A DNA stretch of 62,163 bases, filler included. It is 12 parts of 12 records of this genome, joined end to end, with 100 filler letters (N's around TTAATTAATTAA, not from the genome) between each part and the next. Parts side by side here need not be neighbours in the genome. Positions count along the whole stretch, not along the records: positions 6,735 to 15,089 come from SRR9670534_1340; 11 more parts are not named here. The stretch is one strand, 5' to 3'. Positions 1 through 62,163 of the stretch are shown piece by piece. The notes under the pieces are model-generated. The model had not been told where the DNA came from, made no database searches, and worked only from the letters and a program-made list of their open reading frames with translations. The number at the start of each line of letters is the position of its first letter. Positions within the stretch are counted from its first letter, which is position 1. Position numbers and translations under genes: made by a program.

Positions 1-646
1 GGCGTTTAATCGAATAAATACGGTACATACATATAAACAAAATGGTGATTCACTGGTGTTTACCACTATTGGCAACTAACTTTATATGAAAGATGATACA
101 TATCTATTGCAGCAGAAGTCTTATTAGGCCTTTTGTATAAATTATGATGATAACACAATTCGTAGTACATGTACTTATGTGGCATTAGTAATCAATGAAC
201 AAAATAGGTGCTTTGCGTTACGAAACCGTAAAACTGTAGTTTTTATTCATAAGCCTATGGGTTGACCATCAGCGGTTGATATCTATGACATATTACATAC
301 CAGCTATTGTTATTATGATTATTATGTCTAATTGTTCTTTTTATATATGTAATTGTAATGAAGGATAGGTCTTATCCATACTATTGATTCAATAGTTACT
401 TAGGTACTTGAAATGGGTAGTTAGAAAATGCTCATTATTGCTCTACCTTTTTATTGTTTTTACTGTAGGTATATGTAGTTAGTATATGCTATTTATTATT
501 AGGAATGAATCAAATCATTATTTGAATGGTAATACGTAACATTATTAGTAAATCATTATTGAAATACACTACATATGTTGCTCGTGAAATCGCAGTCCAA
601 TAATATTTTTAGTTTCTTATAATTTATGCTGTAAATTAAGAGAGAT

Positions 647-4716
<4,070 letters not shown>

Positions 4717-5944
4717 AGCGAAAAATGCGAAAAAAATGATCCACAATGGATTGGTTACTTATAAACATAGAATATTTTACTATTATTAATTAATTATGAT
4801 ATATATTTTTCAGTATGGGTCATTCGATACTATCGAATCGATAGCACTGATCGAATAGTTTGCATAATTTATCATTAATTTATAAATTTATAAAGACTAT
4901 TTTATTATTGTTATAGAAAAATTCTCAAGAATTTTCCACATTATATTTTTAATAATTATATATTGTATTATTTTTTAATCTTGTAAAAACTACATGTATT
5001 ACATTTATTATAAACTTACTGTACTTAATAATACCTTATTAAACAACACATTGAAATCTGCATATAAAGGACGTATTTGTTCTTTATGAACGAAATCCAT
5101 TGCACGGACATTTCTCCATTCCTTCCTCTTGGTGGATGAATAATCCATCTCATTCACTATTATGCTTTTATTTGTTTGTTGTTATTATTATTAATAAGTT
5201 CTTATTACAAAATAACAAAATATAATATGTTGTTTCTATGTTGTTTTACAGTGTCTTGATGATATTTATAACAACAAGATCATATTACACTTTTTTGAAT
5301 CGGATTTTAGACGCAAGTTCAACTGAAAATTTAAGCAGAAACTTACAAATTTAAATTTCAAAAAATTATAGTTTAAATGCGAATCTTTTAAATTATAACA
5401 TTTGTATCCGAAATTATAACTTACGTATATAAATTATGTAAGTATTCTATAAATTCCATAACTTTTGAATTAGAACACCAGTGTCTCAAACTCGTATCAA
5501 AAAGTTGTTAATTTTCAAAAACTTTTTAATTTTAGTACGTATAGGATAATGATGTAAATCTAATAGTTGATATATCATAATAAATGCAAAGATTATTATT
5601 GAAACAGCTTTTGACCTAGTTACTCAAACATTTGGTTTAGAGGTTTTCCTTGAAAAGGAGAGAGCTGAACTCTGTTTCATCGTCATTAGTTACTTGTATT
5701 TGCAAACCTCGAAAGTTAATAGAAAAATATTGCTTTTGTAATTCTAGCTAGTAAGGACATCAATTGCTCATCAAAACAGAAATTTAATTAATTCATACGT
5801 ATTTATTGCGCTGCCTGAGTTAGTTATCATTATCGTCGTCACAGCCATGATCGATGTTATTAGTAGGCCGTTGCAACAATGATACTTATACAACTTTAGA
5901 AATTATTAGTATTGATTCGATTTAGCTTTTATGTTTGTTTTAGG

Positions 5945-6634
5945 TATTGTGCCAATATTATGCCAATGGCTAGTGATTCAATGAGTTTAAGTGGACTTGA
6001 AGAGGCTAAATTGCTAAAGTCTGAAATGGCCATGCATAAAATAAGTGTAAGGCCAAGAAAATCAACGAAATCATTCAAAATATGTCGTAAACAGGTGATT
6101 TTTCATCTTTTTTTACCACGAATTTAATGTTCGTTTTAGCAGATGGAAAATGGTGCAAGCAAAGTCAAGGAAACCCGTGGCAATGAAAAGCCAACCATAA
6201 TAAAAATTTGTGCGAAGAATGCTAATGGAGTGGAAAGAAAGGCTAAATCCCATGAAACTGTTTGCTCTGGCTCTTTCCCAGCAGTTGATGTGAAGATGGG
6301 TAAAAAATCAATTCATAGCCAAAACAAAAGTGAACTCAATAATAAACATAATGAGGTGGTAAATTGGAAAGTTTTGGAAAAAGTTCCTTTACGATTAACA
6401 AGAGGATTATCAGTAGACGAATATGAAAAGTCGACAGACTTGGAAAGAACGTTCAAAAGAATTAGAAATAAAAGCTGTGCTACTGGGCTTGAAGGATTTC
6501 GTTGTAAGGATGATGCTAATTATTGTGGAATACGTTCACAAAAAGATGTCAGTAATCATACCGCCTCAAATGTGCGAAATCCAAGAACAACTGGCAACAA
6601 TATTTTCAATGTGGATTTAACTGATACAAGTATG
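5945..6634 (+). CDS. Partial gene with a DUF4592 (CRACD/KIAA1211)-like motif, truncated at the contig end
   Basis: Exon ~5945-6094 encodes LKSEMAMHKISVRPRK, resembling the LxxxAAxHKxxVxPK motif of DUF4592 proteins. A short intron follows, then open frame 6143-6634 running into the gap. Confidence 0.45.
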
Positions 6635-6734
6635 NNNNNNNNNNNNNNNNNNNNNNNNNNNNNNNNNNNNNNNNNNNNTTAATTAATTAANNNNNNNNNN
6701 NNNNNNNNNNNNNNNNNNNNNNNNNNNNNNNNNN
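6635..6734. other. Artificial contig spacer (first of 11)
   Basis: 44 N + TTAATTAATTAA (stops in all six frames) + 44 N. Identical copies start at 15090, 22127, 27823, 31130, 37015, 43730, 47867, 51473, 56176 and 58526. Confidence 0.98.
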
Positions 6735-7544
6735 TTGGATAGCCCTTTCATTGGGGATCATTTTAATGTATAACATTGTTATGTTAAGTTAATAAATAGA
6801 TGGTCAATATGGACCATTTTTCATAGGTAGGTTTTGTCCTCAACTGCAAACATGCAAACCTTGAGCCCATCAAAATTGATGCAGAAACTTTGGTAATATT
6901 CATGCATCCTGGAAAAAATGTCCAACTCACCTGAGCTCTTCTGCATAAAGCATACCCATTTTATTAACTAATTATTAGACACGAATTATTCATTGATTAC
7001 TTGAGAATTATTTATTAATTATTATCCTTTAATCAGCTCTTTTATTTTCAACATGCCAAAAATGAGTTTTGTTGTGTTGAACTATAAAAAGAGGAGAAAA
7101 AAGTTGATTTTGACCATTCTTGAGGTAAATACAGCTATGATTTTTAATAGTAATGTATCTCAAAGATATGATAAAGACTCTCTTATGTCTGTTTTAAACA
7201 GTAAAATCTTTTCTGAGAGTCAATTGATACTAAAGAATGCTGTACATATGGTTATTCTATTTTATGTACAAGCAACTTTTATATGTACCTGCTTTGTACA
7301 TAGGTACACAAATTTTTCAATGTAGTGTAGCTGTATACGTATGCTAGAAAATATGAGTGCTAACATGTATGCGCAGTACTTAAGTGTACTTTTGTCAAAA
7401 TATGTATTTTCTGCATTTTTGAGGGATTACTGTATAAGTATTAACGTGCATCCTATGGTATGCCATATTTTATCGTGCAGTATTGATGAAAGTTTGGTAG
7501 TGAATTATTTAGGTATGCAACGTAATTCAATATTCGATGTATGA

Positions 7545-10500
7545 ATGACATCACCTATGATACATGCTGAGTACTCCTATAATTTTGTTTTTTGTGATAC
7601 TGTAAAATCTATCATGAATGTTAATGTGAAATATGTAATTGAGAATTTGTGTACCTATGATGTAGGTATGTACCGTACATTTAGAGTCCAGTTTGTCAAT
7701 ACCAACAACTCTGTCATGACAACTGTGATCTACACTCAAGATGGATTACTAGCAAATGTATTCCACTATGTGAAGCATAATTTGAAACAAATTCTTGATG
7801 TGAAGAACATTGAAGATTCCATAACTCTAGATTCGAGATTAGATTTGTTAGTAACAAGGGTAAAGCCTATTTTCCTGATGTTTCTACAAAAATTGGGTGA
7901 TGTACAGGCATGTACAGAGCTACAAAATGAAATGAAGAGTGTAATCTGGAAGTACTACAGAGCTGGTGTCGCGGACACGACTACTGATGTTAAAGGGTTT
8001 ACAGATGGACAGACGATTTTTGATACCATAGATGTGAAAGAGGAAGATAGAAACTTTTTAAAAAGTTTGGATCATGCTGAATTACTGAAAATAAGAGCAG
8101 CGGCTGATACGAGAATTATTACGAAAATCGAGAAAAGTAGGGGTTTGGCCCTAGATGATGATGAAATTGAAAAATTAATGGAGTATGGCTACTACTACAT
8201 TATAAATCCGGATGTAACGTACACTCGTTATTTTAATAACAATGTACTCTTGTTTCAGAGATGGATTTTCCATGGTTTTGAAAATTATGAAGGATGGGAA
8301 TGGCCAACAAACTCCAGGTTCTGGATAAACTGGTCTGAATCTCAGAAGAACCTGTCTGAATTTTTGTATGTTAGTAAAAATCACGCTTTTTCGGTTATTT
8401 TCATAGGTAGACATCTGTTTATGTTTTTGTACCAACTTATTATTGCGTACAATAGGTACCAAAACTGGTTTACAATTACCTTTAGTCAAAATTCTTGCAT
8501 TTATGAGCAGAGTGCTGCCATTTCCAGTTTTGTTCTGTCTTTTTCTTGTATTGATAGTTGTGTAATAAAGATGAGTTTTCGATTTATGTACATTTGGTTA
8601 AGAGAAATTATTCATGAGACACCAGGCTTATCTTGGTATCCGATGGAATATAGAAATAATAGAATGTTGTTTATTGGCATGAAAGATAGCATTGACAAAC
8701 TGATGCAGCTCTCAGATAATGTTAATAAACAGGAAGAATACGAGATACAGAAGACTGAAATTATTTCTACTTTTGTAGCTGCTTTTAATGAACAATTAGG
8801 TATTAGTGGACAATGCTATATGATGAAAGATGCGGAAGAAATGGACAGACAATTCGAGAATGGTCTAGAGCAGAGTGGACTGGACGGACCGGAAATGCAG
8901 ATCTCAATTGAGAATGGCAACAAGAAAGCATATGTTGAAGCGAACATATGTGAGAATAAATTGAGGCTTTCTGTGGATATGGATAACCTTGAACCGAACA
9001 AGACTTTTAACCAAAAAGCAAGGTATGAGCTGTTAATTAATATGTATCCTTCAATAATGCCTATCTTTTATAAGATTGGTGGATGCTCAAAGCAATACGA
9101 TCATGGAGATTCAGCAAGAAATAACCATGAAGATTCCTATGGTTTGAACGAACTGAAAGAGTCAAATAGCTGGCGTCATAAACTAAAATTTTTCTGTTTT
9201 ACATATACTAAACCCATAGGGATACATTTATTCAACGGCTGTGATAATAGATGTTTATTGAAGGATAAAATAAAGAAAATGAAATTGTTTAACTATGAAA
9301 ACGCTGAAAGAGACTGTTTATCTTTAAGTAGTCTTGGTACATGCTTTGGTACAACTATTATAACAGATGTCGTACCTAAAAATGTGACGTCATGTGTCGT
9401 GAATTTTAAAAACTGGTCCTATATAGGTTTTAGGTGCAAAAATGGAGCATATAAACAGCTTTTCTCTTTAGAGAGATTTACTCCTCCCTCTAGCAGTCAA
9501 CAAAAGGTAATTTTCATTTGGTTTAGACTTTTTACTATCTCATATGACTCTTTTTCAGACATATTACCTTCATTTCCGAACATTTTTGTATTTCCAACGA
9601 TAAATCTGCATTTAAAGGTAAGTCATTCTTTATTTAATCAGTTTTTGAAAGTAGTTTTTAGAAATATGGATAATATCAATGATATTATAAATGAGGATGA
9701 GATCCTGAATGATGATGATGAGATTGATGCAGAAGAAAACATCGAAGCAGAAGAAGGTCAATTACAAGATGATCCTGATGAATTGGAAAATCAAGAAAAT
9801 GGTGCAGTCAATGAGAACCAAATTCCTCCTGGCTTAATGTTTCAACAAGGTTCTATTATTACTGCTGATTTGCTGATGCAATTTTTCATTGAAAATCAAG
9901 ACATCTTCCATGTTTTGATGGATGGTGCTGAGGTTCTGAATTCAGTGCAAATGTTGAATAATGCAAGAGGCCTACATTTATACAGTCTTCAAGATATTGT
10001 TGAGCTTTTTCAACGAGGTATGTGGTTTAACAATAAGACAATGGGTTATATTATAAATTGTATAGGTAACCTTTACGGTCGATTGAGACTTGAGCCAAGA
10101 AATGAAGTAAATATTCCTGCTTTGGTGGAACCAAACAATGATTCATTCTTTAAAGAAGTTGTTGAAGCTGCCTCTGCTGAGAAGCTTGTTGAAACGAAGA
10201 ACAGATTTTTAACACCATACATCAAATGTTTGGAAGATGGTACTATTGATCCGAAATACAAAGTAAAAGCTAGAAAATGGGATCAAGCTTTAGATGCCCA
10301 AGAAATGACGCCATTTGAAGCTTATTATAAAGATGAAACTGGCTGGAAGAGTGATGTTATGACCAGATTTAATGTTAAAGGTGCAGCCCAGTGTATTTTA
10401 ATTTCAGATGTGTGGTTTCACACACGAAAAACCACCACTTACATGGATAGTGATGAAATCAAAATGATGGCAATTGCAAGAGATTCCATGTGTTTCATGG

Positions 10501-10667
10501 CTATTGAGAAACTCTTTTTGAGTTTAACTGTTGAACAGTCTACTGTCAGATCAATTATCATTGTTGCTCCTGCGTCCATGAAGAGAGAGCCTGAAGAGAA
10601 CAGAGATGCTATAATCCAACGCCTTACCAGAGCTCTTGTGATGTTTTTCGTCAGCATATGCGTTTGA
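7545..10667 (+). CDS. Large ORF1-position protein of the retroelement (1040 aa, mostly unrecognised)
   Basis: A 1040-codon open frame in AT-rich DNA, co-oriented with and directly upstream of APE-RT. It contains an acidic tract from ~9666 and the start of an alpha/beta domain near the C-terminus. Confidence 0.7.
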   Translation: MTSPMIHAEYSYNFVFCDTVKSIMNVNVKYVIENLCTYDVGMYRTFRVQFVNTNNSVMTTVIYTQDGLLANVFHYVKHNLKQILDVKNIEDSITLDSRLDLLVTRVKPIFLMFLQKLGDVQACTELQNEMKSVIWKYYRAGVADTTTDVKGFTDGQTIFDTIDVKEEDRNFLKSLDHAELLKIRAAADTRIITKIEKSRGLALDDDEIEKLMEYGYYYIINPDVTYTRYFNNNVLLFQRWIFHGFENYEGWEWPTNSRFWINWSESQKNLSEFLYVSKNHAFSVIFIGRHLFMFLYQLIIAYNRYQNWFTITFSQNSCIYEQSAAISSFVLSFSCIDSCVIKMSFRFMYIWLREIIHETPGLSWYPMEYRNNRMLFIGMKDSIDKLMQLSDNVNKQEEYEIQKTEIISTFVAAFNEQLGISGQCYMMKDAEEMDRQFENGLEQSGLDGPEMQISIENGNKKAYVEANICENKLRLSVDMDNLEPNKTFNQKARYELLINMYPSIMPIFYKIGGCSKQYDHGDSARNNHEDSYGLNELKESNSWRHKLKFFCFTYTKPIGIHLFNGCDNRCLLKDKIKKMKLFNYENAERDCLSLSSLGTCFGTTIITDVVPKNVTSCVVNFKNWSYIGFRCKNGAYKQLFSLERFTPPSSSQQKVIFIWFRLFTISYDSFSDILPSFPNIFVFPTINLHLKVSHSLFNQFLKVVFRNMDNINDIINEDEILNDDDEIDAEENIEAEEGQLQDDPDELENQENGAVNENQIPPGLMFQQGSIITADLLMQFFIENQDIFHVLMDGAEVLNSVQMLNNARGLHLYSLQDIVELFQRGMWFNNKTMGYIINCIGNLYGRLRLEPRNEVNIPALVEPNNDSFFKEVVEAASAEKLVETKNRFLTPYIKCLEDGTIDPKYKVKARKWDQALDAQEMTPFEAYYKDETGWKSDVMTRFNVKGAAQCILISDVWFHTRKTTTYMDSDEIKMMAIARDSMCFMAIEKLFLSLTVEQSTVRSIIIVAPASMKREPEENRDAIIQRLTRALVMFFVSICV

Positions 10668-11320
10668 CGACATCTATTTGTGTTATATTGAATTGGGAAG
10701 TCACTATAGATGGCACCTTGAAGACAAAAATTGTTGAAGCTAATGAAATCTGGTTGGAAATAGCTAGATCGCCCTTCTTGAAAGATAAAATCCGTTGCAT
10801 ACGTTTAGATGCTGAAAAAATGGGCATTATTAGAGAAAGAGATTGGAACAAGACTGTCTTCTATGATGACAGAATGGTTAAGTTCCGATTTTATTGGAAC
10901 TGCCCAAACAATGGAGCCATGTTCAGAGACTTAACTGATTTGACCTGGCGTACTATAGCGAATTTGGCAGGCATTGCCAAAGATGGGCAGATGGATAGAT
11001 TTATTTATGGAAAAAGAGATCGTAAGTTTCTCGATAAAATACGAAATATACCTACTATATTATGTGCAAAATTTAGGTCGTGCACCCAAGAGAAGAAAGG
11101 GTCCTGCTGGGTTTTGAAAAACCTCCGAAACCTGTTTTCAACCAGATGTTTCATTTTTCTGTTACAATGTGGTTTTTGTAGTACAATAGGTTTGCTTAAT
11201 AGTTGTTTCTTTCTGTTCTTGAAATTTTATTGTACCTGTCTTAGTGGTAGTTTCAATGTAATGGTATTTGTGTTAAATAAAGTTGCAAGTAAGGATTACA
11301 TGAAAACTTGTCCAGCATAA
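10658..11320 (+). CDS. Probable frameshifted continuation of ORF1 (SGNH-like C-terminal half)
   Basis: Overlaps the end of the 1040-aa ORF, and its frame is open upstream (SCDVFRQHMRL). It is in the same frame as APE-RT. Confidence 0.55.
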   Translation: MRLTTSICVILNWEVTIDGTLKTKIVEANEIWLEIARSPFLKDKIRCIRLDAEKMGIIRERDWNKTVFYDDRMVKFRFYWNCPNNGAMFRDLTDLTWRTIANLAGIAKDGQMDRFIYGKRDRKFLDKIRNIPTILCAKFRSCTQEKKGSCWVLKNLRNLFSTRCFIFLLQCGFCSTIGLLNSCFFLFLKFYCTCLSGSFNVMVFVLNKVASKDYMKTCPA

Positions 11321-11323
11321 AAC

Positions 11324-14300
11324 ATGTCAAAAATAAGTATGACCATTCCTAGGAAAATATGGGATAAAGCTTCAAAACGTACATCAGTTATGGCTAATAC
11401 AAGCTTAAGTAAAAAAGATGGTGAAGATATAATAGCTAAGGTTAAGGTTAGAGATAATTGTAGAAAAATAATTAAATTAAATTTTTTCTATGTAAATATC
11501 AATAGCCTTAAGAATTGCATAGAAAAGTTTTTTGTGCCATGTCTAAACTATAATCACGTGATTAGTATAGCAGAGACACATTGGAATGACTTATTAGTAA
11601 ATGAGTCAAAATCACACTGGCATAGTTTTCTAAATCGTGAAGATGGGTATGGGGATACAATGTTCACTTCCAGAAAGAAACTAGGTATGCATAAATTAAT
11701 TTTGAATACTAATAATGAACTTTTGCAAATGAACACCACAGAAATAGATCGTCTTGTAGTAACAACCATTTACGCCAAAAGTGAATTGCATGAATCTGAT
11801 GTCCTACTTGCTTTTTAGGAACATTTGCACTTGGTAAGTGATATAAATAAGGTACATATTATAGTAGGGGATTTAAACGATTGTCACAAATTCCCAAAAA
11901 GACTCAGAAGCTCCCTAGATCTTTTAGATTCATTAGGCTATATAGATTACACTTTTGACAAAACAAGAGATAAGTCTCTGGGAATAGATTGGCTGTTCAT
12001 CAATAAAATTGATGATATAGTCATTGAAAATCTAGAATGTCTTCCAAGCATGTATAGTGACCATTATAGCTACAGTTTTCAATTTCAGATTACGGGAGAT
12101 TCAATCAGTAAAAAGAGTGATTGTTTACTTTGGAACAAAACAAAGATAAAAGATCTTGATGATGAATGGAAATATAACTACTATAAAAAAGTTCGCTTTC
12201 TAGCTGAGGAAAATAATACCTTAGATTGGGAGTCTTTTGAGATCAACTCTGATGTTGATTTCAACTACAATGTACTGAAGTGGGCTGTGAACAAATCTGT
12301 GTCAGATCTAGTTCAGGTTAAATGTGTTGATGATAATCAAATGGGATGGTGTCTTTAATTTGCCAAAGATGATTTGGTACGAGAATACAGAGTACACCAA
12401 AAACTATTACGTAAAAGACTTGGTGCAGCAACAAGAATTGATAATATTGAACTTCAACAAAATTTATGTAAAGATTTACAGGTATGTGCTGTTAAATTGT
12501 GGCAAAGAAAGAATTTTCTTAAATTCAATTATTTGTCACAGCTACGGAAAAATGAACCATTCAAATTCTATCATGTTGTTACTGATTTAGCATTATATAG
12601 TAAAAAGTCTAAACAAGTTGTCTCGGAATTACGACATGGGGATAAGAAAATCAAAAATTCGAATGAAATTGCCACTCTTTTCAATATTCATTTTTGTGAA
12701 ATAGTTCCCAAATTGCTAGAAAAACATTCTATGGTACAAGGTGAAATAGGTGATAGTATCTTGAAATGCCCTTTTACAGTTGAAAGACTTCCAGATATCA
12801 AGTGGTGTAATATCCTAAATAAATTTGCTGTTCGAAAAGCAGTGCCATCTGAGGAAATTCTGCGTAGGATATGGAAAAATTTTCTATCATGTAATAGTGC
12901 GTTTTTTACTAGGTTTTATGAGAAAATATTTATAAATTGTCAAATTTCTTGGGAATGGTCACAATTTGAAATATGTCCCCTTTTTAAAAAGAGAAATGCC
13001 ATGGATCCTAATAACTATCGACCGATAGCTATTATCGATCCATTGGCAATTATTTTTGAAGAAATTTTTCTCAATGAACTAAACTATCATAATGCACTTT
13101 GGGTGCACCCCAATCAATTTGCATATAGAAGCGGAGTGGGGTGTGTAGATGCCCTACTGCAGGTTCTATTGCAAATCTCTATGTGCAAGAAACAAAACAG
13201 AGTTCTGGGAATGGTTTTTTTGGATGCCATGAAGGCTTTTGATACGATAAATCCAGAAAAACTATTCGATATATTACAGATGCACAATGTTCCTAATTAT
13301 TTATTAGTACTACTAGGAAATTACCTAGGCAAAAGGCAAGCTAGGGTTAAAATAAACGATGTTAAATCTGAATATAGAGAATTGACATGTATGGCCCAAC
13401 AAGGTTCTAAGTTGGGTCCAAAATTCTTCACCATTTGTGTGAATGGTGTATGTGGTCTCTCGAAAAGTTGCAATGATTGCAAAACAAAATTTGTGGCATG
13501 TGACTGTGACAAATTGTCCCAATATTTGGATGACTGTATGGTGTTTAGTTCTGGGTCAACTATTGATCAGGTTATAGGAAAACTAGAAATTTTCATGGAA
13601 CAAGTTTGTAATGAATTGCGTAATCTGAATATAATTTTAAACATGAAAAAGACCGAATTTTTAATAAAGCTTCCAAAAGACCCTGTTCCAGCTCAAATAT
13701 GTCGTATTAAGATTGACAATGAATGGATTTTGAATAAGTCGAAAATTCGCTATCTTGGAGGATATTTTAGTTCTGATGAAATTAAGGTGGTTATACCAGA
13801 GGTAAATAAAAAACTTTTTAAGGCTATGACATGTATTAATAACAACAAGGAATTCCTTGTGCTGAAAGATATTAGTATATTATTCAAATCATATATTCTT
13901 TCAGTTTTTGGTAATGCTTGCCTAATGTGGACCCGCGCAGACATAAGAGAACTGACCATATTATTTAATCAGAAAATGAAGCAAACTCTCTGCCTTCTCC
14001 CCTTCATCTCTAATTTGGCCTGCCGCTGTCTATTGGAAGTGGAGAGCTTGGAAAAATGGCTGGTAAGGATAAAAGCTCGTTGGCTCCTGAAAGGAATTTT
14101 TTGGATGCATGACACAGCATTCTTTAATACCCTAAGAGAGATCCTTTCAACAAAAAGAACATGGGAAATTCCAATGATTATTGATGATAAAAGTCATCCA
14201 ATAGAAATGGCCAGAAAGTTAGCAAACAAAATTTTACACAGAATAGATGAATTTTCTGGATGGAGTGATCTTCTAGCATGTAATGACATGGACAAAGTAA

Positions 14301-14662
14301 CTACTGTTGGATCACAATTTTTGGATGATCTGAAAAGTTTAAAATCTGAAGAACTTCAGAATGATCTCTCTAAATTTAAAGCAGAAACTGGTGTTGATTT
14401 TAAATCGGCTAGATGGATATTCATGAATGTACCTAAATCAGCACGTCCATTTTTTTGGGACATACACAAAGGTGCCAAGCTGAATTGGCAAAAATTTGTT
14501 CAATCTTCTAATATAAAATTCAGAATCTGGAAAAGATCCTGGAAGAGAACGAAAGATTTTGACTGTATGAATGAAGTTGATGATGCTTCAGCAGTTGAAC
14601 ATGAAGACCTGATGAACAACAGAATGGATGATAGTCAACCAGAAGACAATGATGGATTTTAA
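11324..14662 (+). pseudogene. ORF2: apurinic-like endonuclease + reverse transcriptase with two in-frame stops (TAG 11816-11818, TAA 12356-12358)
   Basis: ORFs 11324, 11825 and 12374 share one frame. APE motifs: YVNINSL, IAETHW, IVGDLN, IDWLF, SDH. RT motifs: NYRPIAI, QFAYR, FLDAMKAFD, QGSKLGP, YLDD, KTEFL, IRYLG. Confidence 0.92.
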
Positions 14663-15015
14663 ACAATTGTCTGATCTGGCTTTAGTTAATTTTTATTTGT
14701 ATTATTTTTTACGTATTTACTACAGAGGCAGATATGTAATTATCGCAAATAAGACGGCTTTGTCACATTAGCAACATTACTGCTTTTCCATGAGTAATAT
14801 CCTTTTAGGATAGCGTCTCTGAATAATATTTGATATTATTAAAATATCATGTAAACTTCCAGTCACTTTGACTGTGTCCTAAAGACTTTACTTTTAGATA
14901 TTGTCTTTTATTCTTATGGATTATATGATACTGATGCGAATTATATTCGAGTTTATTTGTTCTTTTTGTTGATTTTTGTATTACTGCCATTTGTACGTAT
15001 TTTATATTAGTATAG

Positions 15016-15061
15016 TACACAGCTACAGGTGTATAATAAAGAGTAGTAGTAGTAGTAGTAG
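15016..15061 (+). repeat. LINE 3' terminus: short stem-loop, AATAAA and (TAG)7 tail
   Basis: TACAC (15016-20) pairs with GTGTA (15029-33); AATAAA at 15035-40; GAGTAGTAGTAGTAGTAGTAG at 15041-61. Confidence 0.7.
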
Positions 15062-15189
15062 GTTATAAAGTCACATAACATGGAAACAANNNNNNNNNNN
15101 NNNNNNNNNNNNNNNNNNNNNNNNNNNNNNNNNTTAATTAATTAANNNNNNNNNNNNNNNNNNNNNNNNNNNNNNNNNNNNNNNNNNNN

Positions 15190-18100
15190 TGCGTACGTAC
15201 TTTATGGATGCTCCCTAATTATATGCATATTGTACCCAACGCTTGTACAGTCACGTGACTTGGCCTATCTTCAACTAAAAGTTTATGTGCCAGAGATGCT
15301 TTAGAAGAATTTGTTTGTTTCCTCGGAGGCATTCCACTCTTGATTGGCGGAACCGTTACGCAAGGCATTCCTGGGATTTTATACTGATAAGGTTCAAATG
15401 GTGATTCGTATCTTTCCATTTCCTCAAAAAGGTAAAGATAAAAAATTAAACATTCAGCAAATGTTGATGTCGTATCTATCTTCTCACCTGTGCTTGGAAA
15501 ACTTTCTGCTGCTGATCATTGTAAATACAACCAGTGTTGGCTAAATTCTTTCCTTTTGACGCACCTTTACTACAATAATAACCCATAATGAATTTACAAA
15601 CCTAAGCCTGATTAGGGAGGTATATACAATACAGAATAATAATTTACTCACAAGAGTTTAGCCGCTGCCTGCTTTTGTGGATCATTTGGCACGTTGCCAG
15701 CTTCAGCCGCAGATTTGCGCAATTCCATATATTTAGCATAAAGGTGACATAACTCTTCGTCAGAAATCTTATCATCACACCAAATCCATTGATGAGATTC
15801 TAGCTTAGCTTTAACAACTGGATTGCGATCCTTGTTGATGCACGAAGATAAAAATTTCATCGAAGGAAGACAATGATCGAGCCAATTATCGCAATCCTTG
15901 GTCCAACTTTCTTCCTTAGATGAGGACTCAGCAAAGTGTCGTGACACCCTGTATTCAATCATTTCCGTGTTTAGTTGGTTTCCAGTCATGATATGTTTTA
16001 ACAAATGGAAAAAACTTCTGTAGCGTGAGATTCCTGTGGTATCCTGCAGCTGCTGAGGTGAGGACGTGGGTCTAGCACTTCTATTAAATTTCACATTGAG
16101 ACTACATATCATGCATTTCAAACACAAATTAATCTTAATTTCACGTTGAAAAAATAAGCCACTTGCGCTCTTATTTATTACACTTACTCAGATAATTTAA
16201 CTAATTTTCTTGGTGATGCGGATAATCTGTGAAAAGGTGATCTCAGTGGTAAATCTGGCAATGAAGATAAACCAGTAGCTGCTTCCTTAGTTGTTCTCTT
16301 TTTCCGTTTGACTACCCTGATCTTATTGTCATCTGCTATCTTCAAAGTCAGCTTTATAGACCCCATTTCTAAAAGAGCACACATGTGTAAGACATTCTTC
16401 TTAATCAATAGTTGGCAACAAGAAAGGGTAGGGGTTGCAGGTAATCATAATACTATTAGGTAGTTAGAACACATGTGTGACAGACGAACTGACTGAGTCA
16501 AATGACCCTCTTTAACAAGTTATTGGGTATACGAGTTCGTATGGTAAAATTGACTAAAAATTCGTCAATTAAGAAACCTAATTTGAGCTAGGTAGTCACG
16601 TGATGATGACTCACCTTTGGCTCCAGCAGGATCTGATATGTCTGTATTCTTTATTATATCATCCAACGTAACGTTTTCAGTTATCATATCAGGAGCATTC
16701 TAATCAATAATTAGGAATCATGAATATCACAATATAATGTTGTCCTATCCTTAGTAAGGATTCCCTACCCTATCATATTTTTTGCGCATTTTATGTTCCG
16801 TTAACATATTCTGATAATAGGCATCATCGATTGTTATAACTCCTTTCATGGATGTATCTAAAAAAGCGAAGTGGGTCAATCTAATTTATTGACTCAATCA
16901 TACAATATGAAATAATTAAATATACTTTTTCGATTAAAATCAGCGCGAGTGTCAAAAGTGGAGGGAAACGTTCGATTTCCATTTAACAACTTTTCTGCTT
17001 TCTTCATTTCTGATCAATAAAAAATACTTCCGATTTAGTAATAATAATCATAATAAGTTTGTAAAAAAGGCAACTAACTAATGCAGAATTCTTCCTCGTC
17101 TGAAGATGAATCCAAGCCATCTGCCAAAGAACATGACCTCTTGACTTCTCTCATTATCCTTTTGAACACATTTTGAAGCATATTAACTATCATTAATTAT
17201 TATTAAAATTTACCTTTTGTACTCATAATGCACTTTGTTTTCAACGGATAATAATGACTGTACAGTCTTCACTGTATCCGTATTCCAAAATTTCTTCCAG
17301 AAGTCTTCGCTTTCAGGAGGCAAGGTAAGACTACATGTCTCCAAATTATTGATTAATTTCTGGTATTGCTTTATCTTCTTCAGCATTATAGAAGCTGCTT
17401 CTGCGTGTTGTTTTGCTTCATCTAACAGACGCGTAGCTATACGATACTTATCACCTATAATAATGATGAATAATGAGAAGACGAGTCAAGTAAGCATCTA
17501 AAAGTAGCACCAAACGTACTTTGCATACAATCTTTACAAAATTCATCTACTTGCTTCCGCAACATAGACTGATCATCATTCAACTCATTGGACATTACTT
17601 CATTAAGAAGTGATTCATCGTCTACCGCAGCTCTTGGTAAGTATGGCTACAAGAATAATTAAATCAGACATGCAGACGAGGGGGTATCATAGATGACTTC
17701 GACCCATAAATAACAAACGTTGCAAAAAAGTCAAAATCCAATTTCCAACTCTGACGCGTTTAAAACAATAATAATAATGGTGAAGTTTCAATGCATACCA
17801 GCAGCTCAGACTTCTCTTCAGCAGTCAAATGCTTCTCCCAAGCCAGCTTAATTGTTTCAGTTAAAACTCCTTCCTGATAGATAATAATAATAAAGTTAAA
17901 AAAGCAACATAACACACAATTGATTAAAATAGTTACTTATTATTATGCAGCTACAGTACATACAGACAGCTATTATTTGTTGTAAGTGGTTTACATTTTT
18001 TCAACCTTAGATTGAGATACATTGACCTAAATCTATACAATAAGTGTGTCTCAAAACCAGCTTTGAAAGTCTACAAATTCCAAGCATACATAATCATTAA

Positions 18101-18267
18101 CCCAACGTACTTACATCAAAAATAGCTGAGGGAAGATTCAATGTCACTCCTCGCAAACGTAGTTGTTGAACATCAATTGTTCCTTCTATTTCAATGCCAT
18201 TATCGCTGGGAGCAACAGCAGTATCAGGCCCTTCGTCTTGATTAATTTGGTCGTCCTCCATCATCAT
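15190..18267 (-). CDS. NFRKB: NFRKB (INO80 subunit G), multi-exon, 3' part lost at the contig edge
   Basis: Spliced minus-strand exons give a DEUBAD-like region (LRGVTLNLPSAIFD...AWEKHLTAEEKSELLPYLP), the winged helix (SFFHLLKHI...NWLDHCLPSMKFL...HQWIW...EELCHLY) and ERYESP...HKLLVEDRPSHVTVQAL, in the order known for NFRKB. Confidence 0.85.
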
Positions 18268-19293
18268 GCATTTCTGGCAGACACTGAAAAAGAGTTGTTT
18301 CTATTATTGTAATTACATTAGTAATTCACACAGCACAGACAAAAAGTATGAATATATATCCCAGAACTCCAAGTAAAAGATTTTGAAAGCCTCTTAAACG
18401 GGTTTTAATCTTTTACAAGGAGGACCTCATTGTTCACTTAGAAAAAAAAACGATTTGCAGATAAACAAAAGAGTATAAATTTGCCATGTTTATTATAATG
18501 TAATTATTATTAATATATTAATAATAATAACGATGAACAAACAGCAGCAGCCATAACAAGAATACCGCAAGTATTACGAATGAACGAACGAATGCATGAA
18601 CGAATGAATGAGTGCAGGTAAGAGCTCATTATCCAAAAAAATAGCCAATAGTTTGGATATAATTACATTATCATATCAAGCTACAGCAATAAAAATAATA
18701 TTGCTTTATTAAGATGTATCATTAATAGGATGCTTTTTGTACTAATTATTGACACGGTTAGTAATACTAACTTAGTATGTATGATAACAACAAAACGCAA
18801 CGCTTTAAATTATTAACCCTAAAATGCCACAAAAACATTCATTTTTTTGGGTCTTAATAATAAATTTAAAACTCCTTCTATAGCATTACAATGAAATTCA
18901 TAGCTAGCTCTCTATAACAAAAAAGAGTATTGTGTACTACCTGGTATTTTACAAGATAAAATAATGATCGTAGAGAAAGAGTACTGAATACTACCTAAAT
19001 TTATCATGGATGATAAACTTACTAATACGAGCATAGAAATAATAATTCGTAAACACACAGAATTGTGGTACAAAATCGAAAAAACAAACGAAACACTATC
19101 AAGTACAATGTACTTGTAGACTACAAGTTGTAGTAATACATTGTGTTGTGTGTAATGGCTAAGAAAAATGAAAATGTACAGGTTTACCATAAGATTTCTT
19201 TATAATATACAGAAGACTAGCAGCAATGATTCGCTACGAACATTGCCTAAATTTCGAAAAAAATCCATAGCGTACAGTACTTTCAGCACTGTA

Positions 19294-20946
19294 CTAAAAA
19301 CTCGTTATTTGATGTTCTGTTATCCCGCTTTCAGTACTATTAACAATCGTTGCAGTTTCCATATTAATTAAGTCATCATCCTCGTTAGGAGCCTTTGGAT
19401 TACATGCTTCTCTTAATACCTTGACCCATTTAGCACAACGTTCTACTGATGGTGTCTTAAACTTGTATATATTTCCCCTGACAGAATCAGTCAATTGAAA
19501 AGTAACAGGCGAAGAATCTAGACCACAACAGTCCATGTTAACAATGCTATGAATAATTTTTGAATATCGACTTTTGTAATGACTTCGAACTTCATCTCGG
19601 CTGCGGAAAGGTCGCGGATGATAAAACAACAGCTGAGAACCACAAAGTGCTAACCAATAGCTAGTCCACGTGGACATGATAACGCTTTTTCCATTCTTTA
19701 AAACTGTCTTTCTTTGCACAGCACCCTCGAACACAAATCTTTGGGTAATATCACCAGGATTATGATGAAAACTGCTTTCAACAGTAGAAGGACTACTTAC
19801 AGAAGCTCCAGCGACTGTCGGTGTAGAATTGGTTAAATTTTTTTCAGCAACCTTTGCTGTGGTACCATCGATATTCTCCAGAGGTGAGTCATCGAGCAAA
19901 TTTTGTTGGTCTCGACGCCGCTGTTCCTCTCTGAACTGGGCTGGAATCTTTTTACGATCCTTTTCTTTTCTTGGTCCTACTGTACTGGCTTTATGCTCGT
20001 TATTATTATACTGTATTGGTTTTCCGTTTGTTGTTATGTGATTGACGGTACCATCACTATTAACTTTTCGATGATGTGGAGTTTCTTTTGATTTGGCAGC
20101 ATGCTCACCCGGTTCAAGGGCATACGACATTTTGTCAAATTCATTGAGAGTAAATTGGGATAGCTGCTCAATGTACTTATGTGCGTTAAAATAGTCCTGA
20201 AGGTACTTTACTGGCAAAATATCGTATATTGAATGCTGAAATGCAGAAACCACTCGCAAAATATTGTTCATTTTGGTTTGGCGTTCACGGATTTCCAAGC
20301 CAGCCCTGTAAGGATGGACAGTATCAACGTGAATTAGTTTGGTCATAATTATCCCGATGTAAGGTATGCATGGCAACTTGACAGTTTCGCATAAATTGTT
20401 AAATTCCTTTGCTTCGTAATCTGTACCAAAGTATGTATTTAGTTTCTTATATAAATTATAAGTTTCGCGTTGTTTTTCCGCTAGCTTATTCCAGGTTTTC
20501 GAAAGTCTATAAATGGCTTGATTTGTTAGAGCACTCATTATTGCTTTCGCTGAATGAAAATTGTTGTACTGACTGTGCAACTTATGCGTAACTTTAATCC
20601 AATGGCCCATGATTTCAACCCTTTTCTTTAGATTTTGATTATTCAGAATTTCGTGCATAACAAGGAAGCAAACTTGGTTAAAGCGATCAAGCATTTTCAT
20701 TACATTTTTGGAATTTCTACACTTTTCCTTGCTATTAAAATTAACTGGGTCGAGCTCCATTGGTTCAATACGCTTAAACGTTTCGAAATCTAGAGCCGTA
20801 ATCTGACCAGCAATTATTTCTGGATTAACTGCACAAATTTCAAAAATTCTTGGATCGTAACTCTTTCTCAACTCATCATTTTCGGAAAAAGGATATGCAA
20901 AGCCATTTGAATCACTCGATAATCGAACATCGACGGCTGCAGTCAT
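19294..20946 (-). CDS. RALGPS: Ral guanine nucleotide exchange factor RalGPS (RasGEF + PH), intronless
   Basis: CDC25 domain without REM (IAGQITALD, NNFHSAKAIMSAL, IYRLSKTW, PCIPYIG), HRK..S.G and LLDDS motifs, and a C-terminal PH domain (RKTVLKNGK...WTSYW...GNIYKF...KW). The first in-frame ATG is at 20946. Confidence 0.92.
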   Translation of the reverse strand: MTAAVDVRLSSDSNGFAYPFSENDELRKSYDPRIFEICAVNPEIIAGQITALDFETFKRIEPMELDPVNFNSKEKCRNSKNVMKMLDRFNQVCFLVMHEILNNQNLKKRVEIMGHWIKVTHKLHSQYNNFHSAKAIMSALTNQAIYRLSKTWNKLAEKQRETYNLYKKLNTYFGTDYEAKEFNNLCETVKLPCIPYIGIIMTKLIHVDTVHPYRAGLEIRERQTKMNNILRVVSAFQHSIYDILPVKYLQDYFNAHKYIEQLSQFTLNEFDKMSYALEPGEHAAKSKETPHHRKVNSDGTVNHITTNGKPIQYNNNEHKASTVGPRKEKDRKKIPAQFREEQRRRDQQNLLDDSPLENIDGTTAKVAEKNLTNSTPTVAGASVSSPSTVESSFHHNPGDITQRFVFEGAVQRKTVLKNGKSVIMSTWTSYWLALCGSQLLFYHPRPFRSRDEVRSHYKSRYSKIIHSIVNMDCCGLDSSPVTFQLTDSVRGNIYKFKTPSVERCAKWVKVLREACNPKAPNEDDDLINMETATIVNSTESGITEHQITSF

Positions 20947-21421
20947 GTTTTCATTAATAATAAGAAAAAGTGCATGCACACCTTCAGTGTTGATGCAATT
21001 ACTTAATAATAATAAGTAAAACGCCCAATAATATAACTGTTGTAAATGCTTGCCATTAATTACATATCTAAAATTAATATGTCAATATCTAAAAAATTAC
21101 AAAAAATATCTACATGCCTAGTTAGGTATCTAAAACATACCTACTGGTACCTACCTTCCTAGGCTACCTAGGAATCCTAGCTGTAGGGCACGCTGTATGT
21201 ACAGGTTATGTATGTTTCAGATACCCAGCGTGATGCTGTACGTATGTACTAGATTCGTCGTAAACAACGAATGAAGTTACATATGGTAGGTATACATTGC
21301 AAACAATAAGCAGAGCACACTAATTGGTACATACACTGTAATACAGTATAATTAATTACATACATTGTATTATACATTATGTATATACCGTAGTAAACAT
21401 TTATCGTAAACCCCGTTACTC

Positions 21422-21467
21422 TACGTCGTAATTTACGACGTACCTAATTTACGTCGTAATTTACGAC
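21422..21467. repeat. Tandem pair of palindromes
   Basis: TACGTCGTAA-T-TTACGACGTA (21422-21442), followed by a second copy GTCGTAA-T-TTACGAC. Confidence 0.75.
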
Positions 21468-22510
21468 ACGTAAACAACAATGTTCGAACACATGAAAGCT
21501 TTGGCATGTGGTAGGTAAACTACCCGGTGCATACCTATGTATGGTACATTGCGTACGTAATACATATGTACAAATCTTATACCTACATATGTACTAAATC
21601 ACATACGATGTAGTAACATACCGCACATGTATAGGTAAATATGTATAATAAATTATCATTAATAATGGAACGTGTAACACGTTACATGTTGGATTACCCA
21701 GATAGGTACGAGTGAATGAATTTCGAATCGACGAATTACGGTAGGTAGGTACATTCTGACGCATATAGTCTATAGAACACCTAGAAAAATAATGAAACGC
21801 AGTCCTACACAGACTGCGTAGCCTACAGTATAGGCCCTACATTCTACTGTAATGGAAAATAGGTACCTAACCTTAACATTTTAATTTAGGTAATTTAATT
21901 TAATTTTATTGTATAATTCAGTATTGCAGCGAACATTGGGTGCACAATACTTTCTACGTACATATTATGTATACCTATGTAGTACATAATATTTAGGGAT
22001 AGACATAACAGGTACGCAAGTATAATACATGCTTGAAGTATTGGTACAATTATTGTACATACTACAATAGGTATGCAGATATAGTAGACATAATATGTAG
22101 GTACAGTGAGACACATAAGTTGTGTCNNNNNNNNNNNNNNNNNNNNNNNNNNNNNNNNNNNNNNNNNNNNTTAATTAATTAANNNNNNNNNNNNNNNNNN
22201 NNNNNNNNNNNNNNNNNNNNNNNNNNTTGGACATTTTTGCCGTAGTACGTGAATAACATGCTATATATAAATTATACATAATTTACTATTGTTACATAGA
22301 CTACTACTAGTTCAAATTATGATTAGCGCATTAATTATTTTTAAAGTATAACTATTAGTATTTTCCTTTCTTATAGTAGTTATATGAGTATTTAATTAAA
22401 TATTAACAGTAGGCTAATCATAAATTTGTATTAAAATTTAATAATTACACCATGAAATTGAAACTAGTAATTTATAGTAATTTATATTAAAGTTATTAAA
22501 TAATTACACC

Positions 22511-25500
22511 ATGAAATTGAAATTTTGTAACTTAATATTAATAATTGTCACTCCAAAGGTATTGGGAAAGTTCATCATAACCTAATGCATTTTCTTGAAT
22601 TTATGTTGTTTACTAATAAAAGTATTTTTGAAAGACCAAATTTTTTCTTTCTAGATAGCCAAGGAACAGATATTTACTGTTCCTTTGATTATAATCCTGG
22701 TTTGGTTAATACTTTTGAATTGTGTGACGGAGTTACTGATTGCTCTGGTAGTGATGACGAGAAGGATGCCCTGTGTTATCGTATGTTGTTTATAATTCTA
22801 CTATAATAACATTGCTATTATTTATTGTATTTTCATCGTCGAGGACATGTTCTTACAAGGGATGTTATCTTTGGGAGGATTACGCATAAAAGGGGCGTGT
22901 GAAATTAAAACTTGAGTTATTTGTTTTAATGTTTATTATATTTCCTTGAATCACTTAGCTATTAATTAGTAATCACTTATTTCTTTCTTTTATTCTATTT
23001 GGTAAGCAGTTATTGTTTTCTAATACAACTTGTTTTTATTTTATATGAGATAATAATATAGCTCTATGAAATTTAATAGAGATAATAGCTAAAGCCATAT
23101 TTTACTAAAATATTTTACTATGTGACATAAGACTATGATAGTATTAAGTAATATTTACTAAGTAAGTATATAAATATTATATAGAGTAGCATATATAATA
23201 TAGTAGTATGTAATACTATATCATGAATCATGATGCATGATATCTATCGCTTAGAGAATGGAGTAGATATTGGACATTTGGGCATCATATACACTGGTAC
23301 TTATTTGGTAAGAATAAATAATCTTTGCAATGGGCAGGAAGATACGCCAGACGGATCTGATGAGATTTGCACAATTCCTGCTTTTAAAGACCGTATAACG
23401 TTAAACCCGGTGTTCAATGTCAACTTTCTTGACTATGGTTTTTCAAACTGTTACCTTGGATATCATGAATTTGTAGACTTTGTTCTTCAATCGCAACAAA
23501 CTATAACTGATCCTGTCTCTAGCATATTCCTTTTTGAGTATGTTTTAAACAAATCCTCATAATTTTAAAAGAGAGTTTTACTTTTTATTTTTTTCTGAGA
23601 GAAACTTTCCATATATGATAAAGTTCAAATTTTAGCTCATTTGTTTCTATGAATGAAAATACACGTTTTTGCAATGTTTTTGGTTCAGTGTATGCTCATA
23701 TCAAGGTGTTTTATACATTGCTATTTGGAAAAAATTTGGCAGATTTTGGGCTGACAGGAATTGCGCCTGCTTATGGGAGTCTAGATCCTTGTGAAAATGA
23801 AATTGATCGTGACATTTTTCAGTATGGTCAATGCTACAACTACTTTAACAAAAGTAAGCGGTTTGCAAATATTTCAAATATAGTGTTCATATTTACAAAC
23901 CTAATGTCACAAAATGTCACATTTTATATTTTATTAATAAAAACTATCATGATAATTGCAATTATGGTTTACTCATATTTTGGTCACTAATAATAACTCA
24001 CGTTGCATTCAGAATAATAATAATAACGTATTGATACGAATAACCTTTTAATTACCTTGCATGTTAGTGTCATAATAATGTAGGTGCTAAATTTCCGTCA
24101 GTCATGAAGGGACCCTATAGCAAAAGAAGAACTCTTTTTAATAAAGATGCATTGCATTATCCTCGTAAGTGGAATATTCTATCATGTTTTTAGTCTTACT
24201 TCTACCTGATCTTTTTGGTACTATTTGTGTTATGAGAACATTTACCATTCTTCCATAAACATAGACCAAAATTGTCGCGTCCTCAAATTAGACATATTCT
24301 CCAGTGAAAATGCTACTGAATAAAAGACTTCAAAAACTAAACTTTTTAACCAAGTTTTTTTAGCTAATGATGTCGTGTGCAGCAATGGGTCGATTATTAA
24401 CAGTTATATGTTGTGTGATGGAACAAATGATTGCACGTTTGGCGATGATGAAAGTTCTCGCTTCTGTCTACGTATACAACCAATCTAAAATAATCCTATA
24501 TGTCGTATAGTAACAAAACTATGTAAAAATGAAACTGATGCTCAGTTATAAATTTCAGAGAATGGGATTAATATCGGAGATTTGGGAATAATATTTACTG
24601 GTTCATATTTAGTCAGAATCACCAACTTTTGCAATGGTATAGAAGATACACCTGATGGGTCTGATGAAAACTGCATACTTCCTGATCTTAATGATGTCAT
24701 ATACATTACAAATAGTTCAGCAATCTTCAATGATTATCCTCTTATACAGTTTAACGAAAGTTTTTGTCTTCCTTGGTATCTGGAGTTTGGAGAGTATGTT
24801 CTTAGATCACACACAACCGTGGAAGAGTCAATATCCAACATCTTTACATTTAAGTATGATTTAGTAGCTAACAGATTCATATCTACGACAAAAGCAGTCC
24901 ATTTGTTTCGTTATGGTAGAAATATGTTTGAGTTGAAATGGAGTCTAAGCACAATAGGTAACAAATGAATTTTTTAGATCGGTTGACAAAGCAAATCATT
25001 CGCACTCTTGTGCTCTATACGGCTCAGTATATGCTCATTTGAAAACCTTTTATGCATTATTATTTGGGCATCATTTGTCATATTTTGGACTAAAGCCTGT
25101 CCCAAAAGAAAGTTCAGAAAGTGTCTGCGGTGGTGAAATCGATTTTGAAATATTTCAGAATGAAAGATGCATTGATTATTTTGGAAAAGGTCAGTAAATT
25201 ATTGAATTCCTATATTATAGGACCTATAATATAATATGTTTGAGTTTCATAAAAGAAATGTGTTTATTGCGTACGCATTGCACAGTAGAATAGGTAAATA
25301 GAATAGAATAGGTAGTTACTACTACCTGGTAGTACCTATTAGGTATGCAATAGAATAGGTAAATCGGCAGCTTCTAGAGGTATGTACTCATACTATGTAC
25401 ACTGTACAGCATGTAGCAGTACTACATTGTAGTACATATGACTACCGTATTTGTAATAGTTTGGCATATTTGCCCTATTCCCGCTGTCTCAAAGTATTAC

Positions 25501-27545
25501 ATAATACAATAACATTAAAGCAATATTATCGACTTGTTTTTTTTATCACTTTTTAATTATAATTATTACTTATTAATATTAATAATTTATTAGTGATCAT
25601 TAATATTCGAATATTAATATTGGTCATGTTTATAATATGCATCGCTTATTTTTAGGAGGTGCATTTCCTGGTGTTTTTAAAGAAATTGCTGGCCCATCAG
25701 ACCCTATTCAAAGAAGTGAAAATTTACATGGTGGTTTGCGAAAGGCAGGTACGGTTAGCAGACTATAATTTTATGAAATGTTGAAATTGTGTGCATTATC
25801 TATTTCTGAATTAGTTAAGCTGTGCTATTTCTGGTAGTTTAAAAACTTAATCTACTTAAGCATGTTACTTATTAAATAGACGAAGTTGTAGGTGTAGCTT
25901 ACAGTTGTTAATAAGTTAATAATGTCAACTATAGTAGAAACTTGCTAGTTGAGCTAGCTTGTTTGTCGAAATATGTCATGATTCATGAAATGTTATAATT
26001 ATTATATATATTGTCATATGAATATTTCAGAGGGAAAGTATATGAATAGTATTGCATATAATACTGTACTATTACATAGCGTATTACATAAATCAGATTG
26101 AAAGTTTGATGGCTATTCATGCTATGAATTACATAATTATTTTATATAACCATCAACCAAAAGTTGCCATTTTAAACATGCCAATGCAAAATTGAGTTTG
26201 TTTACTTTTTCTAGAAAACAACATTGCTTGTTCAGTTTCTGATATGACAACAATTAGTACATTATTTCTATGCGATGGTGTCAACGACTGTCCTCACCAA
26301 GAAGATGAGCACTGGACATTGTGTTATCGTACGTATTATGTGCTAGTCTCTAATGTTTGCCATTAATTATGCTTTGTATATTATTAATAAGTGAAATATA
26401 GAATTTTAGAATGTTGGCTAATCATCCACTTATTGCGGACCTTGGTGCAAGAGTGCGAGCCATAAGTGCCCCCACCCTTATTATTTATTAGCGAATTTTT
26501 ATATAAAAAATTCGTAGGAATAGACCACATCCTAAATGATGCGTCAAAGTGATTTATAATAGATGTCACCGATCAGTTAACTTTGTGAAGGAAGAAGAAT
26601 TGGGCTGTACAATGTTTTACAGAGTTAACAGCATAGAAATTCGAAGTTCATTTTTACCACTATCTCCATAAGTAGACCAATAGTAATCATTACTATTGTA
26701 GTTTTGTGGGATTCTGTACGATAAAGTTTACTGTAGTAAACAATGATTGTAATTTTGTGGGATTCTGTATGATAAAGTTTACTGTAGTAAATTTCACATG
26801 GCCAACATGACTGTATTTTTGCACCAGAATCTATAGAATACTTGAGACTGATAAGTGGATGTTTAGGTGAACGTTCAAAAATTCCTTTTTTTCTTGAAAA
26901 TGTATTTTCTTATGCCTAAGCTAGAAATTATATCTTTAAGGAAATGGCATAAATGTTGGAAATCTGGGAATCGTTTTTACTGGTTCTTTTTTGGTAAGAA
27001 TCACAAATTTGTGCGATGGTGAAGAAAATGCTCCTGATAGTTCTGACGAAGACTGTGTAATACCAAATTTTAAAACTCATGTGGATGTTGTCAGTTTTTT
27101 GGACCTACAAAAAGATGTTCATAATTATCCTCTTCAAAATATATATTACCCTTCTCATTTCTATTACACTTATGATTTCTATGAAAATTATTGCTCCGTT
27201 TGGTATTTTTTATTTACGGACTACATCCTAAGGTGGCAGAGCAGCATAACCAATACTTTATCCAATATATTTACCTTTCGGTATGGCACTATTATTTCCT
27301 AATGCTAAATGTGTATAATACTGTATGTTTAGATCAGTTGAAATCCCAAATGTAATTTCACATTCATGCATGATGTACGGATCAGTATATGGTCACTTGA
27401 AGCTGTTTTATGGACTACTATTTGGAGGTAATATTACAACTTTTGGACTTAAGCTTGATCAGCAAATTGGAACGTGCCGCAATGAACTCGTTGACTACGG
27501 GATTTTTCAGAACAAGAAATGCTATGACATTTTTAATAAAAGTAG
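22511..27545 (+). CDS. Putative secreted protein of at least three tandem modules, each with two degenerate LDL-receptor class A repeats; incomplete
   Basis: The same exon series occurs three times: LDLa exon (22655, 24364, 26215), NGxxxGxLGIxxTGxxLVRIxNxCxGxEDxPDxSDExC exon (~23255, 24559, 26941) and CxxxGSVYxHxKxFYxLLFG exon (~23636, 24978, 27333). A possible signal-peptide exon starts at 22511. Confidence 0.75.
26695..26790. repeat. ~50-bp intronic tandem duplication
   Basis: ATTGTA(G/A)TTTTGTGGGATTCTGTA(C/T)GATAAAGTTTACTGTAGTAAA occurs twice. Confidence 0.85.
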
Positions 27546-28735
27546 GTGAATTATTTCGATAATAGTTGTATTAGTAGGGTTGATTGATCAAGCATTATGA
27601 GTCATATTTGTGAGAAACTGATTTCAGTATTTATCGATCAAAAGTTTTCAGTATTCTCGCTATAATGTTCAACTGAACGTATAATTCAAAACAATGAGGT
27701 ATGAACGTTTAAGCATGGTAAAAGTTGCATTGCAGTAATAAATGTACACAAAATTTGAGGAAACAATGAAAAGTTTTGTACAATAACATATAATCAATAA
27801 GTGAGGGCACAGATGTTTAAGTNNNNNNNNNNNNNNNNNNNNNNNNNNNNNNNNNNNNNNNNNNNNTTAATTAATTAANNNNNNNNNNNNNNNNNNNNNN
27901 NNNNNNNNNNNNNNNNNNNNNNATTATTATTATTATTATTATAATTATTATATGTTTGTTAGGTATGTTATAACATTGCATGTGAAGAATATGAGAAAAC
28001 AAGCCTACAGCTGAAGGATCTAGAGCATCTGCCATTCGTGCCAAGGAAAAGCTGTTTCTATGGCCATCATGGCATCCTTAAGGATGTTTTTGTTGTTTGG
28101 ATTTAAAGAGCTTTCATTTCTTTGGACAACATGGAAGGCATTTTCAATCAGGCAAAATATGACCTCATTAAAAAGAACATGTTGCTATCTAAACTACTAT
28201 AGTTTAGATATGTTGTCACCTAATAATAAACCAGCAGTTAGTTTGGTTATTAATAAATGTTCCATGTTTTTGAATTATTAAGTGGTTTACTTACGCTATG
28301 AAATAACGTTTGGACTATGGTTGTTCTTGATAATAATAAGCCCTATCTTACAATCAGTAAAAAAGGAAAACAAGCGACATCTTTTACGAAAACACGTCTG
28401 AAACAAATAACACTTAATTTTATTTCAGTGCCAAAATGATAGTGTGCATCATAGAGTAAGGGGTGCATATATTATACAAGTCCTACATATAATAATACAG
28501 TATTATTAATAAAAAATATTAATAATTATGTGAACATAATGCTGGATATAACATGCTGTTGCAGGCAGGCATTATCATTACCTGTACGCATATAATAGCA
28601 CTGTAGTACTATTTAAAATTAACGCTGCTTCAATATAAAAATATGGTTCATTTTAGGCCAACTTACCCTACTATTAATATTATTATTACTACATAATAAG
28701 AATCTCAAAATAATGTTTGGAATTCCAAACAACTA

Positions 28736-30004
28736 CTATAACTCAGTCTCAATAATACAATTAACATCAAAATTATTGTCATTATTATTTACATTGTAGT
28801 TTCTTGTGGAATCTTGCCTCATTAAGGACGTGTTTTTAAGACTCTGCAACCCAAACCGCTTTTTCGTCTTTCGTTGTCTATGCTTTGCAAATACTTCCCT
28901 ATATTTTTCAGTAAGCATAACATATAAAATAGGATTTAAACAAAAACTGAGGTAAGCTAAGAATTGCGAAGTTATAGTTAATGTTGCATTGGTCATCGAA
29001 GATTCCATGGCAGAAGTGATGTTGTATCTACTCCATATTGCATAAGTATGGTATGGAAACCAACAAATGCAAAACATAGCTAAAAGGGATATGATCATAA
29101 TTATGGCTTTATTCTTCCGACTGCTATTTCTTCGTAAGTTCTTAATCTTCTTAAGCACTACCAAATAGAGGATAATGATCAGAATCAAAGGAATTGCGTA
29201 TGTCACGCAAATTGAGCATAGAAAGTATAGCCTTTCTTTAAAGAGATCTTTGTAAAACTTTTCAGAAACCATTTCAACTTCTGCAATCAGATTATCGCAA
29301 ATTAATTCGGCAGCCATGGCTAAACTCCAATTGGGTGAATTAGACATTACTGAGGTATAGTTTTGGAATGAAAGATTTTCAAAAATGTCTTCCGTGATTT
29401 GACTGCAATTATAAAGCGTCAAAAATTGATTGGATTCTATCAATGTTCTTTTCTGAATATATAAATTAAAGATGTTTTGATCACCACAAAATTCAGCAAA
29501 AACATCGTATTTTCGTATGGTTTCTATGTTCAAGCAGAAAGCGATAATCCATATTATAAACAGTATAGCAACTGCAATTTTATTAGATCTGAATTTTCTT
29601 GAAGCTAGTGGAAATTTCGTCACATAGAATCTGTCAATAGTCAGAACAGTCAAATTTAGCAATATAACATGAGCTGATATCGATTTGAATGCCATTGAAC
29701 CCTTACACATAATGCGACCTAAAGACCATTTTTGCGCTAAATATTGATAGGCATTAGCTGGAGGACAACATATCAAAAATAAAAAGTCTGTAATGCATAA
29801 ATTCAACAAGAAAATGTCAGTTACATCTCTTGATTTTATCTTTAAGGTGATAATCCAAAAAGACACCACATTAATCGAAATGCCAAATATACTTTCGAGA
29901 ATGAATAGGGCAGACCCAATGGCATATGTTGTTCTAAGCCACGTTGGTATTAATTCCACCATTTCACTTGAATTTAAAAAGGTTAAGTTTGAGCTGTTTG
30001 CCAT
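28736..30004 (-). CDS. Class A neuropeptide GPCR, galanin/allatostatin-A/kisspeptin receptor-like, intronless
   Basis: Seven TM segments with TDIFLLNLCITD, WSLGRIMCK, IDRF..TKFPLASR, FCICWFPYH and CLNPILY. Confidence 0.88.
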   Translation of the reverse strand: MANSSNLTFLNSSEMVELIPTWLRTTYAIGSALFILESIFGISINVVSFWIITLKIKSRDVTDIFLLNLCITDFLFLICCPPANAYQYLAQKWSLGRIMCKGSMAFKSISAHVILLNLTVLTIDRFYVTKFPLASRKFRSNKIAVAILFIIWIIAFCLNIETIRKYDVFAEFCGDQNIFNLYIQKRTLIESNQFLTLYNCSQITEDIFENLSFQNYTSVMSNSPNWSLAMAAELICDNLIAEVEMVSEKFYKDLFKERLYFLCSICVTYAIPLILIIILYLVVLKKIKNLRRNSSRKNKAIIMIISLLAMFCICWFPYHTYAIWSRYNITSAMESSMTNATLTITSQFLAYLSFCLNPILYVMLTEKYREVFAKHRQRKTKKRFGLQSLKNTSLMRQDSTRNYNVNNNDNNFDVNCIIETEL

Positions 30005-32109
30005 GATAAATAAGTTTTAGTATTTTACATTCCAGATGTCTTAAATCTCAAAAAGGCCAAAATTGTTTATGCGAGTTGATGGTTATTATATGTCTTTATA
30101 AATATATATTGATACATCACTGAATAACAAAATGTAACGCACACATGTGTTAATTAAGTGGCCATTATGCCAATTTAATAAATTTCACTGCTCATCTACT
30201 AACCCTAATAATAATATACCAACATCGTTATCTAGAATAATTACGATAAATCTAGAATAAAGAAGATCAAAAGATCATAGACGATTGTTACACAAGGCTA
30301 AAGGAGGACTAGGTATATTCAAAAAATATTATTCTTACCACATGTATCTATGAAATAGCGTGATAATCATGGGCGGAATTTCCGCCGCGGAAACATTTAT
30401 CTTACTTAATAACTTACTTGCTGCAACAGCGTCACTACCTAGCATGCTAAAACGCTATCATAAATTGCTATATAGCAATATTTCTGCACAGTCAAAAACT
30501 GTGAAAGAATACTATAAGACGATTTTCATTAAAATAACTAACATTTATTGTTGTTAATAATATATAGTAATAATGGTAGCAATAAAAACAAAGCTCCGTG
30601 CTTAGTAATCTCAATTAACTTCTTATTTCGAGCAGTTATTCCACGCATTAAGACCATGGTCAGATTTGCAATAATTGTTCAAATTAATATTGGCTGATAC
30701 AGATTGCTGAAAATGATTAAGATTACGACATGGTATTGTTTTTATTATTACTATATAGTATACTAATAACGTGATTACTTGAAGTAATTTACTTCTGTTA
30801 GTAATAACTTGGTCCAAATACTGTATATGTAGTATTCATATAATATTATTTATATTTATCATAAATATATAAAAACACCTATAATAAAAATAACAATGAT
30901 GTCGATCATAATAATATGTATTTATGTACCTATATTTAGAGCACAAAATCACAATTTGTTTCTAGAGTATTGCTCATTAATAGCTCCGCCCCCAAGAACT
31001 AACTCCTCCATAAAAATGTGAAAAAGTGCACGTGCATATCCATGTGCATTTTATCATGTGCACCTGATAGAGCAATCTTTGTTCTTTCAAATGAATAATT
31101 ATATATATGGGCAATTCCACGAAAAACGTNNNNNNNNNNNNNNNNNNNNNNNNNNNNNNNNNNNNNNNNNNNNTTAATTAATTAANNNNNNNNNNNNNNN
31201 NNNNNNNNNNNNNNNNNNNNNNNNNNNNNTTATTTGGAGTAAAGGTAACTCACTCATGCAGCATGGGTCATGCTATTAGCTTTTATTAATTTTATTTATA
31301 CATATGTAATAAGCATATTATACCATAACTTAATGAATATTTACTATTTGTTATGAAATTATTGTAATAATGAATAATGCATAAAATTATTGTAATAATA
31401 TTGTATTTATGAATAGCCTTTTGGTGATGGCTTGCCGCAACAGGGTGAACGTCTCAAAAATGCAATTCTTCTCGCAAAGGAAGTTGATTTTCCGTCAAAA
31501 CCTACCTGTACTGCAGAGGCTAAGGTATTAATCACTTTAATCTAGCTAGTTCATATTATAAACGTAAACATGGAGGTCTCTATTGTGCTTTGGTCAAGGC
31601 GATACCCAAACGTTTAGGTATCGCCTTGGCTTTGGTTCAGCTAATGGTTCATATCTGAGTGACATCTTTTGGTGAACATAAAAACTTACTTTTGTATTCG
31701 AATAGGATTTTATAAAGAAATGTTTGACATACACCGTACAAGAAAGACCTTCTGTATTGGAAATAGCTGCAGATGATTATCTGAAGGTACCCACTCGGAA
31801 GAAGACAGAAAAGCCTTCTGTTACTGCCTCTCTCAACGATAGTGCTGAGTTGTAAACTTATATTAGTTAGATGATTTTTTTTTAATTGAAGGAGGAGTCT
31901 TTTTAGGTAAGTTTTTATTGCATGATGCGCTAGCTCTTTCTTATTGCTAATACAATAATAGTATATGAAGATATTTCTTATCGTTATAGAGGTATAAATA
32001 TATTAATAGAAATATATTCAGGTTTTTAATAAGACGATTATTATTGTATTAATAAGTAATCATTAATAATTATAAATATAGTTATAATGTATACACTTTT
32101 GAACAATTG

Positions 32110-35100
32110 CTACAATGGTACATCGCCTTCTGTTGGTATGTACTTTAAGTCATAATCGTTAACATTGTTATTATCCGTGCTGAGGGTTGTAGCTGCACTT
32201 AGGAATGATCCTTGCGTTTGCGAACGAGAAACTCTTACAGGTTCCATAATTAATCGAGTCTTTTCTCTCCCTTCTAAATTTGATAAATACATACATGGCT
32301 TATTTTACTATAACATTTTCCTAATATTTCACATTACCTCCGCTATGATCCGTTCCTGAAGTTTCTGCTGTGCAGTCTACTGAATCTTTTGTTGCTGTAC
32401 TTGTTGAAGTTTGGCTGGGTTGTTGTTGTGCTGCTGATCCAGGAGATAGGGTCATTCCTGGAAGTTTTGGGGCAGGATTAGTCGGTGATGGCTTCTTGGC
32501 CATCATGCTTTGCCTGACATTTCTTTCAGGATGCAAGATTATTATGTATACCTTTGGTGCAAAGAGGCATGCCAAAGCCACAGTTGCTGATAATGATACA
32601 CTGAAACATATGGTTGCCAGCCTAATTTCAATGTTATTTGCTGTGCTGAAGTAAATTGGTACAAAAGCCAACCAAATGATACATGTTGTATACATGGTAA
32701 AGCTAATCTGTTTTGTTTCATTAAAAGCTTCGGGCATTTTTCTTGTTTTTATTGCGTAAATAGTACACAGAATAATCAGAAAGATTGGATAAATAAATCC
32801 AATAATGTAACCTATGGATACAGAAGTTACACAAACTAATTGATTATCCTCTCTTGTAGGATAATGGTATGTAGCTTTAGGGATTTTTACAAGCAACCAG
32901 CCTCCACCAACCACAATTTGACCTAAAACTAGTAGGGAACATATCACCAGTTGCGATTTTGGACTGATAAATCTGGGCCGTTTGGTACTCTTTTTTCCAG
33001 CGGCAAATATTCTTGAAATTCTGTTTGTTTTTACTAAGAGGGCTGAATAGCAAAGTGTGAAACAAAATCCCATGCCAAACCTTTGAACCCCACAAACTAT
33101 TTTGTTAGGTTTCATAATGAAGATAAATGTCATCGAGTAGCAAATGGTAACACCAGCCAAAAGTATGAAGGACAATTCTTTGCTTGCTGCCTTTACAATT
33201 GGTGTATTTATATACTTTATCATTACTACAATTATAAATATTGTTGCAATTATTCCTATTGTGGCCAAAGTCATTGCTGCAATTGCGATTGCTGAAGTCC
33301 ACTTTAGATATTTTAGAGGAATTGGATCACAACCAGTTAAAGCTGCATTTGGTATAGTACCACGGGGACAGTCTTCGCATTTAGTGGCCAAATATTGCCA
33401 TCTAGTACAGTCATTGCAAACCCAACAACAGCCTGTACCATCTTGCATAACCTGTTCTTGATTTTTTAAACATGGGAAACTGCATACTGATTTAGGATGA
33501 GCTTTTTCGTTCATTGTAAACTGAATGTTTTCCATTGGAAGCTAATTTGATAGTATTATTAATGATCTTATTGAACAATAAGAAGACTACTGCAAGACAT
33601 ACATAGACTTTTCCACTTTTGTAAGTACCAACAGTCTTCCAAGCAAATTCACCTTCAGCAACTTGCTGGTAATTTAATATGTTATATCTAGCTGGCCCAT
33701 CTCCATTGTTTTCAAATTCAAAATAGTCACCACTCAAATCTAAAAATTTGCAACAGTGACATCTAACTGCTCTTTGTAAATGTTGTCATATGACTATATA
33801 GTGGACTGATACGATATGACACCTATAAATTTTACAGCCCTGAGATAATTGTTTAGCGTTTTTCCATCAATGAAGCCATTTTCATTGTCATGCAATGCAG
33901 GACAATGAGCAAACTTGCCATGACAAGCATCATAGAAAAAGTCTTTGATTGCGTATGCTATTGCCAAAACTGCGTTACTAACGAACTGAAGTTGTGACTC
34001 CCATTCCAACTGATAATTGGATTCATTAACAACTACGCTACAAGGTGTAGTATATTCCATTGTCCATGGAGTTGGATCTTGCAACGGGTCATCACAATGC
34101 CAGTGTCCCTCCCAGTATTCCCTAAACCATGGATTTCGTAGATTTGTATCGGGACGTAAACCTCTAAAATATTCTTCAAAGCCTTTGACAGGATTGGCCA
34201 TTGGTTGTAGCGTTATAGCTCCTTCAACCTGAAGTTCTTGATTGTTGTCTGTAACTTGGGCTCTAGCGCCCCATCCATCGGATCCCAGCCAGGCAAAATG
34301 TCCAGTTAGGTTATTTCTTTTAATTGCAGCCATCATTTCTCCAACTTCCTGCTCGGATGCAAATATTACAACCCCTTAATTATTAAAAAAGTTTGATGCA
34401 TAATAGTAATAACTATTATTAATAATAATAAGTTGTCAAAGTGTATACCCCTAGCTTTTTTAAAATTCTTTAAGTCTTGTGCAATCAAGTCAAAATCTGC
34501 TGCCTTTGCCACCCCAGAATCCTTTTTGAATTTATGTCTTGCAGCGATGCAAATCTTGTTTAAACTTGCTAACTCTTCTATTTTGTTCATGCCCTTTAAT
34601 AATAATTGATAATTGTATTAGTGTACATAATTATCTTTTAGATTATTAACGATGCTAATCAGCATGAAATTTTATTTCATCTAAAGCTGACAACATCTGA
34701 CTGAATTTTTTACGCTCATTTTAAAGGAGTCCTTTATTATTGTACCTATGTCTAAGGCACAATGACTTGTTAAAAATTTAAGGCTTATTTTTTGAATTGT
34801 TTACGAACTAAATAATGATTCACTAAGTACTAATGACTCACTTGTTCTCCATAATTGGATTCTTCGTACAATACTGAGATATACGTCCAATTGAACAATT
34901 TAACAATTTCAATCATTGCCCGTGCTTGATGCTCATCAGATGGTACTGTCCTTGAGAAGTACTCAAACCTAACTTTATTGGTCAATTCTGGGCTTGTTGA
35001 GAAGAAACTGACCTAAATAGGAATTGGAGCTAGAACAACAAAAAATAATAAAGCAGTTGCATTATTGCTTGACGTCCACTTTGTTGATTTTTCATAAGCT

Positions 35101-35988
35101 ATGTATGAATACAACACAATACGAAATATGTTTTTATTTATTATTTTTTATCAAAGATTCCATACTACAAAAAAGAGCATAAAGTGAAACATATATTGAT
35201 AATATAAATTATTAATTCTAAAATAAATTACTAATACTAACATAGTTATTATTAATAACTATGTACTATTTAATATAATCATGTATTTATGTATATATAG
35301 TTATAAATATTCAATATGTACATAATTATGTACTGTTTAATATAAAGTATTTTATTATTATTAATAATAACAAATATTTCTATACCTGAGGTATTTTAAA
35401 CAATTTTAATAAATTTGCCACTTGAATTGATGTTACACTTGATCCAGCACCAACAACACCAGAAATGATCTTGTAGTTCATCTCAGGTTCACTGCCATCA
35501 GCACATGTATATTGTGCTTCATCTCTTTCACTGTTTAAATTGTTGATACTACCCTTTATAAAATCAACTGATTGCTCTAACCCGTAAGTATCTGTGTCAC
35601 AGTCATCCAATATATGTGTTCCAAAAGTAATTCCAGGAATAAGTCCAGTTCCATTTAATGCATTAATATAGTCCAAGGTATATAGCATACTTTCCAATGC
35701 TTGTATCCCACCTTGCTCCATAATTTTTCCACATAAAATTGCTTCATCCCTTTCATGAACCATCATCAATCCCCCAATGATAAAATTTCCATCCAAATTT
35801 GCAACATTGTATGCAGGCCATTTGGTGCCAAATTGAAACTGAGTGGATGGAATTATACCTTCTGTTGTTAGTAATTCTACCACTGTTAGATTACTGTCAC
35901 TTTTACAAGGATTAATAAAGAAGTTTAATAATAATAAATGAAAAATAACAACACAAAGGACCTTGAAGGGTATTAACTTCATAATCAT
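32110..35988 (-). CDS. mtt: Class C GPCR, mGluR-related mXR/mangetout type (7 coding exons)
   Basis: Venus flytrap (GGIQALESMLYTLD, DDCDTDTYGLE, SSVTSIQVANLLKLFKIPQVSFFSTSPEL), Cys-rich domain (CCWVC) and 7TM (LVKTNRISRIF, PEAFNETKQISFTMYTTCIIWLAF). The motifs match my recollection of Drosophila mtt better than canonical mGluRs. Confidence 0.85.
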
Positions 35989-37295
35989 CAAGATATTGGG
36001 TTATTAGTTGTTCTCTATAGGGAGAGAAGGAATTTAGTAGTCTGGAGTAATTGGCAAATAGGATTTATAAACTCTTGGGAAGGAAGGACTGATGCTGACT
36101 AGTTTAAGTGCGATATTTTTCGTCGCTGGACAGTGAAGCCGCAAATAAGACCAATTAATTAATGACTGCTGCACCACTAAGCATAAAATAGTTCCCTATA
36201 ATGTAATTACTCTGGTACTGGGCGGCATAATGACTGCATGCTAGAAATTACTGCCTTTTTTATCCATAACTCGTCAACAAATCAAATCTTTTATGCAAAA
36301 ATGAAGAAGCAGAACGATTATTAAATTTACATTTATTAGAGACACATAGGAAGAGTTGTAATATATACAGTACTGTACATTACTGTTATTATTAATAATG
36401 GCCCATATGTACTATTTTATTATTATTAATTATGATGATAATGATAATTGCAATATACATATGTTATATGTGTATTATTTTGACACGCTGCCTTTGAAAT
36501 CGATATATTATAACAGAAGTTATAGCCAGCATATTTTTACGTCAATGACTTTGCCATATCTATACATAATAAATGCATAGTACCACCGTAGTTTTCTTAT
36601 TAAGAAAGTTTAGTAAATGGTAAAGGAAAATTTGCTTTATTAATAATAAATATTTGTCCATGTAACAAGCTCTAATTGGGAGAAGCGTTCTCTAGTTGTT
36701 ACTGGTAATAATAACACAGTAACTATATAGTAGATTTTACGTGACGAAATATTTTAATAAAAACATGCTATGTTTAATAATAACATAGTCTTACGTAATA
36801 TATTATTATTAACTAGTTATATATTATGTAAGAGTTTTCACCGAATATTTGTAATAAGTTAGTAGTTATAATATACAAATAAGTTATTAGGTATAAATAT
36901 ATAACAATCCGCACTAATATAGATAAATCTTCCAAACTCAAAGAATTACTTCTGTCGTACTAGCACTTATAACAACAAACAAGCTTTCTTCATTATTATT
37001 ATTATTATTATTATNNNNNNNNNNNNNNNNNNNNNNNNNNNNNNNNNNNNNNNNNNNNTTAATTAATTAANNNNNNNNNNNNNNNNNNNNNNNNNNNNNN
37101 NNNNNNNNNNNNNNCACACACAAAATGTTTACTTTTCAAAAATTTGAATGTATGCTGATGACGTACAGATGAATATTCATAGCAATATTGAATGTTTAAA
37201 GCAAATTGCTAGAAATACAAACATTTGAGACTCAAATTTTGAGTAGCTATGTATTTCATGGAGATGAGATCTCTTCTTACTCCATGATATATAGA

Positions 37296-38742
37296 ATGGA
37301 ATTGCCCATATACAATCTTATGTGATATAATGTATAATAAGCTACTGTATTTTCGCTGCTTTTACATAATTTGTTAAGATTTTCCAAAAAAATTTGTGGC
37401 AGAATTGTTTCAAAATCACCAGTCAAAAGCTGCAAAAATGGAAAGTATGTCAAATCAGTATTAATGGATCATAGTGGTGAAATTACTATAACTGCTTTTC
37501 AAGAATCTTATGATAATTTTAATAAATTGGTTGAAGTGGGCAAGGTGTATGAATTTGATAGATGCCAAATTTCACCAGCAAAAGAGCAATTTAACACTAC
37601 AAATCATGCATGTGAAGTAGTCATTGGTAAATACAGCATGATTATTCCATTAGCAGTGCCAGATAATTCACTGGAATTCCCCAGAAAGGAGACTTATAAT
37701 TTTGTTAAATTTAACAATTTTATGGAGTTGAAAAATTCTGGCAGACCAATTGTAGATGTTCTTGCCATTTGTATTGCAACTTGGCCATTAGGTTACTATT
37801 CGGTAAAGTATACCGAAGATTTGGTGCCTAGAAGGTCAGTGAGATTGGTTGATGATTCAGGACATTCGCTAATTATGGGAATCTTTGGAGAACCTGCTGT
37901 AAACTTTCCTGAAGGACAGTTTGATGAAGAAGGATTTGTTATGGTTGCTTTAAAAAACGCAAAGATTGGTACCTATAATGGATGTATTACGTTGGATTTA
38001 ACATCAGATTGTGGTGACAGGATTAAATTTAATCCCGAAGAAGGCACTGAGCTAAAGAGTTGGTATGAGAAGGAAGGTAAAATCAAAACATTTTGCCCTA
38101 TTGAACATGGAGAAAAGAATTTCAAAAGTATAAAGGAAGTAATTGAAGCTGGCATTCCTCAAGGAAAAAATGCTGGATATTATTTTATAAAAGCAAATAT
38201 TGGAGTTGTCACCAAATTTGATTTGTTGGAAGGTTTCTATCAGGTTAGTTAGCTTTATTAATACAATGGAAATTCCGTTATGGAATATGTTTGATTGATT
38301 GGCATTTGTAGGGTTGTTCTGTGCATTTAACTGCTGGAGAGGAATGCAGTAAATGCGAAAGTAATTTCAAGTCAACAAATTTATTCAGGTTAAAGTTAGA
38401 CCTGATAGATGCTGATAGAAAAATGTTAAACTTAACTTTTTTTAACAGAACAGCACAACGATTACTACCAGATCTAACAGCGAATGATTTGGCTGTTTTA
38501 AAGGAGATGTATGACGCAACTTTTGAGAAGGAAGGACGTTCGGTAAGAATTTAAAAAATACGTGTATAAAATAGAGTATTATTTTGTATTCTACATAGGT
38601 TGCTGATGAATCCGAAGTTGGTGAAAAATTGGATGGGATTGCATCCAAACTAACAAATAATGACAACTACTATTTTAAAATAAAGGTATCACTGTATGAG
38701 GAAGAATTTAACGCTGTTTGTCTTGACTTGTATGATAAGTAA
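37296..38742 (+). CDS. Divergent RPA1 (RPA70)-like ssDNA-binding protein with OB folds A, B and C
   Basis: LMDHSGEITITAF, VEVGKVYEF, IVDVLAIC, RRSVRLVDDSG and ELKSWY, then a C-terminal OB fold with a Zn site (CSVH...CSKC) and LTFFNRTAQRLL. Exons ~37296-37321, 37379-38243, 38312-38542, 38599-38742; the first exon is tentative. Confidence 0.85.
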
Positions 38743-39198
38743 ATGCCGGTGCTTTGGATCATGGCCTTTGATGCTTTTTTAATAAGTAATTTTTAACATT
38801 AAACTTTGTTATAGCAAACTCAAATATTTTTAGTTATTCAGAATAACTTATTTTACAAATGTTGATTGTTCTAGGTAGAACTTATTATTTTGACTCAATA
38901 TATTCTACAATTTTACATTACACATTTTGTAATATTTTGTTATATAATAAGAAGTTTATACAATATTATTTGTTAATAGTTTATTTCATAATTAGCAACA
39001 TGCAAAATGCTTGTTTAAATTACTTCTTTCAATTACGAGAATACATTGTATAAACGGTTGTTACAATAATATTTGAATAATAAAAAATTTTATGGACAAG
39101 CAATATTTATGCAATATTTTAATGTTGAATGTTATAAATATCGAAATATCGAATCGATATTATCGATATTGATGCAGAGAATAAAGAATACAGTACTG

Positions 39199-39995
39199 TC
39201 ATTTTTTGAGAAATTGTGGACATGATGGTACTTTTACTCTTAAGCCTTTGCCGTGTTCTTCCCCATGAGCAGCAGAACAACAACACTGACCAGAGTTACC
39301 ACCAAGATTGGTGTCTTGGAGTTGAATGATCACGTCACCATCAGTTACTTTGAATAGTGCATCATATGAAGGGGGCGGAGTCTCGACTTCAAGGTTGTTT
39401 TGACCAACGTTGTTATTATTGCTAGCGAACAAAACAGAAAGTGGCTGATCATGACATCTGCTGCTGTTGTTGATGTCATCATTATTATTACGATGATTAT
39501 TGAAATTGCCAAATAAAGCAGCCAATGATAAATTATTATCATTTGTTATGGAGGGGATTTGATCATCATCAGTTCTTCTCTGCCTTCTATTACCAACTAA
39601 ATAAATTGGAATTATTAATTTATTATTAAATTTGTATCATTCTATAATATTTCAAAAATCCTGCTTATCCAATCAAAGCCATTTACAATATGATAAGGTA
39701 ATTACCAACCATTGATGTTTCTTTCAAGTCTCCTTGATGCTTCATCAGAGAATAATTGGCTGAAGTAAATGCTATTTGTCCGATCCTCAGTCTCTTCATC
39801 ATTAGCAGCAGCAACAATGTCTTCTGGTACTTCCACTTCAGTAGCGTTTGGCCTCAATATTCTTCTTAAACATATGAAAATTGACATTTTTCTTTTCGTA
39901 GAACAATGGAAACAAACGCAAGCCATAACAAAACCAAGAAGAACAAAAACAAAGACAGCCAAAGCAAAACTTGATGCACCAAGAGTTTCCATCAT
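39199..39995 (-). CDS. Small single-pass membrane protein with a PPPSY (PY) motif, 2 exons
   Basis: N-terminal TM helix followed by Cys (VMACVCFHC), an intron at ~39597-39705, and a second exon encoding ETPPPSYDAL. Confidence 0.6.
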
Positions 39996-40235
39996 GATGA
40001 TTACAGTATTATTAATTAATTAATAATAACATTTACAGATTATATACCAAACGAAGAATAATGGAGTGTCATGTCTTGAAGCGCTTCAGTGATGGCATAA
40101 TTACCAGAGCCCTGAAAATCAATAGAAATTCTGTTACGTTACAGCTTCATCATTCAACTATATAAATTAGTATAAATTGCTTTGGTGTTTTGATTTACTA
40201 AAAATTGACCACTATCAGGAGGAATTGCCTGTAAC

Positions 40236-41156
40236 ATGGTTAAGCTTATTTATCTGACTTTAATTTTTCCACTTGCTCTGGTATTTGGTTGGGGTGCATT
40301 TTTGGCTTATGTCTTGTGCAAGCAAGAAAAAACAACACACTGGAATTTGATCAGAAAAATGAGACAAAGCATAAGAGATTTCAGAAGTAGGGTAGGCAAT
40401 GGTACTTATTATCATTAGTGATATAATGAGTAATTAGAAGCCTTAGGAATCCAATGAGTAATTACCATCTTAGATGACATAAATGACAAAAATCTTGAAT
40501 TTAGACATGTCAAAAATACGTATGTGAATATATGTAACAGCTTTTACTTGAGCTACCTGACGTTATATAGGTTATATATGCATGGGTAGCTCTATAAGTT
40601 ATTGAATATTTTATCAGTAATATTCCTTTAAAAATACAATATTGCCTTGATAAACTTATGAAATTTCATAAAAAAATATAAATTTCATAAGCATAGGAAC
40701 ATTATTTTAATAACATTTACTATTCTATAATTGGAGTAAATTATCGTTCTCATGATTTATGTTCTTTTTTACTTGCTACTCCATTATAATCACTAGTAAG
40801 ATGAAAGTGTCCCTTTTTAATAATAATAACCAATTATTATTAATAATAATTATTAATAACTGAAAAGGAACAATCTGTTCCGAGAAAATACCATTTCATG
40901 CATACATATACATTAGTATTATTATTACATTATTATTAACCCTAACGCCAACCTTGTATATCAATCAATGACAATTCAACAACTAAATGTACATATCAAT
41001 TAAGGACGTATTTCAAATTGAAATTTTCAATTACTAAATGCTTTATAGAATCAGAATAGTGATGAAGAAGCGAGTGAAGGCCAATCAGAAGGAGCTAGTT
41101 CGAAGAAAAAGAAAAAAGAAATTGATGATTTTGAATTCTTTAGAGACATCAGTTAA
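40236..41156 (+). CDS. Possible small single-pass membrane protein; exon structure unresolved
   Basis: ATG exon with a TM helix and basic juxtamembrane segment (40236-~40400) and a coding-like segment at 41049-41156. I could not settle the splice phases. Confidence 0.3.
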
Positions 41157-41612
41157 TAATTAATAATTGAAGCTATAGTATACACTTCATGATTTTTTCA
41201 CTTTTACCAAAATTATATAGAATAACATTACGTGAAGGTATGATCTTTGTACATAATGTTGTAGGGATGACCACTACTATAGTTGTCCACTTGCGGTAGA
41301 TAATGGTTCAATTTCAGATTTTTTCTTTAATTTTATTAAATCATGTTTCTTTTATTATAATTGTGTTAATAGCTAGAAAGGATAGGTATTACGCAATTGT
41401 GTAATAGCCTTGATAGCTACAACAAAATTTCGCAATATAAATATTTTTAATTATTAAAAACCTATCAATGATAACAATATAACAATAAAATTATTAAAAT
41501 CTTGGTAGCTTAGCTATGGAAACATGTCGGAATGATAGATTATTAGTTCTTATTAATAATTGAACATGCTTCTGTCTAGTAAAAACAACTTTCGACCATA
41601 ATAACCACTGGA

Positions 41613-43612
41613 TTAGTCAACTTTAGCAGCCTTTTCTTTCTTCAACTTTTCATTTGTACTGCTCCAATAATATAGAATTTGGAAAACAATCATTCCATTT
41701 AAGAATGTGGCCCAAACAAATTGCATAATAAGTATAAGATCACCAGTTTCTTGGATACTGGTAAAGACCCTAGCGATACAACCAACAAGGTACAATGTCG
41801 CCGTTATAAAAGACAGTTGTCCTGTACTACTTTCGGAATAGTTTTTCCAGATTTGCGTAAACTAAAAAATGAAATTTATTACCTGAAAGCTCTGTACCAA
41901 TCAAGCTGTAATCTTATTAAAAAGAATGAAATTTACCCGAGAAAGTGTTATCAGGATAAAATTGCCCATTTGTGCATACTCCAACACATAAAGGGGCGTC
42001 ACTTGGAATAATACAGAACCAGATACGCATCCATATACTGCCAAAAATAACATACCGTAAAGTAATTGGTTTCCGTACAAAAATATCAGCATAATTAAAA
42101 CGACGTTTTGGATTGATATAAAAAATGCTTCGCCATAAGTGCTAAAACATGATGTTATGTCATATACCATGGACCACTTAATCCACGTTGATTAAGTGGT
42201 CCATGCATATACATACTGTAATCAAGAAGCACATGGACAATTCCATAAAAAATCTAGGTAACTATTTATACTTATGAAATGAAATAACATTAAATCTTCA
42301 GGTTTTTTAGGAGTCTTGACTCAAGACTCTTGAGTGCCGTTCGCAAGTTTTTTATAAAGATTTATGAGCACTCAGTATAATAAGGCTTATATGTACTGTA
42401 CATAATGTACAGTATCAATTTGATACTATCAAAGTAGTCCAAGATTTACATTGACGATTACATCCGATAATAAGCAAGCATATAGCTATTTAATTGTAAT
42501 AATAATAATAATAATGCTACTCACCTAAAAGCATAACTTTTCGAAAAGGCATAGAATAAAGTAAGGGAAACACTGGTATGCTCGAAAAGCAATGACAACA
42601 AACTCAATCCAATGGCATTTCCAGCAGACAGTACTTTTAATAGCTGAGGCAGTTTCACTAAAGTTATGCAAAGAACATTACATCATGTATTGTATTGTAC
42701 TTATAAGTATTATTAATAATAAACACAATTAATAACGTGTTTTCTCTATTCAATATTAAGTTAATAGCCATAAGCAATTTTTAGAGGGTATATTATTTTT
42801 TTTCATAAGAAATATTCAACAGTTGAAAACTCTATTTAGGTATACAGATTGGGGGTATTACAATGTAATAATTACATATTAAAGAGGGGCTATTATTAGA
42901 GAGAAGCCATCTTTTCTCGTAAGGTTTGTTAGGGGGCTTCTATTAGAGAGGGGTTATTAATAGATACTTAGCTATTAATAGAGAAAATACGGTACTGCAT
43001 AACTTACCAATGGCAGACAGAAAAACAATGCCATAACCAAGTAGCTTGCTAATTAGCAGTTTGACACAAGGTACTAAAGATAGAATACATGCGTTAATAA
43101 TAAAAATTTGCACGTACTGTACATAGGTAGTTATGAGATACAAAGTTCTTAATATGTACAACCCCACAGAGCAATAAACACCTTTATTGCTCTGTGGTAC
43201 AACCCTTTGTACAATACATGCATTAGGTATTATGTATTATCTGTTACGCATATACCAGGTATATTATACCTTTTGAAATAAGTATGGACACATCATCAAG
43301 AGAGGTTACTACGACGTATGTATGATACGACACGTAAGTTACGTAAGGTTGTCAATACCTTAGTAAATACCTTAGTAAAGTATGTAGTTGTAGAATGTAT
43401 AGAGAATTACGTAGGTATGTATGTAAGTACATAATTTCAAACAATATTTGTACCCCTGTACGTATTATGGTAATTTAGATATTACAGCAATGTACATAGG
43501 TACTACGGTAATTTGAAGCAATACCGTTGAACAAGTTCCATTTGAAAAACAACTCTTCAGTACACGGTTGTGGTGCAACAATTTCTAATAACGTTCTTAC
43601 TGTAGAATTCAT
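41613..43612 (-). CDS. MPDU1: Mannose-P-dolichol utilization defect 1 (PQ-loop protein)
   Basis: Exons give PCVKLLISKLLGYGIV, VKLPQLLKV, FSTYGEAFF, GQLSFIT and ARVFTSIQETGD...QILYYW. Confidence 0.93.
42161..42212. mobile_element. 38-bp inverted-repeat remnant with a 7-bp flanking direct repeat
   Basis: CATATAC [CATGGACCACTTAATC cacgtt GATTAAGTGGTCCATG] CATATAC, inside an MPDU1 intron. Confidence 0.8.
42882..42994. mobile_element. MITE-like end with GGGGCT-ATT subrepeats terminating in AATACGGTA
   Basis: Internal GGGG(C)T(T)ATT repeats end in GAAAATACGGTA. A related end (GGCGTTTAATCGAATAAATACGGTA) lies at 1-25 and TACCGTATTT at ~25444. Confidence 0.45.
43156..43205. mobile_element. 32-bp inverted-repeat remnant with a 9-bp flanking direct repeat
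   Basis: GTACAACCC [CACAGAGCAATAAA cacc TTTATTGCTCTGTG] GTACAACCC, inside MPDU1 intron 1. Confidence 0.8.
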
Positions 43613-44832
43613 AATGCTTTAATAAAATTTTGAATTAGGAGCAGGTAATGTCTAAAACAGAAAAACACATATCATATGTATATGTACAAACGTGTATCAA
43701 ATAATAATAATAATAAGGAATTTATTGATNNNNNNNNNNNNNNNNNNNNNNNNNNNNNNNNNNNNNNNNNNNNTTAATTAATTAANNNNNNNNNNNNNNN
43801 NNNNNNNNNNNNNNNNNNNNNNNNNNNNNGTACATTGTACTGTACAATTTGTACATACCCAGTATGTCAAGTATTACCTAATCTACCTCTATGTAGTACC
43901 TACCTATTTACAGTACTATGTACTGTACAGTACTTGCCTACCTTGGTACCTATGTAGTAGTGCCTACAGTACCTACAGTAATTCCAATGCTAGACGTTGT
44001 ACAAAAATATTGTTACATGAGTAAATTGGCACGTTCAGTTCACATGAAAAGCATTGCAAAATGTATGGTAAAATAGTTAATTCATTAGTTTAATTTAAAT
44101 GTATAAGACGTTTTACTGTAATAATAAACACAATAGGTTGTCTATGCAGTGTAGTACAGTGTACTAAGTGTACTAAGTTCTGTATACAGTGTATACTATA
44201 CACTATGGTCGTTTACTACAGTAATATAGTAATCAGGGATATTATAGTGTAATATCCTTGATAGTAATACATATTTAATATTATATAGACCGTTCAAGGT
44301 CTGCGTCGATCTTTTGTCGTAGAATCCTGTAATGTATTCTTGATGGCGTTTCATCGAAAATTTAGATTTTTCTATCATTTATTTAAGTATTTTATACTTC
44401 GATATTTTTTATAAGATTAAACCTGCAACATTGTCCTGCCTTTGCGCCTCCGAATCTGTTCATTAATTTAATATGTATTATACTAATACATGATATTTAT
44501 TAAATACTTCTATTATTTAATAATTTATTAGTAAATGTGTGTTAGTTTTCGCGTCGTTATTTTGTATTAGCAAAGATACTTATATTGTGTAGCATCTTTG
44601 TTTTTTGTTATTGTATAACATGATGTTATTATTAATTAATAACATGTACTAAAAAATTAATTAATTAATAACAATAACTAAAAAATCCTAATACAACGAA
44701 TAATAAAAATACAATATTTTGACTTTTACTATTGTTGATATGACAAATTGACATATCAGTAGTAATAGCACATCATATCATGTTCAACAAGTTATTATTA
44801 TCAACATGTTAATAAGTTATTATTATTAATAA

Positions 44833-45468
44833 CTATAAGGCCTTATTAATATTAGGATCAGCAACCATAATCTTCTCCAAATGCTGAAGCCATTTACTGA
44901 CAAGATTTTCTTTCCCATCCTTAGAAATCGTATCTGCTCCATAAATAACATAAGTTTCTAGAGGCTCAATTCCCAGGTAAACTTTGCATATTTTGTTGTA
45001 GGGTGCCAACAAGCTAGGCATTGTTCCAAATATCTCATTTGCTTGGTATCTCTCCTCATTACCACCTGTTGTTACACTGAAGATAATCTTTTTGTTGGAG
45101 TTTTTAAAAAAGGGTTCTCCAGTTTTGTCAAAATGAAGGAAGAATATCTGAAATATTCTGTCAATCCAGCCCTTTAGTATTGCAGGTGGTCCCATGAAAA
45201 AGATTGGGGTTTGTATAATGATAAGGTCAGACTGCTTGATTTTTTCAATTTCTGCTTCAACATCTTGCCTTCCTTTGTTAATCAAAGATAAATCCCAGTC
45301 TTCTTGATTAAACACAGGGTCAAACGCCTGTTGGAATAGGTTGGATTCTAATACCTCTACATTCTTGGTATCTTTCAGGAAATTCTTCGTCTTCTCGAAC
45401 AGCAATCCGTTTAGCGATAGTTCAGGATTGTAGTGTGATAAAACAAGTAGAACTTTAGAAATGACCAT
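44833..45468 (-). CDS. NAD(P)H:quinone oxidoreductase (flavodoxin-like fold 2, NQO/MdaB/KefF family), intronless
   Basis: KVLLVLSH.NP..SLN, DLIIIQTPIFFMGPPAILKGWIDRIF and SVTTGG motifs; 211 aa from the ATG at 45468. Confidence 0.9.
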   Translation of the reverse strand: MVISKVLLVLSHYNPELSLNGLLFEKTKNFLKDTKNVEVLESNLFQQAFDPVFNQEDWDLSLINKGRQDVEAEIEKIKQSDLIIIQTPIFFMGPPAILKGWIDRIFQIFFLHFDKTGEPFFKNSNKKIIFSVTTGGNEERYQANEIFGTMPSLLAPYNKICKVYLGIEPLETYVIYGADTISKDGKENLVSKWLQHLEKIMVADPNINKAL

Positions 45469-45996
45469 TTTGTTAGGATTGTTGATAAACAAACCTCGTA
45501 GAATTGGACACTAGGTTTACAATATTATATGAAGATAAGCAACTTTATCTTGAATTATTTATGAGTCAAACCTAGAACAATTGTACTGTTCGATTACATA
45601 ATATAGAAACAAGCGTTTCTAATTACAGTTGCAGACTAATTGCAGCAGTAGAGCATGAGCATAATACAGGTTACGATGATTTTTATTATTGTAAGAATTT
45701 TATATACCTAATAGCTATTACCTATCTAAATTATAAAAAAAACATGAGCATAACTTTATCCCCATTATCCTACTAAATAAATATTTATAACAAAAGTTTT
45801 TATTTAATATTATATAAATACTTGGTAATTATAAATAAGTACCTGGAGCTAGGAGAGAGTATACATATGTCAAAAACAAAAAGTCTTATTAAAAATGGCA
45901 ATGTTATAAAATATTGTATAATATTGATACCAGGAAATTCATAATATTGATGCATAATAATACTAAAGATTCAATCTAGTTTGAAGCTTGCCAAAC

Positions 45997-47237
45997 CTAG
46001 TTTGATTCTTGTCTCCATTTGTTTCTGAAACAGTGTACACATCGCTCAGAAATGAGAACTAATAGTAAGGATAAACATCCCAAAAGCAGTAAAATACCAC
46101 AAAAAATGAAGCAACTGGAATAAGTACCATAGGATGAAGCAAGTAAACCAGCAATAGGTGCTCCACCCATTATAAATGGCATTTCCAAAAGCATCAGAAA
46201 TCCAACACCATCAGCAAAATCAATGGCACTTAGGGACCACGAAAGCAATGGTCCAATGGCCATACTTATTGTACCAGAAAAACCACCATGAATGACGACA
46301 GCTATGGCAATGGTTGCATATGACTTGGTAAGCGGTAAAATAAAAGCACCAATAGTTCCAAATAGTGTTCCGATAAATAATGACCTCAACACTCCAATTT
46401 TGTCACATAAATATCCCATGATAAATCTAAACACGCATTCTGCAACACCTAAAATTGCAACAAGGGAAGAAAGCTTGCTTGAATTAACAATTCCTCGTTC
46501 TAAAGCATATGGAACAATAAACATAATGCCAACTGAATAACCAATACCATGAACAATACCAAATAAGAAAACAGCATAGAGAAATTTTCTCCGCTTCAGC
46601 AACTCCAAGTTTAAAAAGTAAACTTTAAAAACTTTTTCTTTACATGTCATTTTCTGCTCTTTAGGTTCCACAGAATCTTCATCTTTCTGAACCAAACCTT
46701 CGCATGTCTTCGTTATTCTTTGAGTTCTGAATAAGCATGCACCAACAAATATCTGTAAATGAATTGAAGATATGAGCAAAAATCCTCCTTCGATTCCATA
46801 GTTATCGAACAGATATTGCACCAAAAAGGGCATTGCAACAGACACTAGAGCAGTGAAACTTGCATTTAAGCCACATGCAAAACCAAAGCGTTTTCGAAAA
46901 TTCTCCTGTATATTGACCAGCACACAAATACAAACTATACCATATCCAAATCCTGTATAAGCGATAACATGTTATTAAAGATCGAACATTACGAAATACT
47001 ATGCGTGTTACAAAACTCTCTATGTTACATCTGTATCGTATCGTTATTGTACATGCAATACTAATAATAATAACAATAGTAACCAACCCGTTAAGAGAAA
47101 GCCTATGAAAATTAAAACACTTTCAAAAGACACTGCTGCCAAAATGCATACAATCGATCCCAAAAAAGACAAACATCCACCAAAAATGGAACACTTTTGG
47201 GCTGGTATCTTTCTTAAGAATATGCTAACAATTGCGC
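45997..47237 (-). CDS. Monocarboxylate-transporter-like MFS protein (SLC16), 5' partial
   Basis: Two exons with multiple TM helices: FRKRFGFACGL, YGIEGGFLL...GACLFR, VPYALERG, RFIMGYLCDK and GAPIAGLL. Confidence 0.85.
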
Positions 47238-48100
47238 CTAAATAAAAACAATTCAAGTTTGATCTACTGCTAGTACATAATATTAACAATTATTATTATT
47301 AATGTACGTGTAGTACACGTCCTGTACATGTATTATTAAATCTTGATATTAATAAGTATTAATATTCGTGCTTTACATATTAAATCATGATATTAATAAG
47401 TATTATCAATATGGTAAAGTTCACCACAATATTTGATAACAAATGACAGATGACATAGTGTACTAACTACATAGTATTACCGTATTATAGGTACATACAC
47501 GAGGATTTACGCTGTAAATTTTACGGTACATAACATTTAGTGTAACATCAATGTAGTACATAAAATTAATAAATCAATATGCCATATATTGATTCAATAT
47601 TATTGAATATGGGCGTTTCCTCGAGCTTGCACATTTCTCATTTCTCAAACTGGATTCACAAAATCATAAGCAAATGCATGTAGAATGTTAGTGAAAAAAG
47701 ATGTCTCTATATATTCTCAAGTGTAAGCAGCTGCTCAACTACAAGCCGCCCTCACTTATAAGTGCTGGGAAAAGTTGTATAAACCGCCCCTTGTTTAAGC
47801 CGCTGCGGCTTATTAAACGTGAAACATATTCACAGTTGGTACATAGGTAGGCGTACTGTATATTATNNNNNNNNNNNNNNNNNNNNNNNNNNNNNNNNNN
47901 NNNNNNNNNNTTAATTAATTAANNNNNNNNNNNNNNNNNNNNNNNNNNNNNNNNNNNNNNNNNNNNGTGCAATAAATAAATACATGTACCATGTACCTAC
48001 GGTATTATGTACAAAAAAGTACTATGTACAGTATTATTACAGTATGTACCGTAGGTAAGTATTTTTTCATGTGAACCTATTTTTAGTATAGTTTACGGCT

Positions 48101-49168
48101 ATGGCAACTCTCGTTGAAGGTGATATTTGTCCTGATTGTAAAGTTCATCGATTAAAATTTATTTACGCAGATAAACATCGCATGCAATTAGCATGTCCAG
48201 ATCAAAACTGCACTTACCCATTTTTAAGTCCCAATCCAGTTTACATAACGATAAAAGAATACGAGAAGTATGCTTCTGGAAATACTCCTGGACTGAATTT
48301 AGACTACGTGCGTAATAGTATTGAGAAATTGCATAGAAAACGGAAAAAACGAAAGCGTAAACACAATCGTCCATATGCTGGTTCTGCATGTAGTTCTCTT
48401 TCGAGTTCTTGGCTATCCGATACGTTAACGTCCTCATCAAGTGCATCGATATCAAATGCTGCTACTGTGCCTTTTGTTGGACTTAATTATGAACCCGTCA
48501 CTACTAGCTCAAGTTCATTGCGTCAATTTGATCCTTCAGCTTCTAATTTTGGCCAAAGCAGTGCTACCTCAAGCTTCCTATCGGACATATTCGATGACTC
48601 CAAATGGGATGACCACAATGAAAACAACAATGACTATTTCGCAACCGACATGTTCAGTGACATTATAGTTAGTGCCCCATCTATTGCCAACAATGATATC
48701 GCTCCAGAAGATTTTCTACCAATGGATGCTGCTGAAATTCAACAAGAAACCAAAAAGGCTCAAGACACGGAAATTATCAAAACGAGAATCAGGAGTATTC
48801 TAGATGCTACAGCAACGACTGCAAGTACCGATAGCACCAAAAATATTGATCAAATCTTAAATGTAGAAGCTGAAGTTCCAAATCTTGGAACTCAAGAAAC
48901 TCAGAAGACTTTTGAAAGTTTTGACTTTGGTAAATTGCCTTCACCACCGCAGAGTGAATCTAGTAGCACCAAATCTGATAGAAAAAGGGGACGTAAAGTG
49001 AAAGTTGGTGGAAGAAACATATTTTTGGTTCCTGCTCAGGTTAAGGAAGACAAGAGTGGTTATGTACTGTTGGCACCTGGTACAACCCTAAATTGCGAAA
49101 ATTCTAGTTCTGGTACAAGCGTACTTTCTTCCGGAAAAAAGTCTAGCACAACACAAAAGACTAGATGA
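48101..49168 (+). CDS. Protein with an N-terminal C4 Zn ribbon (USPL1 N-terminus-like), NLS and disordered tail
   Basis: CPDC-x17-CPDQNCTYPF, then HRKRKKRKRKH and a Ser-rich/acidic low-complexity remainder; single 355-aa ORF. Confidence 0.7.
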   Translation: MATLVEGDICPDCKVHRLKFIYADKHRMQLACPDQNCTYPFLSPNPVYITIKEYEKYASGNTPGLNLDYVRNSIEKLHRKRKKRKRKHNRPYAGSACSSLSSSWLSDTLTSSSSASISNAATVPFVGLNYEPVTTSSSSLRQFDPSASNFGQSSATSSFLSDIFDDSKWDDHNENNNDYFATDMFSDIIVSAPSIANNDIAPEDFLPMDAAEIQQETKKAQDTEIIKTRIRSILDATATTASTDSTKNIDQILNVEAEVPNLGTQETQKTFESFDFGKLPSPPQSESSSTKSDRKRGRKVKVGGRNIFLVPAQVKEDKSGYVLLAPGTTLNCENSSSGTSVLSSGKKSSTTQKTR

Positions 49169-49605
49169 TATTAGTTGAAATGTGATTTTGTTTTTTATTG
49201 AAAGTTTGATTAGCTGTTTATTATTAATAATAAAAATAATAAGTAAACGAAATGTAATTGTAAGAAGTTATTATGGTACATCAGCATTCAATAAATGAAA
49301 AATTTGCAAGATCTTTAAATTTATTGAGTAGGTGGACAACAAATTATCACTTCATTTAACAAAATAGAGTTAGTCATGCAACGGACTAATTATTATTATT
49401 AATAGGATAAGTCTGCATTATTTGTCATGAAACATGAGCCTAAAATAGAGGAGAGTATACAAATTATGCTGTCAAGAGCATACTGTTAGCCATTCCTTTC
49501 AATTATCATGTAAATTAGTCAAGAATTTAACCCAGCTACAACTGCGTCATAAATGGATAATTACTGCGTTTATAGTGTATTATTTTGTGACTTTTGTGAG
49601 TGACC

Positions 49606-50584
49606 ATGAAAGAGAAGATTGAATTGAAGAAGGAACTTGGTGTTGTAAGCGGTTCTGCAATTATTATAGGAATTATTATTGGCTCAGGTATAATTAATAA
49701 TCATAATTTCATTAAACATAAAATTTAATTGAGAATGTTTAATTCAAAATATTAAAATATTAAATGTAGATATGAATAATAATGCTAAATATGAGGTATA
49801 AATAATAACGAAATATTGAATATTAGAATATGATATGAAATTTTAACATTACTATGATAATAAAATATGAATAATAATATCCAACTTAGTAAATATAGTG
49901 ATATTATATATAATATATATAATATTATATATAATCTATTATGATATATTAATATTTTATAATATTACATATTAGATTTAAACCTTTAATATGAATTTAA
50001 TTCAATTATGAATAGTAATATTAAAATATATAAATATAAATAGCATGAATATGAAATATGAATAATATATAATCATTTAAATTGTAAATATTAGTTTAGT
50101 ATTACATATAAATTTTAATATATGACATAAGTATTTATATATAAACATTAATTTCTATTATTGTGAATATGATAAATAATCTTATTTTTAATAAAAGATA
50201 TAAGTAAACATAATCAGATTTAATTTAAAATATTAGGCATATTTGTATCACCAGTTGGCATAATTGCCTCTGTTAAAAGTGTTGGAATGTCACTAATTAT
50301 ATGGGTGATTTGTGGAATGTTTTGTGCTTGTGGAGCTATTTGCTATGGTGAGCTAGGAACTACAATCACAAGATCTGGTGGTGAATACACATATGTCAAA
50401 TGTATCTTTGGAAGATTTATGGCTTTTTTGATATTATGGATTCAACTTATAATTTTGCAACCAAGCATTATTGCTTTACAAAGTCTGGTGTTTGCTCAAT
50501 ATATTTTGCAAGGAATTAACAATACTCAAACTTGCTTCACAGTTCCAAAAGCAGTAGTGAAATTACTAGCTACCAATATCCTTT
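49606..50584 (+). CDS. SLC7 L-type amino acid transporter light chain, 3' truncated
   Basis: Exon 1 LKKELGVVSG...GIIIGSG joins exon 2 IFVSP...WVICG...CYGELGTTITRSGGEYTY. Confidence 0.92.
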
Positions 50585-51572
50585 GTAAGTTCAATATTAT
50601 ATCATGTAATTACATAATATGCATATAATTTATATCTTAGCCATATGATGACCACAAAAAGTTATTGATAATATGTGTCTAATTATTTATGATAAGTATC
50701 TATAATGTTTTATTAATTAATTTTCCTTAGGTATTATTAATAATAAAGTTCAACTTTAAAGTTTATTTTTATTAATCAAATTAATCACCTATATTATACC
50801 TAATGATAAATTTTGATATTTTTTGTTAGAATGCTCATTTTTATTTTTACAGCAAATAAAAGATTTTAGATTATATATTTACCTTATTTTTAATAATCAT
50901 TTTATGCATAAATCTTATATATTATAATAAACTATACATTATTAATGAAAGTACTTTAAACTATAACCTTATATATTAATATAAACTATACATTATTAAC
51001 AAAAGTACCTACTTTAAATTACCATAAAATCTTTAGAAGTATACTTATAGTTTATCTAAGTAAACTATAGTTATAGCTTTTAAGAATTTTTAAATAAACA
51101 TACCATAAAATCTTGAGAAGTAGTTATAGCTTTTAAGGATTTTTTTCTTGAATTTACTGTAGCTACTATTCAAATGTGGCTTCTAATTTCTATTTTTAAA
51201 GAGATATAATATGTAAATATTTAATAGATATTATCTAATAGATTTATAGATACTATCTATCAACTTATATAGAAAAGTATGTATTATAATTCTCTAATCA
51301 ATAATAGGCAAATGCAATACTATATAGATAACTACATATTATCAGACTATATAATTAGCTATATTTACATACCTATTAATAATATAGTATGTGCATAAAA
51401 ACTTAGATATAGCTTTTGTTCTCATTACATAGCTTGCATTTGAAAGTGGCTTATAGTAAATACTTCAAATTTNNNNNNNNNNNNNNNNNNNNNNNNNNNN
51501 NNNNNNNNNNNNNNNNTTAATTAATTAANNNNNNNNNNNNNNNNNNNNNNNNNNNNNNNNNNNNNNNNNNNN

Positions 51573-51599
51573 CTTACACTTTTTGTGGGGCACCCTGTA
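51573..51599 (-). mobile_element. Tc1/mariner-like terminal inverted repeat fragment
   Basis: The reverse complement reads TACAGGGTGCCCCACAAAAAGTG at the contig edge, a TA+CAGGGTG end typical of Tc1/mariner-derived elements. Confidence 0.45.
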
Positions 51600-51920
51600 T
51601 TTCGACCTGTCATATATCAATGCTAATTCGATTAGCCTAACAGTTGTATTCATAAATTATTCCCTGAAATTTCTGTCTGAAATAGATACAGAATCAGAAA
51701 TTGTAATTATTAATAATGCTTTTTATTATTATTAATTATGCGTAATAGACTTAATTACTAATAGTATTATAGTAATTAAGTTCTTATTTGTTCGCTTAGT
51801 GCTGTGTTCATGCTCATTTGGTGGTTTAGTAGGAGAATTATCTGCGGGTTATACCATAAACTTTATTGTAAGTTACAATTTGTAACCATTGGCGAAGTAT
51901 TTGTTTATTGTACAGCATGA

Positions 51921-51933
51921 GTGCCATGGCAAC
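51921..51933 (+). promoter_or_regulatory. Candidate RFX X-box
   Basis: GTGCCATGGCAAC (consensus GTTGCCATGGCAAC) lies ~85 nt upstream of the ATG of a motile-cilia gene. A forkhead-like TGTTTA is at 51902. Confidence 0.6.
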
Positions 51934-52016
51934 GTGTCTTGTCCAATATGGCGTCGTTCTTATTATTATCTTATTATTAAGCGCCGTACTATTATTAAAA
52001 GTTATTAGCAAAATAA

Positions 52017-54195
52017 ATGGCTGCCGAAGTCGCTGAAAATCCACCCGTGCAGGTGGAAGCTCAAGAAAAACCTGTAGAAGGTGAGGCTTTAGAAAATAAA
52101 GATGAAAACGAGGAAGTATTTGTTGAAAAAGAGCTTACAACTAATCAAGACATCATTAATGCTAAAGCTTATCTTTTAAAAGAATCAGATCATTCGAAAA
52201 TGAATTTGTAAGCATCATTGCATTTGATTAGTTAATTTCAAGCATAAATTTGCATTTGGAGTTTTATTTAGGTACGACCATTTAGCAAGAGTAATTACAC
52301 ACATTCTTGATGAAAAACCTGAAAATGCTGTCGAAATTTTTGAAGATATTAGCAAAGATGTTAAAAAACTTTACTTCACCAAGGATCCAGACACATTGTT
52401 AGACCAACATGAGCAACCAAAAGAGGTTGCATTGTCTGAAATTCAAGAAAAGCTATTTAAGGTATTGTAGAGATAACAATTACATTTAAGAGTATATCCA
52501 GGAATATATTGTTATTATAAAATCATTCTTCAGAAACCTGAAGATGAAGATGCTGAAGCTGCTGCTCCTGAAGAGGACACAGAATCACCTCTGCCAGATA
52601 TTCTTCAAATGGCATTTTACTTTGAGCAAGCAGGCATTGGCTTGAATGGAGAAGAGTCGTACAAAACTTGGTTGTCATTGAAGTATTTGGTTGACAATTA
52701 CCCACTACAACATGTTCGTTTCTGGGGCAAAATGTTTGGCATCAGTAACAACTATTATATTGCTGAAGTGGAATATCGAGAAGGTGAAGAGGAAGAAGAG
52801 GAAGAAGAAGAGCAAAATGAGGAAGATGTGATTAAAGAGGATGAGGAAAAAGAAGAAGATGAAGATCAAGAAATTGATGATACACCAAAACCAAGTTGGC
52901 AACCACCTCCTACCATACCAAAGGAGGATAATAGAACCGGAGCTAATAAGAAAACTTATTTTGTCTGTAGTGAACGTAAGTAGAAGGATAACTAATTCTT
53001 ACGTCATTATGTGATTATTATTAAAATATGTCCTAATTACAGATTATTACAACTTTTACGTATACGTCATGAAAGTAATTCTTATTATTGTAGCTGGAAA
53101 GCCTTGGATAAAGTTACCTCCTGTAACACCTGCTCAGATATCAGTAGCACGACAGATGAAAAAGTTTTTCACTGGGAACTTGGAATCACCAGTCATTAGT
53201 AATCCCCCATTCCCAGGAAATGAGTCAAATTATTTAAGAGCTCAAATTGCGAGAATCTCAGCTGCCACCCATATTTCTCCCCAAGGCTTTTATGCCTTTG
53301 ATGAAGAGGAGGAAGAAGAGGAGGATGAAGGAGGTATTGCTTGAAATTTATTCTTGAGACAATGAAAAATTGTTAAAATTTCTGTAGGAAGAGACACCTT
53401 TATCGAAAACGCAGACTATGAACCTCTAAGCATTGGCGAATTGGCTGATCCTGGTCTCAACAACTGGGTACATCATGTGCAACATATTCTGCCTCAAGGT
53501 AGGACAAAGTGGTGGAATCCTGCCATAAAAAAGGATGATGAATTTGAGGACGAAGAAGAGGAAGAAGACAAGGAAGAACCAGATGAGCCTGAACCTGAGA
53601 CTGGGCCTCCATTGCTAACTCCATTGAGTGAAGATGCAGAAATTATTGAAGGAACCACAGCTTGGACATCCAAAGTTTCCTCAAGTCTTATTAAGCAGTA
53701 TTCTATAGCCATTATGAGGTCTAATCTTTGGCCTGGGGCTACTGCTTTTGCTGTTGGAAGGTAATTTTTATTGTCATAATAATAAAGTTTGTATTGTGCT
53801 ACTATTGTATATTATTTCATACACTGCATATTATATATCTACAATAATATACTATAACAGAATCACTATTATTTGTTAACTACACTTATTAAAAGTTAGC
53901 TTGATTTTATAGGACAATTTATTAATAGAATTCTTAAGTATTGAAATTATTGATAAAATAATTGTATTCTAGAATCTTCGAAAACATATATATTGGTTGG
54001 GGCCACAAATATGGTCCTGAAAATTACAATCCTCCAGAAGTGTTGACCATCATGGATGAGTTTGCCAGTGGACCAGACATCACTGAAACAATTGATCCTA
54101 CTCCAGAAGAAGAAGCTGCACTCAAAGCAGCGCAAGCAGATGCAGAAGAAGAAGCAGTAGAAGAGGAAGAGGAGGAAGAGGAAGAAGATGATTAG
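52017..54195 (+). CDS. RSPH4A: Radial spoke head protein 4/6 homolog
   Basis: NAKAYLLK...[77 protein letters not shown] and [12 protein letters not shown] across ~6 exons. Confidence 0.95.
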
Positions 54196-54461
54196 GCCAG
54201 ATTATGCAATAATTAACGTATTAAAAACCAATTAAGTCATATTGAATAATTACAAAGCATTGTATATTTCGAACTTTTTTCAAGGTATCTTTAATTTAAT
54301 TGCTATTTCGATAATTATTTTTTATGTATTCATCCATGAATATATATCATCAAAATAAAATAAATTGGATAGTCAAAAAATGCTAATAATTTTCAAATGC
54401 ATAGTTACTATTGAATAAACATTGTGTTATAATACTGTAGCAGATAATCTAAACAGCAACT

Positions 54462-55932
54462 TTACCAGACAACAACCTTTGCTTCATTTTCTCCACCAGT
54501 ATTAGTACGTCCACGAGGAGCATAACGATCCTTGATTTGTTTCACCTTTCGATCAATCATTTTAAATTGCCATGTCCAATCGCAGTATAGAAAAGGTCTG
54601 TGATCAAACCTATTATCATCTGGATTAACTTTGGTCATATGTACCACAGGTGTAGCTACCGTTGTTTTATGGCGATTTCTGCCATAGCAAACGAAAAACG
54701 CTTTCACTTTTCTTGCAGTCTAAGCATACTGCGTGAATATACAATATTACCTATAGTACTGAGTACAAGAAAACCAACCTCATCCACATCACAAAATTCT
54801 TGCCCTTCTTCATCAATCAAAGTGCAAAACATGGTATAAGGTCCTGCAAAGTTCATCTTTCTAATCCGGCCGAAAATTTCAATTTCTTCTTCAGATAGAG
54901 ATGTCTAAAAAAACATACCCTAACATTGGCCGATATATTGAATAGTTTTCAAAACTTCTGAAAAGTACCCATTTTCCACGGTATTCCTTATAGACAGCTT
55001 CGAATTTGATCTTCTCGTTATAATGATTGCTAAGCCTGTAGAAGAATATTCAATGTGCGAAAAGTTGTCGGTAATACAGATGCGTAATTTACAACACTAC
55101 TTCAATAAGAAAACTTACTTAGCAATAATTTCCTTGGGCAAAACTTTAGGATGCCGATCTGCGAAAAATATTAATAGTTCATACAAATGTTTTGTGCTTA
55201 TACCACCAAGTGGATTTATGTCTCCACAGTAACTACCATATTTGGTATAGTTACCACACAAACTATAAAAAGTAAATTAATAAAAGTTGGCAGCATTTCC
55301 AAAAATGTTAAAATAGTACTTATCAGCCAATTGGCTACTTCCAAGAACCAACAATTCTTTTCCTCCAATACTGCTGAATATATAGCCAACTACAAGCTTA
55401 AGACGATCCTAAACAGAGTTATTCTCCTAAATTTAATAAATTATTGTTTTATTGAATAAGTCACTAAGTATAAAAATAATAGGGTTTATCAAATTAATAA
55501 AATAATAACTTTAGATTATTAATAATTATTAATAACTTACTTCAGCACTTTTGAAATTTTTTGCATTGCTAATTTCCATCATTTTATCATTCTTGCTATT
55601 TGACGTTATGACAGTTTCCACCTTTTCAAAAAGTTCATTGCACGTGTCCTTTATATAGCCAAAGTGATAATAATTGCTAAAAGTATACCATAGTACTTAC
55701 AATACCATAGTACTTACTTGTTAGTCGTTCTGATGCGATGCTATAGAATTTGCTTACATTCCCAAATTATCAGAAATTTCCTTGGCTAGTTGAACATTGT
55801 TATCACCATCATGCGAAGACAAATTAACGCCAACAAGAATCATTTTCATTAAATCCTTAACAGGTGTATCTCTTGCAATTGAAGTTTCTTTTAAGCAACC
55901 TTGAAGTGTTGTCAGTAGATTGTCATTTCCAT
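54462..55932 (-). CDS. NADSYN1: Divergent glutamine-dependent NAD+ synthetase, synthetase domain, 5' truncated
   Basis: Spliced exons give DRLKLVVGYIF...LLVLGS...YTKY....DINPLGGIS, FGRIRK...GPYTMFC and KVKAFF..Y.RNRHK...PDDNRFDHRPFLY...WQF. Confidence 0.85.
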
Positions 55933-56275
55933 CTATACAAATTTATATTATACTATAGTGAATTAACTTAAGTGTTGATAATTACTTTAATAAAATTATC
56001 AATACTTAATTATCATAATAATTTGATTATATTAAGTCATTCTAAACCAATAAAAATTTAATAATTAATATGATAAACATATAAATAACCTACTAATTTA
56101 AAATTAATAATTCAAGTTATTAATTTATTAAGTTAATTATTCAAGTTATTATTAATAATAATTATAATTAATAATNNNNNNNNNNNNNNNNNNNNNNNNN
56201 NNNNNNNNNNNNNNNNNNNTTAATTAATTAANNNNNNNNNNNNNNNNNNNNNNNNNNNNNNNNNNNNNNNNNNNN

Positions 56276-57212
56276 TGTAAAGTGGTTTCATGCAAATATG
56301 AATATGCTCAATTTTACTTTTTTCTTGCGGAGTTTCAATTTTGAAGAACTGGGGTACAGACTTGTCATCAAATAATTTATTGCTAAATGTGACACCAACT
56401 ACTACCCCATACTGTTGTACATTGTCAATGAAACACGAAATCAAAACAGGATAGTGCTGTCTCTTGAGGTAGGTATGCTTACGAAAGTAGGCCTCAATGG
56501 ATAGTACAGAAAATCTTGATGAATTATTGAATCTAATTAAAAAATTGCAAAAAAAATTAGTTTCATTAGCATGACTATGACCAAATGCTCTAATAGCTAA
56601 AGTTGGTTTAGTTCTGTTGTCATAGAAGATGGAATATACATAAAAGTTAAGAAAGTCTGGGACAGACACCCATCCATGGCCTATACCCACTATCTTGATT
56701 TTGTTGGAGCGTTCAGAAGTCATATTTATTAATGGCAAAAAAATAGTTTTGTTTGACCTTATATTTGCATGAAAAGGAAATCTTCCATCATATGAACATA
56801 TTGATCTTCCACTACTATAATAACTATAATCATGCGCAATTTTACCCAGAAAGTCATTGCTTGTATTAGTGCATTTAAAATCACCCTTTATACGAGAAAC
56901 AAGATTCCAATCAATTTCATTCTTTTCAACAATGAAATCCAACCCTTGTTTAGAATAATGTCCAGATTCATTAATCCTTGGATGGTTTAATGAATTATCA
57001 TTTTTATCAATAACTTTCAAATCATCTTCAGAATTATATCTGGTTAGATTAATCACTGGCAGGAAATAGTCGTTCACAGTAATGTTATGTTGCAATATTG
57101 TACTATGTACATGCAGATAGTAAGGATAAAACAATACTGCTTGAAGAATAACATAAAACAATATTGAAAGACAAATAATCACTTTTAGCGCTTTTACAGA
57201 AAATGATTTCAT
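56276..57212 (-). CDS. Type II membrane glycosyltransferase, GT92/DUF23-like, 3' truncated
   Basis: N-terminal signal anchor and stem, then FYVYSIFYDNR..IRAFG..FFCNF..LISC and HICMKPL at the start of the GT92 core. Confidence 0.7.
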
Positions 57213-59077
57213 GTCTGGTTCTCTCTGTAAGAGATAGACCTTGCAAGAGAATGGGGTTTGTTAATGTTGTTGTTCAACATGAAATGCAATAGCAATACCT
57301 GGTGAATTTTACCATTATTTAAAACACAAAAGAAGGTATGGGTTCTTTTGTTGTCGATAATTTACTTGCATGTAAGGTATGCATCGTTATTATTCATATT
57401 ATTACAGTCATTATTATTATAACTCTATACAGTCAAATACAGGTGAATTTTGGCAACCCTAAAAGTTCTCATTGATTCTGAATATGTAACCCATTTTCTC
57501 TGGCATAGCACCGTTTTCGAGAATTTTTCACTTTTCGAATTTCCATAGGTTTGTATCGGAGAAAGGTATACAACATAATAATGTCAATAAAACAATAAAA
57601 CTCGACATGATATTTCGATTTTACATCATTATTGGGAGTACTGTACAGACTGTGCTGGCGGCTTTCAATTTGCATAACTAAAATTGTTATTATTAATAAT
57701 TATAATTAGCCTACTAATTATAAAGTGTTTTTTCAAACATGCTTTTCATGTGAACTTGTCATACTCTGCTGCAACTGTAAACATAGTATTGGTACTCTTG
57801 AAAAATGAGTCATCAATACTATATAACAAGGTAATATCAATAGTATAACAAGGTAAGCGACCCTGGGACCCGGGGTCCCTTTTTATCTTCGCCATTTTGG
57901 ATCATTCACACTGCTGTGATTGCATTGCTGGAATTTTGTTCTACAGTGTAGTTCAACTACTAATTACAGTAACGCTTACCTACTACTAACTACAGCTTGT
58001 ATGTATAGTACTGAGTATAGTGTTATGATTATTAATAACAACAAGGTATACCGAGATGCATTGTTGACTAAACTGAAATGAATAATACAATGACATAATA
58101 ATGAATAATACAATGGTCGTCTTAAGGCAAATTTGTTATTGTTATATTTTATTGTTAATGAAAGGTGGTGTAGATATGAATAAAAAAGGGTGTAGCTCTT
58201 CTTTGGAAAACAAATAAATGATGATGCATTATGTTGAGACAGTCCACTTCTTACTGCAAAATGATGGTATTGGCAGAACCCATCTCCGAAGTAATTTTGT
58301 GAACACGCAATTAAATTCAAATTCACTTAAAATTGTGAAGACTTCAGCAGCTACTGCAGTCTTTGCATTTTTAAGTGAAGTCAATTGCCTACGTCATCAT
58401 TGAAAACCTAGCTCATCATTGAAAAGAGATCAAAGATATCATTATTATTAATAATAATGTCTGTCGCCCACTGGGCAGATGAACTGGTACTCAGGTGAGT
58501 AAAATTGGTACTCATTCGAGATAGCNNNNNNNNNNNNNNNNNNNNNNNNNNNNNNNNNNNNNNNNNNNNTTAATTAATTAANNNNNNNNNNNNNNNNNNN
58601 NNNNNNNNNNNNNNNNNNNNNNNNNTTTTTCATGGTACAGCCATGCTCCAGTGGCTCAAACGTACCCGGGTCCCGGACAAACATTTTCAGGAATTTTTTT
58701 ATAAGAAGTAGTATTATTAATTAATAGATCATAGCAAGAGATTTATTATAATAATATAATATACATATGTTTTACTATAAAAGCATAGGGTTATATTAGC
58801 ATATTATAATAATGACCTAAATTATTGTTAGTAGTAGGTATGTTATAATATTTTGATCTAAAAGTAAATAGGCCTACTATTTCCTAACAAGCAATAGTGA
58901 TATCCATGCCAAAGTTATCTATATTATATAATACGTGTACAGAAGAAGTTGCAAAGTGTTTATAAAGTGCACTTGTCTATATCAAATTGATACTATGCAC
59001 ATTATATGCATTATATAATGTATACTAATAGCTCTTAGTATTATTTAATATACTAGTACATTGAAAGAGTGAAAGCC

Positions 59078-61555
<2,478 letters not shown>

Positions 61556-62163
61556 AACTTCAAATTAAGAATTGTGACTAAACTTAAATATTTTTATTCA
61601 AATTATTAATAAAATTATAATATATGGTATATTATTTTAGTAATACTACAGTAGTATATTATTATTAAATGGGAAAGTTTTCCTATAAAATGTATAATAT
61701 TATATCCGTTATGACAAAATATAGAGTCAATAAATCTTTTTTGCATTATTATTATTATTATTAATATATCGTGCCAATTTGACACTCATTATTATTGAAT
61801 AAGTAATCTTGTCAATGATAGTTATTATCATCATTATTATTACTAATAATACAATTAATAATAGTAAGTAATTATGATTATTATTTATAGTCATATTATG
61901 ATGATAACTTGTTATTTACAAGCTATTAGAAAAGGTAAGCAAAGTGACTTCTTATTATTAACAAAGAAGAGTAGATCTATTTGGGGTGGAATTTGCTTCA
62001 AACCGATTTATATAAGGTAACTATAGTTACATATAGGGGTTCTATTGATAAATACAATGTCGTTGCAACAATAGCTTTATTATGATAAACTTGAGGTAAT
62101 TACGCCTAAGCTACTGCTGATATTATTAATAATAATATTATTCTAGCCTCGGGATAATAACAG

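Follow-up and report, generated by a model that had tools for sequence, protein, structure and literature searches.

Organisation of the Locus

The analysed window, a stretch of 62,163 nucleotides from an AT-rich animal genome, is made up of 12 contigs, with an N44-TTAATTAATTAA-N44 linker at each of the 11 joins. The locus described here occupies one 8,355-bp contig (6735–15089) and, since the contigs are joined by linkers, sequence beyond this contig does not represent genomic context. The contig carries the following features:

6735–7052, forward strand: 5′ leader or flank, at the very start of the contig and directly after a linker
7053–7544, forward strand: ORF-A, about 163 codons, pI 9.1, KKRRKK near the N-terminus, broken by TAG 7323, stop TGA 7542
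7545–10667, forward strand: ORF-B, 1040 uninterrupted codons from ATG 7545, acidic (pI 5.2)
about 8325–8560 and 9465–9600, forward strand: T-rich stretches of ORF-B, hydrophobic, recognised by composition
10658–11320, forward strand: ORF-C, 220 codons, pI 9.5, K+R 16%, stop TAA 11318
11324–14662, forward strand: ORF2, about 1,112 codons, APE then RT, with TAG 11816 and TAA 12356 inside, stop TAA 14660
11462–12115, forward strand: APE domain, very divergent, located with hhalign and a profile built from 15 LINE N-termini
12986–13759, forward strand: reverse transcriptase domain, Pfam RVT_1 with E of 2e-26 to 4e-26 over profile positions 2–202 of 205
14663–15041, forward strand: 3′ untranslated region of ~380 nt, with dense frame 2 stops after 14660
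15042–15061, forward strand: (AGT) × 6.7 microsatellite, found by Tandem Repeats Finder with 100% matches, 28 nt short of the contig end

Stop density in frame 0 is ordinary upstream of 7005 (5 stops in 90 codons), hence coding starts at about 7005–7053. A search for a target-site duplication revealed only 7-mers in common between the 28-nt 3′ flank and 6735–7600; with no duplication found, the 5′ end is undefined and may fall outside the contig. Long terminal repeats are absent, with direct repeats of up to 27 nt in the contig, and Rfam gave no match to the contig at E ≤ 0.1. The (AGT)6.7 microsatellite is likely the 3′ tail of the element; short-repeat 3′ tails are typical of the CR1/L2 group. 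Neither blastn nor tblastn found a second copy in the window, and the element is known here from this one copy.

Reading Frames and Coding Capacity

Under the standard code, frame 0 contains stop-to-stop ORFs at 7005–7325, 7326–7544 and 7545–10667 (stops TAG 7323, TGA 7542 and TGA 10665), and frame 2 contains those at 10595–11320, 11321–11818, 11819–12358 and 12359–14662 (stops TGA 10592, TAA 11318, TAG 11816, TAA 12356 and TAA 14660). Both frames are open over the 73 nt of 10595–10667, where a single frame change, in the −1 direction, leads from frame 0 into frame 2. The first-pass annotation had placed all seven open stretches correctly, as well as the frame change and the five in-frame stops.

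The openness of these frames is far beyond chance, and every upstream block is coding, as is ORF2. Over 7005–14659, four in-frame stops were observed against about 206 expected from base composition. Taken by block, the observed and expected numbers are 2 and 14.9 for 7005–7544 (where the two remaining frames contain 18 and 17 stops), 0 and 82.3 for 7545–10664, 0 and 18.0 for 10595–11317, and 2 and 91.4 for 11321–14659. These counts bear out the earlier suggestion that some 1,400 real coding codons precede the endonuclease.

An alternative genetic code with TAA and TAG as sense codons is out, since ORF-B contains neither in 1,040 codons; it is also countered by long host ORFs on other contigs, which match Pfam families under the standard code. 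Short retained introns in the T-rich stretches were rejected on inspection by eye of the GT..AG pairs 9507–9558 and 9618–9661: removal of the first leads to a stop, and excision of just one of the two shifts the frame.

All blocks fall in two frames with single stops only between them, which would suit the proposal of the first-pass annotation that the upstream region was fused to APE-RT in one polyprotein of ~2,500 codons, the five stops and the frame change being decay. Single-ORF APE-type LINEs are indeed known, as noted in PMC3894237. However, six lesions are needed, yet frameshifts are absent across the 1,040 codons of ORF-B and the ~1,112 codons of ORF2. A regex search of both frames also found no 2A-like NPGP motif, though 2A goes with many single-ORF elements, according to the same paper.

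ORF2 Encodes a Putative Endonuclease and Reverse Transcriptase

The RT domain is readily recognised by Pfam RVT_1 (4e-26), and its best PDB matches are R2 retrotransposon proteins (2.4e-10). The APE match is weak: Pfam Exo_endo_phos reached E values of 0.04–0.11 only, under its cut-off. The hhalign alignment covers 212 columns (probability 58.5%, E 9.6e-5), and all the catalytic motifs (N, E, Y, GD.N, D and SDH) are present, in order and in register. The RVT_1 and hhalign matches uphold the initial assignment of the locus to the non-LTR retroelements with APE and RT, and by these domain matches the element is classified as a very divergent APE-type non-LTR retrotransposon (LINE).

In a 42-row tree, whose rows included no named clade references, the end branch of ORF2 measured 3.92 against a median of 1.29, and ORF2 belonged to no supported group. 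ORF2 falls outside the 41 sequences it was compared with, its branch being very long, and the tree lends no support to a place in the CR1/L2 group.

The Upstream ORFs Lack Detectable Relatives

By all searches made, the upstream ~1,420 codons (~4.3 kb) appear to be orphan, with no detectable relatives. No Pfam family matched any upstream block at E ≤ 0.1, SF1 helicase included, and PHROGs and NCBIfam gave no match to the upstream ORFs; the best PDB matches had E values of 0.34–0.36 and were taken as chance. A word-indexed search of 5.8 billion proteins found no relative of ORF-B or ORF-C, and an exhaustive HMMER search of 1.84 billion representative proteins found no match to ORF-B at E ≤ 0.001. 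Nor were there ORF-B relatives among metagenome, viral and prokaryote genome contigs, or matches in the ESM Atlas to ORF-B residues 1–690 or 690–1040. When 80 metagenome LINE loci were searched with tblastn, ORF-A, ORF-B, ORF-C and APE gave 0 matches at E ≤ 0.01; RT gave 83 matches in the same loci.

Known types of LINE ORF1 measure a few hundred residues and carry RRM, zinc-knuckle, PHD, coiled-coil or esterase modules, as set out in PMC4120745. A pattern search found no CCHC or PHD pattern, Pfam found no esterase or RRM, and hhalign of the upstream ORFs against an esterase-ORF1 profile gave a probability of 0.2–0.3%. The absence of any match to a known ORF1 class agrees with the first-pass annotation across the domain, structure, protein and contig searches. 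Its narrower estimate, that ~870 of the upstream codons were unrecognisable, holds as far as these codons have no relatives; the other ~530, seemingly recognised, proved equally unmatched. A literature search, which was not exhaustive, found no LINE with an ORF1 above 1,000 aa.

The C-terminal ~60 aa of ORF-C are hydrophobic and rich in Cys and Phe. A purine bias by codon position is absent in ORF-A and in the T-rich stretches of ORF-B and ORF-C, so those protein products may be poorly constrained. No internal repeats or domain duplications were found among the four element proteins at E ≤ 1. AlphaFold2 without an alignment gave mean pLDDT values of 33.5 (ORF-B) and 31.3 (ORF-C); these models are unusable. 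ORF-B may be an accessory (cargo) protein, and its hydrophobic segments are possibly membrane-associating. By size and charge, ORF-C would be the best candidate for an RNA-binding ORF1 equivalent.

A chimera is another reading: an unrelated ORF-A/B (or A/B/C), e.g., a processed host mRNA or another element, would have been joined to a 5′-truncated LINE, whether by nested insertion, by template switching or through misassembly of the 8-kb contig. ORF-B has no introns, is acidic and resembles no ORF1, the assembly is highly fragmented, and the join could fall in the 10595–10667 overlap, the site of the frame change. Codon usage is compatible with such an origin. The correlation between ORF-B and ORF2 is 0.76, and that of each with pooled host ORFs is 0.85–0.86; the element is thus not separable from host genes, and ORF-B, which correlates with host ORFs at least as well as with ORF2, is not tied to the latter. 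On the other hand, it would be unusual for a 1,040-aa host protein to have no match at E ≤ 0.001 in the 1.84 billion representatives. Both sides are decayed to a similar level, the sequence stays A-rich and G>C-skewed across 6001–14000, no poly(A) or UTR remnant separates the blocks, and a start codon lies at the stop in both junctions. We consider a chimera quite unlikely.

Junctions and Lesions

The interruptions of the two frames are as follows:

7323–7325, forward strand: in-frame TAG in ORF-A, read as a lesion; no ATG within 2 codons after it
7542–7547, forward strand: stop-start junction TGA/ATG from ORF-A to ORF-B, TGA 7542 being directly followed by ATG 7545
10658–10667, forward strand: overlap junction of ORF-B and ORF-C, with frame 2 ATG 10658 lying 7 nt ahead of frame 0 TGA 10665
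11318–11326, forward strand: junction TAA-AAC-ATG from ORF-C to ORF2, the ORF-C stop being 3 nt from the ORF2 ATG 11324
11816–11818, forward strand: in-frame TAG read as a lesion inside the APE domain, between aligned APE motifs; no ATG after it
12356–12358, forward strand: in-frame TAA read as a lesion between APE and RT, from inspection of the stop and its context

Three of the six interruptions have a downstream-frame ATG no more than 7 nt from the stop. Two of the five stops have an ATG within 2 codons after them, and the frame change has one within 3 codons of the stop. In a Monte Carlo test, which was chosen after the data had been seen, P was 0.038 for stop-then-ATG alone and 0.004 jointly with the frame change. 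Moreover, there is no spacer between the blocks: the ORF-B stop overlaps the ORF-C ATG, and ORF-C ends 3 nt before ORF2. Independent eukaryotic genes are not packed without spacers, which counts for one element.

The start of ORF2 is informative as well. From ATG 11324, 57 aa precede the APE N motif; a start at ATG 10658 would give 279 aa. Twelve of 15 distant relatives have a Met ahead of the APE N motif; their lead is 1–118 aa, or 3–113 aa counted from the first Met. The ATG one codon after TAA 11318 gives a normal lead within this range, whereas in the fused polyprotein the lead would exceed 1,400 aa. Together with the ATGs at the stops, this lead points to three or four coupled cistrons and three lesions rather than to the frame of ~2,500 codons, which the comparison does not support: half of its interruptions resemble natural stop-start junctions. 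The polyprotein is, in our view, highly improbable.

A classical bicistronic LINE, with a giant ORF1 of ~1,420 codons (7053 to 11320) followed by ORF2 from 11324, would require two nonsense changes and a frame change in 10595–10667, the latter by mutation, through an error in sequencing or as a programmed −1 shift. Both frames keep their coding character as far as the overlap, the change has the −1 direction, and the two undoubted nonsense lesions of ORF2 make further lesions upstream plausible. Tight junctions are also rare in distant relatives: only one of 14 ORF1–ORF2 junctions is tight (L021), and spacings in the remainder run from −98 to +618 nt, which weighs against reading the junctions of the element as natural. 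With a giant ORF1, however, the ATG directly after TGA 7542 and that 7 nt before TGA 10665 become coincidences, with P of about 0.03–0.1 each, and the acidic ORF-B (pI 5.2) next to the basic ORF-C (pI 9.5) suits two separate proteins, which was counted for separate cistrons. The 151 nt from 10640 contain no RNA structure above shuffles (z = 0.09); the lack of a stimulatory fold past the overlap site counts against a programmed −1 frameshift signal and also against coupled junctions. A giant ORF1 appears unlikely on this evidence.

The three junctions (7542, 10658/10665 and 11318) are probably natural stop-start junctions. Hence, the reading we prefer, and to which we give about an even chance, is that of a recently inactivated divergent APE LINE of at least 8 kb, with three or four coupled cistrons and three lesions instead of one frame. 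ORF2 (APE + RT) would start at ATG 11324. Ahead of it, the same transcript would carry ~1,420 element-specific codons as two or three cistrons, namely the basic ORF-A (7053–7544), the acidic ORF-B (7545–10667) and the basic ORF-C (10658–11320). The stop-start overlaps may allow termination-reinitiation between cistrons, as described for SART1, and the real lesions would be TAG 7323, TAG 11816 and TAA 12356. The 3′ end, with its ~380-nt 3′ UTR and (AGT)n tail, would be that expected for target-primed reverse transcription. That the element is represented by a single copy weighs against the multi-cistron reading.

Comparison with Known LINEs

The element resembles CR1/L2-type LINEs (Jockey superfamily; metagenome loci L011, L016 and L031; PMC4120745) in the order of APE and RT, an ORF2 of about 1,000–1,100 aa, a same-strand upstream ORF, the absence of LTRs and a short-repeat 3′ tail. 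In contrast, the upstream ORFs of 14 relatives are 160–491 aa long, and those of the element are 1,040 + 220 (+163) aa; the esterase, PHD, RRM and CCHC modules are missing, and its ORF2 reaches no more than 20% identity over 800 columns and falls outside every supported group.

In SART1, a silkworm telomere-specific LINE, a UAAUG stop-start couples ORF1 and ORF2 (PMC3894237, citing Kojima et al. 2005). SART1, as portrayed there, and the element share adjacent cistrons that lack an intergenic spacer and have the start codon placed at the stop, but the latter has three candidate junctions, with spacings of 0, −7 and +3 nt, and no downstream RNA structure was detected.

A large accessory coding module, dispensable for the basic mechanism, is also found in insect TRAS and Jockey-family LINEs, which bear a viral SF1 RNA helicase (PMC6338049 and PMC5563155). 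There, a recognisable helicase is fused into the LINE protein, whereas ORF-B, an orphan of 1,040 aa, stands separate and matches neither a helicase nor any other Pfam family. An upstream ORF with no identifiable domain also recalls the ‘Type V’ ORF1 of the Khazina and Weichenrieder scheme, which, according to PMC4120745, is the unclassified type, a catch-all category and not a family.

Significance of the Element

If the multi-cistron reading is right, the element may represent an undescribed LINE lineage with a polycistronic RNA, carrying a small, basic leader ORF, an acidic orphan cargo of 1,040 aa, a basic protein of 220 aa resembling ORF1, and APE-RT, all translated by serial termination-reinitiation. 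We put this forward tentatively and regard it as rather doubtful. Of all LINE components, ORF1 proteins are understood least, and ‘Type V’ ORF1 proteins typically measure several hundred aa. The 4.3 kb of extra coding sequence kept open here would mean that LINEs are capable of bearing and preserving large accessory genes. If the locus is chimeric, or a one-off copy, it is a curiosity only. A polycistronic lineage, if true, would bear the largest non-enzymatic coding load known to us for an APE-type LINE and would represent a new expression strategy for such elements; multi-cistron translation could then be put to the test in this animal retroelement.

Coding Region and Element Class

This LINE of the APE (apurinic/apyrimidinic-type endonuclease) type is very divergent and lightly decayed, and the orphan upstream coding load it bears is exceptionally large. 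Under the standard code, 7005–14662 (+) holds seven stop-to-stop ORFs in two frames, and frames 0 and 2 are open together at 10595–10667.

Stop-to-stop ORFs and in-frame stops of the element
7005–7325 (+), frame 0 ORF
7326–7544 (+), frame 0 ORF
7545–10667 (+), frame 0 ORF, 1,040 aa, ATG as first codon
10595–11320 (+), frame 2 ORF
11321–11818 (+), frame 2 ORF
11819–12358 (+), frame 2 ORF
12359–14662 (+), frame 2 ORF
7323 (+), TAG
7542 (+), TGA
11318 (+), TAA
11816 (+), TAG
12356 (+), TAA

On rechecking, the ORFs, stops and frame change reported in the first-pass annotation were all correct. From base composition, four blocks of 7005–14662 should contain 14.9, 82.3, 18.0 and 91.4 stops but have 2, 0, 0 and 2, an openness far beyond chance. 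Frame 0 stop density is normal before 7005 (5 in 90 codons) and stops are dense after 14660; therefore, the coding region spans approximately 7053–14662. These 7.6 kb contain three to five nonsense codons versus at most one frame change, and by a rough estimate from indel-to-substitution ratios, indels may be fewer than neutral decay would leave. Reassignment of TAA/TAG was excluded: the 1,040 codons of ORF-B (7545–10667) include neither, and the standard code makes normal sense of host ORFs.

ORF2 (11324–14662), translated from 11321–14659 with X at stops, matched Pfam RVT_1 (E 4e-26) and Exo_endo_phos (E 0.11, under its cut-off). A profile built on N-terminal regions from 15 LINE ORF2s of metagenome loci aligned with 11321–12355 (hhalign, E 9.6e-5, probability 58.5%, 212 columns), with APE motifs N, E, Y, GD.N, D and SDH in register; TAG 11816, positioned between motifs of this alignment, is thus a lesion. 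Among PDB structures, R2 retrotransposon proteins come closest (2.4e-10), and next is 8c8j, ‘RNA-directed DNA polymerase’ (2.8e-8). The RVT_1 domain, in-register APE motifs and R2-like structures thus identify an APE-type non-LTR retrotransposon. No LTRs were found, the longest direct repeat within the contig being 27 nt; a search for a target-site duplication found none, and Rfam gave no match. A perfect (AGT)6.7 array about 380 nt past the ORF2 stop is likely the 3′ tail of the element.

Contig Setting and Host Genome

The window contains 22 runs of 44 N, paired in 11 linkers that read N44-TTAATTAATTAA-N44 (6635–6734, 15090–15189, 22127–22226 and further ones). It is a pseudomolecule of 12 contigs of 2.2–8.4 kb, and the order of neighbouring contigs is therefore biologically meaningless. 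The element fills a single contig of 8,355 bp (6735–15089); within the window, neither DNA nor protein comparison found a second copy of it or of a part of it.

Host genes in other contigs (Pfam)
19294–21078 (−), host gene
28736–30013 (−), host gene
32321–36000 (−), host gene
37341–38249 (+), host gene
44833–46968 (−), host gene

Matches at these five spans include RasGEF+PH, a rhodopsin-type GPCR, a class-C GPCR (ANF_receptor, NCD3G, 7tm_3), RPA-like OB folds, an NQO-like flavodoxin and an MFS transporter; the GPCRs belong to classes A and C. The GC-content of the window is about 31% overall. The data indicate an AT-rich animal genome with long exons as the source. Pfam matched neither of two ORFs, 358 and 345 aa long, at 48092–49165 (+) and 56220–57257 (−).

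Divergence and Relatives

With the RT ORF as query, 5.8 billion proteins yielded 32 matches at E ≤ 1e-3; the top one, at 9.5e-20, is 29% identical across 29% of the query. Alignment of the RT against metagenomes gave at least 273 relatives among at least 535 pattern matches, and 80 (22–34% identity) were kept. The 42 rows of a tree (quick method) were the window ORF2, 12 proteins selected from databases and those 29 of the 80 loci whose ORF reaches at least 800 aa. ORF2 has an end branch of 3.92 substitutions per column (median 1.29); it is at most 20% identical to any other row (800 columns) and falls into no supported group of the tree. Esterase-bearing and RNase H-bearing relatives form separate groups, with ORF2 in neither. 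The CR1/L2 assignment of the first-pass annotation thus stays tentative.

The upstream ORF is 160–491 aa long in the 14 relatives having a recognisable one (4/14 cut by a contig end). Pfam scanning of ten found a GDSL esterase in three, Baculo_FP_2nd in one, only weak coiled-coil-like matches in two and nothing in four. These contents fit the scheme set out in the available part of PMC4120745, which has five types of ORF1, the last of them (type V) unclassified. The ORF1 of metagenome LINE locus L016 (780–2252) combines a 2OG-Fe(II) oxygenase (AlkB-like, PF13532, 5e-18) with a GDSL esterase, a pairing absent among the types described in that part.

Orphan Upstream Region

The first-pass annotation had described the N-terminal region as unrecognised, and every search agreed. 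No part of 7005–11317 matched Pfam (E ≤ 0.1 to 1), PHROGs or NCBIfam, nor did PDB (best E 0.34–0.36). The upstream ORFs had no match among 5.8 billion proteins (word-indexed search), and exhaustive HMMER with ORF-B gave 0 at E ≤ 0.001 among 1.84 billion representatives. The ESM Atlas and metagenome, viral and prokaryote contigs were likewise negative for the region. Tblastn on the 80 LINE loci produced 0 matches for four non-RT queries versus 83 for RT. The CCHC, PHD and 2A patterns of known ORF1 modules are absent, and a profile of three esterase-type ORF1s reached a probability of 0.2–0.3% (hhalign). Single-sequence AlphaFold2 models of ORF-B and ORF-C (10658–11320) were unusable (pLDDT 33.5 and 31.3).

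Three T-rich stretches (8325–8560, 9465–9600 and 11135–11250; 41–51% T) are open in frame and encode Phe/Leu/Cys/Ser-rich hydrophobic segments, some of membrane-spanning length. Purines are no more or less frequent at codon position 1 than in bulk, the pattern of non-coding DNA; from the compositions of the stretches, the chance of all being stop-free is about 2e-5. Retained mini-introns were rejected, as splicing, read by eye, yields no open frame.

Arrangement of the Coding Blocks

Each block abuts or overlaps the next, and no spacer, poly(A) or remnant of a UTR lies between any two. Upstream blocks and ORF2 share one strand, an A-rich, G>C composition and similarly light decay; codon usage is uninformative on the ORF-B/ORF2 link, all ORFs of the genome being alike. 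A chimera, whether it arose through template switching, through nested insertion or as a misassembly, is possible but considered improbable.

The first-pass annotation had proposed one frame of about 2,500 codons. Three of the six interruptions carry a downstream-frame ATG at the stop.

Junctions with a downstream ATG
ORF-A (7053–7544)/ORF-B (+), TGA 7542, ATG 7545 directly after
ORF-B/ORF-C (+), frame 2 ATG 10658, 7 nt ahead of frame 0 TGA 10665
ORF-C/ORF2 (+), TAA 11318, AAC, ATG 11324

Stops 7323, 11816 and 12356 are without such an ATG, and one lies inside the APE domain. In a Monte Carlo test picked after the data were seen (Met at 3.4% of codons), Met within the next two codons at ≥2/5 random sites had a post hoc P of 0.038, and adding the sixth site (Met within three codons) gave 0.004, equally post hoc. 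ATG 11324 lies 57 aa before the APE N motif; from ATG 10658 the lead would be 279 aa. Twelve of 15 relatives have a Met before this motif, at a distance of 1–118 aa (3–113 aa for the first Met). The pI values also differ (ORF-A 9.1, ORF-B 5.2, ORF-C 9.5, ORF2 8.7); ORF-A carries a KKRRKK cluster and ORF-C is 16% Lys+Arg.

The ATG-bearing junctions, the 57-aa lead and the differing charges favour an architecture in which ORF-A, ORF-B, ORF-C and ORF2 would be four cistrons with three lesions. Against it, a tight ORF1–ORF2 junction occurs in only 1/14 relatives, RNA structure past the 10658 junction is not above background (z = 0.09), and a single copy underlies the whole reading. The single 2,500-codon frame is the least likely architecture considered, given the ATGs at three stops and the normal APE lead from 11324. 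Among the four putative cistrons, the best candidate for an ORF1 equivalent that binds RNA is ORF-C; for an accessory protein it is ORF-B. PMC3894237 provides a LINE precedent, SART1, for the stop-start coupling proposed at these junctions.

Accessory modules in LINEs are already known: TRAS and Jockey elements, for example, carry viral helicases (PMC6338049), whereas the upstream load here is orphan. The element would therefore vary a known theme and not be a new kind.

What the first reader, a model, noticed from the sequence alone, without database searches (positions are those of the whole stretch)
13400..13534. Cys-rich insertion inside the RT palm next to a YLDD active site
Seen: QGSKLGPKFFTICVNGV-CGLSKSCNDCKTKFVACDCDKLSQ-YLDD has six Cys, including CxxC and CxC, and 41 residues between QGS and YxDD. 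Established: APE-type RTs usually have roughly 30 residues here, with GVPQGS and YADD. Inference: a ~12-aa insert could form a metal-binding knuckle beside the catalytic aspartates and would be a diagnostic family feature.
Basis: partly seen in the sequence, partly recalled or inferred. Interest (0 to 1): 0.7.

Follow-up and report, generated by a model that had tools for sequence, protein, structure and literature searches.

The report
Cysteine-rich loop in a LINE reverse transcriptase
A broken, very divergent LINE retrotransposon has about 12 extra, cysteine-rich residues in a surface loop of its reverse transcriptase, which could hold a zinc ion but may just be a tolerated loop expansion, and no other copy was available to decide.

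Summary
The peptide is there exactly as read: window 13400-13534 (+) has six Cys, CNDC and CDC, and YLDD. It lies in an RT ORF (12359-14662; RVT_1 E 2e-26). The nearest relatives are CR1/Jockey-like RTs at 21-34% identity. Against them the loop between the motif-B helix and the motif-C strand is about 12 residues longer (41 vs a mode of 28). The length is not unusual for APE-type LINEs in general: human L1 ORF2p aligns gap-free with the same spacing.

No sister copy or close homologue could be found by any route, so Cys conservation is untested. AlphaFold2 models the RT well (mean pLDDT 79.8), but the insert scores below 50. Part of the Cys excess comes from in-frame microduplication (TGTGAC x2 gives CDCD), and one Cys is shared with short-loop relatives.

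A separate, unnamed RT clade carries a strictly conserved CxCx4-6Cx3-4C insert at the same site (27 of 27 rows; pLDDT 83-85). The tree places that clade apart from this element.

The copy is defective, with three in-frame stops.

Verdict: a real lineage-specific loop expansion. Zinc binding is plausible (about 0.35) but unshown. "Beside the catalytic aspartates" holds in sequence only. Interest is moderate to low.

The parts
6735..15089 (+). The contig that holds the element. The window is a chain of 12 contigs joined by N44-TTAATTAATTAA-N44 spacers.
   Evidence: N runs listed; spacer read
7545..10667 (+). Candidate ORF1: 1040 codons, no stop under the standard code, no known relatives. It overlaps the ORF2-frame open stretch by 73 nt.
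   Evidence: No Pfam hit. No homologue at E<=0.001 among 5042 candidates of 572-1820 aa. PDB best E 0.36.
10595..11317 (+). A 241-codon open stretch in the ORF2 frame upstream of the endonuclease part, ended by TAA at 11318-11320.
   Evidence: no Pfam hit
11324..12355 (+). APE-like endonuclease part plus linker, interrupted by in-frame TAG at 11816-11818 and ended by in-frame TAA at 12356-12358.
   Evidence: Weak PF03372 match: E 0.013, 15.7 bits, below the 24.5 cut-off; residues 59-229 against profile positions 4-204 of 225.
12359..14662 (+). RT-bearing open frame of 767 codons, ending in TAA. RVT_1 match at about 12986-13759.
   Evidence: AF2 mean pLDDT 79.8, pTM 0.79. Foldseek top hits are R2 and LINE-1 ORF2p.
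13223..13225 (+). Motif A catalytic Asp (FLDAMKAFD), an invariant column in the 122-row alignment.
13400..13450 (+). Motif B (MAQ-QGSKLGP) and its helix. It includes C13, which replaces the usual aromatic residue of ...Y-I-N-D.
13451..13510 (+). The expanded loop CGLSKSCNDCKTKFVACDCD: 20 aa with five Cys, against about 8 aa in the nearest relatives.
   Evidence: pLDDT below 50 for model residues 228-245
13499..13510 (+). Perfect in-frame tandem duplication TGTGAC TGTGAC, which encodes CDCD.
   Evidence: One of 2 such duplications in 4068 nt; 0.02 expected in this 60-nt loop.
13468..13482 (+). TTGCAA repeated at 9-nt spacing, underlying C-N-D-C-K.
13523..13534 (+). Motif C, YLDD.
15042..15061 (+). 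(AGT)n microsatellite about 380 nt after the ORF2 stop and 28 nt before the contig end. Possible 3' tail of the element.

Best explanation
This is a lineage-specific expansion of about 12 residues in the surface loop that joins the motif-B helix to the motif-C strand of the RT palm. The element is a very divergent, now defective, APE-type LINE whose nearest relatives are CR1/Jockey-like RTs.

The loop is an insertion-tolerant site, and here it grew at least partly by small in-frame duplications (TGTGAC x2 gives CDCD; TTGCAA...TTGCAA gives CNDCK). Those duplications copied Cys codons, and one Cys was already present in short-loop relatives. The Cys richness therefore need not reflect selection for metal ligands.

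The loop hangs at the end of the beta-hairpin away from the catalytic Asp residues. It is not part of the catalytic centre, and the catalytic residues themselves are intact.

Shown: the insert, its position in the fold, the duplications, and the defective state of the copy. Inferred: that the loop is merely tolerated, or at most structural.
For: - The insert is real against relatives.
- The site takes insertions in other lineages, both without Cys (P0118, 43 aa, 0 Cys) and with Cys (P0072, 59 aa).
- There is a perfect 6-nt tandem duplication inside the loop (0.02 expected there), plus a TTGCAA repeat at 9-nt spacing.
- The nearest relatives P0040, P0050 and P0054 already have a Cys directly before the K/R-x-x-Q-Y-A-D-D strand.
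- The insert has pLDDT 33-44 while the rest of the RT is confident.
- The protein-wide shuffle test is only modest: 947 of 20000.
- The ORF's Cys content of 3.15% is close to what this base composition gives at random (my calculation).
- The catalytic residues D150, Q209/G210, D252/D253 and K292 are all kept.
Against: - Five Cys in 19 residues, with a CxxC and a CxC, is the kind of spacing seen in small zinc knuckles.
- A separate clade keeps four Cys at the same loop in 27 of 27 rows, with variable residues between them. This shows the site can host a selected Cys4 module.
- AF2's low confidence may only reflect that no row of the alignment covers this insert.
- The overall number of 6-12-nt perfect duplications in the frame (2) is not above shuffles (mean 1.32).
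Confidence: 0.5

Rival explanations
1. The loop is a small zinc knuckle. Four of C226/C232/C235/C242/C244 (model numbering), most simply the CNDC and CDC pairs, would chelate one Zn2+. That would stiffen a protrusion on the outer face of the palm, which could then dock on template or target nucleic acid or on another domain of ORF2p. It would be functionally analogous to the C-terminal Cys-rich fingers of other LINEs, and I see no such finger in this ORF2's C-terminal region.
For: The Cys density and spacing fit. An independent clade has an invariant CxCx4-6Cx3-4C at the same site, of similar size (40-42 vs 41), modelled with pLDDT 83-85. L1's Cys-rich CTD motif is a C2HC zinc finger that contacts target DNA (PMC7617806, passages read), so zinc modules are used by LINE ORF2 proteins.
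Against: There are no conservation data at all. The insert has pLDDT below 50. The Cys pattern differs from that of the Cys4 clade and the two do not align. The Cys pairs lie on microduplications. The only copy seen is defective.
Confidence: 0.35
2. The insert, or part of it, is private to this dead copy. It would have arisen by post-insertion slippage and substitutions during decay, or by an assembly error, and so would say nothing about the family.
For: The ORF2 frame has three in-frame stops (TAA 11318, TAG 11816, TAA 12356). The 6-nt duplication is perfect, so it could be recent. The query departs from 15 of 49 strongly conserved columns. The contig is a short piece of a fragmented assembly.
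Against: The frame is open for 767 codons through the RT, with no frameshift over 1355 codons in DNA of about 33% G+C. This argues for little decay; my rough estimate from three nonsense codons is about 2% divergence. That level would change about one residue of the loop, not create it.
Confidence: 0.1
3. The 41-residue segment is not an insert but the ancestral long form kept from L1/R2-like RTs, and the 28-residue form of the relatives is the derived state.
For: Human L1 ORF2p aligns gap-free over the segment.
Against: The tree places the query inside the short-loop QGSxLGP group (SH-aLRT 88-91), well away from the long-loop outgroup rows (split supported at 97). There is no residue similarity to L1 within the segment beyond the motifs.
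Confidence: 0.05

Closest known systems
CR1/Jockey-like APE-type LINE RTs (nearest rows P0040, P0048, P0033, P0039, P0050, P0054; mostly unnamed metagenome or animal proteins)
   Same: They are the best sequence matches (21-34% identity). They share the QGSxLGP motif B and the K-x-x-Q-Y strand before motif C, and they group with the query in the tree (SH-aLRT 91). The relatives show an APE+RT architecture through their Pfam domains.
   Different: They have 27-29 residues from QG to xDD against 41 here. They have GVPQGS where the query has MAQQGS, and [YF]ADD where it has YLDD. The query disagrees at 15 of 49 strongly conserved columns and sits on a very long branch (2.17). The clade names CR1/Jockey are my label from motif recall, because no Repbase reference set was available.
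Unnamed RT clade with a Cys4 insert (P0060, P0149, P0173-P0176, P0178, P0180-P0182, P0185, P0186, P0188, P0189, P0191-P0193, P0195)
   Same: Its insert has the same size (40-42 vs 41), lies in the same loop, and is Cys-rich.
   Different: Its pattern is CxCx4-6Cx3-4C, placed next to the helix end. The query has C-x5-C-x2-C-x6-C-x-C, running up to the strand. The tree places the clade elsewhere (inside a 23-row clade supported at 99). Forcing the query into it costs 25.3 lnL units, with AU p 0.097, which is not rejected. Its insert is confidently modelled (pLDDT 83-85), unlike the query's.
Human LINE-1 ORF2p RT (8sxt_A, 8c8j_A)
   Same: The fold matches (Foldseek E 1e-13, TM 0.57-0.63). The motif B-to-C spacing is identical, with a gap-free alignment.
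   Different: Identity is 17-18%. That segment of L1 has only one Cys (in QGC). L1's zinc finger is in the C-terminal domain (PMC7617806, passages). L1 has FADD.
R2 retrotransposon proteins (9dou_A, 8gh6_A, 9nl3_A)
   Same: They are the top structural matches of the RT model (E 3e-15 to 2e-14).
   Different: R2 elements use a restriction-like endonuclease C-terminal to the RT and have N-terminal DNA-binding domains (recalled, not tested). The HMMER alignment stops at the start of the query's insert.

Membership tests
APE-type non-LTR retrotransposon (LINE) | Reverse transcriptase domain with catalytic motifs A-E | tested here: met
   RVT_1 E 2.1e-26. D150, Q209/G210, D252/D253, K292 and L327/G328 fall in invariant or near-invariant columns. 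The fold is closest to R2 and L1 RTs.
APE-type non-LTR retrotransposon (LINE) | Apurinic/apyrimidinic-type endonuclease N-terminal to the RT in the same frame | tested here: inconclusive
   The PF03372 match is below threshold (E 0.013, 15.7 vs 24.5 bits) but covers profile positions 4-204 of 225. ETH, GDLN and SDH-like motifs are visible by eye (motif names recalled). The region is broken by an in-frame TAG.
APE-type non-LTR retrotransposon (LINE) | Repeated in the genome, with 3' tail and target-site duplications | not testable with these tools
   No genome is held, there is no second copy in the window, and the contig ends 28 nt after an (AGT)n run.
CR1/Jockey-like RT group | Nearest by sequence and phylogeny | tested here: met
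   Support is weak (SH-aLRT 88-91) and the branch is long.
CR1/Jockey-like RT group | GVPQGSxLGP motif B, [YF]ADD motif C, 27-30 residues between them | tested here: not met
   The query has MAQQGSKLGP, YLDD and 41 residues. G206, V207, P208 and A251 are 95-99% conserved in the other 121 rows.
Cys4-insert RT clade | CxCx4-6Cx3-4C directly after the ...IND-x helix end | tested here: not met
   The query pattern is C-x5-C-x2-C-x6-C-x-C, and MAFFT does not align the Cys columns.
Cys4-insert RT clade | Phylogenetic inclusion | tested here: inconclusive
   The free tree places the query elsewhere. The constrained tree is 25.3 lnL worse, AU p 0.097. The constraint group was named after seeing the tree.
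Zinc knuckle / small Cys4 metal site | Four or more Cys/His within about 20 residues, arranged in pairs | tested here: met
   CNDC and CDC plus one more Cys within 19 residues.
Zinc knuckle / small Cys4 metal site | Ligands conserved among homologues | not testable with these tools
   No homologue carries this insert. The best identity is 34% in a library that represents about 15 billion proteins.
Zinc knuckle / small Cys4 metal site | Compact, confidently predicted fold with the ligands converging; metal actually bound | tested here: inconclusive
   pLDDT is below 50 over residues 228-245. Metal binding needs an experiment.

The most novel reading that the evidence does not exclude
A cysteine-liganded zinc knuckle has been built into the motif B-to-C loop of the RT palm at least twice in CR1/Jockey-like LINEs. 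One instance is the large unnamed CxCx4-6Cx3-4C clade and the other is this divergent element. It would serve as a nucleic-acid or domain-docking module on the back of the palm, a position where no LINE RT has a described metal site.
Probability: 0.2. Interest if true: 0.65.

Novelty: new variant of a known kind. Interest (0 to 1): 0.35.

Why it matters
Solved LINE RTs (L1, R2) carry their zinc modules outside the polymerase core. A selected Cys4 module inside the palm loop would be a new structural accessory of non-LTR RTs, and a handy clade marker.

For this element alone the case is weak, because there is one defective copy and no conservation data. The by-product is more solid: a large RT clade with an invariant Cys4 insert at the same site. 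It gives a concrete target for metal analysis and structure work on how LINE RTs add functions to tolerant loops.

Tried and rejected
Searches for sister copies, all blank:
- tblastn and blastn of the element against the window found only itself.
- No whole genome is held for this window.
- Earlier findings of this scan, looked up by sequence, by genome and by words, returned nothing.
- In the metagenome contig scan with six peptide patterns, 27 stretches matched a pattern but none encoded a relative.
- No public sequencing run was listed, and no RNA holder was listed.

Alternative genetic code (TAA/TAG read as Gln) as the reason for the three in-frame stops: rejected. The 1040-codon ORF1 on the same contig has no TAA or TAG at all, and the other contigs carry long standard-code animal ORFs.

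Intron inside the insert: rejected by eye. GTATGT is present at 13447, but there is no usable AG acceptor and the frame reads through.

Other blanks:
- Tandem Repeats Finder found no array in 13350-13600.
- Rfam found no family in the window.
- ORF1 has no Pfam, PDB or homologue match.
- The cluster look-ups gave no names for the Cys4 clade. For the hits nearest the query they gave only a few source labels: a pseudoscorpion, an octocoral and a Bacteroidota MAG.

Literature: six full-text searches and passage look-ups in three papers found no description of a Cys-rich insert between RT motifs B and C. The look-ups were PMC10499050 (no hits), PMC7617806 and PMC10830420. 'RT4a' occurred in none of the ten papers listed. 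Supplementary files were not seen, and Repbase is not available here, so a described family with this insert cannot be excluded.

An FastTree tree of 160 rows agreed that the query is a long branch among short-loop rows. The 52-row IQ-TREE tree was used in its place.

Full report
**Observation**

Window 13400-13534 on the + strand reads QGSKLGPKFFTICVNGVCGLSKSCNDCKTKFVACDCDKLSQYLDD. It has six Cys, a CxxC (CNDC), a CxC (CDC) and YLDD. There are 41 residues from Q to the residue before Y. The stretch lies in a 767-codon open frame (12359-14662) that matches Pfam RVT_1 at E 2.1e-26.

**Context**

The window is not one stretch of genome. Eleven spacers of the form N44-TTAATTAATTAA-N44 join 12 contigs. 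The element's contig is 6735-15089.

Other contigs encode class A and class C GPCRs, a RasGEF-PH protein, an RPA-like OB-fold protein and an MFS transporter. The assembly is therefore from an animal, with about 31% G+C.

On the element's contig the RT frame continues upstream, without any frameshift, to 10595. It passes through three in-frame stops: TAA 11318, TAG 11816 and TAA 12356.

The part between 11324 and 12355 gives a sub-threshold but nearly full-length match to the APE family PF03372 (E 0.013).

A 1040-codon ORF (7545-10667) in another frame overlaps the start of this frame. It has no Pfam, PDB or sequence relatives and is the likely ORF1. An (AGT)n run lies about 380 nt after the ORF2 stop, just before the contig end.

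The thing is therefore a two-ORF, APE-type LINE whose ORF2 is defective. A reassigned genetic code does not explain the stops, because ORF1 has no TAA or TAG in 1040 codons.

**Relatives**

No close relative exists in the libraries searched.
- The word-indexed search gave 23 hits at 22-34% identity.
- The exhaustive HMMER search of 1.84 billion cluster representatives gave 35689 hits. The listed best 150 are 21-34% identical.
- No sister copy was found in the window, in earlier scan notes or in metagenome contigs. No sequencing run was listed.

**Is it an insert?**

In 173 related proteins, 170 of 182 motif-B-to-C segments span 24-33 residues (89 of them 28), and 12 span 39 or more.

Aligned with its nearest relatives, the query has a 20-residue loop (CGLSKSCNDCKTKFVACDCD) where they have about 8. 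So there is an insert of about 12 residues relative to the CR1/Jockey-like RTs it resembles.

The premise that APE-type RTs in general have about 30 residues here is wrong. HMMER aligns human L1 ORF2p (8sxt_A, 8c8j_A) to the query with no gap from QG to xDD, which is the same 41 spacing.

**Where it sits**

AlphaFold2 was run with a 122-row alignment and gave a good RT model (mean pLDDT 79.8, pTM 0.79). Its best structural matches are R2 and LINE-1 ORF2p.

The insert follows the 20-residue motif-B helix (213-232) and precedes the 5-residue strand (246-250) that leads to D252/D253. Residues 228-245 have pLDDT below 50.

By the geometry of a helix-loop-strand, the loop is at the end of the hairpin away from the catalytic Asp residues. 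It is next to YLDD in sequence but not in space.

**Is the Cys richness selected?**

Points for selection:
- There are five Cys in 19 residues, against 3.15% Cys in ORF2.
- Shuffles of ORF2 reach five Cys in 19 residues somewhere in 947 of 20000 trials, and six in 24 residues in 296 of 20000.

Points against:
- CDCD is encoded by a perfect tandem duplication, TGTGAC TGTGAC, at 13499-13510.
- CNDCK lies on TTGCAA repeated at 9-nt spacing.
- Three of the six nearest relatives already have a Cys directly before the K/R-x-x-Q-Y strand.
- C13 replaces the usual aromatic residue of the helix and is not part of the insert.

Discounting duplicated and inherited Cys leaves about two new independent Cys in about 13 new residues. 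By my estimate this is only borderline unusual.

**A parallel case**

Three hits of the first searches (P0060, P0149, P0173) have a 40-41-residue segment with four Cys.

A search with P0173 showed a large group: 6283 of 7999 scored candidates had E<=0.001. Among the best 120 proteins, 16 of 123 segments span 40-42 residues, all with four or more Cys, while 88 span 28.

In an 85-row alignment, 27 rows carry the long insert; they represent 18 distinct 90% clusters plus 9 cluster mates. All 27 keep CxCx4-6Cx3-4C while the residues between vary. In P0193 the fourth Cys is shifted by one residue.

AlphaFold2 models P0060 with mean pLDDT 91.7, and 83-85 over the insert. This is good evidence for a selected Cys4 module in that clade.

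Its members are unnamed metagenome or run-assembly proteins. Six full-text searches found no description of it. Repbase and paper supplements could not be checked.

**Is the query's insert the same thing?**

The Cys patterns differ and do not align.

I built an IQ-TREE tree of 52 hand-picked RT cores: the query, 12 of the 18 insert-bearing clusters, 13 of their short-loop kin, 19 top hits of the query and 7 long-loop rows. Insert columns dropped out through the 30% fill rule.
- The query sits on a very long branch (2.17) with the short-loop rows P0048, P0033, P0039, P0040, P0050 and P0054 (SH-aLRT 91).
- The Cys4 rows lie in a 16-row group (SH-aLRT 87), which sits inside a 23-row clade (SH-aLRT 99) elsewhere in the tree.
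- Forcing the query into that 16-row group costs 25.3 log-likelihood units, with AU p 0.097. This is not rejected, and the group was chosen after seeing the tree.

Independent origin is the better reading, but common origin is not excluded.

**Other peculiarities of the RT**

The query disagrees with 15 of 49 columns that are at least 85% conserved in the other 121 rows. These include GVP to MAQ before QGS and A to L in motif C. None of the 282 compared proteins in which the motif pattern matched has YLDD. The catalytic residues are kept.

In L1 the small Ala of FADD has been linked to weaker 3TC inhibition than in the YMDD of HIV-1 RT (PMC10830420, passages read). A Leu here makes the site more retrovirus-like, but that was not pursued.

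**Verdict**

The insert is a real, lineage-specific expansion of an insertion-tolerant palm loop in a divergent, defective LINE. My odds are:
- Best reading (0.5): a tolerated loop that grew partly by microduplication.
- Main rival (0.35): a zinc knuckle. The Cys4 clade makes it plausible, but nothing measurable here supports it.
- Lesser readings: a change private to this copy or an artefact (0.1), and an ancestral long form (0.05).

It is a new variant of a known kind and of moderate-to-low interest by itself. The conserved Cys4 clade found along the way is the more promising lead.

Noticed in passing
window 6635-6734, 15090-15189, 22127-22226 and eight more sites: Each gap is N44 + TTAATTAATTAA + N44, which is an artificial six-frame-stop spacer. 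The window is therefore 12 separate contigs chained together, and neighbourhood across gaps is not genomic.
   Followed up: partly
window 7545-10667 (+): A 1040-codon ORF with no stop in DNA of about 33% G+C, and no Pfam, PDB or sequence relative. It contains an acidic stretch and lies directly upstream of, and overlapping, the ORF2 frame. It is probably an orphan ORF1 of unusual size.
   Followed up: partly
window 11318-11320, 11816-11818, 12356-12358: There are three in-frame TAA/TAG stops but no frameshift in a 1355-codon frame. The 241 codons upstream of the first stop (10595-11317) are also open, which is very unlikely by chance at this base composition. ORF2 may therefore once have started upstream of the APE part.
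   Followed up: partly
proteins P0060, P0149, P0173-P0176, P0178, P0180-P0182, P0185, P0186, P0188, P0189, P0191-P0193, P0195 (not in the window): A clade of CR1-like LINE RTs from unnamed assemblies has an invariant CxCx4-6Cx3-4C insert between motifs B and C. Kin with 30-33-residue loops keep one to three of the Cys (P0177, P0183, P0184, P0200), as if the module were being lost or built.
   Followed up: partly
window 13523-13534: Motif C is YLDD rather than [FY]ADD (0 of 282 relatives), and motif B is preceded by MAQ rather than GVP. The active-site surroundings are unusual for a non-LTR RT.
   Followed up: partly
window 15042-15061: There is an (AGT)n run 28 nt before the contig end. It may be the microsatellite-type 3' tail of the element. 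Target-site duplications cannot be looked for because the contig ends.
   Followed up: no
window 37341-38249 (+): A 303-codon ORF on a separate contig has RPA-type OB folds (REPA_OB_2, tRNA_anti-codon). Whether it is the host RPA gene or a transposon-captured copy was not examined.
   Followed up: no
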